From the IMG/VR virus record IMGVR_UViG_3300013132_000023, positions 73,178-137,177 of that record: DNA of 64,000 nt; one strand, written 5' to 3'. Source of the DNA: a virus. Both the position numbers and the translations under genes were made by a program. The notes beneath the pieces were generated by a model. The model saw only the letters and a list, made by a program, of their open reading frames with translations, ran no database searches and was not told the origin of the DNA. The number at the start of each line of letters is the position of its first letter. The stretch's first letter is position 1. This document shows positions 1-64,000 of the stretch, in pieces.

Positions 1-2
1 GC

Positions 3-863
3 GGTATTGGTTTTCTTCATAGGTTTTGTACCATTGAACATAATGTTGAAATGTATCTTGCTAGTACGACACCGTTTGCTTCGGACACGGTTCGTCGTGC
101 TGTAGTGTCTCTTGGTGTTAATGAGGGTTTGAATCGATTTAAGGCTTTATATAGAGTTGGTGCTCGTTATTTTTGTATCGATATTGCACATGGTCATTCT
201 CAAGCTGTAGGCGATACAATTAAAGCTATTAAGGAATTTTACGGTGATGCTTATGTAATCGCTGGAAATGTTTGTACAGTTGATGGAGCACTATTTTTGA
301 CTGAATGTGGAGCAGATGCTATTAAGGTTGGCATTGGTCCAGGGAGCGTTTGTACTACTCGTCTTAAGACTGGCTTTGGTGTTCCTCAATTTACTGCTAT
401 TAGAGAATGTCGAAATGTCGGTGCGTTTATTATTGCCGATGGTGGTATTCGTACGCCGGGCGACGCTGTAAAGGCTTTTGTAGCTGGGGCTGATGCTGTT
501 ATGTTGGGTGGCATGTTGTCTGGTACCGACGAAACCCCTGGTGAACTAGTCCAAGATCGTAAGCTAGACGGAACACCCATCGCTAGTTATCATAAGTCAT
601 TTCGAGGAATGGCATCAAAAGAAGCTCAAGAAGATTACATGGGTTTCATGAACGACTGGAAGACAGCCGAAGGTATCGAAATTAAGGTCAAGGCTAAGGG
701 GCCAGTAGAAAATGTATTGGCTGACTTAATGGGTGGCATTCGTTCTGGTATGACATATTGTGGTGCAAACAACCTACGTCAACTGCGTGAACGTGCTGAT
801 TGGGTTGAAATCACGGCGTTTGGTCGTGCAGAAGGATTGCCACATGGAGAAGGAAGACTATGA
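3..863 (+). CDS. IMP dehydrogenase / GMP reductase family (5'-truncated by window edge)
   Basis: Motifs [20 protein letters not shown] (catalytic Cys), IIADGGI, FRGMAS; frame open to the window edge (GIGFLHRF). Confidence 0.93.
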
Positions 864-1759
864 AGATCCTGGTTTCATACAGAGGCATTCCTCAGTCTCC
901 AGGTTGGGCGACTGGCGATATGGTTGTCAAAGCGTTTCGTGCTTTGGGGCACGAAGCTTATCCGTTTGCCAAGTTCTATCAAGAAAATCGCTGGGTTCCC
1001 GAACGTCCTTTATTGGACGAGCACGAGTGGGACTTAATTCTTTTTATGGAATGCAACGACGGAGATCCGCAATATACGGAGCTACGTGTAACACGAGCAC
1101 GTAAGACTGCTTGCTGGCTTTTTGACACGAGTTATCATCAAGATCGTTATCGTAGACTTGTGGATTACTTCGGTTTCAATCACATTTTTCTAGCTAATCC
1201 TCTGACTATTCAAGAATACAAGGTATGGGGTTATGACAATGTACACTATCTCCCTTATGCATGCAGTCGTGAATTACCTGTACGTTCATTGGAATATCCC
1301 AAGTCCCGTGACGTGGTGCTTGTTGGTTCTATTCGGGACGATAGGATTGCTTTGGCTCGCGGCCTCAGTGGGCATGGTGTCAATCTAGAATTGGTTGGTG
1401 GCGTCTTCCGCGAACAATACATTGATGCCTTGGCGTCCGCTAAGATCGTTGTCAATCATAATCCCGAGGCTGGTCGTGGACTTCTAAATATGCGATTCTT
1501 TGAAGCTCCGGCGGCTGGTGCATTGTTGTTTACAGAACACGTTGATAACGAATGCAATTTAGAATACGGCCTACAGCCAATCGCGTTTCCCTATGAATCT
1601 CTAGCAGAAGCCGGAGCATTCATCAAGCAGTTCATCAGTCAACCGGAGCATCTACTAGACATGCGACGTGTTGCACAGGAACGTGTATTCGAATATCATA
1701 CGTACGACAATCGTTGTCGCACGCTTCTTGAAACGGTTTTTCCAAATGAAAGAATCTGA
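860..1759 (+). CDS. CgeB-like glycosyltransferase (Glyco_trans_1_2)
   Basis: VHYLPYAC, DVVLVGS, KIVVNH, LNMRFFEAPAAGALL, HTYDNR C-terminal pattern. Confidence 0.8.
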   Translation: MKILVSYRGIPQSPGWATGDMVVKAFRALGHEAYPFAKFYQENRWVPERPLLDEHEWDLILFMECNDGDPQYTELRVTRARKTACWLFDTSYHQDRYRRLVDYFGFNHIFLANPLTIQEYKVWGYDNVHYLPYACSRELPVRSLEYPKSRDVVLVGSIRDDRIALARGLSGHGVNLELVGGVFREQYIDALASAKIVVNHNPEAGRGLLNMRFFEAPAAGALLFTEHVDNECNLEYGLQPIAFPYESLAEAGAFIKQFISQPEHLLDMRRVAQERVFEYHTYDNRCRTLLETVFPNERI

Positions 1760-2414
1760 TACTATTAGCGTTTTGGTTTGTGTTCATAGTCGTGATCGTG
1801 AACATGATCGTCTTTTACAGCGTGCCTTAGAGTCGCTTGTAAGACAGACGTATTCCAATTTTGAAACCATATTAGTTCTTGATGAGTGTTGGGAAGATAC
1901 TAAGGGGCTTGTTGAAAGCTACGCAGAAGTTCTCAACATGAGAATCTTTGAACGTCCACACAAGCAGGGGTTAGCTATTGCAAAAAACTTTGGTTTAGCA
2001 CGATGCGGTGGCGATTGGGTTGCGTATCTCGATGCTGACGATCAATGGCTTGAGTGCAAGCTTGAAATTCAACGTCAGTGCATGATTGATATGCCGGAAG
2101 CTACTGATTTTTGTGGTACTGAAGCATGGGACTTGGACGAGCAAGGAATGCGTCCTAACTGCTTTAAGGTAGGTCAATATCAAACACACGAACAAATTGC
2201 AGCACGTTTGTTGCACGAAAATGTCATGTGTCATGGTAGTATGATGATTCGTAAGTCAGCTATCGATACTTTGAATGGCTATTCTGAAAGTCGTTCTTTG
2301 CTCGGTAGAGAAGATTGGGATTTGTGGCAGCGTGCCGTCCGTGCGGGATTCCGTTTTTACAAAGTTCCCGAACGTCTCTATGTCTATTCGCTCGGAACGA
2401 GCGTTCCTCGCTAA
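1746..2414 (+). CDS. GT2 family glycosyltransferase
   Basis: ISVLVC, QTYSNFETILVLD, GLAIAKNFGL, YLDADD (DxD), EDWDLW. Confidence 0.9.
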   Translation: MKESDTISVLVCVHSRDREHDRLLQRALESLVRQTYSNFETILVLDECWEDTKGLVESYAEVLNMRIFERPHKQGLAIAKNFGLARCGGDWVAYLDADDQWLECKLEIQRQCMIDMPEATDFCGTEAWDLDEQGMRPNCFKVGQYQTHEQIAARLLHENVMCHGSMMIRKSAIDTLNGYSESRSLLGREDWDLWQRAVRAGFRFYKVPERLYVYSLGTSVPR

Positions 2415-2415
2415 C

Positions 2416-3372
2416 ATGAAAAACGTACTGTACGTAGGATTGATGTACAACTATGGAAAGCCCCAGGAGGGCTATTCGTACGAGTATATGAACATTGAGG
2501 CTGGGTTCAAGGATTGTGCTCAGCGTGGTATGTTTGAAGTGGATTACTGGCATCCGGATAAAGCTCAGGCTGTGCCGATTGTAACCGAATACGATGCCAT
2601 CTTCCATGTCGCCTTCAATGAATCACTCGACCTACCTGAGGGCGTTGCGAAGCTAGCCCTCAGACAAGACATTCCCGTAATTCAATGGGACTGTGATTCG
2701 TCATGGAGATTTTCAAGCTGGATCTTGCCGCGTAAAGATCGCGTGAGTCATTTCGTAACCACACATTCTGCTACAGTACCGTGGTATCAACAAAATGGCA
2801 TGAAGGTTATTCGATCACAGTGGGGTGGTTCTCCTCTGTATAAGAGGGAGTCGCTTAGCAAGATCTATGACCTGAGTTTTGTTGGTCAGAAACATGGCCG
2901 AATGCCAGATGGTCGTTTCTTGCGTTCAGAGATTGTTAATGCACTTATGGCCGCAGGCTTACGTGTTGATCTCTTCGGCAATTATTGGGATGGATATCAA
3001 AACTGGCACGGCTATGCTACTCATTTCGAGACGATCATTAATGCCTTTAACGAGAGTCGTATCTGTTTAAACTTATCGAATCCTTGGCATCACAATACTA
3101 TGCCACAAATCAAGGGGCGTCATTTTGAGATTCCTCAGGTTGGTGGTTTTCAGTTATGTACGCCCGCTGACGATTTAGAGTCATACTTTGTCGAAGACAA
3201 AGAAATTGTGATTGCACGCTCGATAGGAGAGCTTGTAGAAAAAGCACGTTACTACCTTGATCATGAGCAAGAACGCGAAATAATTGCTGAGGCCGGTTAT
3301 CAGCGTATGCTTAAGGAACATCAGTGGCACCATAGACTTGAAGCATTGTTTAAGGAAGTTGGTGTATTATGA
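2416..3372 (+). CDS. CgeB-like glycosyltransferase
   Basis: YDLSFVGQ, SRICLN, QIKGRHFEIPQVGGF, YYLDHEQERE.IAEAG, HQWHHR. Confidence 0.82.
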   Translation: MKNVLYVGLMYNYGKPQEGYSYEYMNIEAGFKDCAQRGMFEVDYWHPDKAQAVPIVTEYDAIFHVAFNESLDLPEGVAKLALRQDIPVIQWDCDSSWRFSSWILPRKDRVSHFVTTHSATVPWYQQNGMKVIRSQWGGSPLYKRESLSKIYDLSFVGQKHGRMPDGRFLRSEIVNALMAAGLRVDLFGNYWDGYQNWHGYATHFETIINAFNESRICLNLSNPWHHNTMPQIKGRHFEIPQVGGFQLCTPADDLESYFVEDKEIVIARSIGELVEKARYYLDHEQEREIIAEAGYQRMLKEHQWHHRLEALFKEVGVL

Positions 3373-3536
3373 GCGATTGTTTTTGGGAAGGCTTTGACGC
3401 TTTTAAGAGTGGTCATGACATTAATCAAAATCCGTATCCAGAAGATGCTCCTGAACACGAAGAATGGCGGGATGGTTGGTTAGCTGGAGACATGGATCAA
3501 AATCTAAACGAAGAGGACGATACAAGGCCGTGGTAA
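3369..3536 (+). CDS. Rmf/CrpP-fold small protein (55 aa, not in ORF track)
   Basis: Manual translation MSDCFWEGFDAFKSGHDINQNPYPEDAPEHEEWRDGWLAGDMDQNLNEEDDTRPW; G..A...G....NPY......W..GW..G pattern; ATGA-coupled to upstream stop. Confidence 0.6.
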   Translation: MSDCFWEGFDAFKSGHDINQNPYPEDAPEHEEWRDGWLAGDMDQNLNEEDDTRPW

Positions 3537-3580
3537 AAGGATACAACAAATTTAAGGGTACTCTTGACAATCATGACTTC

Positions 3581-4177
3581 ATGACTCAAGAGCACATTGC
3601 GGGTTTTTTACGAAACCATAGAACTGGTACTGATAACCTGGGGCGTCAGACGTTGGCTCGTATTGTTGCAACGTACGACAATCCTACCGTTGTAGACGCT
3701 GCGTGCGGTACTTGCGTTAATTGGGAGGTTTTAAAGAACGCTGGAGTTCGGTGTCAATACACGGGCGTTGATCGCACCGAAGGCATGCTTGCCGAGGCGG
3801 CTCGACGTTATCCTGAAATCAAATTACTCCCAGGATACGTTCAAGAGTTACCATTGCCTGATGGTGCGAGTGATATCGTAATCATGCGACACATCTTGGA
3901 ACATTTACAAGAGGGGTACGAGAACGCTATCCGTGAAGGTTTACGTGTAGCTTCAAAAGAACTTATTGTTGTGTTTTTTCTTGATCCTTCTGATGCAAAC
4001 GAAGACAAGATAGAAGAGTCTCAACCAGATGAAAATGGCTGTACTTACTGGTGGAATACATATAGCTGGTCCAAATTCACCCAATTCATTGCTGAACTTG
4101 GGCTCCAAATGAAGGTAGGACACGTTATTACTCCAGGAGCCGCACATGCCGACACAATCGTACGTATCATCAAATGA
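3581..4177 (+). CDS. Class I SAM-dependent methyltransferase
   Basis: VVDAACGT, YTGVD, LPLPDGASDIV, HILEHL. Confidence 0.85.
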   Translation: MTQEHIAGFLRNHRTGTDNLGRQTLARIVATYDNPTVVDAACGTCVNWEVLKNAGVRCQYTGVDRTEGMLAEAARRYPEIKLLPGYVQELPLPDGASDIVIMRHILEHLQEGYENAIREGLRVASKELIVVFFLDPSDANEDKIEESQPDENGCTYWWNTYSWSKFTQFIAELGLQMKVGHVITPGAAHADTIVRIIK

Positions 4178-4707
4178 AGCTCAATCTTGCTAGCCACGGG
4201 GATGAGATCCCTGGATACATCAGTGTGGACTTCGATCACCCGACCGCTCAGGTGCGAGCGGACGTGACCGATCTTCCGTTTTCCGCCGAATCCGTTGACG
4301 AGATCTTGGCGTTTCATATCCTAGAGCATTTCCGTGCTGGGGACTATGAGCCACATTTGTCCAATCCACTCAATCCCAAAACGGCTAAGCAAGCTCTTGT
4401 GGAATGGCAAAGAGTTTTGAAGCCGGGTGGCAAACTACAAATCAAAGTACCTGATTTCGAAAAGATTGTTTGGCTCTATTACAATTTTCCACAATGGACA
4501 AGGGCTGAGTCTTCGGTTAACGCACCATTTGGTAACTATTCTGATTGGATTGTATCTAATGGGCAACATCAGTGTCTTTTTAACAAACAAACCATGAAGA
4601 GACTGCTCGAAATGACTGGCTTTACGCGTATTGAATTTGTTGACGGCGATCCTCAAGCGGTCGTTAGTCGTACTAATCTTGAAATGCATGTCGTGTGTTA
4701 CAAATGA
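4174..4707 (+). CDS. Methyltransferase type 11-like
   Basis: KLNLASH, LPFSAESVDEILAFHILEH, EWQRVLKPGG.L.I.VPD. Confidence 0.8.
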   Translation: MKLNLASHGDEIPGYISVDFDHPTAQVRADVTDLPFSAESVDEILAFHILEHFRAGDYEPHLSNPLNPKTAKQALVEWQRVLKPGGKLQIKVPDFEKIVWLYYNFPQWTRAESSVNAPFGNYSDWIVSNGQHQCLFNKQTMKRLLEMTGFTRIEFVDGDPQAVVSRTNLEMHVVCYK

Positions 4708-5525
4708 AGCTACTCGATTTTCGTTCAAACTATACTAGTCAATGTGGACAAGATGGTGTCTTGGCCAAGGTGTTTGATGTTCTAGGTATTCGTTCTGGAT
4801 ACTGTGTTGAGTTTGGAGCCTGGGACGGACTATATCTTTCTAACACAAGACAATGGTTACAGAGTCCGCAATTCTCTGGCTGTCTCATTGAGGGCGACCA
4901 TGTTCGGTTTCAAGCACTCAAAAAGCTTTACGGTACACGAACAGACGTGCATACCATTAATACGTTTGTAAGTATTGATGGTGAGAATTCGTTAGATAGT
5001 ATTTTGCAACGCGTTGGGGCACCAGTTGACTTTGATTTGTTGTCAATTGATATCGATTGCGACGACTATCATATTTGGAGTTCGCTGCAACATTTTAAGC
5101 CTAAGTTAGTTCTTATTGAAACAAATCCGTACATTCCATTTTACGTTGAGTATGTTCAAAAGAAGAACCTAGGTCGTTATCCAATTGGGGCAAGCGTTGT
5201 TAGCATGTACAAGTTGGCCATTGCTAAAGGGTATCAGCCTATTTGTTACATTGGACACGACTGGTTGTGTTTACGCAAAGATCTACTACCTGCGTTTGAT
5301 CTTGATACTATGGCTTGTATTCCAATGTTTTTAGCCGGATCAGATGTTCGCAACAACGATCTCATGGCTCATGGAAACATTATTCCGTTGCCTACTGGTC
5401 CAGCAAGTGAGCGGCAAGTCAATATCAACGATATCGTTTATCGTGGTATTGCACCATCCTTTGAAGAGTTCGCACAAGAATTTCGAGTTTTGACTTCACC
5501 GAGTGATTTTGCCAGTCTCCTTTAA
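4704..5525 (+). CDS. FkbM-like methyltransferase
   Basis: SQCGQDG, VEFGAWDG..LSNT, FDLLSIDID..DY, PKLVLIE.N. Confidence 0.75.
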   Translation: MKLLDFRSNYTSQCGQDGVLAKVFDVLGIRSGYCVEFGAWDGLYLSNTRQWLQSPQFSGCLIEGDHVRFQALKKLYGTRTDVHTINTFVSIDGENSLDSILQRVGAPVDFDLLSIDIDCDDYHIWSSLQHFKPKLVLIETNPYIPFYVEYVQKKNLGRYPIGASVVSMYKLAIAKGYQPICYIGHDWLCLRKDLLPAFDLDTMACIPMFLAGSDVRNNDLMAHGNIIPLPTGPASERQVNINDIVYRGIAPSFEEFAQEFRVLTSPSDFASLL

Positions 5526-5584
5526 AGCATAATAAAAGGCAAAAATTACTCAACACATTACCTATTTGAGGACATAATACAGTT

Positions 5585-6586
5585 ATGCGAGTTTTGGTTA
5601 CTGGTGGCAATGGGTTTGTAGGTAAGCACGTCGTGAAAGAGCTTAAGGCTCGTGGTCATGATGTTATTGCCCCCACTAGACAGGAAATGCCTCTTTTGAT
5701 TCCGAGAACATGGCTTCCGAATAAAGACAACTCCGATCAAATGTGCTATAGCGGTGCTTATGGTATAGCTATTGATTTTGTACAGCGTAAGATTGACGCT
5801 GTAGTACACTTAGCCGCTACGTGTGGGGGCATTGGAATCAACAAAGACAATCCAGGTCGCTTCATTTATGAGAACCTTCAAATGGGCATTAACGTCCTAG
5901 AAGGAGCACATCTTGCCAACGTCAAGAAGGTTGTCAATCTCGGTACTGTATGTGCTTATCCGAAGTTTACTGAAATTCCATTTCGAGAAGATGACATCTG
6001 GAATGGTTATCCCGAAGAAACTAATGCTCCATATGGTATCGCCAAGAAGACCGTCATGGAAATGGGTATTGCCTACGCGAAGCAATACGGCATGAATGTG
6101 ACCAACCTTGTGCCCGTCAACATGGCGGGTGAGTTTGACCACTTTGACCTTTACAGCAGTCACGTCATTCCGGCTATCATCAAGAAGTTTGAGGCTCCGT
6201 TGGTCGATGAGAAATGTCAGTTTGATTTCTCTCCTCAGAACTATCCCAAGAAGTATGTAGAGCTTTGGGGAACTGGCCGTGCGTCACGCGAGTTTTTGTA
6301 TGCTGGCGATTGTGCGAGAGCCATCGCCCTCAGTCTTGAGAAGGATACAGGACCGGAGCCTATCAACCTCGGCACCGGCCAAGAGATCACCATTCAAGCA
6401 CTTGCTGAATTGATTAAACGTATTGGTGGATACGACGCCGATATCGTATGGGTATCGTCCAAGCCCGATGGACAGCCGAGGCGTTGTCTCGATACAAGTC
6501 GTGCTAAGCAAGTTTTGGGGTGGGAAGCTATTACTTCGATTGAAGAAATTCTAGAAAAGACAATTAGTTGGTATAGAGCACAATGA
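5585..6586 (+). CDS. fcl: GDP-L-fucose synthase
   Basis: GGNGFVG, HLAATCGGIG.N, LGTVCAYPK, PYGIAKK, SSHVIPAIIKK, WGTG.ASREFLY, KPDGQPRR. Confidence 0.93.
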   Translation: MRVLVTGGNGFVGKHVVKELKARGHDVIAPTRQEMPLLIPRTWLPNKDNSDQMCYSGAYGIAIDFVQRKIDAVVHLAATCGGIGINKDNPGRFIYENLQMGINVLEGAHLANVKKVVNLGTVCAYPKFTEIPFREDDIWNGYPEETNAPYGIAKKTVMEMGIAYAKQYGMNVTNLVPVNMAGEFDHFDLYSSHVIPAIIKKFEAPLVDEKCQFDFSPQNYPKKYVELWGTGRASREFLYAGDCARAIALSLEKDTGPEPINLGTGQEITIQALAELIKRIGGYDADIVWVSSKPDGQPRRCLDTSRAKQVLGWEAITSIEEILEKTISWYRAQ

Positions 6587-7602
6587 GTAAGACAGCGATT
6601 ATTACTGGTGTTACGGGTCAAGACGGTTTCTATCTTACACATTACCTGCTTGGGTTAGGATATCGCGTTGTTGGATTACTCCGTCGCACGTCTCTTCCTA
6701 CCGATGGAAGACTGCGTACTTTGATGGGTAGTCCTAATCTACACTTGGTTAATGCTGACATCACTGACATTTCAAGCATTCAACAAGTAGTGCGTCAGTT
6801 TAAGCCACATGAATTCTATCACTTGGCGGCACAAAGTCATGTTGCTATGTCGTGGAAATATCCTTTAGCTACTTCTGAAATCACTGGTCTTGGTGTTCTC
6901 AATTGCTTAGAAGCTATTCGTACAGAAGCTCCGGAGTGTCGCTTCTATTTTGCTGGAAGTAGTGAACAATTTGGTAATCCCATTTTCGAGGGCAAGACAA
7001 AGGCCCTTAATGAGGATTCTCCTATGGAACCGGAATCGCCTTACGCGGCTGCAAAGGTCTTTGGTTTCAATATGTCAAGAGTGTACCGTAGGTCGTTCAA
7101 TATGTTTGCGTCCTGCGGTATTTTGTTTAACCACGAATCCCCCGTTCGTGGAGAAGAGTTTGTAACACGTAAGATCACGAAAGGTCTTGCTCGTGTAAAA
7201 TGGGGATTGCAAAGTCATGTTGAATTAGGCAACATGAATGCGTGCAGAGATTGGGGATTTGCTGGTGATTATGTGCGTGCTATGCACGCAATGCTACAGT
7301 ACGACAAGCCTGATGATTTTGTTATTGCAACTGGCAAAGCCTATAGTGTCAATATGTTTTTTGATACTTGCTGTTTGTGGTTTGAATTAGATAGAGAAAA
7401 GGTCTATCGAAACAATCCGGCATTTAATCGTCCGAAGGACGTTGAGGTTTTACTTGGAGACAGTACTAAAGCTACTAACTTGTTAGGTTGGGAGCCTACG
7501 TGTGACTTCTATAATCTTGTTGACAAGATGTGTAGATACGATTACCACTTGCAGTCGCCAGATAGCTTGCAATCTCGCATGGCAGATGAATATCTTTTCT
7601 AG
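6583..7602 (+). CDS. gmd: GDP-mannose 4,6-dehydratase
   Basis: ITGVTGQDG, LAAQSHV, SPYAAAK, GILFNHESP.RG..FVTRKIT, RDWGFAGDYV. Confidence 0.96.
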   Translation: MSKTAIITGVTGQDGFYLTHYLLGLGYRVVGLLRRTSLPTDGRLRTLMGSPNLHLVNADITDISSIQQVVRQFKPHEFYHLAAQSHVAMSWKYPLATSEITGLGVLNCLEAIRTEAPECRFYFAGSSEQFGNPIFEGKTKALNEDSPMEPESPYAAAKVFGFNMSRVYRRSFNMFASCGILFNHESPVRGEEFVTRKITKGLARVKWGLQSHVELGNMNACRDWGFAGDYVRAMHAMLQYDKPDDFVIATGKAYSVNMFFDTCCLWFELDREKVYRNNPAFNRPKDVEVLLGDSTKATNLLGWEPTCDFYNLVDKMCRYDYHLQSPDSLQSRMADEYLF

Positions 7603-7611
7603 GAGTTTAGT

Positions 7612-8280
7612 ATGAAGAAACCTGATAATGAAGAACATAAGATTACGGATCGTGAAAAGCGTGCGTGGCAGACTGGTAAGAAAAGACCTGCTCGTCGAAG
7701 ACCAAGTTTGACTACTGCTCAGCGTATTGAATTCTTGGATCTTGTAGCTCGCATGGCTCCCGCTTCCGAGTTTGAGCGTAAGTTGAATTTGACATCGGGA
7801 GACGTTGAATTTTACAGTAACGAACTGAACGTAAAAAGCCAACAAGAAGCACGTCGCATGCATCGTCAAATGAAGCATGAAAATAAAGAGCTTATTGAGG
7901 CTAAGGCCATAGCCGAAAACAAGAAAGTACGTGAAGCTGAGGCCACCGCTCAGCAGCGTCTTGATGAAATTGCTGCCCGCAGAGAAGCTGTTCGTCCTGT
8001 TAAAAAGCCCGATGTGCTGGCTATCAAAACAGAAGACGCCGAACGTCAACGTCGTCTAGCTGAACAACAGGCGAAGACAGATGTTCCTGCAAAAGAATGG
8101 CAATTGCCTGTCGAAGGAACGGAAGCTCAGCGTCACGAACAAATTGATCGTTTTCGTCGCGAACTCTTGTATCATGGCTTTTCTTTTGTTCGCAAGAAGT
8201 ACAACGCTACTAATGCACAAATCAAGTTTGAAGCCCAACGTCTTGGTCTAAAGATTAATTGGGAAGTTGTGCGTAGATGA
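7612..8280 (+). CDS. Hypothetical coiled-coil protein
   Basis: 222-aa ORF, AGGAG RBS, charged helical composition. Confidence 0.7.
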   Translation: MKKPDNEEHKITDREKRAWQTGKKRPARRRPSLTTAQRIEFLDLVARMAPASEFERKLNLTSGDVEFYSNELNVKSQQEARRMHRQMKHENKELIEAKAIAENKKVREAEATAQQRLDEIAARREAVRPVKKPDVLAIKTEDAERQRRLAEQQAKTDVPAKEWQLPVEGTEAQRHEQIDRFRRELLYHGFSFVRKKYNATNAQIKFEAQRLGLKINWEVVRR

Positions 8281-8999
8281 AGTTTACCAAAGATGCATTA
8301 GAAGAGCTTTACGACTCTATGTCCATTGATGAAATGGCAGAGCATCTTGGTATGGCGAAATCTACTCTGTATTACCACATGCGTAAACTAGGCGTGCAGC
8401 GTCGATCTAAGAGTGACGCACAAGCGAGACACCTTGAGCATTCGCCACATCAGCGTGTTGGCAAGTCTCATTCTGATAAAACAAAAGAACGGATTGCTAA
8501 TGGTACACGCGAGTTTTGGGAATCAGAACGTGGTCAAGAGCAAAAGAAAGCGTTGGGAGACTTACGTCGTAACGAGTGGAAAGATCGTTCGCCCAAACAG
8601 CGTCTAACTGTTCTTGATAGACTACAATCGGCAGCAAGGCCGGTACCAGGAAGCTTGTCTAAGTTTGGTCTTAAATTGGCTGACTTTTTGCAGAAGTTCG
8701 AGACTGTTCAAACCGGAATCAGGTTGACGCCGAGTCATGTCTCTGATATCATTCTTGAAGATCGCAAGGTGGTCGTAGAGCTACTTTTGCCAATCAGTGT
8801 TTATGGTGAAGAACAAGAACACAAGATTGGGAATCGTTATGATCGTCTTGTTTCTGAACTTGGTGACGCTGGTTACAGGGTCGTGATTGTGGAAGACCGT
8901 TCCAATTCTTTGTCAAGGGCTCGGTGTCAACGAGTCTATGACGAGCTTGTTTCTTTTTTCGAACAGAAGACTTTACAACACACGAGAATCGTGTCATAA
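8277..8999 (+). CDS. HTH + NUMOD3-like + Vsr/DUF559-like domain protein (homing-endonuclease-like)
   Basis: N-terminal HTH (MSIDEMAEHLGMAKSTLYYHMRKLGV), GKSHSDKTKERI, C-terminal DIILEDRKVVVE...L...GYRVVIV. Confidence 0.55.
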   Translation: MKFTKDALEELYDSMSIDEMAEHLGMAKSTLYYHMRKLGVQRRSKSDAQARHLEHSPHQRVGKSHSDKTKERIANGTREFWESERGQEQKKALGDLRRNEWKDRSPKQRLTVLDRLQSAARPVPGSLSKFGLKLADFLQKFETVQTGIRLTPSHVSDIILEDRKVVVELLLPISVYGEEQEHKIGNRYDRLVSELGDAGYRVVIVEDRSNSLSRARCQRVYDELVSFFEQKTLQHTRIVS

Positions 9000-9006
9000 T
9001 TTGAAC

Positions 9007-9684
9007 ATGACTGAGAACAAATCAAGACGTGGGACTAATTGGGAACAACAGCTACGCGATAATGAGAAGGCTCTTCGTCGCGAAGAAAACGAGGAAATTT
9101 CTGTTGTGCTCTTGGCTGGTTTACAGCGATTAGCGGAAGAAGCTGGTATTGTATCGTCTGATTGCGATATTCGAACGCCGTCTGACTCAATGGTACAAGC
9201 TATTTACCGTGTGACTTTTACGGACGGTACAACCTGGGTTGGTACAGCAGATTGCAACGCTAAAAACACCAAGGGGCGTTACTTGCATTATCCAACCGCT
9301 GTTGCCGAATCGCGAGCAGAAGCACGTTGTCTTCGTAAGGCTCTAGGTATTCGTATGTTGTCTGCCGAAGAGCTTGGACTACGCGAGGGCTTTGGTTCAA
9401 TTGAAGCTTCGCCATCCGGTAAGGCTGACTCACAAATGATTGCAGCTATTACGAAGCTGTGTGAAACTCGTGGCGTTGTTGCTGCTGCCGTTCTAGAAGA
9501 AGTGATTGAAGATCAAGAACGTGCTTCATCGATTTTTGAATTGTCCGAACTAACCACGTTAGAGGCACAACGTGCCCTTGCGTGGCTTAATGAACAAGTA
9601 ACAAAGAAGACTGGTCAACAGTCGGCTAAATCTTCTCGTGATGCTCGTAAGGCTGAATTGACTGCAAGATTGGAGAACCAATGA
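9007..9684 (+). CDS. Putative single-strand annealing protein (Rad52/Sak-like)
   Basis: AVAESRAEARCLRKALGI motif typical of phage SSAP-like families. Confidence 0.45.
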   Translation: MTENKSRRGTNWEQQLRDNEKALRREENEEISVVLLAGLQRLAEEAGIVSSDCDIRTPSDSMVQAIYRVTFTDGTTWVGTADCNAKNTKGRYLHYPTAVAESRAEARCLRKALGIRMLSAEELGLREGFGSIEASPSGKADSQMIAAITKLCETRGVVAAAVLEEVIEDQERASSIFELSELTTLEAQRALAWLNEQVTKKTGQQSAKSSRDARKAELTARLENQ

Positions 9685-10025
9685 AAGTACGATATACGTC
9701 AGGTGATGGTCGTTTGAGTGTTGAGGTCGAGGGCGAAAACCAAAAGAGCGTGTTCGGTGAAATCGCACGCTTTCAAGAAGTTTTTGAACATACTATTTGT
9801 GGTAAGTGTAATGGTCAAGATCTTCGCTTCGTTGTTCGTAACGTTAGTGACAATGACTTCTATGAAATCCACTGCGTAAATCCCAAGTGTCGTGCTCGTC
9901 TTGCATTTGGTCAACACAAGGGCAAGGAAGGTACTCTATTCCCGCGTCGTAAGGATGATAGCGGTGGATGGCTACCGAACGGTGGTTGGGTAAAGTTCAA
10001 TCCGCAAACTGGAAAGGAAGAATAA
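9681..10025 (+). CDS. Hypothetical Zn-ribbon protein
   Basis: CGKC and C...KC pairs; coupled to neighbours. Confidence 0.65.
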   Translation: MKVRYTSGDGRLSVEVEGENQKSVFGEIARFQEVFEHTICGKCNGQDLRFVVRNVSDNDFYEIHCVNPKCRARLAFGQHKGKEGTLFPRRKDDSGGWLPNGGWVKFNPQTGKEE

Positions 10026-10615
10026 TGACGCTTTCTTTTGACGAATATCAATTACAGGCAGCAAAAACTGCTGTTTATCCTAGACAGTTTGTTTTGACGC
10101 ATGGTCAAGAAACCACACCGGGGGCATCTTGTATTTATCCTGTCTTTGGTTTGTGTGGTGAAATTGGTGAAGTTTGTCAAGTTCTTACGGATAGACTTGG
10201 GTTGTCTGTAGATCTTGAAAAAGAATGCGGCGACGTGCTATGGTACATTGCTGCAATTTGTTCTGATCTATCTATCAAAATGAGTCAAGTTGCTGAATGT
10301 GATACGTTTGAGGCTTTCGCACACGGTGCATGGGTTGTTAGTCCGTTATCTACAGCCGGTATTTTACAAGAGCTTTTTATTGCCGCAGGTACCATTGCCG
10401 AAGCAACTAAAAAGACTATACGCGATTCAGGTGGTATAGTTACGCCAGAACGTTTAAAAGTAATTGTTGCCGCACTAAGACGCGTTTTGGTAGCTCTTCG
10501 TTCAATTTGTATTCACAAGAGCTTGAATATTGCAAGTGCTGCTAATGGCAACCTTGCTAAATTAGCTGCTCGTGCTGCAAAGGGTACGATTCAAGGAAGT
10601 GGCGATAACCGATGA
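10025..10615 (+). CDS. MazG-like nucleotide pyrophosphohydrolase
   Basis: FDEYQ..A.KTA.YP, GLCGEIGEV, KECGDVLWYIA, N.AKL..R...G.IQGSGDNR. Confidence 0.82.
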   Translation: MTLSFDEYQLQAAKTAVYPRQFVLTHGQETTPGASCIYPVFGLCGEIGEVCQVLTDRLGLSVDLEKECGDVLWYIAAICSDLSIKMSQVAECDTFEAFAHGAWVVSPLSTAGILQELFIAAGTIAEATKKTIRDSGGIVTPERLKVIVAALRRVLVALRSICIHKSLNIASAANGNLAKLAARAAKGTIQGSGDNR

Positions 10616-10899
10616 GACGTGTCGGCGGCAAAACTGCGGACATGCGGATGTTTAAATGTCCGCAGTGCAATAAACTACGCATGGTGCGTCCTTTTGATCA
10701 CGTAGTTAGTACGGAGACTCGCGAGTACAAATCGCGTGACGGTAATACTGTAACTCTATTGATTGATGTTTGTGATCACTGTAGGGCGAGTAATTACAGA
10801 AAGCATTTCGAGCATTCGCAAGCTGACGTAAGACGTATCATGAAAGCGATCAAAGATCAAAAACAACTTGAAGGCGAATCCTTAGAAGATCTTTTGTAA
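10612..10899 (+). CDS. Hypothetical Zn-finger protein
   Basis: CPQC and CDHC. Confidence 0.6.
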   Translation: MRRVGGKTADMRMFKCPQCNKLRMVRPFDHVVSTETREYKSRDGNTVTLLIDVCDHCRASNYRKHFEHSQADVRRIMKAIKDQKQLEGESLEDLL

Positions 10900-12128
10900 T
10901 GGCTCAACATAGCAACTATTGGTTCGGTACGTGTCCAACGAGACATCTAGTTACCGCAGGGCTGGTTCGTAACGTTGATGTTTTAATCATAGGTGGTGGT
11001 ATAGCTGGCGTAAGCGTACTCTATCAACTATTACAAGCTGGCATTACTAACGCATATCTTGTAGAAGATTCGACCATTGCCTTTCATGCGTCTGGTCGTA
11101 GCAGTGGTCAGCTAATGATGCGTGGAGCTAAGCTGTTCTCGCAAATGCTTAAGGAAGAAGGACTTGAGTACTTGCAGTTCATGCTAGACAACAATAAACG
11201 CTTTCTTAGTGGTTTGCGTAACGTATCTTTTGATACCGATCTTCGTGATACTGGTGGTTTGCGTTTAGCTGTGTCTGAAAAGGAATTCGACCTTTTAAAA
11301 GAAGAGGCCGATTTTTTGAACACGCACGCCAACATTAGTTGTCCTGTACTTACGTCAGATCAAATACAGGGTTTATTACCTAACACGAATTGTATCGGTG
11401 GTATCTATGTACCTATAGAAGCAACCTTTAATCCGTACAAGGTTGTAAACGGGATGCGTGAGTTTATTGAACGCAAAGGACCGAGAGTCCTTACAGATTG
11501 CCAAGTTACGAACGTCGTTCGAACTGACGATGATAGTTTCAGTGTTTCAATTCGACACAAAGGAACTATCAAGGCCAAGAAGATAGTGTATTGTACGAAC
11601 GCATATACACCAGAACTTGTACCAGAACTATCTCGGACCATGATTGGTTTTCGTGGACAGATGGTTGCAACAGATTTCATTCCCGAAGAATTGTTGCAAG
11701 CACTTCCTCAGTCTAGTGTCTCTTGTAATGACTGTAATGAGTATTGGCGTCTTCATAGCGGACGCTTACTTGTTGGCGGCATGAGACACGCTGTTCGCGG
11801 TAATCAGTTTAACATTCTAGAAGATGGCGAGGTCAGTCCTGCTGTTTATGACAGGTTGCGTGATTTTGTAAATCGCACGCTGCCTATTGTCAAAGACGTA
11901 AAGTTTACGCACACTTGGTCTGGTATCATGTGTGCTACGCCAGATCAAATGCCGCTTATTGGTGTGTTGCCAAATCGACCAGATGAATACATTTTTGGTG
12001 GTTTTAATGGATACGGTTTTGGGCACGCATTACAGGGCAGCGTCATTATCAAAGACTTTATCACCCAAGGTGAGTCTTCGTGTGCTGGCGTAAGTTTGTT
12101 TAATCCTGCTCGATTCACGGAGAATTAA
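10899..12128 (+). CDS. FAD-dependent oxidoreductase (DAO/PuuB-like)
   Basis: DVLIIGGGIAG, ASGRSSG, CTNAY, WSGIM..TPDQMPLIG, GFNGYG. Confidence 0.88.
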   Translation: MAQHSNYWFGTCPTRHLVTAGLVRNVDVLIIGGGIAGVSVLYQLLQAGITNAYLVEDSTIAFHASGRSSGQLMMRGAKLFSQMLKEEGLEYLQFMLDNNKRFLSGLRNVSFDTDLRDTGGLRLAVSEKEFDLLKEEADFLNTHANISCPVLTSDQIQGLLPNTNCIGGIYVPIEATFNPYKVVNGMREFIERKGPRVLTDCQVTNVVRTDDDSFSVSIRHKGTIKAKKIVYCTNAYTPELVPELSRTMIGFRGQMVATDFIPEELLQALPQSSVSCNDCNEYWRLHSGRLLVGGMRHAVRGNQFNILEDGEVSPAVYDRLRDFVNRTLPIVKDVKFTHTWSGIMCATPDQMPLIGVLPNRPDEYIFGGFNGYGFGHALQGSVIIKDFITQGESSCAGVSLFNPARFTEN

Positions 12129-12133
12129 TAGAT

Positions 12134-14086
12134 ATGTTTGAAATTGCAACACCTTCGTTTCATTTGCCTGAGTCTTTCATTACTGCGTACAAGGGAAAGC
12201 AACCTGATTGGGGGCCTCTTGGTTACTTTACTTTTAAGCGTACTTACGCTAGAGTAATAGAGCATGAAAATAGAACGGAAGAATATTGGGAAACGGTACG
12301 TCGCGTTGTAGAGGGTACTTTTTCTATTCAGAAGAATCATTGTAAGCGTAATCATTTGCCTTGGGATGAACGCAAGGCTCAGCGTACAGCTAAGCGTATG
12401 TTTGAATTGATGTGGGACTTCCGGTTCCTTCCGCCTGGACGTGGTTTGTGGGCGATGGGAACTAAGTATGTACAAGAACGTGGTGGAGCTTGTCTCAATA
12501 ACTGTGCTTTCGTTAGTACGATTGATATTGATAAGAATGCCGCCAAGCCTTTCTTGTTCTTGATGGACATGAGTATGGTTGGTGTTGGGGTAGGCTTCGA
12601 CACAGCGGGTGCTAATAAGTGCGAAGTTTTGACACCTAATGGTACTGTTGAAGTAGTAGTTGAAGATAGTCGCGAAGGATGGGTTGATGCTCTTCGTGTA
12701 TTACTAGAAGCATTTACTAAGGGCGGTCCATTGCCGTCTTATGACACGAGCCTCGTGCGTAAAGCAGGAAAACCTATTGCTGGTTTTGGTGGAACCGCTA
12801 GTGGTCCTGAGCCATTGATTGAAATGCTCAATGACATTCGAGCAATTCTTGAGGCTAGAATTGGCGAGTTCTTAAACTCTGCTGATATCGTAGACATTGG
12901 CAATTTGATTGGTCGTTGTGTTGTTGCCGGTAATGTAAGACGCTCTGCTGAAATTGTTTTCGGCGACCCCAATGACGAAGTGTTTTCGCTTTTGAAGCAA
13001 GACAAAGAAAAGCTCATGCATCATCGCTGGGCTTCAAACAACAGTATTTTTGCACAAGTTGGCATGGATTACGAATGGCACGCTCAGCAAACTGCTGTCA
13101 ATGGCGAGCCGGGTTACATGTGGCTTGACAATGCTCGTGCCTTTGGTCGTATGAAAGATCCTGCTGACTGGAAAGACAAGGATGCCGTTGGTGGAAACCC
13201 ATGTTTAGAACAGACATTACATAACTATGAATTGTGTACATTGGTTGAAACCTTCCCTTCTAGACACGCTAATCTTGATGAGTATCTTGAAACTCTAAAG
13301 ATCGCTTATTTGTATGCGAAGACCGTAACTCTTGTGCCCACTCACTGGTCAGAAACAAACTCAGTGATGGCACGCAATCGCCGCATTGGCTTGAGTCAGT
13401 CTGGCATCATTAAGGCTTTCGGTCGCCACGGTCGTCGTGAGATTTTGCATTGGTGTGATCGTGGTTACGAATTCATCAATGGTCTTGATGTTCAGTATTC
13501 AAATTGGATGGGTATTCCTCGTTCAATCAAGAAGACTTCCGTGAAGCCGAGCGGTACTATTAGCTTGTTGCCGGGTGAGCCTCCGGGTATTCATTATCCG
13601 CACTCTGAATACTACATTCGTCGTATTCGCGTAGGCGTGCATTCTGTTTTGTGGCGTCTTGCCGAACAGGCTGGGTATCATGTTGAACCAGCCGTTGGTC
13701 AAGAAGATAGTACGATGGTTGTATCCTTCCCTATTAAAGAAGAATTCTTCGTACGTTCTAAAGACGACGTTTCAATTTGGGAGCAAGTTGCTAATGCTGT
13801 TGCTTATCAGCGTTTTTGGGCCGACAATCAAGTATCGATTACGGTTACATTCTCGCCGTCTGAAAAAGCAGACATCAAGCACACGTTAGAGCTTTACGAA
13901 GACGCTCTCAAGGGCATTTCTTTCTTGCCGATTGAAGAGCATGGATATGTTCAAGCACCGTACGAAACGATTACGGCTGAACAGTATCTAGATATGACAA
14001 GAAACCTTAAACCGATTGATATGAACGCTTCGCTAGAAAAGGCGGCGGCTCCTAAGGGTTGCGACGGAGAAACTTGCGTAATTTGA
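12134..14086 (+). CDS. nrdJ: Class II (B12-dependent) ribonucleotide reductase
   Basis: PPGRGLW, LNNCAF, VAGNVRRSAEI, NPCLEQ, ELCTLVE, KPSGT.S, C-terminal CDGETC. Confidence 0.95.
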   Translation: MFEIATPSFHLPESFITAYKGKQPDWGPLGYFTFKRTYARVIEHENRTEEYWETVRRVVEGTFSIQKNHCKRNHLPWDERKAQRTAKRMFELMWDFRFLPPGRGLWAMGTKYVQERGGACLNNCAFVSTIDIDKNAAKPFLFLMDMSMVGVGVGFDTAGANKCEVLTPNGTVEVVVEDSREGWVDALRVLLEAFTKGGPLPSYDTSLVRKAGKPIAGFGGTASGPEPLIEMLNDIRAILEARIGEFLNSADIVDIGNLIGRCVVAGNVRRSAEIVFGDPNDEVFSLLKQDKEKLMHHRWASNNSIFAQVGMDYEWHAQQTAVNGEPGYMWLDNARAFGRMKDPADWKDKDAVGGNPCLEQTLHNYELCTLVETFPSRHANLDEYLETLKIAYLYAKTVTLVPTHWSETNSVMARNRRIGLSQSGIIKAFGRHGRREILHWCDRGYEFINGLDVQYSNWMGIPRSIKKTSVKPSGTISLLPGEPPGIHYPHSEYYIRRIRVGVHSVLWRLAEQAGYHVEPAVGQEDSTMVVSFPIKEEFFVRSKDDVSIWEQVANAVAYQRFWADNQVSITVTFSPSEKADIKHTLELYEDALKGISFLPIEEHGYVQAPYETITAEQYLDMTRNLKPIDMNASLEKAAAPKGCDGETCVI

Positions 14087-14115
14087 TTGACAGTTGTATA
14101 CCAACTGCGTATAAT
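14087..14115 (+). promoter_or_regulatory. Consensus sigma70-type promoter with palindrome in spacer
   Basis: TTGACA-17-TATAAT; CAGTTG-tatac-CAACTG overlaps the spacer. Confidence 0.8.
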
Positions 14116-14124
14116 TAAGCTACT

Positions 14125-14448
14125 ATGAGTCAACCTACGCCTCGTGAGAAGTTTGTACTTACCTTTCCCCATGATGAGAAGGGTCAAGAAATTCAATTCC
14201 GTTTCATGCTAACTCTTAGCAAGAAACTTAGTGTCAAGATTGGTGAAGAAACCATTCAGGAACGTCTTGTTAGAGCCCTTGGTACCTTGGATGGTATTGA
14301 TGGCATGGCTTTTGGTGCCGGTCGATATACTGTTGAAGTAACCGTTGCTCGTACCTTTGACGCACAAGAAGTCTTGACGGAGTTAAAGGCTCGTCTTGAA
14401 AATGATGTTTTAAGTGAAATTATTCGTCCACCCGTCTTAATGTCTTGA
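14125..14448 (+). CDS. Hypothetical protein
   Basis: 107-aa ORF directly after promoter. Confidence 0.7.
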   Translation: MSQPTPREKFVLTFPHDEKGQEIQFRFMLTLSKKLSVKIGEETIQERLVRALGTLDGIDGMAFGAGRYTVEVTVARTFDAQEVLTELKARLENDVLSEIIRPPVLMS

Positions 14449-14469
14449 TTGTTCTTCTAGGAATACAAC

Positions 14470-16011
14470 ATGTTTTTAGCACTGCTTCTTTGTTTAACGC
14501 AAAATTGGTATGATCCGGGGACTCCCGCTACTGATGCTCGTACTATCTACGTAAGCTCTAGCACTGGTAATGATAGTAATACCGGGTTAGATTCTCAAAA
14601 TCCACGTCGTACGATTCAGTCTGCCAAGGGGCTGATGCGTCACACGTTTCCAGACCGAATGCTATTGAAGCGTGGTGATACGTTCAACGAATCATTTGGA
14701 CAGTGGAAGACTAGTGGTCGTTCTAGTACAGAACGTCAGATAATTGGTGCATACGGTCAGGGGGCAAGACCTAGACTTCTTACTGGAAACGTCACTGGCA
14801 TTTTTACATTAAATGCAGGCGATACGCCTCCTTCTGTTGATAATGTTGCGATTCTTGATTTAGAATTCTATCCTCAGACTTATACTGGCAATGAAGCTAT
14901 TGCTGGTGTTAGCTTTTTGTGGAAATCAGAGAATTGGCTCATTGAAGGATGTTTTATCAGTGGGTATCAAGTTGGTGTTGTGGTTGAAAGCTTTGGTGGA
15001 CCAAAGAAGAATATTGCTATTCGAAACAATGTCATTGTTGATTGTTATTCTTTAGTTGGCAGTGTTGGTCATGGTATTTATGCCAGTGGTGGAGATAACC
15101 TTTTAATCGAAGGTAACATCATTGACAAAAATGGATGGAATGAAAGCGTGCCAGGAGCGGTGCCTACTGTTTTTAGGCACGGTGCGTATCTACATCCAGA
15201 CATGCCACGCAACGCTATTGTGCGTGGCAATATCATTTCGCGTTCTTCTTCCCACGGGTTAACTCTTCGTGCTGGCGGTACTGTATCTGACAATTTGTTT
15301 ATTCAAAACTCTATAAACGTCTTGTTGGGTGGAGGAAGTCCTCAATATGCGGTTGGCGGTATTGAGTTTCGTTTTACTAACAATGTTGTCTTTGATGCAA
15401 AAAACATTGACGTTAATAACCCTCGTGGTTGGGCGATAGATGTAAACAATACAAGGTCTGGTTTGATCAAGGGGAACATATTCTGCCATAACAGAAATGG
15501 CACTTTCCCATCGTCATTTGGATTTGATGGAGCACTTGGTGTTGGTATACGTAATGTACGTATTCATGATAATATCTGGTACAATTGGAATGGTAGAGGT
15601 TCTTTTACTGGCGTAGGTTCACAATTACGCAATATCAGTTTCGTGCGTAACGTGATTCATATGTCTATTGATGCTCCGGTATTTAGTCAGGCTAATTTGG
15701 CTGCCATAGCTTATGAACGTAATACGTTCTATTCACAGAATCCACAGAATTTCATTACTGTTCCAAACATTGGTACACTTAGTTTTACACAGTGGCAGCA
15801 AGTCTGTGGTGACACGGAATCAGTCTTTGAAGTTTATCCATTTGTCGATCCCACTAGAGACATTCAGCGATATGATATCGTGAATGGTGGGATTGGGACT
15901 CTCGATAGCTTTTTCCAGACCGCTAGAACCCAAAGCAAAGAACTGTGGAATCCTGCCTATACAGCACTAGCAGCTAACGCCTGGATGCGTCAAGGATTTA
16001 TGCAAAAGTAA
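14470..16011 (+). CDS. Secreted right-handed parallel beta-helix protein
   Basis: Hydrophobic N-terminus, YVSSSTGNDSN.G, LLKRGDTF, repeated IxxN PbH1 strands. Confidence 0.8.
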   Translation: MFLALLLCLTQNWYDPGTPATDARTIYVSSSTGNDSNTGLDSQNPRRTIQSAKGLMRHTFPDRMLLKRGDTFNESFGQWKTSGRSSTERQIIGAYGQGARPRLLTGNVTGIFTLNAGDTPPSVDNVAILDLEFYPQTYTGNEAIAGVSFLWKSENWLIEGCFISGYQVGVVVESFGGPKKNIAIRNNVIVDCYSLVGSVGHGIYASGGDNLLIEGNIIDKNGWNESVPGAVPTVFRHGAYLHPDMPRNAIVRGNIISRSSSHGLTLRAGGTVSDNLFIQNSINVLLGGGSPQYAVGGIEFRFTNNVVFDAKNIDVNNPRGWAIDVNNTRSGLIKGNIFCHNRNGTFPSSFGFDGALGVGIRNVRIHDNIWYNWNGRGSFTGVGSQLRNISFVRNVIHMSIDAPVFSQANLAAIAYERNTFYSQNPQNFITVPNIGTLSFTQWQQVCGDTESVFEVYPFVDPTRDIQRYDIVNGGIGTLDSFFQTARTQSKELWNPAYTALAANAWMRQGFMQK

Positions 16012-16012
16012 C

Positions 16013-16702
16013 ATGGAAAAAGGACACACAATTCCGATCCTTGGTCAAGGGTACGTTCGGTACATTGACCATCTTGGCAACGACCAACGGATCGTTGAGA
16101 CGGCCCGCATTTCATACGGGAGTTCGTCTAAAGGAGCAGAAGCCGACAAGAAACTCTTGTTCTACCTTTTCAAGCACAGACACACTAGTCCGTTTGAAGC
16201 GTGCAATATTACATTCAATATCAAGATGCCTATCTTTTGCATGAGACAGTTTGTGCGTCACCGCACCTTCCGTCTCAATGAATGGAGCGGACGATATAGT
16301 GAACTAGGGGATGAATTCTACATGCCCGAAGCGTGGAGAATACAAGACACGAAGAACAAGCAAGGTTCGTTGTCTTTTGATGATCCTGTGTGGCATGCGG
16401 GTAACGAACTATTGGCTCGTGAAGCTTTTGAGTCCACATATAGAATCTACCAAGAACTGCTTAAACGTGGAGTTGCTAAGGAACTAGCCCGTATCGTGTT
16501 GCCGGTTTCGCTCTTTACGGAGATCTATATTAATACGGACGTTCACAACCTGATTCACTTCTTGAATCTACGCCAAGATCCGCACGCTCAGCTTGAAATG
16601 CGTGAGATTGCTAATGCTATGGCAGTGGTTGGCGAGCAGTTGTTCCCGTGGACATTTGAAGCCCGTCAACGCTTTAAGTTTCGTGTAGAAGAGCAGTCGT
16701 AA
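16013..16702 (+). CDS. thyX: FAD-dependent thymidylate synthase
   Basis: HTSPFE, RQFVRHRT...NEWSGRY, KELARIVLP, HAQLEMR. Confidence 0.96.
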   Translation: MEKGHTIPILGQGYVRYIDHLGNDQRIVETARISYGSSSKGAEADKKLLFYLFKHRHTSPFEACNITFNIKMPIFCMRQFVRHRTFRLNEWSGRYSELGDEFYMPEAWRIQDTKNKQGSLSFDDPVWHAGNELLAREAFESTYRIYQELLKRGVAKELARIVLPVSLFTEIYINTDVHNLIHFLNLRQDPHAQLEMREIANAMAVVGEQLFPWTFEARQRFKFRVEEQS

Positions 16703-16724
16703 AGACAGGCTATTGCACACAAAT

Positions 16725-16761
16725 CACTAGGAGGGCATCCCTTGAGGGTGCCCTCCTAGTG
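16725..16761 (+). terminator. Long GC-rich hairpin after thyX
   Basis: CACTAGGAGGGCATCC...GGGTGCCCTCCTAGTG inverted repeat; weak U-tract. Confidence 0.65.
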
Positions 16762-16824
16762 TATTATTGAGACGTAGGGGCGTTGCCCTTGTTATGTTTT
16801 AAGTCTCTATTTGGAGGTAAGGCT

Positions 16825-17271
16825 ATGGCTGGAGTTTTGGTTGCATCGCAGGTAGGGTCGGGTACTATACCGTTTACGTACGGCATTTTGTCGTCTGGTC
16901 AACGTGGTAATGAGCCTCTTGGTGGAGGTATTCGTACCGGCAATCAGGTTATGATTGGCAACCCAGAAGACATGGTTGCTGTCGATGCTTTTGCTGCATC
17001 TGGTATCGTGATTGGTACTAACCCGGTAGAAATTCTTGGTCCTCAAAACAATCCGTTGCCGCGTTCTCGCATGGTTCTGATCGAGAACACTGGTACTGTT
17101 GACGCTTACATTAGTCATAGACTTAACTTTACAACCCTTGATGCCTTTGAACTTTCACCAGAAGGCACGGCGGGACGTGATAGCCGCATTCAACTGCCGC
17201 TTTTACGCAATGTATCTGTTTACGCTAAGACGGCCAGTGGCAGTACAACGATTCGTCTATTGATTGTTTAA
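16825..17271 (+). CDS. Putative virion structural protein
   Basis: GGAGG RBS; beta-rich; similar to 17499-17936 (NPED, I.GT.P, NPL). Confidence 0.6.
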   Translation: MAGVLVASQVGSGTIPFTYGILSSGQRGNEPLGGGIRTGNQVMIGNPEDMVAVDAFAASGIVIGTNPVEILGPQNNPLPRSRMVLIENTGTVDAYISHRLNFTTLDAFELSPEGTAGRDSRIQLPLLRNVSVYAKTASGSTTIRLLIV

Positions 17272-17299
17272 TCGCGGGTCTCCGTGAGGATGGCTCGCC

Positions 17300-17506
17300 A
17301 TGCAATACAATACCAAAACATGCCAGCGTTGTCAGGTTGTCTTTGAGCCAAATAGCGGCTTTCAGAAGTTCTGTCACGAATGCAAGATCGGAAACCACAA
17401 AGAGTGGTTTCAAAAACGGGATCGTGAACGTTTTTTGAACAACTGTAACTGTGGTCGTGCTATGAATGGTGGTATCTGTCCTCATAAGGAGACCATCAGT
17501 GAATAA
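17300..17506 (+). CDS. Small Cys-rich protein
   Basis: CQRC, CHEC, CNC..CPH; GAGG RBS. Confidence 0.55.
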   Translation: MQYNTKTCQRCQVVFEPNSGFQKFCHECKIGNHKEWFQKRDRERFLNNCNCGRAMNGGICPHKETISE

Positions 17507-17936
17507 GCAGTATTTTACAACCATTGGTTCGGGTTGTACACCACACCTTGCTCACGGGCCAGCACACGCCTTACCGCAGGGGGCGTATCCCGGTGCCCAC
17601 AGTAAGAGCGAGTTACGTACTCGTCCTGGTGATGGCGTTGTTATGCTCAATCCGGAGGATTTTTCTATTTCCATCGGATTGCGTTCTTCTGCCGTTATAG
17701 TTGGAACATCCCCTACACCATTACCAAGTAATCCGCTAGAATATCGTCGTGCTCTTGTTGTACACAACAATGGCGTTAGCACGATCTTTATAGGTGATAG
17801 CTCCGTAAGCACTGCTACTGGTCTTCCATTAGCCGCAGGCGAAAAGATTGCATTCGATATTCAGAACAATCCAAACGTTGTGGTCTATGGTGTGGCCGGT
17901 ACTAATACCGATGTTCGCATCATGGAGCTAGCATGA
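17499..17936 (+). CDS. Putative virion structural protein
   Basis: Paralog of 16825-17271; RRALVVHNNG..TIFIG...V....G.PL..GE. Confidence 0.6.
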   Translation: MNKQYFTTIGSGCTPHLAHGPAHALPQGAYPGAHSKSELRTRPGDGVVMLNPEDFSISIGLRSSAVIVGTSPTPLPSNPLEYRRALVVHNNGVSTIFIGDSSVSTATGLPLAAGEKIAFDIQNNPNVVVYGVAGTNTDVRIMELA

Positions 17937-19033
17937 GTCTCGGTATTGGTGGCATTGTATCTCTTGGTGGTGGGACTGGTGGCAGTGGAGGCGGATCTGG
18001 CTCTGGTATTCAGTCTGTAAACAGTCAGATTGGACCCGCGATTGCCATTACTGGCGTAAACGGCATTAACGTTACCGCTAGTGCAAACGTAATCACGATT
18101 GATGGTGCTGGTGCTTCTGGTACGGTTGGATCTGCTTCGTCACAATCTGGCGTTATTGGCGTTAATGGAATTACTGTTGATCAGATTGGCGGTAATTTTG
18201 TTGTCAATGGTGCCGCATTATCTGGTTTGATTAGTGGTGGGGTTGTCAGTCTTGTTGCATCTTATTCTGCTACGTTTACAAACGTTACAAGCGGCATCTT
18301 CGATCACAATCTTGGAACCCACGAAACGATTGTACAAGTATATGACGATTCGCTGCCGCCAAGAGTAATTTTTCCAGATGAAGTCATCTCTGAAAACCTA
18401 AATCAGATTGGCGTCATCTTTAACAGACCACAAACTGGTCGCGTAGTCATTCATGCTCCATCTGGCATATCTCTATCGTCGGGCGGCGGTTCTTCTGTTT
18501 CATTAGTTGGTGTTAGTGGTGTCCGTGTCATTCCTAGTGGTGCTAATTCTTTCATCATTAGTGGCGAAAACATTTCGGTAACTTCGTCGTCGTCTCCATC
18601 GAACACCAACTGCTATTCGCAAGATTTTACTAACGTTTCAAGCGTTACTGGAATTCACAATTTTGGTACGCTTAATGTACTGACACAAGTTTTTGACACC
18701 AATGGACGCGTATTGCTACCAGACAGTATTCACGTTTCTGATATTAATACTGTTGTCGTTAGCTTTAATACAAGTCGTAGTGGAAAGGTTGTTGTACACG
18801 GCTGTTCGGCACCGTCCTCTTCTGGAGTCAGCAAGTTCTCGCAATCGTTTACAAGCGTTTCAAGTATAAACGTTTCGCACTTCATGAGTACTCAAGATGT
18901 AATTGTACAGGTTAGAGATAACAATTCGCCTCCTGGCGTGATTTTGCCAGATTCTATCCTTGTATTAGACATAAATACAGTGAACGTGCGATTCAACTCA
19001 ATTCGCAGTGGTCGTATAACTATCATGGGTTAG
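17933..19033 (+). CDS. Ser/Gly-rich fibre-like protein with three HNLGT-type domains
   Basis: Three copies of H(N/F)xxT..xxVQVxD...xPD.x.....N.V.V.FN...(S/T)G. Confidence 0.65.
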   Translation: MSLGIGGIVSLGGGTGGSGGGSGSGIQSVNSQIGPAIAITGVNGINVTASANVITIDGAGASGTVGSASSQSGVIGVNGITVDQIGGNFVVNGAALSGLISGGVVSLVASYSATFTNVTSGIFDHNLGTHETIVQVYDDSLPPRVIFPDEVISENLNQIGVIFNRPQTGRVVIHAPSGISLSSGGGSSVSLVGVSGVRVIPSGANSFIISGENISVTSSSSPSNTNCYSQDFTNVSSVTGIHNFGTLNVLTQVFDTNGRVLLPDSIHVSDINTVVVSFNTSRSGKVVVHGCSAPSSSGVSKFSQSFTSVSSINVSHFMSTQDVIVQVRDNNSPPGVILPDSILVLDINTVNVRFNSIRSGRITIMG

Positions 19034-19077
19034 TTAGTGTACTTAACTATAACCCCTAGCTTTACAGGAGTTGCACA

Positions 19078-19836
19078 ATGTTTATTGACGGAGATTTAAT
19101 CCCTTCTACGTCTGGTCAGGCTCATCTTGGTGTTGACGGCACTGGTGCGTCTGCCTTTAGTGCTTCAAGTATTAGTCCTTTTGGACGCGTTCACATGCTC
19201 AGTGGCGTGTGGCACGATCCGCTGTATGGACAATCTGGTGTTATGAGATTCAGTCAACAGGCTGGTGCTTTCCAGGTGTCTGTTGACGGCGGCCTAACGT
19301 TTGCTAACATTTCTGCTGGTGGCGGTGTTTCGTCTATTGGTCAGCTTGGTGGAGCTAATCTTACTGGTAACGTTGATCTTGCTTCAAATGCAAGTGGCTT
19401 TATTGCCATTACCGATACAGGTGGATCGTCTCCTATCTTGTTTGCAGTCGATCATCTTGGGCTTTCAGGTCTTTGGAGATTCCCGGCACAAGGATTCAAT
19501 AATAGTATTGTCAACGCCATCTCTGACTTCAATGGCACACAATCGCAGGGCGTGATCAGTATTGTTGGTGCTTCGGGTATCGTCGCCGACTTGATTGGTA
19601 ACACGCTTACCATTACTCCTGGTAACACGCTTGGTCGTGCTGTCACGCAAACCTTTTCTAGCGTGAATACGGTAACCGTTGTTCATAACTTTTCAACTGA
19701 AAACACAATTGTGCAGGTAAGAGACGGAAATGAACGCGTGATTATTCCAGATTCAATTGATGCTTCTAACACAAACCAAGTTGTTGTTAACTTTAATACA
19801 ACTAGAAGCGGAAGAGTAACTGTAATAGGATTCTAA
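19078..19836 (+). CDS. Fibre/decoration-like protein, paralog family
   Basis: GDLxP..SG..HLGV N-domain plus HNFST C-domain; near-duplicate of 21023-21805. Confidence 0.65.
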   Translation: MFIDGDLIPSTSGQAHLGVDGTGASAFSASSISPFGRVHMLSGVWHDPLYGQSGVMRFSQQAGAFQVSVDGGLTFANISAGGGVSSIGQLGGANLTGNVDLASNASGFIAITDTGGSSPILFAVDHLGLSGLWRFPAQGFNNSIVNAISDFNGTQSQGVISIVGASGIVADLIGNTLTITPGNTLGRAVTQTFSSVNTVTVVHNFSTENTIVQVRDGNERVIIPDSIDASNTNQVVVNFNTTRSGRVTVIGF

Positions 19837-19837
19837 T

Positions 19838-21019
19838 ATGGGATTAATTGATGGCGATATCGTTCCGTCAGCAAGCGGAACGTCTCATCTTGGTGTTGAA
19901 GCCAGAGGGGCATCAAACTTTAGTATTGATAGTTTGGCCCCTTTTGGCCACATTCATCAATTGAGTGGTGTGTTCCATAATGAGAATGGAACATCTGGCG
20001 TTATTCGTTTTGGCATTTCTGCGTTTGAATTTTCTACAGACGGCGGCATAACGTTTTCTTCGCCTGCCGCCGTAGGCGGCGACAACCGTGACGTGTTATT
20101 CAATAACAATGGAGCTATTGCTGGCGATTCTCTCGGGCTTACGTTTGACGCAACACCCAATATATTGGGCGTTAGTGGAGCAATTCAAGTTGCTAAAACT
20201 GATCTAGTTAGAGAAAACTTTACTTCCCCCGGTTCTGGTATTGTAGAACTTCGAGCTATTAACCTAGCCGAACGTCCCATGTTCGGTGCTAGTACGTCTG
20301 GTCAACAACTCCCATACTTTTTCCAGCCGTCTTTGTTTAGTAGATTTATATTTATGGCGTACACTTCTAATTCCACGACCATTTCTTCATATGGTAATTC
20401 TCTTACTAGCAACGGAACCGTTTCTCATCCTGCCGCAACTTCTGCTTCTGGTTTTATGGTAAATATTGTTTCTGCCGCGACCGCTAACTCGACTGCTTCT
20501 ACAGGTAGCAACACTACGCAATTTGTTCGTGGTGCTTCTTCTGGAATGAATACTGGATTCTTCTATGCAACACGTATAACTCTACCTGATGCCAATCTTG
20601 ATGCAGGTAGAGTTTTTGTTGGATTAGTGAATGGTACTATGGTCTCTTCTGTTGCAGCAGATGACCCAGGTAACAATCACTGTGGATTTAGTTTTTCTAC
20701 AATTCAAGCAAATCCAAAAAATTGGTTCTTTTCTACTAGAGATACTACAGCTAGATCAACCCAGGACACTGGTATTTCGTGCTCTGGCAATAGAATTTGG
20801 GACATGTATTTGTACTGCCCACCGGCACCAAACAACGAAGTAATTTACTGGACTCTTCGTGATGTTTCATGGAACAGATTGTCAAATGGGTATGCTATTA
20901 ATAGACTACCTAATAAAGGATCTCTAATGAGAGCCGGAGTTGCTTTAAACAACATTACGGCAAGTGCTCGTAACATACGTTTCACGCACATTTATTGTGA
21001 ATCCATTCCTTCATTTTAA
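19838..21019 (+). CDS. Fibre-like protein with shared N-domain and distinct C-domain
   Basis: GDIVPSASGTSHLGV...PFGHIH..SGVFH...FSTDGGITF. Confidence 0.65.
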   Translation: MGLIDGDIVPSASGTSHLGVEARGASNFSIDSLAPFGHIHQLSGVFHNENGTSGVIRFGISAFEFSTDGGITFSSPAAVGGDNRDVLFNNNGAIAGDSLGLTFDATPNILGVSGAIQVAKTDLVRENFTSPGSGIVELRAINLAERPMFGASTSGQQLPYFFQPSLFSRFIFMAYTSNSTTISSYGNSLTSNGTVSHPAATSASGFMVNIVSAATANSTASTGSNTTQFVRGASSGMNTGFFYATRITLPDANLDAGRVFVGLVNGTMVSSVAADDPGNNHCGFSFSTIQANPKNWFFSTRDTTARSTQDTGISCSGNRIWDMYLYCPPAPNNEVIYWTLRDVSWNRLSNGYAINRLPNKGSLMRAGVALNNITASARNIRFTHIYCESIPSF

Positions 21020-21022
21020 TAC

Positions 21023-21805
21023 ATGGCACGAATAAACGGTGATCTTGTTCCCATTGGTAGCGGTCAAGCACACTTAGGTGTGAATGGCGGCCTTGGCGAT
21101 GCTTTTGATATCACTACAGTATTGCCATTTGGTCACGTTCACATGAACTCTGGTGTCTGGCATGACCCCGTAACTGGTCAGTCGGGTGTTCTCAGATACA
21201 GTCAGGCCGCTAGTGCGTTTCAGGTTTCTATTGACGGCGGCAGAACATTTACTAATTTAGCCACGGGTGCCGGTGGGGTTTCGTCGGTTGGCGTTTTGGG
21301 TGGGGCAAACCTCACTGGCGACATTGATCTTGCCTCGCAATCAAGTGGATTCATTGCAATTACCGACAACGGTGGTGCAAGTCCAGTCTTTTTTGCCGTT
21401 GATCATCTTGGTCTTTCTGGTCTTTGGAAATTTCCGGCCCAGGGATTCAACGGAAGTGTTGTTAATTCATTGACTGACTTCAACGGCACAACGTCTCAGG
21501 GTGCTATTAGTGTTGTTGGTGGTTCTGGCATTATTGCAGACATTGTTGGTCAGACATTGACGATTGCTTCAAACGTAAACTTAGCTTCGGTAGCACGCTG
21601 TTATTCTGAAATCATCTCTGTTGCGGTTACAGAGTGGGTTATTACACACAATCTTAATACTACAGCGGTAAGCATTTCTGTGTACGACAACAGTACTCCT
21701 CGTCAAGCGGTTTTTCCTGACAAAATCGAAACAACCAATGCCAATACTGTTACCATTTCTTTCAACGCTAGTCAAGCTGGATTCATTGTTATCATGGGGT
21801 GCTAA
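21023..21805 (+). CDS. Fibre/decoration-like protein, paralog of 19078-19836
   Basis: Shared long blocks (FAVDHLGLSGLW.FPAQGFN); HNLNT domain. Confidence 0.65.
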   Translation: MARINGDLVPIGSGQAHLGVNGGLGDAFDITTVLPFGHVHMNSGVWHDPVTGQSGVLRYSQAASAFQVSIDGGRTFTNLATGAGGVSSVGVLGGANLTGDIDLASQSSGFIAITDNGGASPVFFAVDHLGLSGLWKFPAQGFNGSVVNSLTDFNGTTSQGAISVVGGSGIIADIVGQTLTIASNVNLASVARCYSEIISVAVTEWVITHNLNTTAVSISVYDNSTPRQAVFPDKIETTNANTVTISFNASQAGFIVIMGC

Positions 21806-23584
21806 ATGGCAACACGCGTAGGTGATCTATATCCTTTTTCTAGTGGTACTTCTAGTTTAGGGGTTGAAATGACGAACGGTAGTCCTACTAGGGACATCGT
21901 TCCGTTTAATGCTATACACGTCAATAGCGGCATTTTTCACAACGTTAACGGTGGTTCTGGTGTTCTTCGTTATGGGGCCGTAAACAAGGTCATTGAATAT
22001 TCAAATGACGGTGGTATTACGTTTTCGCCGCTTTCAATTAGCATGCAGGCCGCCTACGATGGTGGTAATGAAATCAGTTCTGATAAAATCGGTGGTATTA
22101 GTCGTGGGGTTGTCTTTAAAGACAGAAGCAGATCATTGTTGTATCCAACATGGTTTGATCTTAGCAATAAAGACTTTGCTATCGCCGTTAGTGGTTTTGC
22201 GTTAGATCAAAACGATCCTAATCGAGCACACTTACTAAGAATTGCGTCAAATGGTATACTTGTACGAGGATCTGGTGTAGATATTTCACAACAAACACCA
22301 TCAGAATTGTTCATGGGATATCTTAATGATGGTCCTGGCGGTATCAATTCTCAAAACAGTGTGCCTATTATTCTAGGTAGTGGTGCTCTTGGTTTATACG
22401 TTATTGCAGTAAATGGACTATCTATGGCAGTGCCTGATGGTCCTTCTGTAATGAATTTTGGTGGTGGTGTAGCGATTGGTGTTGAAGGCAACGTTACGCT
22501 TGATAACGGTGGAGGAGATTTTGTAATTGATATTTCTGCTGGTCAAACACTTACATTAGATTGTGATACTGGTGATGTTACAAGTAGACCATTTCAAAAT
22601 TTTCAGTTTGATGCTTTTAATGGTAGTGGTCGTTTAACTTATCGTTTTGGTCCACACGAAGGATGGGCCTGGAAGCCTAGTTACGCAAGTACCGGAGGTA
22701 CCGCTAATGATGGCTTTTTCCCGATTCCTCACTCGGGACAAATCCAGTCGATGATCAAGCTACAGACTGCATACGAAAACGACAATGCTGTTTTGACAAC
22801 TACGGCTCAAGGTGGTCCACTGTCTATTAATGGCAGTGGTACGGCGGCATTGTTCTTATCTGTAAGTCCTAGCGGTGGTGTACATCTGTCACTTTCTGGC
22901 GTACCGAATTCGCCATCTAGTTTTTCAAATGTCGGCGATTTGTTCCTTGCAAACCACAGTTACAATCTTGGCGACCCGTTCCTCGTCAGTGTAACTCCTG
23001 GTGCGTTGCAAGCGTCTTCACCTGGATTGCCAACACTTTGGCTACATGCCGGTTCTTCTGGTATTGTATCGATCCGAACAGGATCGGGCATTATGCAGTG
23101 TTTTAATACCGTTGCATCACCAAGCGTTTCCGGTGCTGGTTTTTTTGTGAGTATTCCCGTAATTGGTCAAACGAATCCAGATAGATACTACAGACCAGTT
23201 CCAAACAGTAGTGGTATTCGTATTGATGTTGAAGGTTTATATCGTATTACCTATACTGTTAGTCTTTTGAAGACAATTGGTACGAGTGGTCAACAGTGTA
23301 ATACTGAACTTCGTTTGTTTGACTTGGTACGTGATCAATATCGCATTCTTGGTAGTCAGTCATACGCTCAAGTGTTTGATGCTGACTCTTTAAATCGCAA
23401 TACAGCAAACGGTCAGGCTGTTCTTGATCTTAATGCAAATGAAATTGTTGGATTGTTTGTTCAAGCATCTGTTGACCCAACTCCTAACGATGCATTTATT
23501 ATTCCATCTAGAGCTGCTAATATAATTTTTGAATACCTTGGTCCTATGCGTGGTAACACATCTACGAGAGACTTAATCACATGA
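21806..23584 (+). CDS. Tail fibre / receptor-binding-like protein
   Basis: Shared N-domain; xQxAY repeats; C-terminal C1q/BclA-like pattern GLYRITYTVS...LDLNANEIV. Confidence 0.6.
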   Translation: MATRVGDLYPFSSGTSSLGVEMTNGSPTRDIVPFNAIHVNSGIFHNVNGGSGVLRYGAVNKVIEYSNDGGITFSPLSISMQAAYDGGNEISSDKIGGISRGVVFKDRSRSLLYPTWFDLSNKDFAIAVSGFALDQNDPNRAHLLRIASNGILVRGSGVDISQQTPSELFMGYLNDGPGGINSQNSVPIILGSGALGLYVIAVNGLSMAVPDGPSVMNFGGGVAIGVEGNVTLDNGGGDFVIDISAGQTLTLDCDTGDVTSRPFQNFQFDAFNGSGRLTYRFGPHEGWAWKPSYASTGGTANDGFFPIPHSGQIQSMIKLQTAYENDNAVLTTTAQGGPLSINGSGTAALFLSVSPSGGVHLSLSGVPNSPSSFSNVGDLFLANHSYNLGDPFLVSVTPGALQASSPGLPTLWLHAGSSGIVSIRTGSGIMQCFNTVASPSVSGAGFFVSIPVIGQTNPDRYYRPVPNSSGIRIDVEGLYRITYTVSLLKTIGTSGQQCNTELRLFDLVRDQYRILGSQSYAQVFDADSLNRNTANGQAVLDLNANEIVGLFVQASVDPTPNDAFIIPSRAANIIFEYLGPMRGNTSTRDLIT

Positions 23585-23910
23585 TGTTAATACTCCAAGC
23601 TGTTTCTGAAACCGCAACTCAGAACTTCGTGCAGCAGCTTTTTGAGCAGTACGGAGTTATGGGGCTCGTGTTTGGTGTTCTGTTATTCTTGATCATGCGT
23701 CAAAATAAGTCTTCGCAAAAGAGAATTGAAGACTTAGAAAACGCCCAACAGAGCCAGCACATGGCCCATATTGAAACGCAAAAGCAAATGATTGCTGATT
23801 ACGTAGAGCTAGTAAGAAACAAAACGCGAGTCCTGGCGGATCTCACGAATTGCTTGAATGCAATCAAAGATACTCTAGAACGTCTAGAGCGTAAGCATGA
23901 AAAAGACTAA
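23581..23910 (+). CDS. Holin-like membrane protein
   Basis: One TM helix (YGVMGLVFGVLLFLIM) plus coiled coil at the end of the structural operon. Confidence 0.45.
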   Translation: MMLILQAVSETATQNFVQQLFEQYGVMGLVFGVLLFLIMRQNKSSQKRIEDLENAQQSQHMAHIETQKQMIADYVELVRNKTRVLADLTNCLNAIKDTLERLERKHEKD

Positions 23911-24155
23911 ATGATCTCTGGCGTGGGACCACCACGCTGAGTCTGCTTTGTTTTGCGGGCTTGATCTGCTGCCATAGACGCAGCGGGCGTCATGATCGCT
24001 GCACCAAACGGCTTTCTTTCAGGACGTTGAAAAAAGGCCAAGAGTTCTGCTCGAATCTCTGAACGAACCTCGGACGGTACATTGTACTGTTCAAGACGTT
24101 CACGCAGGATGCGGTCAACGGTGGTCGAAATGTCGGTGCTCTTATCTGTTGCCAT
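23907..24155 (-). CDS. Hypothetical protein
   Basis: ORF with GGAG RBS at strand convergence. Confidence 0.55.
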   Translation of the reverse strand: MATDKSTDISTTVDRILRERLEQYNVPSEVRSEIRAELLAFFQRPERKPFGAAIMTPAASMAADQARKTKQTQRGGPTPEII

Positions 24156-24660
24156 TGTTGTCTCCAAACCAGTGGTCGCGGAATCTTTGTAGACGGCTCT
24201 TTTTGGCGACCACTTGAGCCGTCTGCCTTTGTTCTGCTTGTCGTTCTATGATTTGTTCTAGCGTACGATGATCAATTGATCGCAACATACTGCCATGTGT
24301 TTCTTGCAAGGCTTGACGTACGTCCGTGGCTGATTTTTTGCGGAAGAAAATTACAGCCTTAATACGCGGAATGATGTTTCGTTTTAAGATCTCAAGCCAC
24401 TTAGCGTTGATTTCGTCTAACGGCGAAATGTTGCCGTTGATTTCGTCAATGATTCGAGTTGCACCATATACCATTACTTCTTCTTGAATGTTTGCCTCTA
24501 TGATTTCCTCAAGAGCCAAATAGAGTATTTTGTACTCGTGGTGCAAAGGCAAGAAAACGCGATTTCCACTAACATTTAGAGCCGGGAAGCAGCTTCGAGA
24601 TATCTCGATACCCTCCCCGGCTACATAATAACCGTCTTCCGAGAAGAAGACCCTAATCAT
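24142..24660 (-). CDS. RNase HI-fold-like protein, catalytic acids apparently lost
   Basis: EYKILYLALE..I...VMVYGATRIIDEING resembles RNase HI EY.AL..GL...V.V.GDS.LV..Q.NG. Confidence 0.45.
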   Translation of the reverse strand: MIRVFFSEDGYYVAGEGIEISRSCFPALNVSGNRVFLPLHHEYKILYLALEEIIEANIQEEVMVYGATRIIDEINGNISPLDEINAKWLEILKRNIIPRIKAVIFFRKKSATDVRQALQETHGSMLRSIDHRTLEQIIERQAEQRQTAQVVAKKSRLQRFRDHWFGDNNGNR

Positions 24661-25199
24661 AGAAGCTTGCCGTTGTATTGAGCTTCTAGTCGCTGAGCTT
24701 CTTCGACCTCTTCAACAGTAACAACTGCTGTCGAGCGTAGTGCTTGTGCTACAATGGTTAGAATGTCCTTGGTACGTGGCGACCATGCAACAAGTCCGGT
24801 TGTGGGATCAAGCCAGTCTAAAGCACCACGACTAATGAGTTCTTGCTCAACGATCACAAGCAGAAGTTCAATTTCGTCATTGGTAAGACCAGACTTTTCA
24901 AGAGCGTCTTTGATAAAAGACTTGCCGCCTGGAACTACACTTTGATCACGTAGTGTTTCGAGAACAGTTGCCGTTAATTCAACTTCCTCTGCCGACACGG
25001 CTCCTTCGTCAATCAGTCTATTGGCTCCGATCTTAACGCCAAGCTGGAGGTACAACTTCCACTTGTTAAAATCAAGATCTGACATTTGCTCTATCGCTTG
25101 AATGCCATTACCACCACCAGTACTTACGCATCCAACGAGCGAGGCACTGCCTAGTGCAACAATTAAAACCAACGGTGCAATTAATTTGTTAACAAACAT
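24657..25199 (-). CDS. Putative lipoprotein
   Basis: Signal peptide with lipobox LVGC. Confidence 0.6.
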   Translation of the reverse strand: MFVNKLIAPLVLIVALGSASLVGCVSTGGGNGIQAIEQMSDLDFNKWKLYLQLGVKIGANRLIDEGAVSAEEVELTATVLETLRDQSVVPGGKSFIKDALEKSGLTNDEIELLLVIVEQELISRGALDWLDPTTGLVAWSPRTKDILTIVAQALRSTAVVTVEEVEEAQRLEAQYNGKLL

Positions 25200-25209
25200 T
25201 TCATGTCTC

Positions 25210-25773
25210 CTATTGAGTTATTTCCCGAACACGCACGTCGGGATCTGCTATCTTACCTGCCATAAATGATTTTCTTTCTTCTGCCGTCATTTCTGGAACG
25301 CGTGTTCGGCAATCATTACACAGTCTGTAAATCGAACGCTTACCTCCCTTGAGTGTCGTTTGAATGCGGCCTTTGTTTAGGTGCCGACATCCATTAGTAC
25401 TCTTGGGTGCTCCTAATGGCTCTGCCAATATTTCTTCTTCTGGCTCTTGTCTTTGTTCGTCACTTATGACGCCAGCTTCTTTTAGTTCGGCTCGCTTGTC
25501 AGCAACGAATGACGCGTCATCTGCTTCTAGGTCTCCAAGTGTTCGAGGCTTATTGCTTTCTACTTCTCTTGAAAACGTAGTAGTACCAAATGACCAATCA
25601 GCCGATAGTTTTGGACCGCCAACAAGTTGTTGTTCAAGTTTGTTGGCGGCATCAGCCGATAGTTCGTAGGTGCGGCCCTTTTTGCCATTGCGTGTAATAG
25701 TAATCTTGACGGTTTCGTCAGGATCATATTCAAGCTTAGTTAGGTCACACTCTTGAATTACTCTCTTGCCCAT
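25210..25773 (-). CDS. Hypothetical protein
   Basis: 187-aa ORF with CRH...CNDC. Confidence 0.65.
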   Translation of the reverse strand: MGKRVIQECDLTKLEYDPDETVKITITRNGKKGRTYELSADAANKLEQQLVGGPKLSADWSFGTTTFSREVESNKPRTLGDLEADDASFVADKRAELKEAGVISDEQRQEPEEEILAEPLGAPKSTNGCRHLNKGRIQTTLKGGKRSIYRLCNDCRTRVPEMTAEERKSFMAGKIADPDVRVREITQ

Positions 25774-26438
25774 TTGTCGTATTCCTTATACGCTTGAATT
25801 ACGTCTCGCACGAATTGACTTCTTTGAATGGTTTCAACGTTGTTCATTTCAATGATACCAACGTTGGGAACGTTAGTTAATACGTTCATGGCTTGTACTA
25901 AAGCACTGTCTCTTGGGTCAATGTCACATTGATCCATGTCGCCAGCAATTACCATTTTACAGCATTTGCCAACACGAGTTAGAATCATCTTCATTGCATC
26001 GCCATCTAGAGGAACGTTTTGAGCTTCTTCTACAATGACGAAACAATTGTTGAACGATCTACCACGGCACATGCTTAAAACTGTGAACTCAATACTTTGA
26101 TCGATGATCTGTTGAATGTCTTGTTCGTTCAAACCAAGTTCACGCAGATTATCAACGATTGATAAAACGTATGGTGCAACTTTTTCACTCAGTGACCCAG
26201 GCAAAAAGCCAAGTTTTTCTCCTGTATTTGATTGCATATATGGTCGAATAATGACAATTCGCTGAATGCCACCACGCTTAGGAGAGCGTCTAAGCATATC
26301 AACTGCTTCTCCAAGAGCCAGAAATGTCTTACCTGTACCAGCTAGACCGGCACATATTGTAACAACATTCTGTCTAATTGACGCTACGTATTCTTCTTGT
26401 CCGGGTTTAACTTGAGGTTGAATGAAGTTTGTAATCAC
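25758..26438 (-). CDS. phoH: PhoH family ATPase
   Basis: GLAGTGKTFLA, LGFLPG, RGRSF, EEAQN, LTRVG, GDMDQCD; GTG start after AGGGAG. Confidence 0.93.
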   Translation of the reverse strand: MITNFIQPQVKPGQEEYVASIRQNVVTICAGLAGTGKTFLALGEAVDMLRRSPKRGGIQRIVIIRPYMQSNTGEKLGFLPGSLSEKVAPYVLSIVDNLRELGLNEQDIQQIIDQSIEFTVLSMCRGRSFNNCFVIVEEAQNVPLDGDAMKMILTRVGKCCKMVIAGDMDQCDIDPRDSALVQAMNVLTNVPNVGIIEMNNVETIQRSQFVRDVIQAYKEYDKWARE

Positions 26439-26439
26439 G

Positions 26440-27081
26440 TTACTCCCTATTTGCTCGTCTTGCAGCCCGAGCACGCTTGTTTTTTGCACGTCTATGTGCA
26501 ATAACCTTCTGACGATGGGGGGTGATCTTCATGCCAAACGAAGTGCGACTAGGCTGTTTGGCAGCTCTCTCTTCCATGTGTTCTGTGATTAGCTTACCAT
26601 TTAGGTGATCCATTTCGTGCATAACCGCACGAGCCCAGAATCCCGTAAAGATTTCGCGTTGCAAATCGCCATTGATATCCATGTATTCAAGCAACAGCTT
26701 TTTTGGACGTTCAAATTGACCTACAAAATGAGGCAACGATAAACACGCTTCTGCGTCAAGCTTGGTCTCTTTACTGCGAGACACTACTACCGGATTGATG
26801 TACGCAGTATTAAACGCTTCGCCGTTTTCATTTTTGCCATTACGAAGCAAGAAAATACGACGTGGATAGCCAACCTGGATTGCCGCTAAACCGGCAGCTT
26901 GATCGTTCAAATGATCAAGTATGGCATCCATTAAAGCAATCGCCTGTTCGTCTTCTGCCGACAGTGGCAACGAACACGGCTGAGACGGCATTTCAAGTAG
27001 TGGCCAACGCTCCGGGTCTCCCGGTGTAATGATAGGATTCTGTACTGCCTGCGTTTCGGACTTCACTTCTTCGTTTGTCAT
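26440..27081 (-). CDS. def: Peptide deformylase
   Basis: AGLAAIQVG, EACLS, HEMDHLNG. Confidence 0.93.
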   Translation of the reverse strand: MTNEEVKSETQAVQNPIITPGDPERWPLLEMPSQPCSLPLSAEDEQAIALMDAILDHLNDQAAGLAAIQVGYPRRIFLLRNGKNENGEAFNTAYINPVVVSRSKETKLDAEACLSLPHFVGQFERPKKLLLEYMDINGDLQREIFTGFWARAVMHEMDHLNGKLITEHMEERAAKQPSRTSFGMKITPHRQKVIAHRRAKNKRARAARRANRE

Positions 27082-27848
27082 GATAGTAGTTCGTATCCAG
27101 TTTTGGTCACAAGAAGACATCTTTCTGTGTGGGCCGCCAAAAGACCATCGCTTTTACGCACAGTCCACGAGTCTTCGTCAAGAATTATATCACTTGATCC
27201 ATAAGTTGTCACTGGTTCAATGCAAATTGTTTGCCCTTCTTTTAAGCACAAACGAGCATACTTCTTACGTTCTAATGCCTGCTTGATTTGGCTTTGATTT
27301 CTATTAATGCCGCTTGGAATAAAAGGATCAATGTGAATGCGTTCGCCAATTCTGTGTCCACCCCATTGACTCATGATGGTTATACCATATTGATCAGCCA
27401 CCTTTTCAGATACTTCGACCAACTCTAGGAAAGTACACTCATCTTTGATTACAGATAGCTGAGCATTCAATATTGCGTCTGTGGCTTCTATTAGATACTC
27501 TGCCTTTTGGTTTGTTCCAATAACACGCGACCGGGCTGAATCTACGAACCACCCATTATATTCAGTTCCAGTGTCAATAGTTAATAGGTCACCGTCCTTT
27601 ATGATGTAATCCCCTGGAACGCCATGAACAACTACATCGTTGGGACTAATACAGGCCGCTGCTGGAAACGGCTTCTCTGAACCCAGAGGTTGATAGTTTT
27701 TAAACGCTGGACGACAACGATTTTCTACAATGAAACGCTCAATTGCTTCATTGACGGCACGTAAGGTTGCACCAGGAACAGCAGCTTTAAAACCATGTTC
27801 AATAGCTCCACGGTTTACGAACCCCGCATAACGCATGTTCTCTATCAT
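27078..27848 (-). CDS. map: Methionine aminopeptidase type I
   Basis: CISPNDVVVHGVP, IDTG, DSARS, GHRIG..IH, CIEP, AAHTE. Confidence 0.92.
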   Translation of the reverse strand: MIENMRYAGFVNRGAIEHGFKAAVPGATLRAVNEAIERFIVENRCRPAFKNYQPLGSEKPFPAAACISPNDVVVHGVPGDYIIKDGDLLTIDTGTEYNGWFVDSARSRVIGTNQKAEYLIEATDAILNAQLSVIKDECTFLELVEVSEKVADQYGITIMSQWGGHRIGERIHIDPFIPSGINRNQSQIKQALERKKYARLCLKEGQTICIEPVTTYGSSDIILDEDSWTVRKSDGLLAAHTERCLLVTKTGYELLS

Positions 27849-28447
27849 ATTGTAACTCTACGATTCTTTTCAAGCCAATCTTTAACCAAATTCCAATGCG
27901 GTAATGTAGTGTGATATGCACGCTCTGGAGAACGTAAGTGATAGCTCGGATGATAGGTCACTAGTACTTTTGCAACGTGTCCATGAAAGCCATAGTTCAA
28001 CCATTCGCCTTTTATGTTTTCTGGAAAGTACTTACTAAGGGCTCCCTTGATAGGTTCTCCCATGAACTGATGCATGGCGACGCGACCCAAGACAATAATG
28101 AGTTGTGGCTTTAACAGACTGATCTGTAAATCGAGTCGCCACTTGCATGCATTGAGTTCTTCGCCACGAGGATCTCGATTGTTTGGAGTACGACACAATA
28201 CGGCATTTGTAATGTACACGTCTTCTCTGGTGACACCGACGTACTTGAGAATCTTGTCAAGCTTTTCCCCAGCTTTGCTGACAAAAGGAACGCCCTGGGC
28301 GTCTTCTTCGTCAGTTGGGGCTTCGCCAATGATCATGATTTGAGGCTGGGTGCTTCCGGATCCAAATACTATCTGTGTACGAGTGTGACACAAGTCACAC
28401 GAGCCACAGTTTTTCATTTGTTCGCGTAAAACGTCAAGCTGTTCCAT
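27845..28447 (-). CDS. Uracil-DNA glycosylase family 4
   Basis: C..C.LC, GEAP..EED..G.PFV, TNAVLCR, TYHPSY. Confidence 0.9.
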   Translation of the reverse strand: MEQLDVLREQMKNCGSCDLCHTRTQIVFGSGSTQPQIMIIGEAPTDEEDAQGVPFVSKAGEKLDKILKYVGVTREDVYITNAVLCRTPNNRDPRGEELNACKWRLDLQISLLKPQLIIVLGRVAMHQFMGEPIKGALSKYFPENIKGEWLNYGFHGHVAKVLVTYHPSYHLRSPERAYHTTLPHWNLVKDWLEKNRRVTI

Positions 28448-28449
28448 GT

Positions 28450-29391
28450 TTACAGGTGTCCAATAAACAGTTCACTTGTCCAATTTCCTCTTTGCTTTCG
28501 TTGTAGCGACGCACCGCAAAGATCTAGGGTATTGGCCATGTCGTCAGCGTACGATACAATTTTACCCTCTAGAGTATGGATTTTCTCCAGGGGATTGCAC
28601 ATATTCTCTAGTGCTTGGCGTTTAGCCAATGGAATGGTTATTTGTAGATCTTTTTCGCATTCAATCATCAAACGATCTATGTACTTGACGCTTGCACCCT
28701 GAATGCCGGTCATGAGATACACGTCACGAGTACGCAACTCGTTGTCACGAAATTCGGTAGCTTCTACCCAGCCAACGTTACGTAGCAAGCATCCAGCAAT
28801 AACTAATGATGACGAAAAGGGAACCTCAAGTTCCGTAGCTTGCTTGTTGGCAATCTTGCAGAACCGCAACGCATGAACAACGTGTACTAGTAGTCCCCCG
28901 TGGTAAGTCATTGGACCAACCAAACCATACGGAGAACTCTTTAAAGCACTTAGTAGATTTAGTTTATGTATAGCACTACATACAACATCGCGATATACCG
29001 GATCTTCAATGTCTAGTACTGATTCTTCTGCTTCGCTGGCGTAATGAACCAATAGACTTTCACTGACGCCTTTAATGTAATCGTGCTTATTGATTGGCGT
29101 TTCGTTAAGCGGTCTAATGTCGTACGCCTGGGCGTGAAACTCCATGTTTCCTCGATACAGCTTTGTGTCGAGACGAATAATTGCATACTGTCCTTCGGAC
29201 AAGTTGTCGGCGTAGCCCCAAATTACGCCTTGAATGTCACCAGTTACGTCACGAAGCGTAACAAGGGCGAACGTCTTGCCGTTTCCTGTCTTCATGCGAT
29301 CATTGTGATTGATCGCTGCAATCAAAAACGTTTGCTCGTACGTTTGACCAGCTTCTAACGTTTTAATCGGCGTGTATGTTTCAACGGTCAT
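28450..29391 (-). CDS. YhaM/Cbf1-like OB + HD protein (HD motif degenerate)
   Basis: L.D.TG.I....W OB fold; YHGGLLVH; LLRNVG in place of LLHDIG; IVSYADD. Confidence 0.75.
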   Translation of the reverse strand: MTVETYTPIKTLEAGQTYEQTFLIAAINHNDRMKTGNGKTFALVTLRDVTGDIQGVIWGYADNLSEGQYAIIRLDTKLYRGNMEFHAQAYDIRPLNETPINKHDYIKGVSESLLVHYASEAEESVLDIEDPVYRDVVCSAIHKLNLLSALKSSPYGLVGPMTYHGGLLVHVVHALRFCKIANKQATELEVPFSSSLVIAGCLLRNVGWVEATEFRDNELRTRDVYLMTGIQGASVKYIDRLMIECEKDLQITIPLAKRQALENMCNPLEKIHTLEGKIVSYADDMANTLDLCGASLQRKQRGNWTSELFIGHL

Positions 29392-29593
29392 AACGCTTTC
29401 TTTGTCCACCTGTAGTACGATTCTCTTGTTGTTTGCACGAAGTGCAAGATGCTACCTTACGAACAACAATAGTAACTTCGTCTGGCAACTCATGTTCGTC
29501 TCCTGGAAGAAGAGTTACTCTTTGGCTTCCGCCAAAATAACTTCCGCCGCAACGACGACATTCAATCAACACGACTGTCTTAGGCGTTTTCAT
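29381..29593 (-). CDS. Small Zn-ribbon protein
   Basis: CRRC and CTSC. Confidence 0.55.
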   Translation of the reverse strand: MKTPKTVVLIECRRCGGSYFGGSQRVTLLPGDEHELPDEVTIVVRKVASCTSCKQQENRTTGGQRKRYDR

Positions 29594-30092
29594 GATTCAA
29601 ACGAAGAGTCAACAAGTTTAGTAGCTTTTTTATTCTGATAGCAACAGTGCCGTGTGATATTTTTTGTTCACTAGCAATCTGCCTCAAAGACTTGCCACGT
29701 ACAAAGTGTTCGACCAACAAGTGAGCGTGCTTTTGATCAGACGTATGTTTCATAATGACTTCCATTATGTCTCGATCTTCGCCCGTGTCGCCTTTATAGC
29801 AGATATCTAAAAGCTTTGATTCGTCTTCTAATTGACTTAGACTTCTCTTGGTACGTCTAGCAATGTAACGCATCAAGTGTCCACGAATGTAATGATATGC
29901 AAAAGTAACAATCGAAGCCTTACTTGGATCGTATCTTTCGCATGCGAGCAATAAAGCAATCCAGGCTTCTTGCTGCAAATCCTGTGGAGCAATGAGGGCG
30001 TCTTTTCTGCAAAACTTGTACATTGGCTTGAGGATGCTAATGATCAGTGCATCCCACTCGTTTTTTTTCAAACTATCAATCGGTTTGTTCAT
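29580..30092 (-). CDS. Sigma70-family phage sigma factor
   Basis: DLQQEAWIALL.A.ERYDPSK....TFAY..IRG (region 2); KSLRQIA...ISHGTV (region 4). Confidence 0.85.
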   Translation of the reverse strand: MNKPIDSLKKNEWDALIISILKPMYKFCRKDALIAPQDLQQEAWIALLLACERYDPSKASIVTFAYHYIRGHLMRYIARRTKRSLSQLEDESKLLDICYKGDTGEDRDIMEVIMKHTSDQKHAHLLVEHFVRGKSLRQIASEQKISHGTVAIRIKKLLNLLTLRLNHENA

Positions 30093-30468
30093 GTGCTTTG
30101 ATTTGTGCAATTAGCATTTCAATGTAAAGATTCTTCTCGTCGGCATTTAGAGCACCCCAATTTAGGACAATACTAGAATGCCCACCATCTGGAATTTCAT
30201 CGCCGCCACTAGTGCGTTGCTTATGACGATACAGTACGCGTCCTTCTTTGTCTTGTACTATTAGCGTAGTGACATGTAGTTTCTTGTCTTCCGCAAGAGA
30301 CCAGAAGAATGTCATGAAGTCTTTAAACTTGACGACTGCCTTTTTGGCTTTGCCGCTTGTCAGAATAAGCACAAATATGATGTCTGTTTGTTCGCTAATA
30401 CCACTATGCTGAACAAGATCTTGATATGCGACACGGAGTTTTTCCCAATCTACATTTAAGGACATCAC
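30076..30468 (-). CDS. Hypothetical protein
   Basis: AGGAGG RBS. Confidence 0.65.
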   Translation of the reverse strand: MMSLNVDWEKLRVAYQDLVQHSGISEQTDIIFVLILTSGKAKKAVVKFKDFMTFFWSLAEDKKLHVTTLIVQDKEGRVLYRHKQRTSGGDEIPDGGHSSIVLNWGALNADEKNLYIEMLIAQIKAHEQTD

Positions 30469-30493
30469 GGTAACCTCCTGCTTGGGAATTACA

Positions 30494-31732
30494 CTAAGCT
30501 ACAGTACCGTCGTGGATATAGACTCCAATTCTATCTTGATCGTTGCGTGAAGCGTATTCAATCCACACCTGGAAGTCTTTTTCGCCTGCCATTTCGCGAA
30601 CGATTTGCATACTACTGTCGTCAAGCAGTGAACCATCTGCGATACGAATTACGCGTAACGTTGGGTTAGCTGCCATTGCAATACCAAGTGATACACGAAG
30701 TCTTTGTGCGGCAGATGCTTGACAGAACGGAACGAATTGATCGTTATCTGACAAAACTTGAATGCCCGTCTCGTTAACGCGTAATCCCTTAACTGGTAAC
30801 GGTGAACTTTCTAGTGCTTCTGCTTTTTCAATTTCAACTAGTTCCATCGTGTCGTTCAATTTTTGAATGTCAGCGTCAACGCCAACCAAAGCCGAGCGAA
30901 CCTTGTTCCATTCCTTTACTTCTCGTGCTCTACGATTGGAGTCTTCAATGTTTCTAAGTTGTCCCTGTAAGTATTCAATGTCTGGTATTTCCGGAACGCC
31001 TTCTAGTTCTTTCACAACAACCACATGTTCGTTGCGTGCTGTCGCTAAATCCTGTTCCATACTTAGGATCTTGTCACGTAAGGCTCTTTCTTTTTCATTC
31101 AAGCTTTGAATTTTTGCCTTGGTAGACACTGCACTTGAAATAGAGTTTGTAAGGTCAGCTACCAAAATTTCTTCGGTAGGATCCGAATCTGTTGGTGGAC
31201 GTATTGATGTCAACAACGTTGCAAGACGCTTCTTTTCGCGATTAGCGTCTGATCGTTTTTCAAATGCCTCTTTGTGTTTAATCTCAAAGGCAGCTAAGTC
31301 AACCTTGCCTCCCGTGATAGTGAATAGTACATCGGCGAGCATTTGTCTCTGGTCAGCATCGTTCTTTCGAGCGAATTCCCAAGGATCAAAGCTCAGATCA
31401 CCAATCATACCATCTAGAAGCTTTTGAGGCGAAGCGATTTTGCTTCCGTCTGGAGTTTTTACCTCAAGAGTTGTACCAGCTTGAGTGAACTTTCGCGTTA
31501 CGATGTAATCGCCAAGATCAACGGTAACGTTTCCCTTGTCTTCCCCTGCTCGTAGCGGACTAGGATTGTTCTTGCTTGCCGCACGATATTGTAGTGCGAG
31601 CCAAATAGAATCAAGAACGGAAGTCTTCCCTTCCCCGTTCATGCCGCTCAAGACGATTACAGAATCTTGAGGGGTGATATCTACTGCCTTGATTCGCTTG
31701 ATGTTTTCAGAGTGTAGTTGAATGATTTTCAT
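30494..31732 (-). CDS. SMC/Rad50-like ATPase
   Basis: Walker A GMNGEGKTS, coiled coil, ASAAQ signature, IRIADGSLLD. Confidence 0.85.
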   Translation of the reverse strand: MKIIQLHSENIKRIKAVDITPQDSVIVLSGMNGEGKTSVLDSIWLALQYRAASKNNPSPLRAGEDKGNVTVDLGDYIVTRKFTQAGTTLEVKTPDGSKIASPQKLLDGMIGDLSFDPWEFARKNDADQRQMLADVLFTITGGKVDLAAFEIKHKEAFEKRSDANREKKRLATLLTSIRPPTDSDPTEEILVADLTNSISSAVSTKAKIQSLNEKERALRDKILSMEQDLATARNEHVVVVKELEGVPEIPDIEYLQGQLRNIEDSNRRAREVKEWNKVRSALVGVDADIQKLNDTMELVEIEKAEALESSPLPVKGLRVNETGIQVLSDNDQFVPFCQASAAQRLRVSLGIAMAANPTLRVIRIADGSLLDDSSMQIVREMAGEKDFQVWIEYASRNDQDRIGVYIHDGTVA

Positions 31733-31733
31733 A

Positions 31734-32336
31734 TTACCTACGATAGTGAAAGGTGACTTCGTTACTTTCTACAGCTTTGCCGCCAGCGGCTAACATTTCT
31801 TTCCAGAGTAGGTGATCGTGATTGTCGCACGGCTGCCAGCCTTGTGTTTTGTTAAAAATACCACGGGTATGAGCCATTCCGACCGTCAAAATGTCGGTCG
31901 AGTTCACGGCTCCCATTTTCCGAACAAGCTTACTCGATCGCGGTGATCGATGCTTCATCATAAACGATTGTCCAGCAGTGCGTACCATATCGACACCGGG
32001 ATTGTCTTCAATAAGTCTAGCTAGCGTTGACAGATGATGCGGTAGCCACTCGTCGTCATCATCGATGTATGTAATCCAGGAGGCATTTCCCAAACGCAAT
32101 CCTTCATTTCGAGCCCATGCACCTGAATCTTCGTGTCTTTGAAATGGCGATCCAATAATCTGACCGTTTAATGGCGTGATGGCTGCATGAATATTATTTG
32201 GTCCAATGAGTTGTTTGATACCATCGCAGATAACCCATAATGTCCAATACGGATAGTCTTGTTTGTTAACAGAATCAATTGCTTCAAAAACAGACGCTAA
32301 TCCAATCGTGGGGAGAATTACATCAAACTGAATCAT
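31734..32336 (-). CDS. GT2 family glycosyltransferase
   Basis: VILPT, VICDG, ARNEGL, YIDDDD, HHL. Confidence 0.82.
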   Translation of the reverse strand: MIQFDVILPTIGLASVFEAIDSVNKQDYPYWTLWVICDGIKQLIGPNNIHAAITPLNGQIIGSPFQRHEDSGAWARNEGLRLGNASWITYIDDDDEWLPHHLSTLARLIEDNPGVDMVRTAGQSFMMKHRSPRSSKLVRKMGAVNSTDILTVGMAHTRGIFNKTQGWQPCDNHDHLLWKEMLAAGGKAVESNEVTFHYRR

Positions 32337-32821
32337 TTGAGTGGCCTCCACAAAAACTGCTTGACCGGAACGCGATAAGCTGGCTTATGACCAAAGCCTT
32401 GCCAGTTAACAATCTCACACTCGTCAGTTATTCTCTTTAAAGCCTCTGGCTTAAGCATAGTAAACTGTGGTATGAGTTCATCTGTACCGTTAACCATGAG
32501 GATAGTAACTTCACGTTTCAAGTATTGCTTGACTTGACTAGTCTTTAGATGAAAGTATCTAGTTAGTTTTGGCTTACTGAACTTTACTTCTACGTGACCA
32601 AATCCTTCGACTTCAAAGTCCGGTGCAGTTGATACGTCACTGTCCTCTAAAAATTCTCCATTCTTACCGCAGCCAGTGTCCTTGAACTTAGGACGAACTT
32701 TGGTATCGCGTTCAATTAAATCGAGCCACAAAAGGAAGAGCGAACGCTCTTCCATTGTGCGACTATGAATGTCTTTCTTGAACTCTTCTTCGGAGCGACC
32801 GTCGAATCTGTAGTTGTTCAT
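32333..32821 (-). CDS. PD-(D/E)XK nuclease-like protein (paralog A)
   Basis: PDF.V.G.G.VEVK; paralog of 56837-57316. Confidence 0.6.
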   Translation of the reverse strand: MNNYRFDGRSEEEFKKDIHSRTMEERSLFLLWLDLIERDTKVRPKFKDTGCGKNGEFLEDSDVSTAPDFEVEGFGHVEVKFSKPKLTRYFHLKTSQVKQYLKREVTILMVNGTDELIPQFTMLKPEALKRITDECEIVNWQGFGHKPAYRVPVKQFLWRPLK

Positions 32822-32856
32822 GGCGATACTGCTTTCAAAGGGATAGCCCCTCATCT

Positions 32857-33054
32857 TTACGCAGTAACGCGTTCGCCACGAATAGCTAGTTCTACAGCCT
32901 TTTCACGAGAGTATGCACGTTTTCGTGCTGGATGAATCCACTTCCATTGGAAAGAGCCATTGTCTTTGAGAGCGGGTACTGCCTTCCAGCGGTTACGTCT
33001 CAAAATACGACGTTCTTCTTCGCGGTTTCTTTTGTTGAGATCTTCGTATGTCAT
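32857..33054 (-). CDS. Hypothetical protein
   Basis: 65-aa ORF in tight operon. Confidence 0.55.
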   Translation of the reverse strand: MTYEDLNKRNREEERRILRRNRWKAVPALKDNGSFQWKWIHPARKRAYSREKAVELAIRGERVTA

Positions 33055-33055
33055 A

Positions 33056-33655
33056 CTATTCCTTTAATCTTTCAATTACGTCGGGTTGCGTTAGAACCTT
33101 GCGGAACTTATGCATCAATTTGAATGCACAGATACTATCAAACAGAGCAGCGTGGAACTTGTTCTTTCCGAACTCGCTCATGTCAATGTTCAATAGCTTT
33201 ACTGCTTGAGTAAGCGTAGCCCCAGAGGCAACCTTATCGTTACCTGCAAATAGACGCATCATTGGCAACGTGTCTAGCTTGCGATATGTAAAGTTGGCTT
33301 CAAAGTTTGACGGTTCGATGCCATAGATTTGGTGTGCCATCATGCGTACGTCGAACTCTACATTGTGTCCACCAATGACGGCGGCACCATGATTTTGCCA
33401 CAGATCCATGAACTTTTCTCTGATGGCTTCTGTAGTTAAGCCATCAGAGAAGGCTTGCTGCGGTGTGATACCATGAATCTCTACAGCTTTTGAAGTAAAC
33501 GAATAATCGTCTACTGACGGCAAGCGATGTAGTGCTTCAAACATATCGACGATCTTGCCTGTATCAATATCGCCAACAAGAGCACCAACCGAAAATACGG
33601 TATGCTTCTTTGGATCGAGACCGCCTGTCTCGGTGTCAAATACTAGTACTCTCAT
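33056..33655 (-). CDS. DEDDh 3'-5' exonuclease (DnaQ-like)
   Basis: FDTETGG, HNVEFD, LDT, HAALFD. Confidence 0.9.
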   Translation of the reverse strand: MRVLVFDTETGGLDPKKHTVFSVGALVGDIDTGKIVDMFEALHRLPSVDDYSFTSKAVEIHGITPQQAFSDGLTTEAIREKFMDLWQNHGAAVIGGHNVEFDVRMMAHQIYGIEPSNFEANFTYRKLDTLPMMRLFAGNDKVASGATLTQAVKLLNIDMSEFGKNKFHAALFDSICAFKLMHKFRKVLTQPDVIERLKE

Positions 33656-34140
33656 TAGACTTTGTTCATTTCACACATGATGTCGGCGACAACTTCGTTG
33701 ATCATCGTAGCCGTCTTTTCAAAGATAGTCGCGGCGAACATACGATATCTAACCTGAACACCGTTAGACACTTCAATGTCCGAGAAGGTAAGGTCGCCTT
33801 CTTGAGCGTCTGGCTTAAAAACAGGACGCAATCGTGCGATAAATCTCCGTGCTTCAGGGCCGTTTTCGAATACAAACGTCATAGGCACTTGTTCATCATC
33901 GCGGGCGACTACGCGGACGAAGGCAAGTTCGTGTGCGGCTGCGGCCCTTTCGATGCGACCAGTGAGAATCTGACGAGCCGTAGTACGCGAGAAGCTGTCA
34001 CGACGTTCTGGCCACATGACGCCATTAAGACTCGTACCATCGTTCACGAGTGCAATAGCGACAAACAGACGCGAACCTCGGTTCGTTGCTGCAACACTAA
34101 CCCCTGCGGCTGGACGGTGAGAAAAGATGATTTCGCTCAT
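33655..34140 (-). CDS. Hypothetical protein
   Basis: 161-aa ORF, stop coupled to next start. Confidence 0.65.
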   Translation of the reverse strand: MSEIIFSHRPAAGVSVAATNRGSRLFVAIALVNDGTSLNGVMWPERRDSFSRTTARQILTGRIERAAAAHELAFVRVVARDDEQVPMTFVFENGPEARRFIARLRPVFKPDAQEGDLTFSDIEVSNGVQVRYRMFAATIFEKTATMINEVVADIMCEMNKV

Positions 34141-34147
34141 AGGTTTT

Positions 34148-34312
34148 TTAGGCTGGCTTTTGTACAGCAGGCTGTACGTTGCTAATGTTTAGAAGTTGCA
34201 TGTAAATCCGCAATACCTGCCCAGCGGGCAAGGAAGCGGTGCTTGTCATGAGGGCGGCCATAAGCATACGAGCTTCGTCGCCCGTCAAATTGAAGTTGTT
34301 TTCAGTTGCCAT
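34148..34312 (-). CDS. Small hypothetical protein (54 aa, not in ORF track)
   Basis: MATENNFNLTGDEARMLMAALM...QKPA fills the gap. Confidence 0.55.
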   Translation of the reverse strand: MATENNFNLTGDEARMLMAALMTSTASLPAGQVLRIYMQLLNISNVQPAVQKPA

Positions 34313-35069
34313 TGATTAGATTGAGTTGCTTGAGAGTATGTCTTAAAAACGTTTCGAGGTCTTCTAGACTCCCGTCATTGTGATACGAAAAACGTGGATC
34401 AAATGACGCATCATCTAGGGCAGTTTCACTTGGATGCATATCCTTAAAGCCAGTTTGACGCTCTAATCTAATTATGACCCCATTGTGGTATTCTGTCACG
34501 TCCTTTTCGTTGGGAAAGCGACAATCTGTCAAGATTACTACGTCAAAGTCGCTCCAGCATTCACGATTGAATATCGCACGAGCCCAAACATCGTTGTCAA
34601 TTGCACGAAAAATGTCCGTACCCATGACTTGTAGTACCTCTCGAACAGTCATTGGGCCGTTACGCGGTACCTTTTCTACCACACAGGTTAGCAATTCCCA
34701 CTCGCCTTGTGGCTCGGTAAACTCATTCGAGTATTTCAAGCGAACATGCATAGGGAATCCATCCCACATTACATGAGACAACGTTTCTTTGTCTTCGTTG
34801 GTGCCGTATACAAGTTCTCGATTGAGACCTAGAATGTCTATGCACATAGACTTTAGTGGCTCAGCAAAAGCTGTAACAGCTACACGTTTGCCATTTGATT
34901 CTAAGATGCTACGTAGGATCTTTGTGGCTGTATCTTTACCTACTTGTTTCTTGCCAGACAAGGCAATAAAAACAGTACCGGGGGGTGCTTTTGATCCTTC
35001 CATGCTTAGTCTAGCATACTCCAACTTGGAAACTCCGTCAAGCAACCTGTCTTTGAAATATTCGTTCAT
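34302..35069 (-). CDS. Deoxynucleoside monophosphate kinase
   Basis: LSGKKQVGKDT, FAEPLK, REVLQ.MGTD, TDCRFPNE, H.SE. Confidence 0.9.
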   Translation of the reverse strand: MNEYFKDRLLDGVSKLEYARLSMEGSKAPPGTVFIALSGKKQVGKDTATKILRSILESNGKRVAVTAFAEPLKSMCIDILGLNRELVYGTNEDKETLSHVMWDGFPMHVRLKYSNEFTEPQGEWELLTCVVEKVPRNGPMTVREVLQVMGTDIFRAIDNDVWARAIFNRECWSDFDVVILTDCRFPNEKDVTEYHNGVIIRLERQTGFKDMHPSETALDDASFDPRFSYHNDGSLEDLETFLRHTLKQLNLINGN

Positions 35070-35227
35070 GCCTGCTTCCTCAAAAATCCCAGAAGTATCC
35101 GGATATTCCTATTAATAACCACCCAATATAGCTCTTACGATCTCGATCCCCTCAGAAATGTGGGGAGTGCGAAACGCACAAGATTCGCGTACAAACGCAT
35201 GTTCATGGCAATTACCTTCATCTTCCA

Positions 35228-35524
35228 TTACCAACACAATTTTTTTCTCTTTAACCATTGACAGTATTCTTGGCTATACGGAAATGCCGGATAACCAGTT
35301 TCGCGTTCGTACTGACGTTGCAAAAAACGAGCCATCATAGACGCCCATTCTTCTGTTCCTACATTTGGGTCTCTAGCTGCATTTACGATTCTGGCTTCAA
35401 GTTCTTCGTCAGAATCTCCTGGATTTGGAAGCAAACGTACGGCGGTACAACGCTTGCACCGTAAGCGTAATTCAGATCCAACTATGATTGTCACGAATTC
35501 GTGTTCGTGTTCTTGTACTACCAT
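35228..35524 (-). CDS. Hypothetical protein
   Basis: HEH...CKRC, 98 aa. Confidence 0.55.
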   Translation of the reverse strand: MVVQEHEHEFVTIIVGSELRLRCKRCTAVRLLPNPGDSDEELEARIVNAARDPNVGTEEWASMMARFLQRQYERETGYPAFPYSQEYCQWLKRKKLCW

Positions 35525-35525
35525 G

Positions 35526-36626
35526 TTATTCCTCTACTAGAACCTTTCCGTGTTCCTCTTTAACTTGTTCTAAAACAGATTTCCAAAGCTTGTCTTCAAT
35601 GTCCTTGCCGTCTAAGAGAGCAAAGACATATCCAATTTCGGAATTCAAAGCATTAGCCTGTAGCCACAGAGCATAGTCCTTTCGAGGACGGTTCTCGCCT
35701 ACCTCGGTAATCATACGACTCAAGCAGTCGCTTGCTCGCGTATACAGACCGTCTCGTAACCCTTGGACGTATGCACGAATGTCGTCGAAGTCACAAGCAA
35801 TAGCCGCAGGCAACTGCTTAACCGTTACTCCGTACTCTCGACCACGAATCAGGTCAATGACTCCCTTGGGAGACAGATAGTTCAATAGACGATGGATACG
35901 TAGATACGTAGGGCTCTTGATCTTCACGCGAAGCCCATTTTCAAAGCGAGCAACATATCCTTCGGAGTTTTCTTCAAAAGGAATTTCGCTACGCAGGTCA
36001 ATATTGTATCGCTTAGGGCGACGGAAGCCGCACATAGATGCGATTTGGTCTACGCGACGAGGATGCCACTCAACCCCATTGTGCTCGAACATTGCAAGCA
36101 AAACGAGTTCGCGTACACCGTTATAATCTACGACGATGCGATTTTCGGGATAGATAATCTCAAACACGGGCGTACAGTCTACAGGTAAATGGTTTAACCA
36201 ATATCTAGGACGCATGGTTTCTTCGTTACCAAACCATTCGTTCATAATCTTGGTACCATTAAGAGCTTGTTCCGATTCCATGCTACCCGGCGTGGCTAGT
36301 TTCCACTGGTTGTCACGCACGTAGCCAATGCCGCAGCTTCCGTCTGCCTTTTCATAGACTTCGACGGATTCCTTCCACGGTAGGTTAGCGATAGTAGTTT
36401 CAGGGCATTCTCCCAAGTTGAAAAACTTAGGAAACGGACGAGCTACGACAGTGCCGTCTGTTCGAAAGATGATACCACGAGCCTGACGATTAACTTCGTT
36501 CCACAGACCACTAATGTGAGTATCTTGGGTGTACTTGAAGATAGTCAGGTCGCCACTTGACGAAGCCGATACTCGACCAGCTTCGACTTCTTTCCAAAGC
36601 TTGTTAAGTAGAATAGGGTCTTTCAT
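35526..36626 (-). CDS. T4 Rnl1-like RNA ligase
   Basis: ARGIIF, PFPKFFN, EKADGS, FEII, EGYV, RVKIK. Confidence 0.92.
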   Translation of the reverse strand: MKDPILLNKLWKEVEAGRVSASSSGDLTIFKYTQDTHISGLWNEVNRQARGIIFRTDGTVVARPFPKFFNLGECPETTIANLPWKESVEVYEKADGSCGIGYVRDNQWKLATPGSMESEQALNGTKIMNEWFGNEETMRPRYWLNHLPVDCTPVFEIIYPENRIVVDYNGVRELVLLAMFEHNGVEWHPRRVDQIASMCGFRRPKRYNIDLRSEIPFEENSEGYVARFENGLRVKIKSPTYLRIHRLLNYLSPKGVIDLIRGREYGVTVKQLPAAIACDFDDIRAYVQGLRDGLYTRASDCLSRMITEVGENRPRKDYALWLQANALNSEIGYVFALLDGKDIEDKLWKSVLEQVKEEHGKVLVEE

Positions 36627-36880
36627 GATAACTCTTCAATTTGCCAGTCGCTCTCTGCGTGTGGAATAAGTACGTCGCGTCCAGGTACTAAATGCGAATA
36701 GATACTACTTCCTAACCACTTTAGAGACGGTTTTTGTGCGTATATCTTCCCTTTTTTAGAAAGGTTAGACTTTGTGTATACACAGTCCTCAACGCGTACG
36801 TGACGCGAAGGACAATAGTACAATCCTGTTGGAATGTGTTTAATACGATACGTTTTCAAGTTTGTTGATCTTCGCCACAA
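36623..36880 (-). CDS. Hypothetical protein
   Basis: YRIKHIPTGLYY phage-type small ORF; start uncertain. Confidence 0.5.
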   Translation of the reverse strand: MWRRSTNLKTYRIKHIPTGLYYCPSRHVRVEDCVYTKSNLSKKGKIYAQKPSLKWLGSSIYSHLVPGRDVLIPHAESDWQIEELS

Positions 36881-37098
36881 TCATCACAGATGGTGTCGTC
36901 AGCGGCTACGTGCCCACCACACTTATTACAAACATAACACAGTGGCAACCTCATGAGTGCAAAATCAGTATCTTCACAAATGTAGCAGCCTTTTTTGTAA
37001 ACGATAACCTTGCTTCGCCAGTCAAATTTATTGGGAGTCGTTTGAGCCTCTTGTTTGCCTTTTTCAAGCATCCAATATGCCGGATCATTATACTTCAT
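36856..37098 (-). CDS. Small Cys-rich protein
   Basis: CYIC, C..C..CGGH, CDDC. Confidence 0.55.
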   Translation of the reverse strand: MKYNDPAYWMLEKGKQEAQTTPNKFDWRSKVIVYKKGCYICEDTDFALMRLPLCYVCNKCGGHVAADDTICDDCGEDQQT

Positions 37099-37337
37099 GG
37101 CCACAGACAAATGACTTTTGTAAATGTTTCGCGTTCACCGGCTTCTAGACAACATTCATCGTCTGTGTGTGAATTGCTATAATAGCTGTCTATATGATAT
37201 TCACGTAAATTTTTCACCGTACCAGCGTCTACGTTAGATACTTTGCAATAACCATTACCTTCTGAATCTTGACTCATGATGATTTCCGTTTCCGGATCAA
37301 GCCTAGACAGAATTTTCTGTAGTTCTTTTACTTTCAT
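37095..37337 (-). CDS. Hypothetical phage protein
   Basis: MKVKEL...L, D.EGN, LWP end. Confidence 0.6.
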   Translation of the reverse strand: MKVKELQKILSRLDPETEIIMSQDSEGNGYCKVSNVDAGTVKNLREYHIDSYYSNSHTDDECCLEAGERETFTKVICLWP

Positions 37338-37339
37338 AT

Positions 37340-37570
37340 TTAAGTTCCAAATCCAATAAAAGCTCTGCCATCGTGGCAGAGTTCGTCAATGGATCCCATA
37401 GTGTCCGTGTAGTATACTCGCACTCCGTGCGAAATCAAGTTCTTTTTTAGCAAATCTTGAATGACCTCTTCTGCTGCGTTCGTGATAGACATACCACCAA
37501 TCGCAGGACTGAGATCTTCAATCCAAATTGCGTTTTTTTCTTGACGTACTACGTCGTAAGCAAATCTCAT
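37340..37570 (-). CDS. Hypothetical phage protein
   Basis: SITNAAEEVI, YYTDT.G. Confidence 0.6.
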   Translation of the reverse strand: MRFAYDVVRQEKNAIWIEDLSPAIGGMSITNAAEEVIQDLLKKNLISHGVRVYYTDTMGSIDELCHDGRAFIGFGT

Positions 37571-37739
37571 TTAGTTCCTCACGCCACTTGTTAGCTATTT
37601 TGTTCGCTTCTTTAAGCGAATTACAGGTTGCTCTATACAATACCCAATTGTTATCCAGTATATGTACGACCCTTACTTCGCAATCATAAACTTCTATTCT
37701 TAGTACGCTAGCAAGATTTTTTATCATCCTATTTTTCAT
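37518..37739 (-). CDS. Hypothetical protein
   Basis: Coupled to cca stop. Confidence 0.45.
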   Translation of the reverse strand: MKNRMIKNLASVLRIEVYDCEVRVVHILDNNWVLYRATCNSLKEANKIANKWREELNEICLRRSTSRKKRNLD

Positions 37740-38983
37740 TGACTCCCCTTAAGGGCATGAACGCGAGCTTGCTCCATTTTCTGAGCGATCTTTTCACCGT
37801 TCTTTAAATGAGCAAACTGGTGTCCTTTGACTTGTCTAATGACTGCGGCGGCTTCAAGCAAACGATCCCCTTGTGGGTACGGATTGTTTGCGTGCAGCGG
37901 ACCCCGGCCTCGTGCGTCAGCCTTTGCGGCCATGACTACGCGACGAGCTACCAAATCACCCTGTAAGGTTCCAAGTCGCCCTAGCAAGCGAACTTTTGTC
38001 GTTGCCTTTAGCTCTTCGAACTTGTGGATATTCAGATGTTCTCGCGACGCAAGGACGCCAATCTTACGATGCAGACTAGGAGTCCGCAAGCGATCACACA
38101 TAGCATTAACCAAAGGTACTCCAAGAGCTTCATGATTGTAGTGGTGTGGGAGATTATGGTCGTCCGTAACTGCCTTTCCAAGGTCATGCACGAGAGCAGC
38201 AAACATCGTTTCGTCGTCTGCACCCATGTCGCGAGCACGATCAATGACTTGCAACGTATGCACGTAAGCGTCACCTTCCGGATGATGCTTTTCTGGTTGA
38301 ATGCGACCCTTTAGGGCGGCGATTTCTGGGAACGTAATTTCTAAAGCACCCAGCCTATCGAGTGCTTCAAAGAAACAAGACGGTCGTTGCGTACGAAGGG
38401 CCTTTTCAAGCTCGCCCCATACGCGTTCGCCCGGTTCATTAGCTAATTCAGCCAATGCTGGCCGAGCAGCTTCAATCAATTCATCACTGATTGACATGTC
38501 TAATTGAGCAGCGAAACGAGCGGCACGCAAGATACGCACCGGATCTTCTCCGAAGTGGTTGCCAACTGGACGCAGCACCTTGTTTTGAAGATCTCTAATT
38601 CCGCCGTAAAGGTCAATGATTTCTTCGGTGAATGGATCTAAAGCCATTGCGTTAATCGTGAGGTCACGACGACGCAAATCTTCATCAAGTCCTACGTTAT
38701 TCGTATCGCATTCGAAAGCATGGTAGCCCCCGCCAATCTTGCGTTCTTTTCTAGCAAGAGCGACTTCAATCCCGTTCACCAAGAATACAGGGAACTTTGC
38801 ACCAACGACGCTATCGAAACCAGCCGCATGGAACTGGTTTTCCGATACGCCAATTACTACGATATCCACGTCCTTAGGATTACGCCCTAGGAGTAGGTCT
38901 CGTACGTAACCCCCGACAATATAGGGGCAACCCCCCATCGCTTTGATGCGATGGCAGAGTTCTAGATGCTTACGATGCTTCAT
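37736..38983 (-). CDS. cca: Multifunctional CCA-adding enzyme (with HD domain)
   Basis: VGGYVRD, DVD, DLRRRDLTINAMA, EDPVRILRAARF, HHPEGD..HT, LVHDLGK. Confidence 0.92.
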   Translation of the reverse strand: MKHRKHLELCHRIKAMGGCPYIVGGYVRDLLLGRNPKDVDIVVIGVSENQFHAAGFDSVVGAKFPVFLVNGIEVALARKERKIGGGYHAFECDTNNVGLDEDLRRRDLTINAMALDPFTEEIIDLYGGIRDLQNKVLRPVGNHFGEDPVRILRAARFAAQLDMSISDELIEAARPALAELANEPGERVWGELEKALRTQRPSCFFEALDRLGALEITFPEIAALKGRIQPEKHHPEGDAYVHTLQVIDRARDMGADDETMFAALVHDLGKAVTDDHNLPHHYNHEALGVPLVNAMCDRLRTPSLHRKIGVLASREHLNIHKFEELKATTKVRLLGRLGTLQGDLVARRVVMAAKADARGRGPLHANNPYPQGDRLLEAAAVIRQVKGHQFAHLKNGEKIAQKMEQARVHALKGSQ

Positions 38984-38997
38984 ACCGACAGTATACC

Positions 38998-39330
38998 CTA
39001 TCGCAGGTCTTTTGTGTGCTTAAAACGGCTGCATTTTGTAACAAAAGCTACCAGGATCGGCACGTTTGAGGCAAAATCTTCCGGTTGCCAGAAACACATA
39101 GCCTTAACATGTTCTTGTTCTAGAATATGTTCTACAATTCCCGGCTGTTGACCTTGGTCTTCATGTTCGTCGTCTACGTGACTAGCAAATGGATCATCTG
39201 TACCTTGTAAATCCAAAATGTTTGGCATTACGGGGTGGACAATCTTTTCACTGGCCTTTTCTTGCACGCAAATACCGTATTGGCACTTCCAACACAGACT
39301 TTCTTCTGCCTTCGGCATTTCGCTATTCAT
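38998..39330 (-). CDS. Hypothetical protein
   Basis: CWKC...C...C. Confidence 0.55.
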   Translation of the reverse strand: MNSEMPKAEESLCWKCQYGICVQEKASEKIVHPVMPNILDLQGTDDPFASHVDDEHEDQGQQPGIVEHILEQEHVKAMCFWQPEDFASNVPILVAFVTKCSRFKHTKDLR

Positions 39331-39778
39331 TTGGGAAGATACTCGTGTTCGTCCACTCGTGTTCGTCCAAGTGTGGTTGGTAGTCGCTAATGTGACGTTC
39401 GATAACACTCAAGGGGACGTTATGCTTGTTGCGACCAAGCAAGACATTAGCGTTCCAAGGACGTGGAGTGCAAATCATTTCGGTCTTGTAACCCAATTCA
39501 CCAGCAAGCTTAAAATAGGGCTCCATTTCCCAATGCTTGATGAAAGTATTTGACACAATCACAAGCGGTACGCCATTTTCCATTTGCGTACGAACTTGCT
39601 CCTGATTCCAGGCGTGTGCCCTAGGGAGTTTCTTGGGATCAAACGAGTAGCCGTCTTGAGTCATGAAATACTGATCCGTTTCATGAACACTAGAACGAAC
39701 ACCGTCTCTTTGTCCCAGGTGACGTGCAATCGTACTCTTACCGGAACCGCTTGGGCCTCTCAAAAGAATCAGTTTCAT
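39323..39778 (-). CDS. AAA_33 / N4BP2-like polynucleotide kinase
   Basis: LRGPSGSGKST, ETDQYF, AHAWNQ, VSNTF, RNKHNVP. Confidence 0.85.
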   Translation of the reverse strand: MKLILLRGPSGSGKSTIARHLGQRDGVRSSVHETDQYFMTQDGYSFDPKKLPRAHAWNQEQVRTQMENGVPLVIVSNTFIKHWEMEPYFKLAGELGYKTEMICTPRPWNANVLLGRNKHNVPLSVIERHISDYQPHLDEHEWTNTSIFPNE

Positions 39779-39817
39779 CTGTTGCTAGTATAGCACGATC
39801 CACAAGCCGGTCAAGCA

Positions 39818-39922
39818 AAAACTCGTCTCTCCGAGAAGTCACGCCTAAATCTTATTTGGGAGTACGGCTACTCCTGATAGGCTCGTTAGCCTTCTACACC
39901 CTGGCGTTCGGATAGAACTCGC
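39818..39922 (-). ncRNA. Candidate structured RNA downstream of ssb
   Basis: CGCC/GGCG closing helix, hairpins GGC-taacga-GCC and GGAGTA-gccg-TACTCC, 3' CTCG-gagaga-CGAG then U-tract. Confidence 0.4.
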
Positions 39923-39924
39923 GA

Positions 39925-40350
39925 CTAGAAAAGCTTTCCGTCGTCTGAATCAGCGGTTCTAGGCTTGCTGCCCTTACTGCCAGCCTTCGTCATTTTTTCT
40001 TCTTGACCAGATTCTTCGGCACGTCCGTTGCCGCCACTAACGAACGAGAAGCCATCGAAAGTATTAAGGCGAACTTCCAGCTTCGAACGCTTTTCGCCAG
40101 TCTTCTTGTCTTCCCAGCGGTTCTGGGTCAATTGACCATTGACGATGATTTGCTTACCTTTCTTGAAATGTGCAGCGATGGTAGTAACTTGCTTACCAAA
40201 CGCAACACAGTCTACAAAGGTCGTTGTTTCTTTGTCGCCAAACCCGTTGTTAATCGCAATGGTAAAACGAGCGACGTTATTTTCTTCTCCCATAATCTTG
40301 GGATCGTCAACGAGATTGCCCTGTAAGGCTACAACATTCAAATTACTCAT
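39925..40350 (-). CDS. ssb: Single-stranded DNA-binding protein
   Basis: N.V.L.GNL..DP, FTIAIN, FVDCVAFGK, KG.QI.V.GQL...RW, acidic C-tail ending LF. Confidence 0.92.
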   Translation of the reverse strand: MSNLNVVALQGNLVDDPKIMGEENNVARFTIAINNGFGDKETTTFVDCVAFGKQVTTIAAHFKKGKQIIVNGQLTQNRWEDKKTGEKRSKLEVRLNTFDGFSFVSGGNGRAEESGQEEKMTKAGSKGSKPRTADSDDGKLF

Positions 40351-40378
40351 AGTATTTCCTTTTGTTTCGTTACTTGGT

Positions 40379-40744
40379 TCAAACGCCAGCAATGGCTCGT
40401 TTTTCAAAAATGACTTCTTGTAGAGCACTTTCACGAGTTAGGGTGCCTGCATCAATACGTTCCTTTTGTTCTTGGGAAACGCGGAAACGACGAGCTACGC
40501 CAACGGCAGCAGCCACGCGTTCTTCAAAATTCTCAAGCGTCAGGCCGTCTTCAAGATACACCGAGTCAGGAATTTCGGGACGACTACGCTTTTGAAGTTC
40601 TGCAAGTCCTCCGCGTTCCAAGAACTCCTGGAAAGCTTGTTCGCGAGTTAGTGTTCCAGCGTCCATACGAGCCTTCTGCTCTTTTGAAATGCGGAATCGG
40701 AAGCCAGTACGTTCGGTGAAGTTGTTGAGTGTGAGATCGTTCAT
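40379..40744 (-). CDS. Two-repeat protein of unknown function
   Basis: LTL.NF.ER...RFR.S.EQK.R.DAGTLTRE.A.QE twice. Confidence 0.75.
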   Translation of the reverse strand: MNDLTLNNFTERTGFRFRISKEQKARMDAGTLTREQAFQEFLERGGLAELQKRSRPEIPDSVYLEDGLTLENFEERVAAAVGVARRFRVSQEQKERIDAGTLTRESALQEVIFEKRAIAGV

Positions 40745-40886
40745 GATGCTTATGTTATGACGGGTTAGGTTTGTTATGTAAGGTGTTTTTTCTGAATTTC
40801 TGGTTGTCGTAAATTGTTGTTTTGTCCTAATTTAGAATCAGGGAAGGTATGCGTTCTGGACTTGACCTACACAGAACATTGGATGT

Positions 40887-41096
40887 TTATAGAGTTTCAT
40901 TTGGATCGATTGTGAAAATCGCCTCCGGGCACTTTAGCGATTCGCTATCGTCACCCTCGTAGTAACAAACGCCATAATCAAGGCTGTAACTAATGGTGGC
41001 ATTTGGGTGCTTTTTAACGATCTTTTGAAGACGTTCTATCAGATTTGATATCTTGCCTTCAAAGTCATAGGCAGTGTATGTTTCTAAACGTCCCAT
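40887..41096 (-). CDS. Hypothetical protein
   Basis: Coupled to ligase stop. Confidence 0.5.
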   Translation of the reverse strand: MGRLETYTAYDFEGKISNLIERLQKIVKKHPNATISYSLDYGVCYYEGDDSESLKCPEAIFTIDPNETL

Positions 41097-42211
41097 TAGT
41101 GATACTCCGTTCCGTCCTTGCGAGTTAGATAGTCGGGCGAAATGATCTTGAAAACCATACGCTTAGGGTGCGGGTCTAGTTCTCCCTTGCTCCACGTCAA
41201 TTCGTCGTACATAGGACGAACGACAATCCCTTCTCGAATGTGTCCATCTTCAAGGGTGGTGTTTCCTTGTGCCATTTCTAGCAGTGTTTCGTATGACAAC
41301 ATGCCACCACTCAAGAACGGCACAAGCGGCAATCTTACCTTATTGCAAATGTGAGTTAGTGCATGATGATTGAGGTATTCACCATTGATAGCAATGTCGA
41401 ATACACGATATCCCTTCTTGTTCTTGGCCCCGTAGTGCAGGTCTTGGACACCAGCACCATAGATTTCGCCAAAAACGATTAGTGAGTTCAGTGGACAACC
41501 AGTTCCGCCCTCTGGATTTTCAATTGCATCGATAGCCCACTCAAGTAGCTTATCAAGTGCTTCGGCGTGTAGCTCGAAAGGAAGACCGTAGACTCCACAG
41601 TCGTTAGGGTCACGTTGCGTACGATGTGTACCTACAACCTTTTCAAGGTAATCACTCATGCCTCCGTTTTCAGGATCAGGAGTACGTACCCAGCCAACAC
41701 GGCTATTTGTACCGTGGAGCTTTTCAGTGACAACCAACGGTATGCTGTAATTAAGAGCTTCTGGGAAGTTACGAAGATTCTGCATATCCGTGTAATGATG
41801 GAACAACGGATGCTCTCTTCGCATTTGACCAGCAGACATACCTAAGGGCGGCGGGGGCGGTTCGTACTTTTCGATACCGTAGTGAGCAGCTAGGCTCGCA
41901 CCCGGTTCGGCTCCGCTGTCGTTAGGAACGAGGAAACCAAAGCTTGCAATACTACGCAAACGAGCGGCCCGGACGCGTCCCATGTCACTGTCCTTCTTAA
42001 AGGACAGGTATTGAGTCACGCCCCACTTATCGGCCCAATCGCGGGGAACCATAACTTCCGGAGGAATGTGTACTACAATGTCTCCAACCTTGTAGTTACC
42101 TTTTCCAGACACAATGTCCCAGCCGCTTACGCGGCAGATTTCAAGACGATCAGCATTGGGATGCGGATTGATAGCGGTCACAACGACCGGAGTGATGATT
42201 AGTTCGCTCAT
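41096..42211 (-). CDS. RNA ligase, DRB0094 family
   Basis: N-terminal HPNADRLE OB domain, TEKLHGTN, FGEIYG.GVQ, FDI, REGIV, FKIIS..YL. Confidence 0.9.
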   Translation of the reverse strand: MSELIITPVVVTAINPHPNADRLEICRVSGWDIVSGKGNYKVGDIVVHIPPEVMVPRDWADKWGVTQYLSFKKDSDMGRVRAARLRSIASFGFLVPNDSGAEPGASLAAHYGIEKYEPPPPPLGMSAGQMRREHPLFHHYTDMQNLRNFPEALNYSIPLVVTEKLHGTNSRVGWVRTPDPENGGMSDYLEKVVGTHRTQRDPNDCGVYGLPFELHAEALDKLLEWAIDAIENPEGGTGCPLNSLIVFGEIYGAGVQDLHYGAKNKKGYRVFDIAINGEYLNHHALTHICNKVRLPLVPFLSGGMLSYETLLEMAQGNTTLEDGHIREGIVVRPMYDELTWSKGELDPHPKRMVFKIISPDYLTRKDGTEYH

Positions 42212-42729
42212 AGCTTTACAATTCTGCGTTCGTGGAGTCTAAGTCCTTCAACGTATTTATTTACAAAGTCGCGTTGTTCTGGCGTACACGGTGACCCCCG
42301 AGGGTCGTTGTGAGTAGTCATGATTGATCGATAACGTCTCTTAACGAACAACGGAATCTTGCGGTCTAGTCGCATCGTTGATCTGCGGTATGAACGTCTA
42401 TCTTCTCGTGGTCGTCTTTTCCAGAAGTGCTTAGCTACTTCAATTGAAGAATAAAAGTCGCCATATGCACTTGAATCCATTGTTTCGCTGTGACCGATGG
42501 GAATATCACAATCGTAGAAAATGATTCCCCTCTCGTATCCAGTTTCATCTTGAGGGGCGTCGTAGAACACCCACTTAGATTCGTGTATATCAGTTTCAGG
42601 ACTTCTTCGATAAATGACGTACGAGTAGCCAGTAATCTTGGTTTCGATCAATACGCCACCAAGAACCATATGCCAAATCGGAGTCTCTAAAGGACAGATT
42701 TCTTGGCTTGTGTTGTACTTGGTCTGCAT
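42208..42729 (-). CDS. Hypothetical protein
   Basis: 173-aa ORF behind TTGACA promoter. Confidence 0.6.
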   Translation of the reverse strand: MQTKYNTSQEICPLETPIWHMVLGGVLIETKITGYSYVIYRRSPETDIHESKWVFYDAPQDETGYERGIIFYDCDIPIGHSETMDSSAYGDFYSSIEVAKHFWKRRPREDRRSYRRSTMRLDRKIPLFVKRRYRSIMTTHNDPRGSPCTPEQRDFVNKYVEGLRLHERRIVKL

Positions 42730-42814
42730 GTCTCTCTATAATAACACAAGAAGCCGCTCTTGTCAAGATCACCAACAGAGAATTTGCGTTTTACGTTCAT
42801 TGTTTTGTTTGTAT

Positions 42815-42891
42815 TGGTGCCCAGGGCGGGAGTCGAACCCGCAAAATCTACATTCTAAGCGTAGCACGTTTGCCAGTTACGTCACCTGGGC
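42815..42891 (-). tRNA. tRNA-Leu(TAG), short variable loop
   Basis: GCCCAGG...CTACG-CTTAGAA-TGTAG ATTTT GCGGGTTCGACTCCCGC CCTGGGC ACCA. Confidence 0.92.
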
Positions 42892-42925
42892 ATAGTATGT
42901 ATTGTATCACATTGCATCAAGACTG

Positions 42926-43249
42926 TCAAGTCAAGGTCTCGGCAAGTTTGTTTGCGGCTAGCCAGCCGCGAGTAGTTGGCTCAAAGCGAGCAAAAGGACT
43001 GAACATGTACTTGTTTTCTGCAAAATGAGGATCAATTGACACTTGTCTCTTTAATGCAGCCATTGTTACGTTACGGTACAATAGGATTTTCCTGCCTTCG
43101 TAAGTTGTACAGTTTGGATACCGTATTTCTACAACCAAATTACCATAAATTTCAACAAATCGTATGATTTCGTAATGGTATGGATGTGGTTGAGAATTAG
43201 AAGACTGTCGAGAATCGTATGAACTCGACGACATTTTGAACATTCCCAT
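42926..43249 (-). CDS. Hypothetical phage protein
   Basis: YPNCTTYEGRKIL, DPHF, ARFEPT..GW. Confidence 0.65.
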   Translation of the reverse strand: MGMFKMSSSSYDSRQSSNSQPHPYHYEIIRFVEIYGNLVVEIRYPNCTTYEGRKILLYRNVTMAALKRQVSIDPHFAENKYMFSPFARFEPTTRGWLAANKLAETLT

Positions 43250-43258
43250 GTTTTTATT

Positions 43259-43344
43259 TGGTAGCTTCGGTGGGAGTCGAACCCACACGCTGATTAGGCA
43301 CCTGATTTTGAGTCAAGCGGGTCTGCCAATTCCCCCACGAAGCC
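43259..43344 (-). tRNA. tRNA-Leu(CAA)
   Basis: Cloverleaf, loop CTCAAAA, long V-arm, ACCA. Confidence 0.93.
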
Positions 43345-43563
43345 ATTCTGTTCAAGCAATTCTTCGGTCCCATCAGGATGCTCCAAATAGGCAAACCAAA
43401 TTTTGCATCCCATCCTATTGAAGTGTTCTCTATTCCTGCGATGTGCTTCACGAGCTTCTGCTTCTGTTTTGCGAATCATCGGGTCTCCAGTATCGCGAGA
43501 CGTGAACGTGTTACGGTGAATACCCCACTTTACAGTCCATACTTTGTTCGGATCAACCTTCAA
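43294..43563 (-). CDS. Hypothetical protein whose 3' end runs into tRNA-Leu(CAA)
   Basis: GAGG RBS; stop lies 51 nt inside the tRNA. Confidence 0.55.
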   Translation of the reverse strand: MKVDPNKVWTVKWGIHRNTFTSRDTGDPMIRKTEAEAREAHRRNREHFNRMGCKIWFAYLEHPDGTEELLEQNGFVGELADPLDSKSGA

Positions 43564-43587
43564 TCATACCTCGCACATTAGGGTTTG

Positions 43588-44061
43588 TCAACTCTTGGGC
43601 TCGTATTTACAGATGATTGCATCTGGAAAATACGTCTCTATGATCTTGGAATAAATATCCCAATTGCCGCCACCCAGACCACAGCCCATTTTGTATGGAA
43701 AGTAGAATTGTCCATTCCAATACTTGGATTCTGGATTTCTCCTTCGTGAATTTACAATTCGTTCAAATGCAGTCACGGTCGCGTCGTAGCTCGTCATGCG
43801 TTTCGTCCTTGAAACGTCGCCCTGGCCAAAAACGTTGGCAATTCTGATGGTTGGCGAAGCATTGAACATCCATACCCTGCCAATCAATTGCTCTTGACTA
43901 GTATCATATATTTGACAGTATTCACGGTACTTGATTTCAAGTTCGGGCCATTTAAGAGCGAAGCTCCTAGCGATGCCGCCCCCCATGATGCCTCGACAAT
44001 TGACTTGATGAAATAGAATGCCCTCTTCGAGGGCGAGCATGTCTTGTTCAATAATCTTCAT
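43588..44061 (-). CDS. Macro domain protein
   Basis: HQVNC.G.MGGGIA, IANVFGQ, PYKMGCGLGGGNW. Confidence 0.9.
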   Translation of the reverse strand: MKIIEQDMLALEEGILFHQVNCRGIMGGGIARSFALKWPELEIKYREYCQIYDTSQEQLIGRVWMFNASPTIRIANVFGQGDVSRTKRMTSYDATVTAFERIVNSRRRNPESKYWNGQFYFPYKMGCGLGGGNWDIYSKIIETYFPDAIICKYEPKS

Positions 44062-44068
44062 TGTATTG

Positions 44069-44157
44069 TGGTCCGCTCGGCAGGATTCGAACCTGCGATG
44101 GTGATTACTCACTCCAGATTAAAAGTCTGGCCCCTTCGGCCTCTCGGACACGAGCGG
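44069..44157 (-). tRNA. tRNA-Lys(TTT) with long variable arm
   Basis: CCAGA-CTTTTAA-TCTGG then V-arm GTGA-gtaa-TCAC; ACCA. Confidence 0.9.
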
Positions 44158-44207
44158 CGGTTACTCATTGTACACTAAGTATAACACGCCGTAGATGTGC
44201 TGTCAAG

Positions 44208-44283
44208 TGGTACTTCCACCAGGATTCGAACCTGGACGATTCGCTTAGAAGGCGAAGATGCTGGTCCGTTACATCATGGAAGC
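44208..44283 (-). tRNA. tRNA-Arg(TCT)
   Basis: TTCGC-CTTCTAA-GCGAA; ACCA. Confidence 0.93.
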
Positions 44284-44377
44284 ATATTATTCATTATCGA
44301 TTACTCTTTGAGCTTCGTCTGCAAGAGATTGAAGAAAGGCAATATTATTCTTGGCTTTTTCAAGAGAGACTAGTTGT

Positions 44378-44466
44378 TGGTGCATCCGCCAGGATTCGAA
44401 CCTGGGTTGGGTTTTCACCGTCCGATTAAGAGTCGGATGCCTTCGGCCAACTCGGCACACGGATGC
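44378..44466 (-). tRNA. tRNA-Lys(CTT) with long variable arm
   Basis: TCCGA-CTCTTAA-TCGGA then V-arm GGT-gaaa-ACC; ACCA. Confidence 0.9.
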
Positions 44467-44471
44467 GTGAA

Positions 44472-44548
44472 TGGTCGGGCGTGTTGGAATTGAACCAACC
44501 TAATGTCCTCCTTCCAAGGGAGGCGACCCTCCTTGAGTCCGACGCCCG
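44472..44548 (-). tRNA. tRNA-Pro(TGG)
   Basis: CCTCC-CTTGGAA-GGAGG; C1-G72; A37 instead of the usual G37. Confidence 0.85.
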
Positions 44549-44556
44549 TTTTATGT

Positions 44557-44632
44557 TGGTCCGCAGCGATGGTATCGAACCATCTGTCTCTCGGTTATCA
44601 GCCGAGTGCATATACCTTTATGCTTCCTGCGG
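44557..44632 (-). tRNA. tRNA-Ile(GAT)
   Basis: CTCGG-CTGATAA-CCGAG; G7:G66 mismatch. Confidence 0.85.
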
Positions 44633-44661
44633 AATGTTTTAATAGTTCCAAGATTCTTCTT

Positions 44662-45258
44662 CTAGCTTCTTGGTAACGTTGGCGGTGCAACGTATCGCAC
44701 AAGAAACCGCTTTGATTTTGCACGAGCAATGTACTTCTTGGGTAGCTTAAAATCACCGTTGTTACGAATTACATTAAGCATGATTGCACGCAAACGTTGC
44801 TCCGGTTCATCGTACCGACTTCCCCATTCACCGGCTTGTTGAAGAAGATGATGAATTGATTCATCGTCATTTGGATCCATAACACAACATTCAAACGCCG
44901 ATTCCATGAGTGTCATGTTGCGTTCTCCAAAGTACTTCTCAACACGAGGCCATATGTCGTAGTCTTTTGTTACAATTTCATAAACAGAGCACTTGTTCTC
45001 GATATTCACGAGAGATACAAAAGCCGCACCAAGAGCACACACCTGACATGTAGTCTTCTTGTTCTTCTTGAAGAAATCCTTGAACGATCCTGCGATCGTC
45101 TCATCATATGCACTCATGTCATTGCGTAACCATGAGTTTAGTTCAGGAGAATCCACTTGGACATACGTTCCAGGCGTTGCCTTGTAACGATTAAAACGAA
45201 TCTGAGCCAGAACATCCTGGGCGATCTTCACACACATCCGACGATTTCGACGAGTCAT
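44662..45258 (-). CDS. Hypothetical phage protein
   Basis: IAQDVLAQI, CQVCALGAAFVS, RLRAIMLNVIRNNG.F. Confidence 0.7.
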   Translation of the reverse strand: MTRRNRRMCVKIAQDVLAQIRFNRYKATPGTYVQVDSPELNSWLRNDMSAYDETIAGSFKDFFKKNKKTTCQVCALGAAFVSLVNIENKCSVYEIVTKDYDIWPRVEKYFGERNMTLMESAFECCVMDPNDDESIHHLLQQAGEWGSRYDEPEQRLRAIMLNVIRNNGDFKLPKKYIARAKSKRFLVRYVAPPTLPRS

Positions 45259-45285
45259 ATTTGTTGTTATTGTTGTTGTTATTGT

Positions 45286-45372
45286 TGGCGGAAGGTTAGG
45301 GAATCGAACCCTAGAGGCTTTTTACACCCAGCCGTTTTCAAGACGGTTTCCTCGACCTACCGGACACCTTCC
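45286..45372 (-). tRNA. tRNA-Ser(TGA)
   Basis: Loop CTTGAAA, long V-arm, G73, CCA. Confidence 0.92.
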
Positions 45373-45836
45373 AAATTTTTCACATCTGCTGGAAAGAGAT
45401 ACTTAGTGAGAACTTCACCAATCCCACGATCCAGAATAACCGCGAGCAGCTTGTTATGGTCTCCCTCAAACGGGCCGCTCATGAGTTGATCATACCACTT
45501 ATACCAGTGTTCGTCAAGAACAATCTCGACTGGCTGTCCTGGAACGTGCTCGAAATAGTCGGCATCGGTTTTAGGGGCAGCACGCACCTGAATAGTAATT
45601 CCGCTTTTACGAGAAGACTGGTCTTTTACCGGGACGATCTTGTCAATCGGCGGCAGTATGCCAATCCCAAGTGCGTCGTTAATGCGTTCAAACAAAGCCT
45701 CAAGAGGCGTTAACCCCTTTGTCATTTCTTCTTTCGTGCGTTTGAATCGCTTGGCTCCAGTTACGGTCTTGTAGCTTTCGAGACAAGTGATTTGCTTTGC
45801 TTGTTCTTGCGTAATGTCGTTCATTAAAAACTCCAT
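45357..45836 (-). CDS. Hypothetical protein; stop inside tRNA-Ser
   Basis: Contains TG.KRFKRTKEE...GLT..EA motif like 40379-40744. Confidence 0.65.
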   Translation of the reverse strand: MEFLMNDITQEQAKQITCLESYKTVTGAKRFKRTKEEMTKGLTPLEALFERINDALGIGILPPIDKIVPVKDQSSRKSGITIQVRAAPKTDADYFEHVPGQPVEIVLDEHWYKWYDQLMSGPFEGDHNKLLAVILDRGIGEVLTKYLFPADVKNLEGVR

Positions 45837-46402
45837 CCCAAATTGATCATATACATTTCGCAATCCAACTCAGGATTGATGATGAAAATGTCTACGTCTT
45901 GATTGAAGAAGTGGCGTCGATATTCGACTCCCACAAAGATGTTGTCTGTAAAGAACCAAGACGTACCAAAATTGACATATGGTGCGTAAGCTTGACCACG
46001 ATCTTGCGGAGTGCCAGCGTAACTCAAATCTACCTGAGTTTCAAGTTCAAACGAAGACATACCGCCGCTTGCCGACACTTGCCACGAATCCGTGACCATC
46101 CAGTTCTTTCGCAAACCCAAATACACTTCTTGAACAGTGGTCTTTGTGCTGTCTACGCGACGATTGATATACACATCGTCATTTGACACGTCCTGGCTTT
46201 GCATAAAACCGAACTCAGGTCCGAAGCCATCTTTTCCAGCTAGGTCAATACTGCCACCCAGCACGTTCGTTTGCTGGTCAGTTGATTCCCAATCGCCAGA
46301 ATCTTGAAAATCGCGAACGCCAACCCCGACCTTCGCGTTAGGGGCCATGCGGCAGCTAGTGACAAGCGTAGCAAAAGTCAGAACAGAGAGTAAGTGCTTC
46401 AT
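45824..46402 (-). CDS. Outer-membrane beta-barrel protein (OmpA/OmpW-like)
   Basis: Signal/lipobox VTSC, alternating beta strands, PYVNFG, C-terminal INLGWSF beta-signal. Confidence 0.75.
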   Translation of the reverse strand: MKHLLSVLTFATLVTSCRMAPNAKVGVGVRDFQDSGDWESTDQQTNVLGGSIDLAGKDGFGPEFGFMQSQDVSNDDVYINRRVDSTKTTVQEVYLGLRKNWMVTDSWQVSASGGMSSFELETQVDLSYAGTPQDRGQAYAPYVNFGTSWFFTDNIFVGVEYRRHFFNQDVDIFIINPELDCEMYMINLGWSF

Positions 46403-46446
46403 ATGATCTATTGTACCACACGTTTGTTCGTTGTCAAGAAAAAGTT

Positions 46447-46538
46447 TGGCGGTAGGTGTAGGATTTGAACCTACGGAGGTTTTAAAGCCCCGCTTCTTTA
46501 GCAAAGAAGTGCCTTAGGCCAGACTCAGCCAACCTACC
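46447..46538 (-). tRNA. tRNA-Ser(GCT)
   Basis: CTTCT-TTGCTAA-AGAAG, long V-arm, GCCA. Confidence 0.93.
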
Positions 46539-46543
46539 AATTA

Positions 46544-46618
46544 TGGAGCCCCGTGAAGGATTCGAACCTGGACAAAGAGATTCAAAATCTCTGGTGCTAG
46601 CCGTTACACTATACCGGA
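46544..46618 (-). pseudogene. Chimeric tRNA-Gln(TTG)
   Basis: Intact D and anticodon arms (AGAGA-TTTTGAA-TCTCT), but T-stem CCAGG/CCTTC and acceptor TCCGGTA/ACGGGGC pair poorly. Confidence 0.7.
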
Positions 46619-47092
46619 AATAATCAATTGTTTCTGTGTAGGCCATACGTATTCCATTGTAGGGTCTTCGATCCAATTAAATTGACCGTAATAGACAGGA
46701 TCTTTGCGAAGCAAGTTTGCACGATGTGAAGCATGAAGCTCAGACAATCCAATCCAAGGCGGCATTTCAATGTTTGAAGAAATTGGTCCTGGTCGCATGG
46801 TGTTCTCGTATCCGCGATTAATCCATTCCGCAATAGCTTCATTCATATACGAACGTAACGCTTCATTATATCCACGCCACATAACTGCTGCCGGGTGATT
46901 TAACCATCCTTTTTTCAAAGGACTGTTTTTCATAAAACCTTGATCAATACGCCATTGACGTTCAGTCAAAGCCCATTCATCGCCATTTACAATCAACAGT
47001 TGAAATGCTTCAACACGTTGTTTGCCGAGACGACGATAATCTAAACACGAAAGAGACTTAGTAAAGTCTGAAAAAGGAAGAAATGTTTGCAT
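46604..47092 (-). CDS. Pyrimidine-dimer DNA glycosylase / MSMEG_6728-like
   Basis: MQTFLP...F..S...LD.RRLGKQRVEA.Q, W.NHPA..MWRGY, H.SHR.NLLRKDP. Confidence 0.85.
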   Translation of the reverse strand: MQTFLPFSDFTKSLSCLDYRRLGKQRVEAFQLLIVNGDEWALTERQWRIDQGFMKNSPLKKGWLNHPAAVMWRGYNEALRSYMNEAIAEWINRGYENTMRPGPISSNIEMPPWIGLSELHASHRANLLRKDPVYYGQFNWIEDPTMEYVWPTQKQLIISGIV

Positions 47093-47093
47093 A

Positions 47094-47306
47094 TTACATC
47101 TTGGTGATGCAACGATCAACACCCGTCAAAAACAAGGCAAGAATAATCACTCCTAGAATGATTGCCACAGGAATCCAAAGCGGGGCGAGCACCCACAGCC
47201 AAGGCCAGTTAATAATGTTGCCAAGCTTGAGGCCGATGAAAAGAATGGCCAATAGGCCAGTAAAGCCAACACCGCCCGAGCGAACTTTGATTTTTTGATT
47301 AGACAT
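47094..47306 (-). CDS. Small two-TM membrane protein
   Basis: GVGFTGLLAILFI.LKL...I.W.W.WVLAPLW. Confidence 0.75.
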   Translation of the reverse strand: MSNQKIKVRSGGVGFTGLLAILFIGLKLGNIINWPWLWVLAPLWIPVAIILGVIILALFLTGVDRCITKM

Positions 47307-47393
47307 TGGATTGTGTTTAGGTTGAGGTTCAAGTTTAGTAGTAACAACCACAGTATATCATGTCTCCTGGAGTTGTCAAGTGAAAATTAACGT

Positions 47394-47468
47394 TGGCGGG
47401 CCTACGGGGAATCGAACCCCGATCTTCTATTCGACAGACAGATATTCTAGCCTTTGAACTATAGGCCC
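47394..47468 (-). tRNA. tRNA-Asp(GTC)
   Basis: TCTGT-CTGTCGA-ATAGA; GCCA. Confidence 0.92.
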
Positions 47469-47475
47469 ATTGTTT

Positions 47476-47550
47476 TGGTGCCTCCCCCAGGTAACGCTCC
47501 TGAGCCTCCAGTATTTCAAGCTGGAATGCAGACTTCTACACCAGGGAGGC
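47476..47550 (-). tRNA. tRNA-Phe(GAA), atypical T-loop AGCGTTA
   Basis: Acceptor GCCTCCC/GGGAGGC, loop TTGAAAT, ACCA. Confidence 0.78.
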
Positions 47551-47624
47551 GGATCTTCTAACAGGATAATGTTTCCGAGTCGCACGTCTCTGTGCTTCTG
47601 ATGCTTTCGCCATGATTTTGTTTT

Positions 47625-47700
47625 TGGGGTGCCTAACGAGTATCGATCTCGTACCTGGAGATTCACATTCTCCCGTGCAGGCCACTACACTATAGACACC
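47625..47700 (-). tRNA. tRNA-His(GTG)
   Basis: G-1:C73, GGAGA-ATGTGAA-TCTCC, T-loop ATCGATA. Confidence 0.88.
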
Positions 47701-47707
47701 GCTATGA

Positions 47708-47785
47708 TGGTAGCCACAGCGGGATTCGAACCCAGCACTTTACAGATTTTAAGTCTGTTGACTCTGCCGATTGGTCTACGTGGCC
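47708..47785 (-). tRNA. tRNA-Leu(TAA), short variable loop
   Basis: ACAGA-CTTAAAA-TCTGT then 5-nt variable loop; ACCA. Confidence 0.88.
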
Positions 47786-47836
47786 ATAAGTTGTTTGTTT
47801 TCAAAGCTGTACGCTATTCGCGAATAGCGAATGTAT

Positions 47837-47928
47837 TGGTCCGCAGGGTGGGATTCGAACCCACGTATTTCGCATATCAGGCGATGACTGATCATAAATC
47901 AGGGGGCTTACCGCTAACCGACCTGCGG
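47837..47928 (-). tRNA. tRNA-Ile(TAT) with long variable arm
   Basis: CTGA-TTTATGA-TCAG, V-arm TCGC...GCGA, acceptor CCGCAGG/CCTGCGG, ACCA. Confidence 0.82.
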
Positions 47929-47958
47929 AAAAAGTTTGCCCCCAGGACAAAGGAAGTC

Positions 47959-48093
47959 CTAATTGTACCTGATACGATCTTCACCTTCTTCTTCGAACCA
48001 TTCTTCGGTCTCGAAGTCCTCGGCGACGACGCGGTAATCATACACTGCGTCCTCGTCCGTGTCAAGTGTTGTTTCGAAAGATTCTTCTTCCAT
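47959..48093 (-). CDS. Highly acidic 44-aa peptide
   Basis: MEEESFETTLDTDEDAVYDYRVVAEDFETEEWFEEEGEDRIRYN between two tRNAs. Confidence 0.45.
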   Translation of the reverse strand: MEEESFETTLDTDEDAVYDYRVVAEDFETEEWFEEEGEDRIRYN

Positions 48094-48098
48094 TGTAT

Positions 48099-48191
48099 TG
48101 GCTCCGAGAGTAGGACTCGAACCTACGGTGGGGGAATTTCTCCCCTTCGCATTAACAGTGCGATGCGTGCTACCAACTCCGCAACCTCGGA
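48099..48191 (-). tRNA. tRNA-Asn(GTT) with long variable arm
   Basis: TCGCA-CTGTTAA-TGCGA, V-arm GGGGA-gaaat-TCCCC; U1-A72, G73, CCA. Confidence 0.9.
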
Positions 48192-48204
48192 ACGTTGTTG
48201 TTGC

Positions 48205-48277
48205 TTGCGAGACTAGGATTCGCACCTAGGTTTCTCCGGTCAGAGCGGAGCGTACTAGGCTGCTGTACGATCCCGCA
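48205..48277 (-). tRNA. tRNA-Gln(CTG), no encoded CCA
   Basis: CTCCG-CTCTGAC-CGGAG, T-loop TGCGAAT. Confidence 0.82.
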
Positions 48278-48284
48278 GTAAAGC

Positions 48285-48584
48285 TTATTCGTATACCGTG
48301 ATAGTCTTTTGCCGAGCAATCACTTCGCGGTAACCATTGAATTCGGCACCATGATACGACTGATACCAGCCGTCAACGCGAATCAGGACTTCTGTGTCGC
48401 CATTCTTGAAACGCCACACGGTCCAGTAATCAGACCCTTGGTCTTGGCCTCCGTAATGAGCAACACACTTTTCATCAAAACTCCATCCTTCCGGAATGGG
48501 CGAATCAAAATCATCGTCCAAATAATTGGACAAAAGCTTCTCAGCATTTTTATCTAACCAATCACGTAGTTCTGCACTGATCAT
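48285..48584 (-). CDS. Hypothetical phage protein
   Basis: YGGQDQGSDYW.V, GWYQSYHG. Confidence 0.7.
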   Translation of the reverse strand: MISAELRDWLDKNAEKLLSNYLDDDFDSPIPEGWSFDEKCVAHYGGQDQGSDYWTVWRFKNGDTEVLIRVDGWYQSYHGAEFNGYREVIARQKTITVYE

Positions 48585-49432
48585 AGTTTTTTCCAGATAT
48601 CGGATTCAAAAAACCGCTCGAAAACCACATTGTCAAACTGCTTGACTATGTTCCAGTTGTCGATAGCGTACTCCCTAAGCGGACCATCGTCAAGAGTCGT
48701 ACAGACTTTTTCGAGGGCACGCATGTATGCAATACGATATGAGAATCGTGTTCCCTTAATGCGATTTGGAATGATAAATCTTTCCAACGCAATGACGTAC
48801 GTTTCTTCACGAACGCATGCTTGTTTTAGTTCATCAGAAGCAGCGTACCATAGATCTATGTCGTACGCTGCCTTGGACATGTCTTTCTTTAGCTGAAAGT
48901 ACGACGGCGTACCACCAACAATGATCTTGTGAATGTCTTCGTGATTAAACACGCGGACAACTGCATCTTTGATAAATTCCTCATTTGTCATGTCTCCAAA
49001 TGGATTTCTATGAGGAAAGTACTTTCTGGTTTCCGCCATGCGGCGACTAATGAATTCGCGATCTTCATCCGTGAAATCATGATCCAGAATTTGGTACTGA
49101 ATCATGTGTTTCGTGAAATTAAAGTCACGATACATATGCGAACGTTTGATTGCAGCAAGGCCACGAGAACTACATACTTTGACTAAAAGTCTACCATCAG
49201 CTAGAGCAGTCTTGTCTGTTCCATACTTCGATTCGATTTCATGATTAAGGAAGAAAGCATCGTTATGTAATTCGATGTTTCCAAACTTCCATGAAAAGAC
49301 CTTGCGATCACATGTCTTTTGAAGCAAATTTTCAGCTTCAAAGTGAGACACGATCACATCCCAATCCTTAGGATTCTTGGGACGGTGTTCTGGATGCCAG
49401 ATAGAAGTAGCTCGTGAACCAATTAGCAGCAT
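48581..49432 (-). CDS. Phage nucleotidyltransferase-like protein
   Basis: LLIGSRA...DWD (hGS + DxD), IKRSH, HEDIH, EETYVIALER, ALEKVCTT. Confidence 0.6.
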   Translation of the reverse strand: MLLIGSRATSIWHPEHRPKNPKDWDVIVSHFEAENLLQKTCDRKVFSWKFGNIELHNDAFFLNHEIESKYGTDKTALADGRLLVKVCSSRGLAAIKRSHMYRDFNFTKHMIQYQILDHDFTDEDREFISRRMAETRKYFPHRNPFGDMTNEEFIKDAVVRVFNHEDIHKIIVGGTPSYFQLKKDMSKAAYDIDLWYAASDELKQACVREETYVIALERFIIPNRIKGTRFSYRIAYMRALEKVCTTLDDGPLREYAIDNWNIVKQFDNVVFERFFESDIWKKL

Positions 49433-49440
49433 ATTGTTTG

Positions 49441-49511
49441 CAGGGGCATAAGGAATCGAACCCTAGTCTATCGCTTTGGAGGCGAGTATATTACCACTAT
49501 ACTATACCCCT
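49441..49511 (-). tRNA. tRNA-Trp(CCA), 3' end CAA rather than CCA
   Basis: AGGGGTA/TGCCCCT, loop CTCCAAA, G73. Confidence 0.88.
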
Positions 49512-49517
49512 ATGTTT

Positions 49518-49591
49518 TGGTACCCATTGAGGGAATCGAACCCACGCAGCTACCTTGTAGGGATAGTGTTCTGCCATTAAACTAAACGGGT
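49518..49591 (-). tRNA. tRNA-Val(TAC), C33
   Basis: CTATC-CCTACAA-GGTAG; ACCA. Confidence 0.82.
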
Positions 49592-49594
49592 ATA

Positions 49595-49834
49595 TTATTC
49601 GATTTCAAGAACTTCGCCACGCTTACCAGCTTCATGAGCTTCCTTCAAAAGCTCAACGATACCGTAACAATCGTTAAAATTCCTGCATAAATTATTGTCT
49701 TCTATTTCTCCGTTGTTTATGATGGAGAAATACAAGACAATATCATAAACAACAAATACCCGTTTGTCGTTGATGTAGATTTCGATACAAGAAGTTCCAT
49801 CTTCGCGATCTGTAATCTTTTCTTTGATTTTCAT
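49595..49834 (-). CDS. Hypothetical protein
   Basis: Coupled ORF, 79 aa. Confidence 0.55.
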   Translation of the reverse strand: MKIKEKITDREDGTSCIEIYINDKRVFVVYDIVLYFSIINNGEIEDNNLCRNFNDCYGIVELLKEAHEAGKRGEVLEIE

Positions 49835-50097
49835 AGTTCAATTCCTGAGTTCTTGCAAAATTCCAGATACTCTTGACTTGGAGCACCAAGTTCATACACA
49901 GATCCAGAGTACGTTCGTGCCGTTCTGTTCTTCACGTCAATTTCCATCAAGGAAGATGATGTAATCCTATGACCCGCTGGGTAACGTGGGTGTCCGTAAA
50001 CTTGACCAGTGAGCGACTTGAATCGTCTTTCTGGAGCAGTGTATTCATTTACACCTGGAGAGTCTACGATACCCCAATCTTCAATTGCTATTTTCAT
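49831..50097 (-). CDS. Hypothetical phage protein
   Basis: Y.APE....L.G.VYGHPR...G..I.SS, T..GSVYELG. Confidence 0.7.
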   Translation of the reverse strand: MKIAIEDWGIVDSPGVNEYTAPERRFKSLTGQVYGHPRYPAGHRITSSSLMEIDVKNRTARTYSGSVYELGAPSQEYLEFCKNSGIEL

Positions 50098-50288
50098 GAT
50101 CTTTTCAAGATTTCATCTAGCTTGTCGAATGAAGGCACGCTTGAATTATGCCAACGATAACACAATGGACAGTAGTACGGATATCTATCGCAGTCCGCTT
50201 TTTGTGCGACTTGAAAAGAAGCGTATGCTCTTTTACTAAGACACATCCTGTGCTTCCTGAGTTTCTTGCGTTGACGATTCGAAAGCAT
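50094..50288 (-). CDS. Small C2H-type protein
   Basis: C..KR.Y, Y.CPLC..WH. Confidence 0.55.
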   Translation of the reverse strand: MLSNRQRKKLRKHRMCLSKRAYASFQVAQKADCDRYPYYCPLCYRWHNSSVPSFDKLDEILKRS

Positions 50289-50330
50289 GTTGTTAGTATA
50301 TCCCTTGATGTCTAAGTTGTCAAGGAAAAA

Positions 50331-50406
50331 TGGAGCCGCCGATGGGACTCGAACCCATAACCCCCTGATTACAAATCAGGAGCACCACCAATTGTGCTAC
50401 AGCGGC
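50331..50406 (-). tRNA. tRNA-Thr(TGT)
   Basis: CCTGA-TTTGTAA-TCAGG; TCCA. Confidence 0.94.
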
Positions 50407-50409
50407 CTA

Positions 50410-50484
50410 TGGTCCTGGGTACGGGTATCGATCCCGTTTCTAGTCCTTGAAAGGGACTTATCCTAGCCACTAGACGAACCCAGG
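50410..50484 (-). tRNA. tRNA-Glu(TTC)
   Basis: AGTCC-CTTTCAA-GGACT; T-loop ATCGATA; ACCA. Confidence 0.9.
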
Positions 50485-50489
50485 TTGAA

Positions 50490-50810
50490 TGGTGGACACG
50501 GAGCGGTTTTTGTCATTGTGTTAAAATCCTAGATCGTCTGGACCTTCAAGCTTTGCCTTACCACAGCAAGATGCTTGAAGACTATGAGGGGAAACCCCGC
50601 AAAATCATTAATATTTTGCGAGCACTCAAATTGTCCGTAATCACTTCCAGATACGTTCATCATCCCACTAGGTTACCCGGCTAATTACTTCCGAGTGTTT
50701 TGGTAGCTTAAAAGAGGGTGTACTGTAGCCTATACATGCATGTTGTACACCATGGCGAGCAGTATCAAGCACGGAATTGTACTGCATAATCCGCTCTAAG
50801 CCTCTCCGTG
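50490..50810 (-). ncRNA. Unassigned ~320-nt structured RNA ending TCCACCA
   Basis: ORF-free; 5' CACGG/GAGCGG pair with 3' CCGCTCCGTG; several internal helices; lies between tRNA-Ala and tRNA-Glu. Confidence 0.6.
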
Positions 50811-50843
50811 AAGCGTTGTTCATTCTTCTCTTTCAAGCTATTC

Positions 50844-50919
50844 TGGTGGAGAGCATGGGAATTGAACCCACCCCACGGACCTTGCAAAGGTCTGTCGCCA
50901 CCTTGGTACATGGCCCCCC
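50844..50919 (-). tRNA. tRNA-Ala(TGC)
   Basis: G3-U70, loop TTTGCAA, ACCA. Confidence 0.88.
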
Positions 50920-50921
50920 AT

Positions 50922-51120
50922 AACAGCGATCACTTTAAGATTAACCCCTACAACTCACGCCCAGCATTACCTGATAGTAGGGATCTCAAAAATCGCTGTT
51001 GTTTTATGGCCAGTCGTGTGGCAGACTGGTAAGCCTCGTTGTCTTTCTCTTTACAACGCAAGAGAGCCGAACTGCCCATGTGGCCAATCCCCTATCTCGT
51101 CGGCAGAAGCGTAGGGATAC
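50922..51120 (-). ncRNA. Candidate structured RNA(s) between tRNA-Gly and tRNA-Ala
   Basis: Rod AACAGCGAT...ATCGCTGTT; hairpins CCAGTC/GACTGG and TCTCTT/AAGAGA; possible pseudoknot. Confidence 0.45.
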
Positions 51121-51198
51121 TGGAGTCTCTTGTGGGAGTTGCACCCACACCTTACGGCTTGGAAGGCCGATGTGCTATCTATTAAACACCAAAGAGAC
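51121..51198 (-). tRNA. tRNA-Gly(TCC)
   Basis: CGGC-CTTCCAA-GCCG; T-loop TGCAACT; U73. Confidence 0.88.
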
Positions 51199-51203
51199 GT
51201 ATA

Positions 51204-51289
51204 TGGTGCCAGCAGCAGGATTCGAACCTGCGACGCCTTTTGAGTCACGGTTTACAGCCGCGTGCCATCGACCACTCGACCATACTGGC
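51204..51289 (-). tRNA. tRNA-Tyr(GTA)
   Basis: CGCGG-CTGTAAA-CCGTG, long V region, ACCA. Confidence 0.93.
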
Positions 51290-51300
51290 AATTGTACTGA

Positions 51301-51371
51301 CTCCCTTGGTGAGTGTTTCACTCACGTCTCCATCTAACGCGGATGGTGTCTTACGCCTAAACGACAAGGAA
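51301..51371 (-). ncRNA. tRNA-like cloverleaf with non-canonical loops
   Basis: TTCCTTG/CAAGGGA, CCATC-CGCGTTA-GATGG, GTGAG-TGAAACA-CTCAC; no CCA. Confidence 0.65.
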
Positions 51372-51666
51372 TTAAGTGTGCTGGGAATAGGTATATTCAC
51401 CCAACTATGTCTTTTTCCAGACTGCTTACTTAAAAATAAGTAGCCCTATGACTTTCGATCTCCACTTGTGGTCTCGCTTTGATCGCTTTTCTTTAAAGTC
51501 AAGAAAACGTACGTCCACTGAACGACACTTGACTTACATCTTAACCGATTTTTCAATTAGCCACTAATGTAGCTAGGTCGTTTTCATTTGTTAGGCTCAC
51601 CGACTTACACGGCTATCCCTTTCGGGGTTTGGTTGCACCACCTACGCTTGCCGACCACAAGCTCGT
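51372..51666 (-). ncRNA. Unassigned ~295-nt structured RNA at head of tRNA operon
   Basis: Follows TTGCAG..TATAAT promoter; long-range CTTGTGGTC/GACCACAAG helix; GNRA-type hairpins. Confidence 0.5.
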
Positions 51667-51717
51667 ACCACTATTATACACCACTTTCGGTGTTCTGCAA
51701 CCAAAAATCTGGAAAAA

Positions 51718-52740
51718 CTACGATTTCTTCGGTCGCTTGCAGTTTTTAGCGTGCTTCTTGCCACCCTTAGCCCCGCAGTACGTGCAGGCCGCACGCTTCG
51801 GAGTCTTAACAGCAACCTTCGGAGCATCAGCCACGTCGTCGTATTCATCCAGGGGACAGTCGCCGAAATCCAGGCCCATGTCTTCATCCAACTCAGGCAC
51901 GTCGTCCTGGTACTCTTCGGGCTGGACGTTCACGGCAACGTACAGAGGTTCCTCCATGATTCGTTCGCAAATATCCACGACCTCGTAACGACACACGCGA
52001 AGCTTCTCGCAAGAATGGTCGCGAGGAACCGATACCGCATCACGAGGATTAACCTTAACAAGAACAAGCTTGCCATCGGAGCTAGCAAAGTCACTGGCGT
52101 ACTTGTGCGTGCCAACGTGGAAACCAGTTGAACAAGCTGCGTTCGTGTCGGGATCGACTTGTTCACGCGGCATTTCGTTCACAGAACCAATGCTGTTATC
52201 GAACGTTTGAGTATGACGATCCTTGAAGTCGCTCGTCAAGCCCTTGTACGCCATAAAACACCCATCGTGCGTGATAGGGAAGTTGCCGTGCTTGAGGAAG
52301 TCGTACAATTCGTTTCGCGAACGCTCATTCGGGTTCTCCATCAAGTTAGCAAGGAAACGAGCCAGCGGCTTATAAGGAAGCTGTTGTCGCACGAAACTGC
52401 TAATCGTGTCAGCAATCACGCTATGCACTTGTTCGCCATTGTAGAACACTTCGCCATATTGGTTAACCGTCACGCCCTCAATTCGCTTTTCAAGCGAAGC
52501 CGGAATGTCGAGCAATGGATCAAGACGATCAGATTCATTATTAGTGAGACACGCTACAATTGCATTGTAGTTAGGATGCGTCTTGCCAATAGAATGCGTT
52601 CTGCCATTCCAGGCGATTGTGATGTTTCCATCGTTCGTCATGATGAACTTAGGAGTCGGCTTTTCAGGCAGACCTACATCAATAAGAACTTCTTCTTGAT
52701 TGATGCCAGTCAGTCGTTTGATAATGTCGAAGATACTCAT
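51718..52740 (-). CDS. rIIB: rIIB-like protein
   Basis: FLANLMENP, ELYDFL, PIT.DGCFMAYK, CSTGFHVG, VKVNPRDAVSVP.D, KLRVCRYEV. Confidence 0.9.
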   Translation of the reverse strand: MSIFDIIKRLTGINQEEVLIDVGLPEKPTPKFIMTNDGNITIAWNGRTHSIGKTHPNYNAIVACLTNNESDRLDPLLDIPASLEKRIEGVTVNQYGEVFYNGEQVHSVIADTISSFVRQQLPYKPLARFLANLMENPNERSRNELYDFLKHGNFPITHDGCFMAYKGLTSDFKDRHTQTFDNSIGSVNEMPREQVDPDTNAACSTGFHVGTHKYASDFASSDGKLVLVKVNPRDAVSVPRDHSCEKLRVCRYEVVDICERIMEEPLYVAVNVQPEEYQDDVPELDEDMGLDFGDCPLDEYDDVADAPKVAVKTPKRAACTYCGAKGGKKHAKNCKRPKKS

Positions 52741-54662
52741 TGTTGGCCTTTCAGTTTGATGTATTCAACAACGTCTTCCTTGTGGACGTGTTGCAGATTG
52801 ACGTGAGACAGGAGTGGATAGGTAGCGTCGAAAACGTCCTTGAAGTTAGGAGCTTCTGCCACCTTGATACCAAACATAGTGATCATACCACGAGTAGTGT
52901 TACCAAGGTCGGTAGATTTTGAGAATTTTGCGAGATCATCACAGACGGGCGACAGACCAACGATCCATTCCACGAAAGAATTGGGGGTCGAGTAGCTGTC
53001 GAAGCCGTGATGATATCTAGCCAATTGGTAAATATCGAGAGCGTCAACTGCATCTTGAGCATATTGACGAGCTTCTTCTTCCAGATCGGGCAGACCAAGC
53101 TCGGTGCGAATGCGGTCATAGTATGCCTCGGCGATACCGTAGACTCGCTCGTAGCCCATTTGTCTGGCAATCGTGATGGCAACTTCGCCATCGTATTCTT
53201 TGCCACCGATCTTACACATAAGACCTTTGCGAGGAACCGCAATGGCATCTTTTACGTCAATTTCAGCTTCCGCAATGGACCGCCAGCAGTCAGAACGAAA
53301 GTTGCCGCGTCGAGCGGACTTAATGTAAGAACGCTCGCCTGCGGAGACTCGTCGAGCAGCCCTCGGGGGCTCGGGCAGACTAGACAACGTAGCAGTAACA
53401 CCACCGAATGTCTCTTCGAACTTTGCACGATCTTTGATCGTAGCAAGATAGAAGACGCCACGTTGACTGTTCAAGAAGTGACGAAGCTTATTCTTGTCAG
53501 ATTGCTTAAGTTCACCCTCCACGTCACACTCAACAATCACGTAGTGAGTGTCGGCATTAGGATTAAGTTCCGTCTGCCAGCGATCATGACCAATGAAAAT
53601 CTTGTTCTTTCGAAGATCGACACGCTTAAGCGAGTAGTCGGCAGTTTCCGTCTTAATGGTACTCGTTGCGTGCTGGAAGGAAATCACGCTGCGATAGAAA
53701 CGAAGAGCCTTAATCTTTTGAACCAAACAAATATGCTTGCCAAGATCATCTTCCACGGTTTTAGTGACTTCACTTGATGCCGCGTCAATAAGGCGTTGAA
53801 TATTAGCCTTCGTGTCTTCGCTGTAGTGAAGTTCTTCGCGACTAGCGGCAAATTCAACTTGGCCGATATCCACAAAGAGAACCATCGCGGCATTATCGCC
53901 CAAAATGTGCCTGAAGTGTTGCATGGCAACCGGGTAACAAATATTACCCATAACCACGTTGACACGACTCGTCAAAAAAGCACCGTGCATTCCGCAATCG
54001 TAGAGTTCGTAACCCTTTCCCTTGAAACGGGGCTCGACTGACGGAAATTCAACCTTGGCACCAACAATCTTCGGACGCGTCGGGAAGAAACGATAGACGC
54101 GTTGAGCCGCAGCCTGAAACTGGTAGGCGTCACCTTCTTGGATATTGATGCGAATTTCAACACCATTAGGCTCACTAGATTCTTGAGTGGAAAGCAAAGC
54201 AATGCTCGGCTCTCCTTGTTCATTCTTGAAAGCAGAATAGGTGTACATGTTACCGTTCCAGTACGACGTAATCGTAAACTGATCGGTATACGCGAAAGGC
54301 GACTTGCTTCCCAGGCCGAGAGCACCAACGAACTCGTTAGATTCCGAACGAGAACTAGCGAAGTAAGTCGTGTAGATGTGTTCGACCTGATCGGGAGAAA
54401 GACCCGTTCCAAAGTCACGAATCGAGAAAAACGGAGCAAAGCTGTTCGGCAGATGGACCTCGAAAGGACGGTCTTGCGTACCAGCTTCGACTTGAGCGTC
54501 CCATGCGTTCGTGGAAAGCTCACGAACGATAGCCAAGCGAGTGTCTGTGTAAAGCTTGCTTGACAGAATGTGAAACGCCTTGGCGTTTGCAGCGATCTTG
54601 AACTTCGCTTCCGGGAAGCCCCCGGAGCGAGTAACAGCGTTGGTGGTTTGTTGGAGTTGCAT
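52737..54662 (-). CDS. rIIA: rIIA-like protein (GHKL N-domain)
   Basis: KAFHILSSKLY, AIVRELSTNAWDA, IRDFGTGL, GALGLGSKSPFAY, SREELHY. Confidence 0.92.
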   Translation of the reverse strand: MQLQQTTNAVTRSGGFPEAKFKIAANAKAFHILSSKLYTDTRLAIVRELSTNAWDAQVEAGTQDRPFEVHLPNSFAPFFSIRDFGTGLSPDQVEHIYTTYFASSRSESNEFVGALGLGSKSPFAYTDQFTITSYWNGNMYTYSAFKNEQGEPSIALLSTQESSEPNGVEIRINIQEGDAYQFQAAAQRVYRFFPTRPKIVGAKVEFPSVEPRFKGKGYELYDCGMHGAFLTSRVNVVMGNICYPVAMQHFRHILGDNAAMVLFVDIGQVEFAASREELHYSEDTKANIQRLIDAASSEVTKTVEDDLGKHICLVQKIKALRFYRSVISFQHATSTIKTETADYSLKRVDLRKNKIFIGHDRWQTELNPNADTHYVIVECDVEGELKQSDKNKLRHFLNSQRGVFYLATIKDRAKFEETFGGVTATLSSLPEPPRAARRVSAGERSYIKSARRGNFRSDCWRSIAEAEIDVKDAIAVPRKGLMCKIGGKEYDGEVAITIARQMGYERVYGIAEAYYDRIRTELGLPDLEEEARQYAQDAVDALDIYQLARYHHGFDSYSTPNSFVEWIVGLSPVCDDLAKFSKSTDLGNTTRGMITMFGIKVAEAPNFKDVFDATYPLLSHVNLQHVHKEDVVEYIKLKGQQ

Positions 54663-54709
54663 ACGGGTCTATTATAGCCTGCTTAGATGCTAAGTCAAGA
54701 AAAATCCGT

Positions 54710-55435
54710 TCACGAATCAAGGAAAACTTCGTCGCCAGTCCAGATTACATACTTGAAATAGTCGATAACCGGACAACAGAACCATCTTGTTGAATCTACC
54801 AAGCCTGTATCTTCTTCATGGTGGTGTCCAAAGAACCAGAACTTCGGTCTGTATTTTTCCTTAAGAACTTCGAGAAAGTTCTTATCGCTACTACCGAAGA
54901 TACTTCCTTGGTATCGAACGTCGCTATATGGAAACGACATTGGATGCTCGTGACTAAAAATGGCATCAATGGGGCCGCTTACGGCTTGAAGCGTGTTGTA
55001 CATTTGTGCATACGTAATTGATTCCTGGGGCCACCAGGAAATATTTTGAATACGCGATGCTTTATCGATTGACGAAGCTCCACCAAAGAACATAGCTCGG
55101 ACGGCAGAACCGTCCTCGCGGGGAATTTCTAGTACACTACCACGCGGCATATATTGCCATTCGGGTTGCCATGCACCACCATCTTCTTCTAGTTTATCGA
55201 AATTCTCGTGATTGCCATCCAACCAGAACTTCTCAGCCTTCTTGTAGATTTTCATTAATTCTGGAGTCAAAAGGGCTTTACTTGCCTTAAAAGGCTTGCC
55301 TCCACGCCAGCCGTAGCCAAAGTCTCCAACCTGGACAATATGCGTAATATCAGGGTGCTTACGAATTGCTTTTGCAATCGTGATATTCATAGCGGTCCAG
55401 TCGCCATGAGTATCGCCTAGAATAAGGAACTTCAT
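54710..55435 (-). CDS. Calcineurin-like metallophosphoesterase
   Basis: GDTHG, VGDFG, DGNHEN, GGASSID, SHEHP, FGHHH. Confidence 0.9.
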   Translation of the reverse strand: MKFLILGDTHGDWTAMNITIAKAIRKHPDITHIVQVGDFGYGWRGGKPFKASKALLTPELMKIYKKAEKFWLDGNHENFDKLEEDGGAWQPEWQYMPRGSVLEIPREDGSAVRAMFFGGASSIDKASRIQNISWWPQESITYAQMYNTLQAVSGPIDAIFSHEHPMSFPYSDVRYQGSIFGSSDKNFLEVLKEKYRPKFWFFGHHHEEDTGLVDSTRWFCCPVIDYFKYVIWTGDEVFLDS

Positions 55436-55671
55436 GTTTGAATTACCGATTCTTGTCCACATTGCCAAAGAGTAACCATTAAAGGCATACTCTTTGGATT
55501 ATTGCATTTCCAGCGAGCTATAGCATTGTTCGTATTTTCGTTATTGAATAGCGAAATCATATCAAATCTACCGCGACATTTAGAATCTCTTAGGGTTGTA
55601 AGTTGAATAATGGCGTGATTATCGTGATAATAACCACGCTCATGATAAATACAAAGAGTACCAGTAATCAT
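55432..55671 (-). CDS. Hypothetical protein
   Basis: Coupled on both sides. Confidence 0.45.
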   Translation of the reverse strand: MITGTLCIYHERGYYHDNHAIIQLTTLRDSKCRGRFDMISLFNNENTNNAIARWKCNNPKSMPLMVTLWQCGQESVIQT

Positions 55672-56060
55672 GACTCAGAAATGAACCTAGGATCGTAAAG
55701 TTGTTCTACAAGACTCGTAAACGGAATGCGTTCAGCCACAAGGCCAACCTTTTCCAGCTTACACTTCATGTTTAATGCAGCGGGTGCATTCAATGAGTGA
55801 ATGATAATTTGACTTGAAAGGTTTGCGTTATTACAAATCCAACGCACAACTTCACTGCCAGTGTTCTTGTCTTCTATCGCAACGAACGCTTCGCCTCCCA
55901 GGTCGTGATCCAGAAAGATGATGTCGAATACGTTTTCCTGCAATGCTTTGATAGCATCGGCGGCCTCGGTAGTCACGACGAGATCGTGTTGGCCGAGAGT
56001 AGAGCGAAACGTTTCAATCCTCTTAGGATCGTCTTCGAGTACAAGGATCTTGATGGTCAT
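55668..56060 (-). CDS. Stand-alone receiver domain (cyclic-phosphate-processing type)
   Basis: ILVLEDD..R, IFLDHDLG, TG.EV..W, IHS.N. Confidence 0.75.
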   Translation of the reverse strand: MTIKILVLEDDPKRIETFRSTLGQHDLVVTTEAADAIKALQENVFDIIFLDHDLGGEAFVAIEDKNTGSEVVRWICNNANLSSQIIIHSLNAPAALNMKCKLEKVGLVAERIPFTSLVEQLYDPRFISES

Positions 56061-56062
56061 AA

Positions 56063-56563
56063 TTAGGTCCAGTAGTAATCACTTAGTTTAATGAGCTTAA
56101 CTGCACCATTAAGCATTTGTTCTTCGTATTCGTCTCCGTCCATATCGGAGTTCTTCCACCAATCGATTAGAGCTTGAGTTTCGTGCCATGCATCATAAAA
56201 GTTAGGATTGTGTTCTTTTTGCCAATCCCATTCCGCTTGAGTCTTGGGGCCTTCCGTTTCAAGAAATTTTGCTGCGGTTTCAAACACCAATTCACGAATG
56301 AGAAGTCTACGATCACACCAAGTATGATCTAACGTTCGAGGCTTTACGGTAGTGAATCTATCCCAGGCCCATCCGCGAAAAATCCACCAGAGATTACCAG
56401 GACGCAAATGATATGGTACATGCTTACGATAAAAGTCATAGAGTTTATCCCAGATGGTTTGCATGTCACGATAGTCTACACCGCAATAGAGGCATGAATT
56501 ATTACCTTGAAAGGAAAAAAGACAATACCTACTACTAGGACACTTGTACTTGGTGAATCTCAT
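56063..56563 (-). CDS. Hypothetical phage protein
   Basis: WCD, LI.WW, LI.L..Y.WT end. Confidence 0.6.
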   Translation of the reverse strand: MRFTKYKCPSSRYCLFSFQGNNSCLYCGVDYRDMQTIWDKLYDFYRKHVPYHLRPGNLWWIFRGWAWDRFTTVKPRTLDHTWCDRRLLIRELVFETAAKFLETEGPKTQAEWDWQKEHNPNFYDAWHETQALIDWWKNSDMDGDEYEEQMLNGAVKLIKLSDYYWT

Positions 56564-56817
56564 GATAATATAAGTATACCACACAAGGCCAGGAGTGCCA
56601 CCACAATACCGGGAATGTTGATCGTGTAAGTGCGGTGTATCTCTACAGGTCCAGGCGGCGTGATCTTCTCCATTTCGAGCAGAGCTAAAGCACGTTTATA
56701 GGCAATAGCTTGCCCTCGAAAGTTGTCTACGGTTGGTCCGTGAAGTCTTTTCTTGCCATTGGCAGCAAGAATGACAGCTTCGGCTCGGGCTAGGTCTTGT
56801 TGAAGGTAAATTTTCAT
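56560..56817 (-). CDS. Hypothetical protein with C-terminal TM
   Basis: GIVVALLALCGILILS. Confidence 0.55.
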   Translation of the reverse strand: MKIYLQQDLARAEAVILAANGKKRLHGPTVDNFRGQAIAYKRALALLEMEKITPPGPVEIHRTYTINIPGIVVALLALCGILILS

Positions 56818-56836
56818 TCAAGCAAGGCTTTATTAA

Positions 56837-57316
56837 TCATGGCAATAGTTTCCAGGTTATCCATTCACATGGTACAACAATAGACTTTTTGTCTCCAAAT
56901 TGGTGACAAACAACGTGTTCACAAGCTTCAAGCAAATACTTGAGGTCGTCTACACTTATTAGTGTGTATTTGGGGCATTCGGTTGCAGCACCTAACACCA
57001 TCAATAGTTGAGCGTTCTGTGCAATGTATTTGTTAAGCTGAGACACTTTTAAGTGAAAGCTTTTTGGCATTGGACGACAGAATTTGACTTCGACAAATCC
57101 AACACCATTTACCTTAAAATCAGGATCAACGGTTACTTGCTCAAGAGTAAGATACCGACCGTCGTTCCCACAGCCATTGTCTTCGTACTTAGGATTGCCG
57201 ATTGTTAGCAACCATCGTTCCAATAGCTTGCGTTCTATGCGATTTCCATCTTTGATATCGCGGGCAAATTGTGCTTGCGTTCGATTATCAAAGCGGTATG
57301 AATTTTTGCCGTTCAT
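56837..57316 (-). CDS. PD-(D/E)XK nuclease-like protein (paralog B)
   Basis: YRFDNR, GCGNDG, PDFKVNGVGFVEVKF, FHLK.SQ. Confidence 0.6.
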   Translation of the reverse strand: MNGKNSYRFDNRTQAQFARDIKDGNRIERKLLERWLLTIGNPKYEDNGCGNDGRYLTLEQVTVDPDFKVNGVGFVEVKFCRPMPKSFHLKVSQLNKYIAQNAQLLMVLGAATECPKYTLISVDDLKYLLEACEHVVCHQFGDKKSIVVPCEWITWKLLP

Positions 57317-57324
57317 TGTCCAAA

Positions 57325-57591
57325 TTATGATTGTATTGCTTTGATTACGAGTTTCAGTAGTTCTTCGTCGTCATCCGGAAGATCAGGATTTACCGCACGA
57401 AACTTAGCTGCAATTGATTTAATTGTCGCACGGATTTCATCCGGCGTAACTTCTTCGCCCTTTGCTCGAAAATGGCGAGCAATTTCTTCTGGTGACATCA
57501 TGAGTGGGCCAGCAACCACTTTCCTGCCGCATAGAGGGCATACATCGCAGCAAGCGACAGTCCTGCGGACAAAGTAAGAAGGAAAATCCAC
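57325..57591 (-). CDS. Hypothetical protein
   Basis: CPLCG then HTH-like helices. Confidence 0.5.
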   Translation of the reverse strand: MDFPSYFVRRTVACCDVCPLCGRKVVAGPLMMSPEEIARHFRAKGEEVTPDEIRATIKSIAAKFRAVNPDLPDDDEELLKLVIKAIQS

Positions 57592-57825
57592 ACTCCAATA
57601 ATGTTTCGTTCGGCTACACGAAAACAGTGAATTTCCTGATTATGTTGTTCCATGTTCTTCATGCCATAGTATAGCCGCAGACGCGGCTGTTGTCAAGCCT
57701 TTTATGGTAAAATGTAACTCCAAGCCCACTTTATGGCAACCAACAAGAAAGAAAGTACCAAAATGCACCACAAAACACAGAAGATGGACGAGAACCATCC
57801 TTCTGACGTTTTGGGTAGCTTACTC

Positions 57826-58023
57826 CTAAGCTTTGAAAAATCCAACAACCGCATTGTGATGAAGACAGTATTTTTCGATAACAGCCAAGAACGCTTCCTC
57901 GGGATACGCTTGAGCATACCCCTGATCTTTTCGCATTGCATTCATCGCTTTCATGGACTCAATCTCTGCGTATGCCGCAACAGATTGTGCAATGTAGTAT
58001 GCCGCTTGTTGTTCAGGTGTCAT
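57826..58023 (-). CDS. Hypothetical phage protein
   Basis: MKAMN..R..QGYAQAY.EEAF. Confidence 0.6.
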   Translation of the reverse strand: MTPEQQAAYYIAQSVAAYAEIESMKAMNAMRKDQGYAQAYPEEAFLAVIEKYCLHHNAVVGFFKA

Positions 58024-58070
58024 GTGGTCTGTTTATCGTTTGTTGCCAAGCCACTCAGTTAGTTTTTTCA

Positions 58071-58355
58071 TTACAGATCTTTAAGGATACTGAGCATGTA
58101 CTTACCACGGGCAATGCTGCCCCTCGCATCGGAACGCATCTTCTCAATGACCTCTTGGGGCGGCTTCCTAACGCTGATTACGGTAGTGTACGCACTACAG
58201 TCAAATCGTCTAGAAACAGAGTCGGCTTCCTCTGTTGCGTAATCTTTTAGATATTCCTTTTTCAGCTTGATCTGTTCAAAGAAGTAACGAATTTCGGTAG
58301 CTTGATGACCGGGGCCGAAGTGCGTTTCGAGCTTATACCAATAAATTTTATTCAT
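58071..58355 (-). CDS. Hypothetical protein
   Basis: 94-aa ORF. Confidence 0.55.
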   Translation of the reverse strand: MNKIYWYKLETHFGPGHQATEIRYFFEQIKLKKEYLKDYATEEADSVSRRFDCSAYTTVISVRKPPQEVIEKMRSDARGSIARGKYMLSILKDL

Positions 58356-58479
58356 CTTTTATCATACGTAGTGTCAATCGGTTCAAGTGAGGTTTTCATT
58401 TTAGAATTAGTAGGCGTGTCCGACATTAGCTAAACCGTGCTTCGAATTCGTTGCGTGACAGGGTGATCGTTTCCAATGT

Positions 58480-58842
58480 TTATTCTCTCTGAGGGTTTGT
58501 TAAATCGTAATAGTACAGAACTTCTCCAGTTTCAAGATTAACCCAACCCCACTTAAGAAGGTCAAGATCTCCTGTTGTCTTTAGCCACGTTCCAACACGA
58601 CCATTTGCCGTGGCTGTTACTCGCGTTCCAGGTGGTAGCGTAAACAGAGGAGTCCACGCCCGAGCCCTGTCAATTTCGTAGCGTGACAGAGTGATCGTTT
58701 CCAATTTCCAGCCAAGATGCTCAGCGAGCGTGATTACGTTTTCCACACAGTAAGCGTTGGAAAATACAAGCTTGCCGTCCAGAAACACAAGCCTGTGCTC
58801 GTGCTCGTTGCAATTGTAGATAACCAGTTTTTGTTGTTCCAT
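58480..58842 (-). CDS. Hypothetical protein
   Basis: Immediately behind TTGACA..TATACT promoter. Confidence 0.6.
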   Translation of the reverse strand: MEQQKLVIYNCNEHEHRLVFLDGKLVFSNAYCVENVITLAEHLGWKLETITLSRYEIDRARAWTPLFTLPPGTRVTATANGRVGTWLKTTGDLDLLKWGWVNLETGEVLYYYDLTNPQRE

Positions 58843-58959
58843 GATCTTAGTATATCCTGTAATTGGTCGTTGTCAAGGTTATTCTTTTGTAAGCCAAGTA
58901 AGATATGCTGCATTTAAAGCTTCACGCAAATGCCGTTTTTTCTTGGTGTTTATGCCTTG

Positions 58960-59124
58960 TTAGTTCTTATCCTTTTCAAGCCATTCCACGGTCATGTCAG
59001 GATCTCTATCTCTCTTACGAGAGATAAACCGACAAGCCTGATCTTGATTCTTGAAGGGACCAGCGATAGGCGTACCGTCATATAGGACGTACCAACCAGA
59101 CTGCTTGATGAATTCAATGCTCAT
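58960..59124 (-). CDS. Small hypothetical protein (54 aa)
   Basis: MSIEFIKQSGWYV...AGPFKNQDQA. Confidence 0.5.
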   Translation of the reverse strand: MSIEFIKQSGWYVLYDGTPIAGPFKNQDQACRFISRKRDRDPDMTVEWLEKDKN

Positions 59125-59212
59125 TTTAACTCGTTGCTTCGTTTATCCAGGTAGTTAGTTTTTGCTACAGCCACGCACACACGGTGAAGTATACCCTAAC
59201 GTCGCCGCCCCG

Positions 59213-59368
59213 TCAACTCGACGACGCCAGTCGCCACAAATAAATGCTAAACGCCCCAATAGACGCAAAAAGCAGCAACCTGACGACCCACATGGCAATA
59301 GTAAGGGCGAAACGAAAGCTTCTAGGATTTTCCCAGGCTTCTATGGTATCTCTATGGTGAGTTTTCAT
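59213..59368 (-). CDS. Small membrane protein (51 aa) spanning the left inverted repeat
   Basis: MKTHHRDTIEAWENPRSFRFALTIAMWVVRLLLFASIGAFSIYLWRLASSS. Confidence 0.45.
   Translation of the reverse strand: MKTHHRDTIEAWENPRSFRFALTIAMWVVRLLLFASIGAFSIYLWRLASSS
59300..59335 (-). repeat. 36-bp inverted repeat, left copy
   Basis: Reverse complement TGGGAAAATCCTAGAAGCTTTCGTTTCGCCCTTACT is identical to 60416-60451. Confidence 0.93.
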
Positions 59369-59386
59369 GATGGGCTTGAAAAAGAC

Positions 59387-59674
59387 TTAAGTACGAACCC
59401 GGTAAGTAAGATGGCCGTCTTCCCAAATGGCTTCAATTAGCCCCTTCTCACACATAGAATCTAGCGTCTGCTGCAACTTGGAAGAAGAACACCGCTGGCG
59501 GAACTCGTCCTCGGTAGTTTCTTCTCCCACTTTATAGCTGTTCATGGCCACGCCAAGAGCCCACTCAGAGATGTGGGCATCGTTGTCTTCGTTGTAGGGC
59601 TCTTGAGTGAAGGCATCGATATCCTTGCGGGCCGTGGTTAGGTTGGTATGCTCTAAAATGACAAGCTTCTTCAT
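59387..59674 (-). CDS. Hypothetical protein (wHTH-like C-terminus)
   Basis: LQQTLDSMCEKGLIEA.W; own promoter. Confidence 0.6.
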   Translation of the reverse strand: MKKLVILEHTNLTTARKDIDAFTQEPYNEDNDAHISEWALGVAMNSYKVGEETTEDEFRQRCSSSKLQQTLDSMCEKGLIEAIWEDGHLTYRVRT

Positions 59675-59760
59675 GTTCCTATTGTATCATGAGGATTTTC
59701 TCTGTCAAGCTGAAAAAAGAACTTGACACACCCAAGCTCTTAGGGTACTATGATGGTGCC

Positions 59761-59876
59761 ATCGTCGGTTGACAGCAGGGAGAGTCTCGCACGCTCCCAA
59801 ACGAGATCAAATGAAACAAGTAGCGGGCTTGTCATACTCCACGGTAAAGTTTGGTCTTACCCTGCTTTTTACAGCC
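59761..59876 (+). ncRNA. Candidate small RNA with own promoter
   Basis: TTGACA-17-TACTAT upstream; AGCAGGG/CCCTGCT closing helix; no ORF. Confidence 0.45.
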
Positions 59877-59928
59877 TAATGGCGAATTTCGCTTGACAAC
59901 GCTTGAAAACATAGTACAATGAACACAT

Positions 59929-60007
59929 AGCGGGGTAGAGGAGTCTGGCCGTCCTCGTGATCCTCATAAGATCGAGACCGTGGGTTCGAATCCCACCCCC
60001 GCCACCA
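59929..60007 (+). tRNA. tRNA-Met(CAT), initiator-like
   Basis: A1:C72 mismatch, loop CTCATAA, ACCA; TTGACA..TACAAT promoter upstream. Confidence 0.88.
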
Positions 60008-60162
60008 AATACACCATTCCTTCCCAATGAGCCCGACAGGAATGGTGTGTCAAAAGGGGTTATGCTGTAAAAAAAGAGTGAACAACGCCGTGAATTGACA
60101 GCAGGAACGACGGACAAAATCACAGCCACGCCAGACGTGGAAGCGGTAACTAGAGACTGATC

Positions 60163-60221
60163 GCACCCCTTCGAGCCAGGAGATTCTGGGAACACCCGGT
60201 GTCTCCTGGTTCTTCTTTTTT
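60163..60221 (+). terminator. Hairpin + U-tract
   Basis: GAGCCAGGAGA...TCTCCTGGTTC followed by TTCTTTTTT. Confidence 0.55.
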
Positions 60222-60223
60222 AG

Positions 60224-60298
60224 GCCCGCGTAGTATAGTGGCTATTATTCGTTCTTGGTAAGAACGAGATGGGGGTTCGATTCCCTCCGTAGGCTCCA
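60224..60298 (+). tRNA. tRNA-Thr(GGT)
   Basis: CGTTC-TTGGTAA-GAACG; TCCA. Confidence 0.88.
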
Positions 60299-60299
60299 C

Positions 60300-60496
60300 A
60301 AAATCCTGGAAGCATGGGGTATGCCCTTACTTGTGTTTCAAGCTGCTTGAAAACAGCATGGGGGGTAGTTTCCCAAAATCCTAGAAGTGCAGACTTTTCC
60401 CTTACTGCACCCGATTGGGAAAATCCTAGAAGCTTTCGTTTCGCCCTTACTGCGGCGGCCCCCACAATTCTAGGAGTTCACCGCGAGCCCTTACTG
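60300..60496 (+). repeat. Bipartite repeat array AAAATCCTAGAAG-N11-CCCTTACT x4
   Basis: Copies start at 60300, 60375, 60420, 60464; spacer exactly 11 nt and variable. Confidence 0.88.
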
Positions 60497-60946
60497 TACC
60501 CCCAGGGGGTCCAGGGGCCGGGGCAGGCCCCCGGAGGGGCGGCCCGCCGCTCAAGGCGGCTACTCGGGACCGGGTGGGCCGACCCCCGGTCGCGGATACT
60601 CCCGAACCAACACCATCCTAGTTTCCTAGGAAGCTTCGGGGCGTTCGCAATGCTGACTACAGTATATCCCTTGAAAAGGGATAGTCAACCAAAAAGTGGA
60701 TTTTTGCTTCCCTGACTTTCGCCTAATCCAGTCAGTGTTAGTTTTTGGGCGAGTTGTTTTTGCCTCTCGGCATTCGTAACTCTTTGATCGACGATACATT
60801 ATACTATAGGGACGCGACTTGTCAAGGACAATCCTGATTTTCTTTTTCGAGCTTTTCCCTTGCCTATTCGAATCGAAGGGCTATACTTGTGACGAGTTTA
60901 CTAAAACCCGCCCCCAAGGGGGCATAACCAACAAGAAAGAGAAAAC

Positions 60947-61165
60947 ATGTCGAACGCAACTGCTAATCGTGGCCCTGGTCGTCCTGCTAACTTCCCTGGC
61001 GTCGAGGTCGTGTCTTTCCTGGCAAAGATCCCCGTCGAAACCAAGGAAATGGTTTCCACGCTGGCCGAACAGCGTGGCGAGACCATCGGCGTTACCTTGG
61101 ACGCCATGATTCGTCGGGCTTTCAAGGAAGCCACCCGCCAGCGTGGTGCGAAGTCGGATAGCTGA
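60947..61165 (+). CDS. Small DNA-binding protein (AT-hook + RHH-like)
   Basis: RGPGRP then beta-helix-helix; strong promoter and downstream hairpin terminator. Confidence 0.6.
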   Translation: MSNATANRGPGRPANFPGVEVVSFLAKIPVETKEMVSTLAEQRGETIGVTLDAMIRRAFKEATRQRGAKSDS

Positions 61166-61310
61166 GCTATCCACAAGCGTCGGTTCCTTAGGGGCCGCTC
61201 CAATCGGGGGCGGCCCCTGTTTTTTCAGAATTCTGTTTGCCTCTCTACGATTGCAGGCTATACTTGTGGCGAACCGGGGGAACGTCCCCCACAACAAGAA
61301 AGACAACAAC

Positions 61311-62336
61311 ATGAGCAAAGCTACGATCACTGGTTTTTTCAATCCCCGCACGGCGGGCGATACCTTCAAGGGTCTCAATGGCTCCATCGATGGGGCGGTT
61401 GCGGAAAGCATCATTCCGGATCTTCCGACCTTCCTGCAAAAGGCTGGTCGCGACTACTACATTCAGAAGGCTCCTGTTTTCCAGCGGTTCGACGGCGAAT
61501 TCGCGGAAGTCGAAAACCAATACCATCTCGTTCGCTCGAACGATCAGCGTGTGGTCAGTCCGCATACCGTCACTGGCCAATACGCTCCGCTCTCCCTCGT
61601 GGATATCGCGGAAGAACTCCAGCCCTGGTGTGACGCGGGCTGGTGTACGCCCGATGGCGTCTACAGCGGGCGGAACGAGTCGCTTGAAATCCTTAGCCTT
61701 CGCTTGGACGCTGGTGACGTGGAATTGGCAGAAAACGAGCGGTTCATGCACTACATCGTTTTCCAGAATCCCCACGGTAGCGGCGGCATGGCCAAGGGCA
61801 AGATCATTTCGTGGCGAATTGTGTGTGCGAACACGTTCGCGGCGGCGGTTTCTGCCTCGGCTGACTTCACGATCACGCACCGTGTGGCGAATGGCGACCA
61901 TGACGTGCAGAAGGCTATCATGGCAGGTCGAACCAAGGACGCTATCGCAGCGTGGGAAAAGGCTCGTGGACACATCGCGAAGCTTTCGGATAAGATCAAC
62001 GCATGGCAGTCGGTTCCCCTCCAATTCGCGGACGCCAAGAATCTGACGGATCGTCTCGTGGGTATTACGGATGAAAGCAAGGCGAGCACGCGAGCCAAGA
62101 ACAAGCGTGACGCTATCCTGGCGGCATTCAGCATGCCTCAATTTGGCACCTACGGACGCAACGCCTACGATTGGCTCAATGGCGTTACTTTCGTGAACTC
62201 TTCTCCGCTGGCGGAAGCCAACAAGCGTAGCAAGGTCTCGGGCATCGACCGCACTATCCGCAATCTGGACATGAACGGTTCGGGTTTCGCAGTGGAAAAT
62301 CGTGCCGAGAGTCTTCTCGCGGAGTTGATGGGCTGA
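61311..62336 (+). CDS. DUF932-family phage protein
   Basis: V...Y.P, N.HG.G, RIVCANT, I.H, G.NAYDWLNGVT. Confidence 0.8.
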   Translation: MSKATITGFFNPRTAGDTFKGLNGSIDGAVAESIIPDLPTFLQKAGRDYYIQKAPVFQRFDGEFAEVENQYHLVRSNDQRVVSPHTVTGQYAPLSLVDIAEELQPWCDAGWCTPDGVYSGRNESLEILSLRLDAGDVELAENERFMHYIVFQNPHGSGGMAKGKIISWRIVCANTFAAAVSASADFTITHRVANGDHDVQKAIMAGRTKDAIAAWEKARGHIAKLSDKINAWQSVPLQFADAKNLTDRLVGITDESKASTRAKNKRDAILAAFSMPQFGTYGRNAYDWLNGVTFVNSSPLAEANKRSKVSGIDRTIRNLDMNGSGFAVENRAESLLAELMG

Positions 62337-62345
62337 TGATCCTCG

Positions 62346-62376
62346 TGGGGCGGGGCTTGACTAAGCCCCGCCCCCG
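62346..62376 (+). terminator. GC hairpin overlapping next promoter
   Basis: GGGGCGGGGCTT-gact-AAGCCCCGCCCC. Confidence 0.6.
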
Positions 62377-62644
62377 TGTTATACTCTAACCACGATGGTA
62401 CGAAAATCCATCGGAACCCGCTGGCGAAATGCGGCGTCCGATCCGAACGAGTACCTTCGAGAGACGATCACGTTTTTTTCCGATTGGCTCAAAGCGGCGG
62501 TTGTCTTTTTGTTGGTAATGTTCCTGCTCGCGGTATACGTTGCATTCGTAGACGGCGAGTGATTCTCGGGGGCCGGTTCAACCGGCCCCCATTTTTGTTT
62601 GCTTTTCCAGCGTCGCGTGCTATACTTCGGACAAGGAACAACAC

Positions 62645-62890
62645 ATGACATTCAACGAACTTCTGAAAGCCTTGCTAGCTGTGTGCCCTCAAGGAAGCAT
62701 GGAGCAGGATAACGATGGGCAGCTTGTGTTCTACACTGATTTTTGGATGACCGACGATGGAACCCTGAAAACGCTTCAAGAATGCACCGGGTGCTTCGGA
62801 AGCGGTACCACGGGGGGCGGTCCTCCGGGTTCAGCGAGCCCGTGCGACGTGTGCCACGGCTCGGGCGTGGAGCCCCTGGCCGAAGGCTGA
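62645..62890 (+). CDS. Small protein with DnaJ-type CxxCxGxG motifs
   Basis: CTGCFGSG, CDVCHGSG; AGGA RBS and promoter. Confidence 0.65.
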   Translation: MTFNELLKALLAVCPQGSMEQDNDGQLVFYTDFWMTDDGTLKTLQECTGCFGSGTTGGGPPGSASPCDVCHGSGVEPLAEG

Positions 62891-63118
62891 AAAAGTCTAG
62901 GAGTCTTCGAAAAAACGTTACTAGACGACGACTCCTCCTCCCCCTGCCAGACTGGCAGGGGGAAGAGGTTGCATACGCACAAGTGCGTACGAAGAATCTA
63001 CCCTGGCATGGTAGACCTTTCCACCGTGCGAAGCCTACCCTGCCAATCGGCACAAGTCAAGGAAAAAGAAAAAAGAAAATTCTCTTGCCTTTTCTAGGCA
63101 ATAGGCTATAATTGGACC

Positions 63119-63754
63119 ATGAAGGTACTCGAACTCGAAACAAGCGTGGGCGGATTGTCCAAGCCCTCCAAAATGCCCGGTTTCTCCTACGGTATCCCTG
63201 CTAGGGAATGCAAGGTAGGCGGAATGCTTCGCAATATCAAGGGTAGCGTATGCTCGAAATGCTACGCCCGAAAGGGTATGTACGTTTTTCGTAAGGTGCA
63301 AGCGGCCCAATACCGTCGGCTGCAAATTCTTTCGGCCAACCTTTCGACGTGGGCGGAAAATATGACCGCCTTGTTGGTTCGCAAGTATGCCAAGCGTGAA
63401 AAGGTTTTCCGCTGGCACGATAGCGGGGATCTTCAATCGGCGGAACATCTTTCCGCCATCGTCCAGATTGCGAAGAATCTTCCCGACTTCGCATTCTGGC
63501 TCCCCACGAAGGAATACGCACTTGTGCGTAGCTGGGTCCGCGAGAACGGCGAATTTCCTACCAATCTCACGGTACGGATTTCCGCCCCGATGATCGGACG
63601 CGAAAGTCTTCCGAACATTCCGGGCACTGTTTCGAGCACGGTAGGCAACGCGGAAGGCTTCCAGTGCGAAGCCTACTCACGAGAGGGTAAGTGTGGGCCT
63701 TGTCGAGCGTGCTGGAAGCGTGACGTTCCTAACGTCAACTATTCGCAGCACTAG
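63119..63754 (+). CDS. gp88-like phage protein
   Basis: LSKPSKMPG, C..CYA.KG, FRWHDSGD, WLPTKE, N..VR.S, C..CRACW. Confidence 0.82.
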   Translation: MKVLELETSVGGLSKPSKMPGFSYGIPARECKVGGMLRNIKGSVCSKCYARKGMYVFRKVQAAQYRRLQILSANLSTWAENMTALLVRKYAKREKVFRWHDSGDLQSAEHLSAIVQIAKNLPDFAFWLPTKEYALVRSWVRENGEFPTNLTVRISAPMIGRESLPNIPGTVSSTVGNAEGFQCEAYSREGKCGPCRACWKRDVPNVNYSQH

Positions 63755-63763
63755 ATAGGCTAC

Positions 63764-63798
63764 GCCCCCAACTGTAGCGAGCCGCTATAGTTGGGGGC
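63764..63798. terminator. Hairpin terminator after gp88-like gene
   Basis: GCCCCCAACTGTAGCG-agc-CGCTATAGTTGGGGGC. Confidence 0.65.
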
Positions 63799-64000
63799 TG
63801 CTTCGTTTTCGTAACCATATGTTACGATATCGTAACTTTTCTAAGTAGCTATGGTGGCCCCAGGCCCTCTACCGTGACGCCAAACTATACCACGCCTTCG
63901 CGTGGTGAGCAAGTAGATTCTCGAAATTCTTTTTGCGATATGCTCAATGCTTTTTGCTAATTAGCCACCAGACCGCTTGGGCGGGCCTAGGATCGACGAT

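Follow-up and report, generated by a model that had tools for sequence, protein, structure and literature searches.

Phage-encoded tRNAs that resist host nucleases are among the closest known counterparts of the tRNAs described here. They include Lys(UUU), Thr(UGU) and Asn(GUU) of T5, which withstand PARIS AriB, and a phage Thr(UGU) that withstands P2-OLD; as in the present locus, the phage carries its own copies of these isoacceptors within large tRNA clusters. Passages of PMC11464382, PMC12409363 and PMC12445682 give their presumed role as standing in for host tRNAs lost to defence tRNases. The targets of AriB are Lys(UUU), Thr(UGU) and Asn(GUU), with cleavage at 40|41 and a second monomer modelled on U16-U17 of the D loop (passages of PMC12409363), and P2-OLD begins with Thr(UGU) and also cleaves Lys(UUU) and Asn(GUU) (passages of PMC12445682). 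Published escapes occur in class I tRNAs, as point changes (U39A, A41C, U16C) located in the anticodon stem or the D loop, or as a shortening of the anticodon stem. A repair route is known from T4, whose Rnl1 and Pnk act against PrrC. According to a passage of PMC12445682, OLD-type double cuts are beyond repair by ligases, which would allow for a second strategy that relies on the shape of the tRNA.

Unusual variable arms have been described elsewhere. The nematode nev-tRNAs are class II molecules with Gly(CCC) or Ile(UAU) anticodons (passages of PMC3333845), and they share with the phage tRNAs a long variable arm on a non-Leu/Ser/Tyr anticodon, UAU included; however, they are eukaryotic, have a Leu-like identity and are charged with Leu in vitro. 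The allo-tRNAs and SelC*-type tRNAs, mined from metagenomes, likewise join bacterial or phage origin, long variable arms and non-Ser anticodons, but they are defined by a Sec-like D arm and acceptor/T branches of 8/4 or 9/3, and are regarded as Ser acceptors (Mukai et al., PMC5389517). For arm loss, the counterpart is the type I tRNA-Leu of Streptomyces coelicolor, which has a short variable loop and is still leucylated by LeuRS, although this case is cellular, restricted to one lineage and dependent on a special LeuRS domain (passages of PMC6614811).

The phage analysed here comes from lake water, and ARAGORN finds 26 tRNA genes in the window, that is, the whole stretch of 64,000 nucleotides under study (Table 1). 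A long variable arm is normally confined to Leu, Ser and Tyr tRNAs, and in the window Leu(CAA), both Ser tRNAs and Tyr retain it. Long variable regions are also present in Lys(UUU), Lys(CUU), Ile(UAU) and Asn(GUU), every one on the minus strand and ending in an encoded CCA, with intact stems and T loops. Against the Rfam tRNA model (gathering score 29) these four score 55.3, 52.7, 48.4 and 50.3 bits, respectively, and the Rfam alignment, covering the two Lys tRNAs and Asn(GUU), puts an extra 12-16 nt in the variable region. Furthermore, ViennaRNA, used without a tRNA model, predicts the variable arm as a hairpin of its own in 4/4, with z-scores of -1.7 to -2.5. ARAGORN, Rfam and ViennaRNA therefore concur with an earlier note on this DNA, which had reported paired long arms on Lys(TTT), Lys(CTT), Asn(GTT) and Ile(TAT), with intact stems and encoded CCA, and had proposed the ARAGORN folding. 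Its 5-nt loops in Leu(TAG) and Leu(TAA) are short in both, the former having 5 nt and the latter 5 nt in ViennaRNA, with a bulged U assigned to the T stem, or 6-7 nt in the ARAGORN drawing. The arm-class swap in the window is confirmed.

Table 1. Coordinates of the tRNAs, variable arms, promoter-like site and neighbouring genes discussed in the text
Feature	Position	Strand	Description
tRNA-Lys(UUU), class II scaffold	44069..44157	-	89 nt, A73, encoded CCA
Lys(UUU) variable arm	44097-44113	-	1 nt, 4 bp, GUAA loop, 4 bp, CAUC tail
tRNA-Lys(CUU), class II scaffold	44378..44466	-	89 nt, A73, CCA
Lys(CUU) variable arm	44406-44420	-	1 nt, 3 bp, GAAA loop, 3 bp, CAAC tail
tRNA-Ile(UAU), long variable region	47837..47928	-	92 nt, A73, CCA
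Ile(UAU) variable region	47865-47886	-	4-bp stem, 7-nt loop CUGAUAU, 5-nt tail
tRNA-Asn(GUU), class II scaffold	48099..48191	-	93 nt, U1-A72, G73, CCA
Asn(GUU) variable arm	48127-48146	-	5-bp stem, GAAAU loop, CACC tail
tRNA-Leu(UAG), class I shape	42815..42891	-	5-nt variable loop, A73
tRNA-Leu(UAA), class I shape	47708..47785	-	5-7 nt variable loop, Leu-type D-loop, A73
tRNA-Leu(CAA), canonical class II	43259..43344	-	internal comparison
tRNA-Tyr(GUA), canonical class II	51204..51289	-	
tRNA-Ile(GAU), class I	44557..44632	-	5' acceptor strand CCGCAGG, as in long-arm Ile(UAU)
Promoter-like site, sigma-70, near-consensus	44178..44206	-	TTGACA, 17 nt, TATACT; 11/12
T4 Rnl1-type RNA ligase	35526..36626	-	PF09511
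CCA-adding enzyme (tRNA nucleotidyltransferase) with HD domain	37736..38983	-	
P-loop kinase	39323..39778	-	AAA_33; PHROG match is polynucleotide kinase
Second RNA ligase	41096..42211	-	PF09414 and PHA02142 OB domain
Macro-domain protein	43588..44112	-	resembles ADP-ribose 1''-phosphate phosphatases
Metallophosphoesterase	54710..55468	-	

Compared with the known systems, the locus differs in the extent of the change. In contrast to the published nuclease escapes, the whole scaffold is class II, with resistance here only predicted, and both window Lys tRNAs retain the U36-A-A-U-C40 motif. Unlike the allo-tRNAs, the long-arm tRNAs of the window have 7/5 acceptor/T branches, and unlike the nev-tRNAs, the phage long-arm tRNAs have retained cognate discriminators and acceptor features, and their codons the standard meaning. 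Besides the arm, the Lys and Asn tRNAs have a 3-bp D stem and a long D loop; among the canonical long-arm tRNAs, Tyr(GUA) comes nearest to several of the remodelled ones in the geometry of body and arm. In its own anticodon loop the window Ile(UAU) has G37, and its 3' acceptor strand differs from that of Ile(GAU) at one position.

The tRNA cluster is surrounded by genes for both RNA ligases, the kinase, the CCA-adding enzyme, the macro-domain phosphatase and rIIA/B. The Rnl1-type ligase (found in 13/15 clade records), the kinase and the CCA-adding enzyme recall the T4 repair of PrrC damage, with the difference that in the window phage repair and tRNA remodelling co-occur. In its listed form, with a GTG start, the macro-domain ORF shares sequence with the 3' part of Lys(UUU), and an in-frame ATG lies immediately downstream of this tRNA. 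The promoter-like site just upstream of Lys(UUU) is one of eight 11/12 sites that lie from 42700 to 51500 on the strand carrying the tRNAs.

The arms follow a recurrent design. In Lys and Asn the template consists of a single nucleotide followed by a stem of 3-4 bp with a GNRA loop and then a CAYC tail, and its strict form is matched by 70/95 unique long-arm Lys/Asn tRNAs, with the GNRA loop in 48 of these 70 and a 4-nt tail in 46. G-C, A-U and U-A pairs occur at all stem positions and C-G at 3/4, while shuffled stem partners pair in just 52% of cases; RNAalifold finds the arm again, with compensatory changes in 2/4 pairs. The Ile(UAU) arms differ in having a conserved AGAU loop: GAU is found in the variable loop of 46/50 unique long-arm Ile(UAU) tRNAs, over 22 distinct stems, and the commonest loop is CAGAUUA.

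The same design extends well beyond this phage. Among 14 uncultured relatives (227 parsed tRNAs), long arms are present in Asn (5/13), Cys (3/5), Thr (2/10), Met (2/17), Lys (1/12) and Pro (1/11), and in none of the remaining class I families. Matched pattern scans of IMG/VR, counted as loci holding a real long-arm tRNA, gave 72/80 for Lys/Asn, 65/80 for Thr(UGU) and 50/79 for Ile(UAU), against 13/79 and 0/80 in the control scans for Arg(UCU) and Ala(UGC); there is thus a strong isoacceptor bias. In cellular genomes, by contrast, tRNAs of this kind are rare and the design is in effect restricted to phages: the Lys/Asn pattern corresponded to a real tRNA at 7/80 loci examined, six of these seven within dense tRNA arrays, and 47/80 loci had no tRNA at all. 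Short-arm Leu, unlike the single-lineage S. coelicolor case, is frequent in phages (17/31 tRNA-Leu in the clade and 27/70 in the wider set). Our literature search found no paper describing such long-arm phage tRNAs.

The meaning of the codons is standard. DnaE was aligned codon by codon with 104 homologues and the terminase with 18 relatives, and in both AAA/AAG read as K, AAC/AAT as N, ATA as I and CTA/TTA as L. Matching residues in this early and late gene make up 48-62% for K, 51-70% for N and 53-58% for I, with no enrichment of Y, S or L at these codons in either alignment. The window discriminators are cognate (Lys A73, Asn G73, Ile A73), as are most of those of the long-arm tRNAs in the wide set (Asn G73 41/48, Lys A73 35/42, Cys U73 6/7); all 14 long-arm Thr tRNAs listed begin with GC. 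The earlier interpretation therefore holds only in part. Its view that the arms are selected agrees with their conservation, their recurrence in relatives and many other viral contigs, and the covariation that it had suggested looking for in homologues; recoding, which it had offered as one purpose of the arms, is unsupported because both alignments give standard Lys, Asn, Ile and Leu meanings, and mischarging is likewise unsupported, the discriminators being cognate.

The explanation that we tentatively prefer is that the remodelled tRNAs are cognately charged and have been reshaped to escape host tRNases, both properties being inferred. The genes are real, and the tRNAs read the usual codons (Lys AAA/AAG, Asn AAY, Ile AUA, Leu CUA/UUA), most likely after charging by the host cognate synthetases. 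Lys, Asn and Ile(UAU), with Thr(UGU), Cys and Met in related phages, have taken on a class II scaffold, and the Leu tRNAs have lost the arm. In the proposed mechanism, anti-phage tRNases such as the Toprim nucleases PARIS AriB and P2-OLD cleave the anticodon stem of just these tRNAs, namely Lys(UUU), Thr(UGU) and Asn(GUU). A model of AriB has it hold the tRNA face from position 40/41 to the D loop, and the combination of a class II D loop and an extra helix emerging at 44-48 would alter that face. Arm gain would be confined to tRNAs whose synthetase reads anticodon and discriminator (Lys, Asn, Thr, Ile, Cys, Met), and arm loss to Leu, because at least some LeuRS need no arm; against this, a passage of PMC6614811 implies that some LeuRS enzymes do not accept type I tRNA-Leu. 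The adjacent RNA-repair genes, and isoacceptors matching AriB and OLD targets, fit nuclease evasion, the other purpose offered by the earlier note. That no phage-encoded class IIb synthetase was found in 15 records also speaks for this reading.

Several observations count against escape. Cys(GCA), Met(CAU) and Ile(UAU) gain arms yet are not reported AriB targets, some Arg(UCU) tRNAs are long-armed too, and the known phage escapes from AriB and OLD are anticodon-stem substitutions. Class IIb synthetases such as LysRS and AsnRS come at the tRNA from the variable-loop side, so a long arm could hinder charging. Gain and loss of the arm between orthologues of close relatives would be consistent with weak constraint too. 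The connection with Toprim nucleases is built on E. coli systems, which may not be those of the host, and the word "variable" occurs in neither the AriB nor the OLD paper.

An alternative, unlikely in our judgement, is that the arm serves as a recognition handle and not as a shield, recruiting or assisting a synthetase, a modification enzyme or the phage ligase, kinase and CCA enzymes, which adjoin the cluster. GNRA loops are classic docking motifs, although in these arms they may merely stabilise a short stem. For Ile(UAU), the GAU of the variable loop could stand in for the GAU anticodon on which ordinary IleRS depends, and the window loop resembles the Ile(GAU) anticodon loop; however, the variable arm of a class II tRNA is directed away from the IleRS anticodon-binding site, and the commonest loop lacks U33 and a purine at 37 and is therefore no faithful anticodon loop. 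In favour of a handle, tRNA-Ile(UAU) is poorly charged by E. coli IleRS (a passage of PMC3575796); the partner of the handle is hypothetical.

Somewhat less probable is drift, in which arms come and go without adaptive role in fast-evolving phage tRNAs wherever the synthetase is indifferent. Arm presence does flip between orthologues in the same gene order, in Leu(UAA)-Ile(UAU)-Asn(GUU) between G000 and G006 and, with an unchanged acceptor stem, in Cys between G001 and G002, and long arms occur at low frequency in Phe, Val, Glu, His and Arg. Nevertheless, very different phages share the stereotyped design and conserved tail, and the covarying stems, the isoacceptor bias and the near-absence from cellular genomes all argue against drift.

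Mischarging or partial recoding, with TyrRS, SerRS or LeuRS charging the class II bodies and a wrong residue entering at Lys, Asn and Ile codons, is very improbable. The arm geometry (1 nt, 3-4 bp, tetraloop, 3-4 unpaired 3' nt) is indeed nearest phage tRNA-Tyr, the D arms resemble Tyr and Ser types, the anticodons GUU and GUA (Tyr) are a single step apart, the window Ile(UAU) has G37, and passages of PMC3333845 and PMC4300185 report Leu on nev-tRNA-Ile(UAU) in vitro. However, besides the standard decoding, the discriminators track the anticodon and not the scaffold, Asn differs from Ser in its C2-G71 pair and its 4-nt tail, and Ile(UAU) shares its 5' acceptor strand with Ile(GAU). Finally, although all sequences are metagenome assemblies known from DNA alone, misassembly, decayed genes or mispredicted folds are effectively refuted by the Rfam scores, the intact genes, the IMG/VR scan and hundreds of covarying homologues, and contigs from two other sequencing runs (X2, X3) span the four genes with no differing letter listed inside, so that assembly error is unlikely.

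Under nuclease escape, the host tRNA copies would be destroyed and the phage copies would survive, the neighbouring ligase, kinase and CCA-adding enzyme repairing those still nicked. The swap design recurs across many large phages and is not peculiar to the window phage; its isoacceptors match the targets of PARIS AriB and P2-OLD, and the arm class marks the tRNAs known to be cut by bacterial defence nucleases.

ARAGORN finds 26 tRNA genes in the window, 24 of them on the minus strand at 42815-51289. Four of these, for Lys(UUU), Lys(CUU), Ile(UAU) and Asn(GUU), have long variable regions of 15-22 nt, for which ARAGORN draws a paired stem in both Lys tRNAs and in Asn, and all four score above the gathering score of 29 of the Rfam general tRNA model (see the table). 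The Rfam alignments printed for Lys(UUU), Lys(CUU) and Asn(GUU) place 12-16 additional nt at the variable position, and ViennaRNA, used without any tRNA model, folds the variable arm into a separate hairpin in all four, with z-scores of -1.7 to -2.5. Each of the four has a variable region of at least 10 nt with its own stem-loop, the definition of class II used here. Class II tRNAs have a D arm with a 3-bp stem and an enlarged loop (A14, G18G19); in the two Lys tRNAs and Asn, ARAGORN gives three D-stem positions, one of them unpaired in Asn, and a D loop of 10-11 nt. Ile(UAU) has a 4-bp D stem with a 7-nt loop by ARAGORN, and its D region is largely unpaired in the ViennaRNA fold. The acceptor stem is 7 bp and the T stem 5 bp in all four (ARAGORN). 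The reverse change affects Leu(UAG) and Leu(UAA), which carry A73 and the short loops of type I tRNA-Leu, and the second contains the Leu-type D-loop motif AAUYGGCAGA; Leu(CAA), Tyr and the two Ser tRNAs show the usual class II form. The CCA end is encoded in all these genes. The exchange of arm classes described in the earlier note is therefore confirmed by ARAGORN, Rfam and ViennaRNA.

Remodelled tRNA genes of the window and protein-coding genes around their cluster
Feature	Position	Strand	Remarks
tRNA-Leu(UAG)	42815-42891	minus	variable loop 5-7 nt
tRNA-Lys(UUU)	44069-44157	minus	long variable region (ARAGORN); Rfam tRNA 55.3 bits
tRNA-Lys(CUU)	44378-44466	minus	long variable region (ARAGORN); Rfam tRNA 52.7 bits
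tRNA-Leu(UAA)	47708-47785	minus	variable loop 5-7 nt
tRNA-Ile(UAU)	47837-47928	minus	long variable region (ARAGORN); Rfam tRNA 48.4 bits
tRNA-Asn(GUU)	48099-48191	minus	long variable region (ARAGORN); Rfam tRNA 50.3 bits
Rnl1-type RNA ligase	35526-36626		
CCA-adding enzyme	37736-38983		with HD domain
AAA_33 kinase	39323-39778		PHROG match to polynucleotide kinase
Second RNA ligase	41096-42211		
Macro-domain ORF	43588-44112		Appr-1''-p phosphatase-like; adjoins Lys(UUU)
rIIB and rIIA	51718-54662		
Metallophosphoesterase	54710-55468		

The IMG/VR virus record of which the window forms the 3' half is 137,177 bp long and estimated to be 87% complete. Of the region's sampled words, 82-99% are present in three DNA runs labelled lake-water metagenome, and no RNA run is listed as containing the region. 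The long-arm genes are not an assembly artefact: all four are covered by contigs of the sequencing runs X2 and X3, neither being the likely source run, with no differing letter listed inside the genes. Contigs of other runs reveal population microdiversity outside the tRNAs, namely a 38-bp deletion variant at 44672-44711, inside ORF 44662-45258, and an 88-bp stretch at 46911-47000, in the glycosylase ORF, that is swapped for 28 other letters.

Among GenBank phages, DNA searches turned up no relative, close or remote, that spans the unusual tRNAs, and the terminase reached only about 25% identity there, to Bacillus and Microcystis phages; the comparative work therefore rests entirely on uncultured IMG/VR contigs. 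Relatives sought through the pyrimidine-dimer glycosylase ORF within the tRNA cluster gave no match, and the large terminase retrieved 20 IMG/VR relatives at 35-77% identity, with tRNAs present in 14 of the 16 relative records searched. The tRNA regions of the relatives and of the window's own genome yielded 256 ARAGORN calls, three with an undetermined anticodon being left out, and the counts for the clade refer to the 14 relatives (227 parsed tRNAs). In these, long arms occur in Asn (5/13), Cys (3/5), Thr(UGU) (2/10), Met (2/17), Lys (1/12) and Pro (1/11), and in none of the remaining class I families. Leu is short in 17 of 31 cases, Ser is long in 13/13, one being a doubtful 73-nt prediction, and Tyr is long in 5/6; the sole short Tyr among those examined is a 74-nt class I tRNA-Tyr(GUA) of the relative G008 (L032:15021-15094). 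The presence of the arm varies between orthologues in conserved gene order: the series Leu(UAA)-Ile(UAU)-Asn(GUU) is of class I, II and II in the window's phage and of class I throughout in the relative G006, and the Cys tRNAs of G001 and G002 share an acceptor stem and differ in the arm. Two relatives, G001 (L023:15946-16021) and G007 (L030:11893-11968), also encode a class I tRNA with a CUA anticodon, labelled 'Pyl' by ARAGORN, which is amber-suppressor-like and is found nowhere in the window's phage. In another, G004, ARAGORN predicts a tRNA of 78 nt (L028:6773-6850) whose variable region measures 13 nt and whose anticodon is read as four bases (gtat), perhaps a Tyr-like molecule in which the anticodon loop is enlarged.

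Beyond the clade, IMG/VR was scanned with patterns composed of a T-loop consensus and a given anticodon loop 21-32 nt away (21-36 nt for Ile(UAU)), because a spacing of 21-32 nt can be given only by a long arm. Each pattern was scored by the share of its 79-80 listed loci in which ARAGORN found the expected long-arm tRNA. Among the matches listed, a real long-arm tRNA was present at 72 of 80 loci for Lys/Asn (90 tRNAs), 65 of 80 for Thr(UGU) and 50 of 79 for Ile(UAU), against 13/79 and 0/80 for the control patterns Arg(UCU) and Ala(UGC). Because a tRNA must have one given T loop and A37-A38 to be detected by these patterns, the frequencies are relative and not absolute. The Lys/Asn-ascertained loci hold, among the matches listed, a wide set of 940 tRNAs, in which long arms outside the ascertained families are most numerous in Thr(UGU) (10/35), Met (8/44), Cys(GCA) (6/22) and Ile(UAU) (3/11), while Thr(GGU) and Thr(CGU) have none (0/13 and 0/11) and Leu is short in 27/70. 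SerRS and TyrRS read the variable arm, and among the matches listed short forms number 0/51 for Ser and 0/27 for Tyr, with 1/6 for Tyr in the clade. In 596 Gb of prokaryotic genomes, 47 of the 80 Lys/Asn loci among the matches listed had no tRNA at all and only seven had a long-arm Lys or Asn tRNA; six of these seven are dense arrays of 6-14 tRNAs within at most 8 kb, and look phage-like. The Ile(UAU) pattern occurred in 0/401 and 3/401 sampled genomes of two bacterial phyla, and none of the three cellular matches belongs to the phage Ile(UAU) family. Overall, the structures and distribution of the long-arm phage tRNAs are well supported. Class II UAU tRNAs also occur in two sampled genomes of the phylum to which a Saprospiraceae MAG belongs (L404:1470-1558 and L405:1488-1575): their acceptor begins with GGAG, the D loop is long, and the variable stem of 5-6 bp is followed by one unpaired 3' nt; this resembles the plan of tRNA-Ser, and they might insert Ser at AUA.

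The arms of Lys and Asn follow a common design. Among those listed, 89 of 95 unique long-arm Lys/Asn tRNAs fold into a variable hairpin, usually composed of one unpaired nt, a 3-4 bp stem, a tetraloop and 3-4 unpaired 3' nt, and 70 of the 95 match a strict template. These 70 arms, again among those listed, carry a GNRA loop in 48 cases and a 4-nt tail, mostly CAUC, CACC or CAAC, in 46, and are built on 47 distinct stems. All stem positions show G-C, A-U and U-A pairs, three of the four also C-G, and strands re-partnered at random pair at only 52.5%. RNAalifold recovered the arm from seven clade sequences, with compensatory changes at 2 of 4 pairs. The arms therefore covary among homologues, the check that the earlier note had proposed; the sequences indicate that they are designed and not random.

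In geometry the Lys/Asn arms are nearest to phage tRNA-Tyr, where the tail is 3 nt long in 17/25, and unlike those of Leu (2-nt tail in 34/56) and Ser (1 nt in 42/62, with longer stems). Nearest-neighbour similarity of the bodies (acceptor, D, anticodon-stem and T parts) is noisy, at 0.6-0.8, and hints, weakly, at a likeness to tRNA-Tyr in several long-arm bodies of Lys, Asn and Cys; the bodies of Pro, Met, Thr and Cys long-arm examples resemble their own class I orthologues. Two IMG/VR loci (L108 and L049) have long-arm tRNA-Met(CAU) genes with an initiator-like C1xA72 mismatch, in which 6-7 nt of the anticodon loop recur in the variable loop of the same molecule, a hint from two tRNAs that some arms may have arisen by duplication of the anticodon hairpin.

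The earlier note had also suggested that these tRNAs might be mischarged by synthetases that read the arm, with recoding as the outcome. Bacterial tRNA-Lys is identified by U35 and U36 of the anticodon together with A73, and both window genes have A73 with the anticodons UUU and CUU; tRNA-Asn is identified by GUU, G73 and U1-A72, all present in the window gene. In the wide set the discriminators track the anticodon and not the scaffold: among the matches listed, A73 occurs in 35/42 long-arm Lys, G73 in 41/48 long-arm Asn and U73 in 6/7 long-arm Cys. Long-arm Thr(UGU) tRNAs have U73 in 48 of 62 among the matches listed, and a GC start in 14/14 of those printed. The short Leu tRNAs of the clade have A73 in 18/20, and most keep the Leu-type D loop. 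Bacterial tRNA-Tyr combines a GUA anticodon and A73 with a long arm; Tyr identity was considered and rejected: the arms do have a Tyr-like geometry, but they sit on tRNAs with the anticodons UUU, CUU and GUU, and the discriminator of Asn is G73. In bacterial tRNA-Ser the long arm leaves 0-1 nt unpaired on its 3' side, and the molecule has G2-C71 and G73; Ser identity was likewise rejected, with 3-4 unpaired 3' nt in 77/89 Lys/Asn arms versus 0-1 in 50/62 phage Ser tRNAs, and C2-G71 in Asn.

The meaning of the codons was read from two alignments. In a Codetta-like test the phage DnaE was compared with 104 homologues, counting residues from those below 70% identity, and the residues opposite each codon of the phage terminase were tallied over 18 relatives. 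In both alignments AAA/AAG correspond to K (48-62%, with R next), AAC/AAT to N (51-70%), ATA to I (53-58%) and CTA/TTA to L (40-87%), figures that agree with those of control codons. No phage-encoded class IIb synthetase was found in the 15 clade records. Given these standard meanings in both proteins and the lack of a clade class IIb enzyme, recoding is not supported, and host enzymes would have to charge the long-arm tRNAs. A long arm might hinder class IIb synthetases. The DnaE-type polymerase III alpha subunit is encoded at 60721-64026 of the window's phage genome (L002:6722-10027), and among its homologues (P0026, P0035, P0051 and P0098) several that are 250-400 aa longer have the intein domains PF14890 and PF14528.

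Long-arm Ile(UAU) tRNAs form a separate family with a 4-6 bp variable stem and a 7-nt loop, mostly CAGAUUA among those listed. Of the 50 unique members listed, 46 contain GAU in the variable loop, across 22 distinct stems, and 49 have A73. The window gene is a divergent member in which the loop CUGAUAU is followed by a 5-nt tail; its variable arm looks like a complete Ile(GAU) anticodon arm, the loop reading as a perfect Ile(GAU) loop, and its own anticodon loop, UUUAUGA, gives G37. Bacterial tRNA-Ile is identified by A73, C4-G69, A37 (t6A), A38 and the anticodon GAU or lysidine-AU. A73 and C4-G69 are present in the window tRNA, and its 5' acceptor strand does not differ from that of Ile(GAU); the anticodon loop departs from the Ile pattern in having G37 and UAU. 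The UAU anticodon is reported to be charged poorly by E. coli IleRS (PMC3575796). It is possible that the window tRNA has two alternative cloverleaves, with the GAU hairpin as the true anticodon arm and the UAU hairpin as an insertion. For the wider family this arrangement was rejected: the commonest loop lacks U33 and purine 37, and therefore the UAU arm is canonical there.

The isoacceptors most often of class II in phages are, among the matches listed, the same three that two bacterial tRNA-cutting defence nucleases attack. AriB of PARIS is reported to deplete Lys(UUU), Thr(UGU) and Asn(GUU), with minor activity on Thr(CGU), His and Pro (PMC12409363, PMC11464382); it cuts between positions 40 and 41, and an AlphaFold 3 model places its second monomer on U16-U17 of the D loop (PMC12409363). 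P2-OLD is described as severing the anticodon stem of Thr(UGU) first and cutting Lys(UUU) and Asn(GUU) as well, damage that is beyond ligase repair (PMC12445682), and a bacterial Schlafen also cuts Lys(UUU) (PMC13056530). The arm would leave the core at positions 44-48, beside the cut site and toward the D loop, and a long arm with a class II D loop could plausibly spoil nuclease docking. AriB is not known to attack Cys, Met or Ile(UAU).

T5 is reported to evade AriB by means of its own Lys, Thr and Asn tRNAs with point changes (PMC12409363, PMC11464382). The motif U36-A-A-U-C40, mutated in T5, is intact in the window Lys tRNAs, and Lys(UUU) retains U39-C40 and lacks the T5-type A39 and C41, which fits, weakly, an escape route other than that of T5. 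The motif is kept in long-arm versus class I phage tRNAs in 17/30 versus 14/42 for Lys(UUU) and 11/15 versus 16/37 for Lys(CUU), with no such difference for Asn (19/50 versus 11/31) or Thr (4/11 versus 10/33). It is suggestive that long-arm Lys tRNAs would keep the host-like motif more often, a trend seen for Lys only and confounded by the ascertainment of the set. The loss of the arm from Leu is feasible because at least some LeuRS are reported to charge type I tRNA-Leu (PMC6614811).

The genes at 35526-44112 and 51718-55468 (see the table) read as a counter-defence and RNA-repair island wrapping the tRNA cluster. Of the 15 clade records 13 encode Rnl1, against 0 of 14 control cellular genomes, and a toolkit of the Rnl1/kinase type is named as T4's means against the tRNA-Lys nuclease PrrC (PMC12409363, discussion). 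On the minus strand of 42700-51500 there are eight sigma-70-like promoter-like sites with an 11/12 match and a perfect TTGACA -35 element, one of them directly upstream of Lys(UUU). These sites suggest a host with a canonical sigma-70, and the ORF at 45824-46504, for an outer-membrane beta-barrel, points to a Gram-negative one.

We infer nuclease evasion as the function of the arms, in a form that we hold tentatively and would not put at even odds: large phages may repeatedly have rebuilt the tRNAs attacked by host tRNases of the Toprim and other types (Lys, Asn and Thr(UGU)) as class II molecules, whose extra helix would armour the anticodon-stem/D-loop face, and the remodelled set would be a fingerprint of the tRNases of their hosts. 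As part of the same proposal, the GAU arm loop of Ile(UAU) may be a surrogate anticodon for the host IleRS, permitting AUA decoding without TilS.

In the full-text literature searched, whose coverage is incomplete, no phage is described as having a class II tRNA for Lys, Asn, Thr or Ile, and the reviews of non-canonical tRNAs and of phage tRNA evasion consulted do not mention such molecules. The nearest known systems differ in defined ways. Nuclease-resistant tRNAs of the T5 type concern the same targets, but T5's route is point mutation. The nev-tRNAs share the shape, but they are restricted to nematodes and charged with Leu, whereas the source here is a phage with standard codon meaning, and allo-tRNAs also have a long arm but an 8/4 or 9/3 acceptor/T-stem branch, unlike the 7-bp acceptor and 5-bp T stem of the window tRNAs. 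Among the things nearest to the short phage Leu tRNAs is the type I tRNA-Leu of S. coelicolor.

A rule basic to tRNA identity and annotation confines long variable arms of the bacterial type to Leu, Ser, Tyr and Sec tRNAs, and it is broken systematically, in both directions, by this large and apparently phage-restricted set. Annotation pipelines that take arm length as a cue to isotype may mislabel the long-arm genes. For the engineering of orthogonal tRNAs, these molecules would also be natural class II scaffolds for Lys, Asn, Thr and Ile that are competent in translation. The idea that the arm blocks tRNases is directly testable with existing E. coli systems; if it does, it would be a new structural route of counter-defence, beside the point-mutation escapes for PARIS, OLD, PrrC and retron effectors, and would help to explain why big phages carry whole sets of tRNAs.

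Follow-up and report, generated by a model that had tools for sequence, protein, structure and literature searches.

Two CCA-ended folded domains in a phage tRNA-array spacer, tentatively read as RNAs matured by the tRNA-processing machinery

What does a phage keep in a 359-nt gap between two of its tRNA genes? The window analysed here is a 64,000-nt stretch of phage DNA, the final 64 kb of a 137,177-bp IMG/VR record that is an estimated 87% complete and of which lake-water metagenomes contain near-identical pieces. ARAGORN finds 24 tRNA genes on its minus strand between 42.8 and 51.3 kb, and rIIA- and rIIB-like genes lie upstream of this array. Inside the array, a minus-strand spacer (50485–50843) fills the gap between tRNA-Ala (50919–50844) and tRNA-Glu (50484–50410). 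An initial annotation had read a block within the spacer (50810–50490) as one RNA of about 320 nt with a tRNA-style 3′ end. The spacer is probably better described as two separate CCA-ended modules than as one 320-base RNA.

The upstream neighbour is an atypical tRNA-Ala(UGC) that directly adjoins the spacer (50844–50919, minus strand; ARAGORN places it one base off). Its acceptor stem, GGGGGGC/GCUCUCC, carries G3:U70 and is followed by A73 and an encoded CCA, and the gene scores 100.1 bits with a tRNA-Ala family model (R1). The initial annotation had named a tRNA-Ala here; a tRNA is indeed present, but it is atypical and the Rfam tRNA model does not report it at 50844–50919. It belongs to a widespread phage family whose members share G3:U70, an anticodon stem of 7 bp and an odd but invariant D region. 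Covariation within this family is strong, with double changes in 17 of 19 pairs and none of 500 shuffles scoring as high (17 distinct sequences). The downstream neighbour, tRNA-Glu(UUC) (50410–50484, minus strand), is called by both ARAGORN and Rfam.

Direct reading of the sequence revealed a promoter-like TTGCAG-16 nt-TATAAT box at 51673–51700 (minus strand), upstream of the first tRNAs, and the array of the closest relative (locus L002) has the same GTGTATAATAG box upstream. A promoter scan omits the 51673–51700 box because its −35 hexamer matches at only three of six positions. The next clear promoter lies at 50323–50295, downstream of tRNA-Thr, and the promoter and terminator scan found no promoter-like or terminator-like sites in the block interior. 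Together, these positions suggest that the spacer would be transcribed within a Tyr-Gly-Ala-Glu-Thr tRNA precursor with a putative start at the 51700–51673 box.

Every motif on which the single-RNA reading was built is present on the minus strand; what lacks support is the proposed architecture. The spacer ends in ...CCGCTCCGTGTCCACCA at 50506–50490, 5 nt before tRNA-Glu, and direct reading places CACGGAG at 50810–50804 and GAGCGG at 50796–50791. The internal helices GCAGTA/TACTGC, GGTGTAC/GTACACC, CGCAAAAT/ATTTTGCG, GGGG/CCCC and CTTCAAGC/GCTTGAAG are all there. GGAAGTRATTA occurs in two copies 44 nt apart; as an 11-nt direct repeat in which one position differs, it is no more than chance would give, with about 0.5 expected by our own estimate rather than by tool output. 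The block had also been called free of open reading frames and had been bounded at 50810. Minus-strand ORFs of 51 aa (50668–50823) and 44 aa (50529–50663) are in fact present, though without coding support, and the element extends to 50840.

The proposed acceptor/T-like closing helix, CACGGAG/CUCCGUG, does not survive folding of the full spacer. All seven of its pairs have a probability of 0.0 in each of three contexts. The full-spacer minimum free energy is −104.2 kcal/mol, and forcing the helix yields −95.4 kcal/mol, 8.8 kcal/mol costlier. The helix forms only when the fold is cut at 50812 (50490–50812: z −1.93; 4 of 100 shuffles as good), and it is lost once 31 upstream bases are added to the fold.

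Instead, the full spacer folds into two large domains joined by a short linker and a hairpin. The first, module A, spans 139 nt (50701–50839, minus strand), begins after a 4-nt leader GAAU that follows the tRNA-Ala CCA (50840–50843, minus strand), and ends in ACCA (50704–50701). It is a four-way junction closed by a 12-bp helix, P1 (AGCUUGAAAGAG/CUCUUUUAAGCU), after which the ACCA follows directly. The 5′ strand of P1 (50828–50839, minus strand) lies outside the limits originally drawn for the element, and its 3′ strand occupies 50705–50716 (minus strand). In a 13-bp form, UAGCUUGAAAGAG (50840–50828) pairs with CUCUUUUAAGCUA (50716–50704); the inner 12 pairs have probabilities of 0.96–1.0, computed in three sequence contexts, and the outermost, U50840–A50704, has a probability of 0.61. 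U50840 can thus be read either as position −1 or as a weak 13th pair. With this outer U-A pair open, module A consists of U(−1), a 12-bp helix and A-CCA. The junction carries three hairpin arms, the last of which, the 7-bp GGUGUAC/GUACACC (50751–50717), abuts the 3′ strand of P1.

Module A is strand-specific. Its minimum free energy of −46.5 kcal/mol corresponds to z −4.05, with 0 of 200 shuffles as good, against z −0.77 and 41 of 200 for the opposite (plus) strand. An unbiased 140-nt sliding scan peaks at 50840–50701 (z −4.19), and windows 20 nt to either side fall to +0.30 and −1.70.

Next to module A lies the linker AAACACUCGGAA (50689–50700, minus strand; repeat family D9). It starts with AAACAC, much like the A-rich AWACA flanks found behind the CCA ends of real tRNAs in the array. 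The two GGAAGURAUUA repeats form a middle hairpin (GUAAUUA/UGAUUAC; 50637–50688, minus strand) that is insignificant on its own (50637–50700: z −0.16, 77 of 200 shuffles as good). Module B occupies the remaining 147 nt (50490–50636, minus strand) and ends in ACCA at 50493–50490. It is closed by GGACA (50636–50632) with UGUCC (50498–50494) and by GAGUG (50627–50623) with CGCUC (50505–50501), pairs that have probabilities of 0.70–0.95 in three contexts; its interior holds four hairpins and a 20-nt single strand. The fold of module B has a minimum free energy of −44.1 kcal/mol (z −3.23, 0 of 200 shuffles as good), compared with z −1.37 and 19 of 200 on the plus strand. In this fold the terminal TCCACCA is therefore the end of a 5-bp helix (UGUCC with GGACA) followed by ACCA, and not a seven-base tail. 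The tRNA-like arrangement is less complete than in module A: 5+5 bp are followed by ACCA, but the −1 base of module B pairs inside the middle hairpin.

The flanks of both modules fit the array. U(−1) precedes module A, AAACAC follows it, and the 5-nt UUCAA (50485–50489, minus strand) separates module B from tRNA-Glu, comparable with AAACAU, AAACAAU and UUCAC after tRNAs, the last of these between tRNA-Pro and tRNA-Lys. Neither module contains a T-loop, and the two show no similarity to each other by Smith-Waterman alignment. Charging with alanine needs a G-U pair at 3:70. In the preferred fold of module B this pair is A-U rather than G-U, and the suggestion that the RNA is aminoacylated therefore lacks support. 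Of the original interpretation, then, an unassigned, strand-specific RNA structure with ACCA ends and tRNA-like flanks in a tRNA operon is supported, and the single ~320-nt RNA is not.

Is this more than chance would produce? As a whole the spacer reaches z −2.69 on the strand of the tRNAs and −1.06 on the opposite one, and other spacers of the same array reach −2.3 to −3.6; the whole block is therefore unexceptional. An ORF region at 49601–49820 reaches z −5.7. The two modules, taken separately, are exceptional in fold, with z-scores that are flattered because the module boundaries were drawn from the fold itself and with the fold evidence coming from a single sequence. The block has only two ACCA motifs (at 50701 and 50490), each directly after one large folded domain. 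Among dinucleotide shuffles, two domains each followed by (N)CCA arose in 0 of 400 and one such domain in 15 of 400. Because the 3′ ACCA had prompted the choice of this region, only the ACCA of module A counts as independent, at a chance of about 15/400. Across the 11 spacers of the window, 19 exterior domains measure 40 nt or more, and of these only modules A and B are followed by (N)CCA. In the spacers of the related loci L002 and L013, one of 14 such domains is followed by (N)CCA, and Rfam identifies it as the 3′ half of a real tRNA.

We compared the block with known RNA families. No Rfam family, including RNase P RNA, group I intron, GOLLD, ROOL and the other 4227 families, matches 50485–50843 at its gathering score. 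At E ≤ 10 and E ≤ 1 nothing matches there except the tail of a permuted-tmRNA hit. ARAGORN and Rfam thus bear out the initial annotation, which had noted no T-loop, tmRNA or RNase P RNA in the block. The tmRNA models (RF00023 / RF04321) give best scores of 11.7, 7.9 and 15.7 bits against a gathering score of 47 bits, and these weak hits sit on the T-arm and body of the adjacent atypical tRNA-Ala, outside the block proper. ARAGORN -m reports 0 tmRNA genes. The ...UCCACCA 3′ end of the block is like the ends of tmRNA and tRNA-Ala. Unlike tmRNA, however, the block has no UUCRA loop or T-arm, no G3:U70 and no tag frame: tmRNA tags usually end in ...AA before the stop, and three-frame translation of the block gave no frame with this ending. 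On these grounds, one-piece and permuted tmRNA were both rejected.

A relic tRNA fares no better. ARAGORN finds nothing in the block, whether introns as long as 400 nt are allowed, the threshold is lowered or mitochondrial models are used, and the Rfam tRNA model has no match there at E ≤ 10. The R1 model scores 1.9 bits (E 7.3) at 50490–50529, and in Smith-Waterman alignment to 91 phage tRNAs the block does not outscore shuffled sequences (30 of 100 and 42 of 100 score as high); a relic tRNA therefore cannot be shown. A Y RNA was also rejected, the Ro (TROVE) protein being absent from the genome.

Homologue searches returned nothing: the block is absent from 19 related virus records (G001–G019) and from phage, IMG/VR and GTDB searches. 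Relatives were reached through the neighbouring rIIB gene, which led to one and then to three viral loci, two metagenome contigs having ended before the tRNA array. In the closest relative (G001, locus L002; rIIB 69% identical), the same atypical tRNA-Ala is followed by an unrelated 305-nt spacer. Smith-Waterman alignment of the two spacers scores 16, compared with 17.9 ± 1.9 for shuffles, and 280 of 300 shuffles score at least as high. In G002, 127 nt and then an amber-suppressor tRNA stand at the spacer position. Against 16 further records with the same tRNA-Ala, the block gives only chance matches of 14–21 nt, and the relatives' spacers show no comparable domain-plus-NCCA end.

Broader searches agreed. 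A covariance model of module A (R2), built from one sequence entered twice, matches only itself in G000–G003 and T4. No homologue emerged from blastn of the block against 50,697 phage records, from a search of IMG/VR with a 20-mer of the block 3′ end, or from patterns for the arms and for hairpins in IMG/VR and GTDB. The sole GTDB pattern hit, a high-GC terminator-like hairpin in a Gaiellaceae MAG, is unrelated and was discarded. The stretch was not found in any run on record as RNA, and in four DNA runs the matches were either to unrelated tRNAs or to identical pieces of this phage at low depth, none of which showed a variant in the block. Conservation or covariation of the block cannot be shown.

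Several explanations can be set against these results. We tentatively favor two spacer RNAs of about 140 nt each that would be matured by the tRNA-processing machinery, a reading based on the modeled folds and ends. Somewhat doubtful, yet still a serious contender, is a lineage-specific spacer that has no product of its own, whose hairpins are neutral or prevent tRNA misfolding and whose ACCA ends are coincidental or left from a decayed tRNA. It would account for the lack of conservation in any search, for the highly variable position after the atypical tRNA-Ala (in other phages, anything from 7 nt to over 1000 nt) and for the similar fold z-scores of other array spacers; a dead tRNA gene would also leave an ACCA with array-like flanks. 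Against it, R1, Smith-Waterman, ARAGORN and Rfam detect no trace of a tRNA body. Decay, moreover, makes neither a strand-specific fold nor a helix of 12–13 bp that spans 137 nt, and the two domain-plus-CCA ends are reproduced in none of 400 shuffles. We consider it unlikely that module A is instead a miniature inverted-repeat insertion whose CCA merely copied the 3′ end of tRNA-Ala. The 13-bp arms, TAGCTTGAAAGAG and TAGCTTAAAAGAG, differ by one mismatch and are bordered by a putative 6-bp target duplication, CCAGAA/CCAAAA (5/6 identical; chance about 0.005 per fixed length by our estimate). Excision would leave ...CCACCA-AAACAC, a typical array junction, the insert is absent from relatives, and an insertion would neatly explain the CCA of module A. 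Yet the 137-kb genome (G000) has no second copy or solo arm, and no such arm pair appears in IMG/VR or in 185,579 GTDB genomes, searches that diverged copies would escape because the patterns demanded exact arms. Nor do DNA-level repeats alone explain the bias of the fold toward the tRNA strand (z −4.05 versus −0.77).

The remaining two explanations are both highly improbable. The originally proposed RNA, running from 50810 to 50490 with CACGG/GAGCGG paired to CCGCUCCGUG, a UCCACCA tail and possible aminoacylation, has in its favor that a sequence cut at 50812 includes its helix in the minimum-energy fold, and that the forced-helix fold lies the 8.8 kcal/mol given above over the best one. Zero probability for seven of seven closing pairs in all three contexts, a z of just −1.93 for the cut sequence, U70 pairing with A in the preferred fold in place of a G3:U70, the missing T-arm and the lack of a match to tmRNA or any other Rfam family all speak against it. 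Alternatively, the spacer might encode one or two small proteins, of 51 aa (50823–50668) and 44 aa (50663–50529). Both ORFs start with ATG, lie on the tRNA strand and jointly tile most of the block, and phage annotations often place small ORFs between tRNAs; that the two have no Shine-Dalgarno sequence is uninformative because the genes of this phage lack them. However, neither occurs among 15 billion predicted proteins, in which the neighboring 88-aa and 79-aa ORFs are present, and 0 of the 2 hit a PHROG family at E ≤ 1. Their codon log-odds of 0.04 and 0.06 per codon lie below 0.174, the 5th percentile of 50-codon pieces of real genes, and L002 has no counterpart. The 51-aa ORF, the only one searched against 1.84 billion representatives, gave a single hit (E 5.7e-4) to a repeated 26-aa motif of an unrelated 1115-aa Ig-like protein.

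How would two spacer RNAs arise? The sequence, the strand-specific fold and the positions of the ACCA ends and flanks are observed; from them we infer co-transcription, processing, stability and any function of the modules. Within the precursor, the spacer would fold into the autonomous modules A and B, with the hairpin at 50688–50637 possibly serving as a 5′ extension of B. In each module a terminal helix of about 12 layers, followed by ACCA and a tRNA-like flank, would mimic the acceptor end of a tRNA. RNase P may then cut 5′ of each module helix, and 3′ exonucleases may trim the module ends back to CCA. Such 3′ trimming is expected to stop at the CC adjoining the helix, and a 3′ RCCA tail matters for RNase P substrates. 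The module 3′ end would be open to repair by a CCA-adding enzyme, either that of the host or that of the phage. The predicted products are two stable RNAs, each about 140 nt long, comparable to T4 RNAC and RNAD.

RNase P is not confined to tRNA precursors: hairpin model substrates and phage non-tRNA RNAs are reported to be cleaved as well (PMC11143913). Its non-tRNA substrates include hairpin models, pre-4.5S RNA, phage M3 RNA and the P1/P7 C4 antisense RNA. Like these, module A combines a helix with a single-stranded 3′ CCA tail; it also has U(−1), and the 12 bp of P1 equal the length of stacked acceptor and T stems. With its 12-bp helix, 3′ ACCA tail and GAAU leader, the modeled module A is consistent with the geometry of such a substrate and is a predicted target of cleavage; there is no homology to the known substrates, and Rfam is negative. 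Plant mitochondrial t-elements offer a looser parallel, being described as tRNA-like structures that mark transcript ends (PMC1920247). As an idea, a tRNA-like fold within a longer transcript could likewise act here as a processing signal, although the kingdom and the machinery differ and the modules lie between tRNAs, not beside mRNAs.

The closest parallel in arrangement is phage T4, in which two tandem non-tRNA RNAs, RNAC (species 1) and RNAD (species 2), lie in the tRNA cluster on the tRNA strand. Their roles are reported as unknown (PMC3014915; PMC9697503). The T4 genes rnaD (119 nt) and rnaC (139 nt) follow tRNA-Arg with spacings of 1 and 6 nt, tRNA-like distances comparable with those that set the two modules here apart from their tRNA neighbours (4 and 5 nt). 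The fold of rnaC (z −4.57) is about as strong as that of module A (z −4.05), and the sizes are similar. Sequence does not connect the two systems: Smith-Waterman scores of the modules against rnaC and rnaD are at or below shuffle means, and R2 finds nothing in the T4 genome. The ends also differ. Near its 3′ end rnaC has a T-arm-like hairpin, CCGGG-UUCGAAU-CCCGG, and no encoded CCA, whereas the modules have an encoded ACCA and no T-loop. We therefore regard the modules as putative analogues of RNAC and RNAD, a resemblance of function only and not of descent.

What might such RNAs do? The phage encodes a CCA-adding enzyme (37736–38983, minus strand; phrog_2244, 3.1e-109) with PolyA_pol head, RNA-binding and HD domains (Pfam PF01743, PF12627, PF01966). 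Together with two RNA ligases, one of them of Rnl1 type, and a small kinase (AAA_33), it lies at 35.5–42.2 kb, 8–15 kb from the block. The CCA-adding enzyme is a candidate keeper of the ACCA ends. The function of the modules could be simple punctuation or insulation of the precursor, or they could be trans-acting or decoy RNAs. A bolder version, which we hold to be very unlikely, takes the modules as acceptor-end mimics whose ACCA is maintained by the phage CCA-adding enzyme and which serve as sponges or decoys against host enzymes or defense toxins by which the 3′ ends or acceptor stems of tRNAs are attacked or modified, or which are themselves charged. A literature search turned up no description of decoy RNAs that mimic acceptor ends within the tRNA arrays of phages, which is not proof of absence. 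If true, this version would supply a function for a class of tRNA-cluster RNAs that has gone unexplained in T4 for decades.

If the modules are real, they would be a second, unrelated case of stable non-tRNA RNAs in a phage tRNA operon with tRNA-like end maturation, and a second case beside T4 would point to a strategy in wider use, not to a peculiarity of that phage. If they are not, the locus would serve as a warning case, in which a plausible closing helix vanishes once 31 flanking bases are added. The tie to tRNA-end biology is explicit here, through the encoded ACCA and the CCA-adding enzyme, two RNA ligases and kinase encoded nearby, and this makes both the processing and the decoy ideas testable at the bench. 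As a separate observation on the array itself, four of its tRNAs have long variable arms although their type normally has short ones.

The window's tRNA-Ala gene (50844-50919, minus strand) belongs to a widespread family of atypical phage tRNA-Ala. The family comprises 26 matches across 25 sources. It occurs in phages from lakes, in Vibrio phage EniLVp02, in Reyvirus phages of Mycobacterium and in Pseudomonas Otagovirus. Its members include copies in the nearest relative (locus L002, 11815-11889), in a second relative, G002 (locus L013, 1501-1576, minus strand), and in the further loci L004 (1502-1577), L005 (1504-1580), L006 (1505-1582) and L042-L047. All share an invariant D region, CAUGUWCCAAGGNGGCGA, that lacks a canonical D stem, together with an anticodon stem lengthened to 7 bp and a variable region of 3 nt; G3:U70 is present in 16 of 17 distinct sequences. 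Across the family alignment, paired cells amount to 96.9%, and covariation analysis revealed double changes at 17 of 19 pairs, with none of 500 shuffles scoring as high. The Rfam tRNA model did not detect this tRNA-Ala, for which the top Rfam match was tmRNA at 15.7 bits, and the Reyvirus copies are annotated as tRNA-OTHER or not at all. One virus record, G008, carries a second copy with the anticodon GGC.

The surroundings of the atypical tRNA-Ala differ between the window and its relatives. The spacer separating it from tRNA-Gly spans 201 nt in the window (50920-51120, minus strand), versus 14 nt in L002. This spacer is strongly structured (z -3.6, where z scores fold energy against shuffles and negative values denote more structure), and within it lies an irregular 79-nt hairpin (51000-50922, minus strand; z -5.85, equalled by 0 of 200 shuffles) that lacks a CCA end. 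In G002, an amber-suppressor tRNA (anticodon CUA, labelled Pyl by ARAGORN; L013, 1298-1373, minus strand) follows 127 nt after the atypical tRNA-Ala.

In bacteria, stem-loop variable arms are normally confined to Leu, Ser and Tyr tRNAs. Variable arms of this kind are found in four other minus-strand tRNAs of the window: tRNA-Asn(GUU) (48099-48191, 93 nt), tRNA-Ile(UAU) (47837-47928, 92 nt), tRNA-Lys(UUU) (44069-44157, 89 nt) and tRNA-Lys(CUU) (44378-44466, 89 nt). We speculate that these long arms may be tied to the evasion of tRNA-cutting defences. Adjoining the array is a minus-strand gene set for tRNA-end maintenance (35526-42211). It encodes two RNA ligases, one of the Rnl1 type (35526-36626) and a second at 41096-42211, along with a CCA-adding enzyme that carries an HD domain (37736-38983) and a kinase-like AAA_33 protein (39323-39778).

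Three copies of a repeated box, ...TTTTTCTTGACAAC (repeat family D8; 50295-50332, 46430-46446 and 47372-47388, minus strand), each lie directly after a tRNA. A promoter scan identified the copy at 50323-50295 (minus strand) as near-consensus, TTGACA-17 nt-TATACT, matching at 11 of 12 positions. Only 6 nt separate the end of its -10 box from the start codon (ATG) of an ORF at 50288, which suggests that the array holds leaderless or near-leaderless small-gene cassettes. No recognisable Shine-Dalgarno sequence precedes any of the 12 gene starts inspected in the window (for example 52740, 54662 and 38983), hinting at a host that does not depend on such sequences. In a sliding scan, the region's most strongly folded windows (z to -5.7) came from an inverted repeat (pair I3, 49693-49742; 19 nt, 95% complementary, 12-nt gap) that sits within a predicted 79-aa ORF.

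Follow-up and report, generated by a model that had tools for sequence, protein, structure and literature searches.

The DNA analyzed here (64,000 nucleotides; hereafter "the window") makes up the final 64 kb of one virus contig of 137,177 bp, a phage genome from lake water, and the public runs in which this phage occurs are lake-water and freshwater-sediment metagenomes, none of them listed as RNA. The window carries 26 tRNA genes as well as rIIA and rIIB, and the 137-kb genome encodes a large terminase, a portal protein, a 1,731-aa tape measure protein, a DnaE-type polymerase, a helicase, a primase, RNA ligases, a CCA-adding enzyme and two proteins with sigma-70 region 2. As a DNA search of a phage collection matched tRNAs alone, and as the DNA polymerase showed no more than 34% identity to proteins of the phage collection, the phage has no close cultured relative. 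The locus under study (Table 1) lies between a set of leftward genes, which end at 59674, and rightward genes for an Arc-like protein, a DUF932 protein and a GP88-domain protein. Promoters of the host type are dense here (12 sigma-70-like sites in 58800-61400 as compared to 1.8 expected), and the two minus-strand promoters in Table 1, which read from 60688 to 60661 and from 60825 to 60798, head a long run of leftward host-type promoters. The early leftward block also contains a stand-alone receiver domain (55668-56060, minus strand; cREC_REC, E = 1.9e-16) that adjoins a metallophosphatase.

Table 1. Features of the array locus (positions are those of the window)
Feature	Position	Strand	Remarks
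Unit 5	59300..59331	-	single inverted perfect copy; matrix score 33.3
tRNA-Met(CAT)	59929..60007	+	behind TTGACA-16-TACAAT promoter at 59893
Terminator-like hairpin and T-run	60170..60218	+	closes tRNA-Met transcription unit; read by eye
tRNA-Thr(GGT)	60224..60298	+	from tRNA search
Unit 1	60300..60331	+	AAAATCCTGGAAG-N11-CCCTTACT; matrix score 37.3
Unit 2	60375..60406	+	matrix score 32.2
Unit 3	60420..60451	+	matrix score 28.4
Unit 4	60464..60495	+	degenerate left box ACAATTCTAGGAG, 3 mismatches; matrix score 24.6
GC-rich pseudoknot element	60516..60617		approx. 100 nt; covariation; covariance model 82 bits
Sigma-70-like promoter TTGACT-16-TATACT	60661..60688	-	aimed back at pseudoknot element and array
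Perfect promoter TTGACA-16-TATAAT	60798..60825	-	most upstream leftward early promoter
72-aa protein	60947..61165	+	RGRP-type AT-hook motif and Arc-like ribbon-helix-helix part
DUF932 protein	61308..62336	+	PF06067, E = 3.5e-11; own TTGCCT-16-TATACT promoter
Weak single unit	62891..62922	+	AAAAGTCTAGGAG-N11-ACGTTACT; matrix score 15.6
GP88-domain protein	63119..63754	+	PF17338, E = 2.3e-30

The 72-aa protein is encoded behind its own promoter (TTGCCT-16-TATACT at 60860). Its similarity to Arc is weak in profile comparisons (E = 0.014-0.36), and the RGRP motif, which is invariant, is the most conserved part of the protein. The gene is syntenic with the array in all 13 loci where it was found; in three of the relatives described below (G001, L187 and L189) the small Arc-like gene sits beyond DUF932. 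For the DUF932 protein a confident AlphaFold model was predicted (pLDDT 85.3, pTM 0.83), which had no Foldseek match in the PDB at E ≤ 0.001; a wider structure search gave a best Z of 6.1, below noise, and a search of the ESM Atlas returned DUF932 clusters alone. The idea that it is an actin-like or ParA-like partition protein is thus unsupported by the structure searches, and among the papers listed by a literature search on DUF932 none dealt with its function. The segment with the Arc-like, DUF932 and GP88 genes (60001-64000) has 54% GC, as compared to approx. 44% in the rest of the genome, and the same genes are GC-rich by eye in G001 and G002. Upstream of the array, the approx. 200 non-coding nucleotides from tRNA-Met to the terminator hairpin (60008-60218) are conserved in G003 and G004 (...CAGCC-hairpin-GGAAGCGGT...) and may represent a small RNA; on the minus strand, a U-run comes right behind the inner hairpin of this stretch.

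The array consists of a two-part motif, AAAATCCTRGAAG-N11-CCCTTACT, i.e., a 32-bp unit in which a left box and a right box are separated by 11 nt. The initial annotation had placed four plus-strand copies at 60300, 60375, 60420 and 60464, and these coordinates are exact: a search of the window for the pattern with up to 3 mismatches found 5 matches, against 0.00 expected from 100 shuffles. The inventory was incomplete in that the perfect minus-strand copy at 59300-59331 (unit 5) had been missed. The last three units of the array are indeed 45 and 44 bp apart, the first step being 75 bp; the second gaps, reported as 12 and 11 nt, in fact measure 13 nt (60407-60419) and 12 nt (60452-60463). When the whole 137,177-bp genome was searched loosely, with gaps of 10-12 nt allowed, just five units were found, all with a gap of 11, and CCCTTACT occurs 8 times genome-wide, 5 of these inside units. 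A weight matrix built on 38 units from other phages, with the window left out, gave the five units scores of 24.6-37.3, as compared to a best score per shuffled genome of 9.2-12.0 (n = 5; one of the five shuffled genomes had no score of 8 or more). On this scale the outlying copy at 62891 is weak but above noise (15.6 against a shuffle maximum of 12.0), whereas a further copy proposed at 35083 (9.5) falls within the noise. The genome-wide scan thus leaves five strong copies, all in one region, and a weak one at 62891.

Unit 1 begins one base past tRNA-Thr and has counterparts with a similar spacer in the related loci L184, L171 and L176, and the degenerate left box of unit 4 is kept in L184 and L186. 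The weak unit at 62891 starts immediately past the stop codon of an ORF (62645-62890), 197 nt upstream of the GP88 gene, and is directly followed by a GC-rich hairpin, as is unit 4; singles resembling it occur in L177 (4008) and in G002 (L169 4622, 547). Unit 5 is directed at leftward genes (the 54-aa ORF 58960-59124) and is identical to unit 3, inverted, over 36 nt including the spacer (59296-59331 and 60416-60451). This perfect inverted repeat brackets 1.08 kb with the divergent early promoters, tRNA-Met, tRNA-Thr and units 1-2. Unitigs of four public DNA runs break exactly at the repeat, which is compatible with an inversion or with none; unitig depth is two-fold lower left of 59300, as judged from short unitigs (151-398 nt), and this drop most likely reflects strain bubbles. 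Several host-type promoters share the spacer GCTTGAAAAC(A/G)TAG, and the 75-bp gap of units 1 and 2 holds the palindrome GTTTCAAGC/GCTTGAAAAC, the sites concerned being 59893-59920 and 60332-60360 of the window and, in G001, 4745-4773 and 5324-5352 of L012; this may be an operator (e.g., for the Arc-like protein). An ORF at 60314-60715 runs through the array, and a coding repeat was considered and rejected, as the ORF belongs to no family and unit spacing is not a multiple of 3 across phages.

Relatives of the phage were found by several routes. A search with rIIA (71% identity) led to G001, a 148-kb IMG/VR genome with three units at the same place and two degenerate ones 320 bp beyond, and pattern scans together with DUF932 alignment yielded four more genomes (G002-G005) and 19 metagenome contigs. 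Units were found in 10 of these 19 contigs, and all 10 have them upstream of the DUF932 gene. The closest relative of the window is L184, with a DUF932 protein that is 72% identical. An exact scan of IMG/VR with the window's own left box returned nothing, and looser patterns gave mostly chance single matches, G002 and G003 being recovered among the matches listed. The assemblies of G001 and G003 close into circles, the overlap being 127 bp.

Related arrays were present at 15 loci, with 2-5 units each that are mostly 44-46 bp apart. From these loci we collected 44 candidate units that contained CCTTACT or CGCTTACT plus 5 of 9 left-box positions, with N11 imposed; one doubtful distant site in L182 was removed, leaving 43 units. 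Conservation at the selected positions is inflated by this manner of picking. T29 and A30 are fixed in all 43 units; position 34 is T in 25 of the 43 and position 33 is never C, giving TACTAT or TACTGT. Outside the selection, T16 (33/43), A12 (32/43), C or G at position 7 (39/43) and G19 (25/43) are favored and positions 21-23 are T-rich, so that the spacers, described initially as variable, are not freely so. The left box contains TAGAAG, begins with an A-tract and has a degenerate palindrome (TYCTAGRA); read on the opposite strand it resembles a -10 element (TAsrAT), with A9 in 38, T8 in 35, T5 in 31 and A4 in 37 of the 43 units.

Orientation is nearly uniform, as 42 of the 43 units lie on the strand of the DUF932 gene and unit 5 of the window is the exception; the arrays themselves are in every case directed at the Arc-like, DUF932 and GP88 genes. 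Distances between adjacent units (n = 28) were 44-46 bp in 17 cases and 75 bp in three, the remainder being 29, 34, 39, 42, 42, 48, 318 and 4911 bp; the spacing is thus regular without being strict (29-75 bp). By the matrix scan, L182 gained three units with CCCTTACG, L176 a fourth one 75 bp upstream and L189 a second pair, while singles came to light several kb downstream in L177, L182 and G002; the weaker units found in this way (in L169, L176, L177, L182 and L189) are all on the DUF932 strand too. Within each of G001, G002 and G003 all matches with at most one mismatch fall into one cluster; G001 and L189 have two arrays apiece. In the four loci that were read closely (the window, L171, G002 and G003) the array stands directly behind a terminator-like hairpin, and a sigma-70-like promoter on the opposite strand faces the array from within 350 nt in 16 of 17 modules (G003 being the exception), at a distance of 110-340 bp. 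Overall, the array is real, strongly conserved and lineage-specific.

Directly behind unit 4 lies the pseudoknot element, which is 77% GC, and a GC-rich element follows the last unit in every relative. Elements of type 1 (nine sequences, i.e., the window, L184, L171, L176, L177, L178, L186, L174 and L182) share a structure, written from these nine sequences, of three nested helices and one pseudoknot helix. In the alignment of these elements (A2), 86.3% of cells were paired, as compared to 74.2 ± 1.8% in shuffled alignments, and both sides had changed in 12 of 21 pairs, as compared to 5.4 ± 1.5; none of 500 shuffles reached either value. When partners were slid by 1-3 columns, at most 58.1% were paired, a control that is somewhat flattering as the structure was derived from the same sequences. 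Type 2 (G001 twice, L187, L188, L189 and perhaps G002) shares the core ACTsGG-helix-...-helix-GCsGA and, by eye, shows compensatory changes; in L188 and L189b the start of the element, ACTGGG, lies 5-6 nt past the right box (by eye).

In comparisons to Rfam 15, only tRNAs passed a gathering threshold, and the best other match under permissive settings was chrB-b (E = 0.62). A covariance model detected the element once at each locus and nowhere else in 288,523 bases, the whole genome among them, which leaves a nut- or put-like element behind several early promoters unsupported. The functional RNA may come from either strand: there are 6 G-U as compared to 9 A-C cells, the alignment fold is -22.4 on the plus as compared to -17.5 on the minus strand, and 6 of the 9 type 1 elements have, by eye, a UNCG-type loop in their first hairpin when the minus strand is read, a seventh reading UUUG. 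Folding of 60296-60640 as RNA gave no unit-wise structure. As there is no Rfam match and covariation supports the structure, the pseudoknot element is a candidate for a new phage RNA family with a well-defined genomic address.

Two sigma proteins resembling group 3, encoded at 64272-64931 of the genome and on the minus strand at 29580-30110 of the window, are kept in 5 of 5 relatives (43-55% identity), and their best matches among solved structures are RpoH, sigma-H and FliA (E = 0.0026-0.02 for one and 3e-5 for the other). The genome also contains nine exact copies of a 9-mer core, TAGTGTATT, all on the plus strand, and 7 of these 9 lie 26-97 nt before late genes (e.g., 11584-11592 and 16757-16765 of the window, and 16155 of L007). 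The 10-mer TTAGTGTATT occurs in relatives in 27 forward and 4 reverse copies, as compared to 2 for a control, and is enriched and strand-biased in all five. By this analysis, TTAGTGTATT/TAGTGTATT resembles a motif of late promoters such as those of T4 gp55, and, judging from sequence, one of the two phage sigma factors probably reads it. Analysis of k-mers upstream of genes showed enrichment of the late motif only and no third abundant class. The first sigma gene itself has an upstream promoter, TTAACA-16-TATAAT (L010 4232-4259; genome 64232-64259), whose spacer includes GCTTACT and which has AAAAACTAG immediately upstream; the arrangement is unit-like with a spacing 5 nt shorter, and is probably due to chance.

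As two conserved boxes alternate with two less conserved 11-13-nt stretches, in a phage, the array could be viewed as encoding dual-spacer guide RNAs of a TIGR-like kind, which the initial annotation had offered as one option, or of a CRISPR-like kind. This reading we consider extremely improbable, and we conclude that the array is not a guide-RNA array. A CRISPR array has near-identical repeats of 23-50 nt, unique spacers and cas genes; here the conserved parts are just 13 and 8 nt and no cas family was found by Pfam or PHROGs scans of the genome's ORFs, and Cas12a-type or solitary CRISPR repeats are rejected on account of the missing repeat hairpin. The spacers are inherited with point changes: between matching units of the window and L184, 8, 9, 3 and 9 of 11 positions are identical (counted by eye), L176 has the spacer of unit 1, CATGGGGTATG, unchanged, and TGTCAGGTTTT is met again in both L176 and L177. 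One spacer is duplicated verbatim, in units 3 and 5. Searched against the genome of the phage itself, the spacers gave matches at chance level, with 2-5 one-mismatch matches per 11-mer where approx. 2 were expected. The period, 44-46 bp rather than 36, is wrong for a TIGR array, and the absence of box C/D motifs and of a Nop-domain gene, already noted initially, was borne out, as RTGATGA, TGATGA and CTGA occur on neither strand of 60296-60500 and a Pfam scan of 118 ORF translations (17 + 101 of the 163 ORFs called in the 137-kb genome; the other 45 were scanned against PHROGs only) returned no Nop family. According to Faure et al. (2025; PMC12045711), TIGR units give 36-nt RNAs flanked by box C/D motifs and are located beside a Nop-domain Tas protein; a tandem unit in which two conserved parts alternate with two less conserved ones and the occurrence in a phage are alike here, whereas the period, the box C/D motifs and the Nop-domain Tas are all absent. 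As a caution, a phage layout of two repeats and two spacers can mimic a TIGR array, and yet relatives reveal inherited, partly constrained spacers.

Judging from the sequences compared, the boxes are probably special promoters or protein docking sites, and not a guide-RNA array. Tentatively, and with somewhat less than even confidence, we favor tandem promoters that need a phage factor and that would fire against an early promoter, as a sense/antisense timing switch. Each 32-bp unit would be a promoter unusable by the main host sigma factor alone, and the factor needed would most likely be either of the two phage sigma-like proteins or else an activator. With TACTAT as the -10 element, the right box would read CCC-T-TACT(A/G)T and the left box (AAAAT + sTAGmAG) would lie at -40 to -28. 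Two to five such promoters would stand in a row behind the terminator and fire rightwards into the pseudoknot element, while the early promoter on the opposite strand, 110-340 bp off, would fire leftwards through the element into the array. In this face-to-face promoter pair, host polymerase would begin to read leftwards as soon as the phage infects; when the phage factor has been made, polymerases would be loaded at the tandem promoters, leftward transcription would be blocked or collided with, and complementary RNA would be made. The single units (59331 to 59300, and 62891) would bring GP88 and a few other genes under the control of this factor.

What was observed are the boxes, their conservation and orientation, the RNA pairing and the facing promoter; from several features we infer that transcription starts at the units and what kind of factor they need. 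As the array directly follows a terminator-like hairpin, rightward transcripts past it would need a new start. The site behind a terminator, the orientation to transcribed features, the fixed TA that mostly continues as nnAT or nnGT, and, in L188 and L189b, the position 5-6 nt before ACTGGG, which is roughly where a transcript would begin, suggest that the units are promoters, and TACTAT is also the -10 element of the phage's canonical promoter at 59723. As the units have no host-type -35 element and an invariant CCCT plus a TAG-AG box instead, a phage factor would be needed, and since TTAGTGTATT is invariant across the phage group, an invariant box read by a phage sigma factor is plausible. 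The motif is further consistent with promoters in being two-part, with a fixed distance, and in being confined to one region, the genome having five strong copies; unit 5 and the 62891 unit are each directed at downstream genes of their own strand. The GC-rich hairpins right behind unit 4 and the 62891 unit, the two sigma proteins kept in the relatives, the facing promoter in 16 of 17 modules and the covariation of the element in between would also fit. Several observations count against promoters: nothing like TTGACA is found at -35, the 8 invariant bases are more than is usual for a -10 element, T34 is present in 25 of 43 units only, approx. six sites per genome are unusual for a sigma factor, and the folded RNA may come from either strand. 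Units 29-48 bp apart would make simultaneous occupancy of all of them by polymerase impossible, and the lack of a facing promoter in G003 counts against convergent promoters. Moreover, as the left box is also -10-like on the other strand, promoter-likeness by eye is weak evidence. Promoter or binding motifs of sigma-54, DnaA, IHF, NtcA and the Bacteroidota type did not fit by eye, and a literature search for CCCTTACT as a promoter gave unrelated eukaryotic work among the matches listed.

The units could instead be docking sites for a phage DNA-binding protein and not promoters, for which the neighboring AT-hook and Arc-like protein is the obvious candidate; we consider this rather unlikely, though it is the main rival. 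Bound protein might act as a polar roadblock or insulator, so that the leftward early transcript would halt past the folded RNA and spare the tRNA genes, or the units might be an operator or enhancer array. Several features would suit such a role, i.e., the synteny of the Arc-like gene with the array in 13 loci, the RGRP motif as the most conserved part of the protein together with a left box that opens with an A-tract, boxes roughly every 20-24 bp, a host-type promoter that reads into the array in 16 of 17 modules, and an invariant 8-mer as expected of a sequence-specific binder. The operator half-site of P22 Arc reads TAGAAG, which is found, along with the degenerate palindrome, in the left box. 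On the other hand, the array lies approx. 370 bp upstream of the promoter of the Arc-like gene (60860), whereas typical ribbon-helix-helix operators overlap the promoter of their cognate gene. Neither box is a repeat of the other, the similarity to Arc is weak and the small gene is displaced beyond DUF932 in three relatives; docking would also not require the strict co-orientation with downstream genes that even the singles show.

The initial annotation had alternatively proposed helically phased protein sites (terminase, origin or recombinase) at a genome end or origin. A protein site on DNA is broadly right in kind, whereas the assignments to a terminase site, an origin or a genome end are weakened by single units that lie kilobases away between genes of the same operon, by the double arrays of G001 and L189 and by the GC-rich flanks. 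We hold it improbable that the array is an origin or packaging signal, with iterons for an initiator or small terminase subunit and with activation by transcripts that the facing promoter would send into it. Direct repeats in tandem, most often 44-46 bp apart (17/28), essentially one cluster per genome and strong promoters reading into the array would fit, and the layout is similar to that of the T7 primary origin, which has tandem promoters, and of lambda cosB, which has three R sites. Nevertheless, the array lacks an AT-rich unwinding region and abuts the GC-rich pseudoknot element, the terminase gene is approx. 17.8 kb off round the contig end and the replication genes approx. 70 kb off, and Pfam and PHROGs scans showed no initiator families among the neighboring genes. 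The circular assemblies of G001 and G003 likewise argue against a genome end, and no ends were seen here in public contigs, the unitigs breaking at the inverted repeat. A still slimmer chance is given to the units acting as RNA within the leftward early transcript (AGUAAGGG-N11-CUKCUAsrAUUUU), e.g., as repeated binding or processing sites behind a folded 5' domain. The canonical promoter for that strand in nearly all modules and the UNCG-type loops on it are consistent with this; however, the units showed neither a hairpin nor covariation of their own, and on this reading unit 5 and the 62891 unit would run antisense to the genes next to them and the leftward RNA would be antisense to tRNA-Thr.

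Overall, the array is best filed as a phage-specific promoter or operator array joined to a candidate new structured RNA. If factor-dependent tandem promoters are the correct reading, they would be a third promoter class of a lineage represented by metagenomes only, beside the host-type early promoters and the late motif, and one of the phage's two sigma factors would thereby gain a candidate DNA target. In its boldest form, which we regard as doubtful, a dedicated phage sigma factor would fire the promoter stack head-on against host-driven early transcription and produce a structured antisense RNA, an undescribed timing switch in an uncultivated lineage of large freshwater phages. The structured antisense RNA might also prime replication or act as a regulator in its own right.

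The iterons of plasmids and phages and the R sites of lambda cosB are likewise oriented tandem protein sites with a regular distance, mostly at one locus; here, singles are also found between genes at other places, GC-rich sequence surrounds the array, and neither an initiator nor a terminase gene adjoins it. Sigma-32 promoters have the consensus CTTGAAA ... CCCCATnT, and promoters of this group 3 type resemble the units in their two parts and C-rich -10 region, CTAGAAG in the left box recalling CTTGAAA, and in that the phage sigma-like proteins match RpoH, sigma-H and FliA best, whereas the gap here is 1-3 nt shorter and the protein matches are weak. Among switches that combine face-to-face promoters and antisense RNA, P22 immI (with Arc, ant and sar) and RNA I/RNA II of ColE1 are alike in having convergent promoters, here 110-340 bp apart, with a folded RNA between them and, for immI, an Arc-like gene beside; in the present case one side is a stack of 2-5 non-canonical units, and no target gene of an antisense pair is evident. 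The middle promoters of phage T4 combine a MotA box at about -30 with a sigma-70 -10 element. As in T4, a phage box would stand in for the -35 element, its distance to a -10 element of the TAnnnT kind being constant, a phage factor would be needed, and the class would mark a stage after the host-type early promoters; unlike T4, the most invariant part here is at and just upstream of the -10 element (CCCTTACT), and there are approx. six sites per genome, mostly in a tandem stack.
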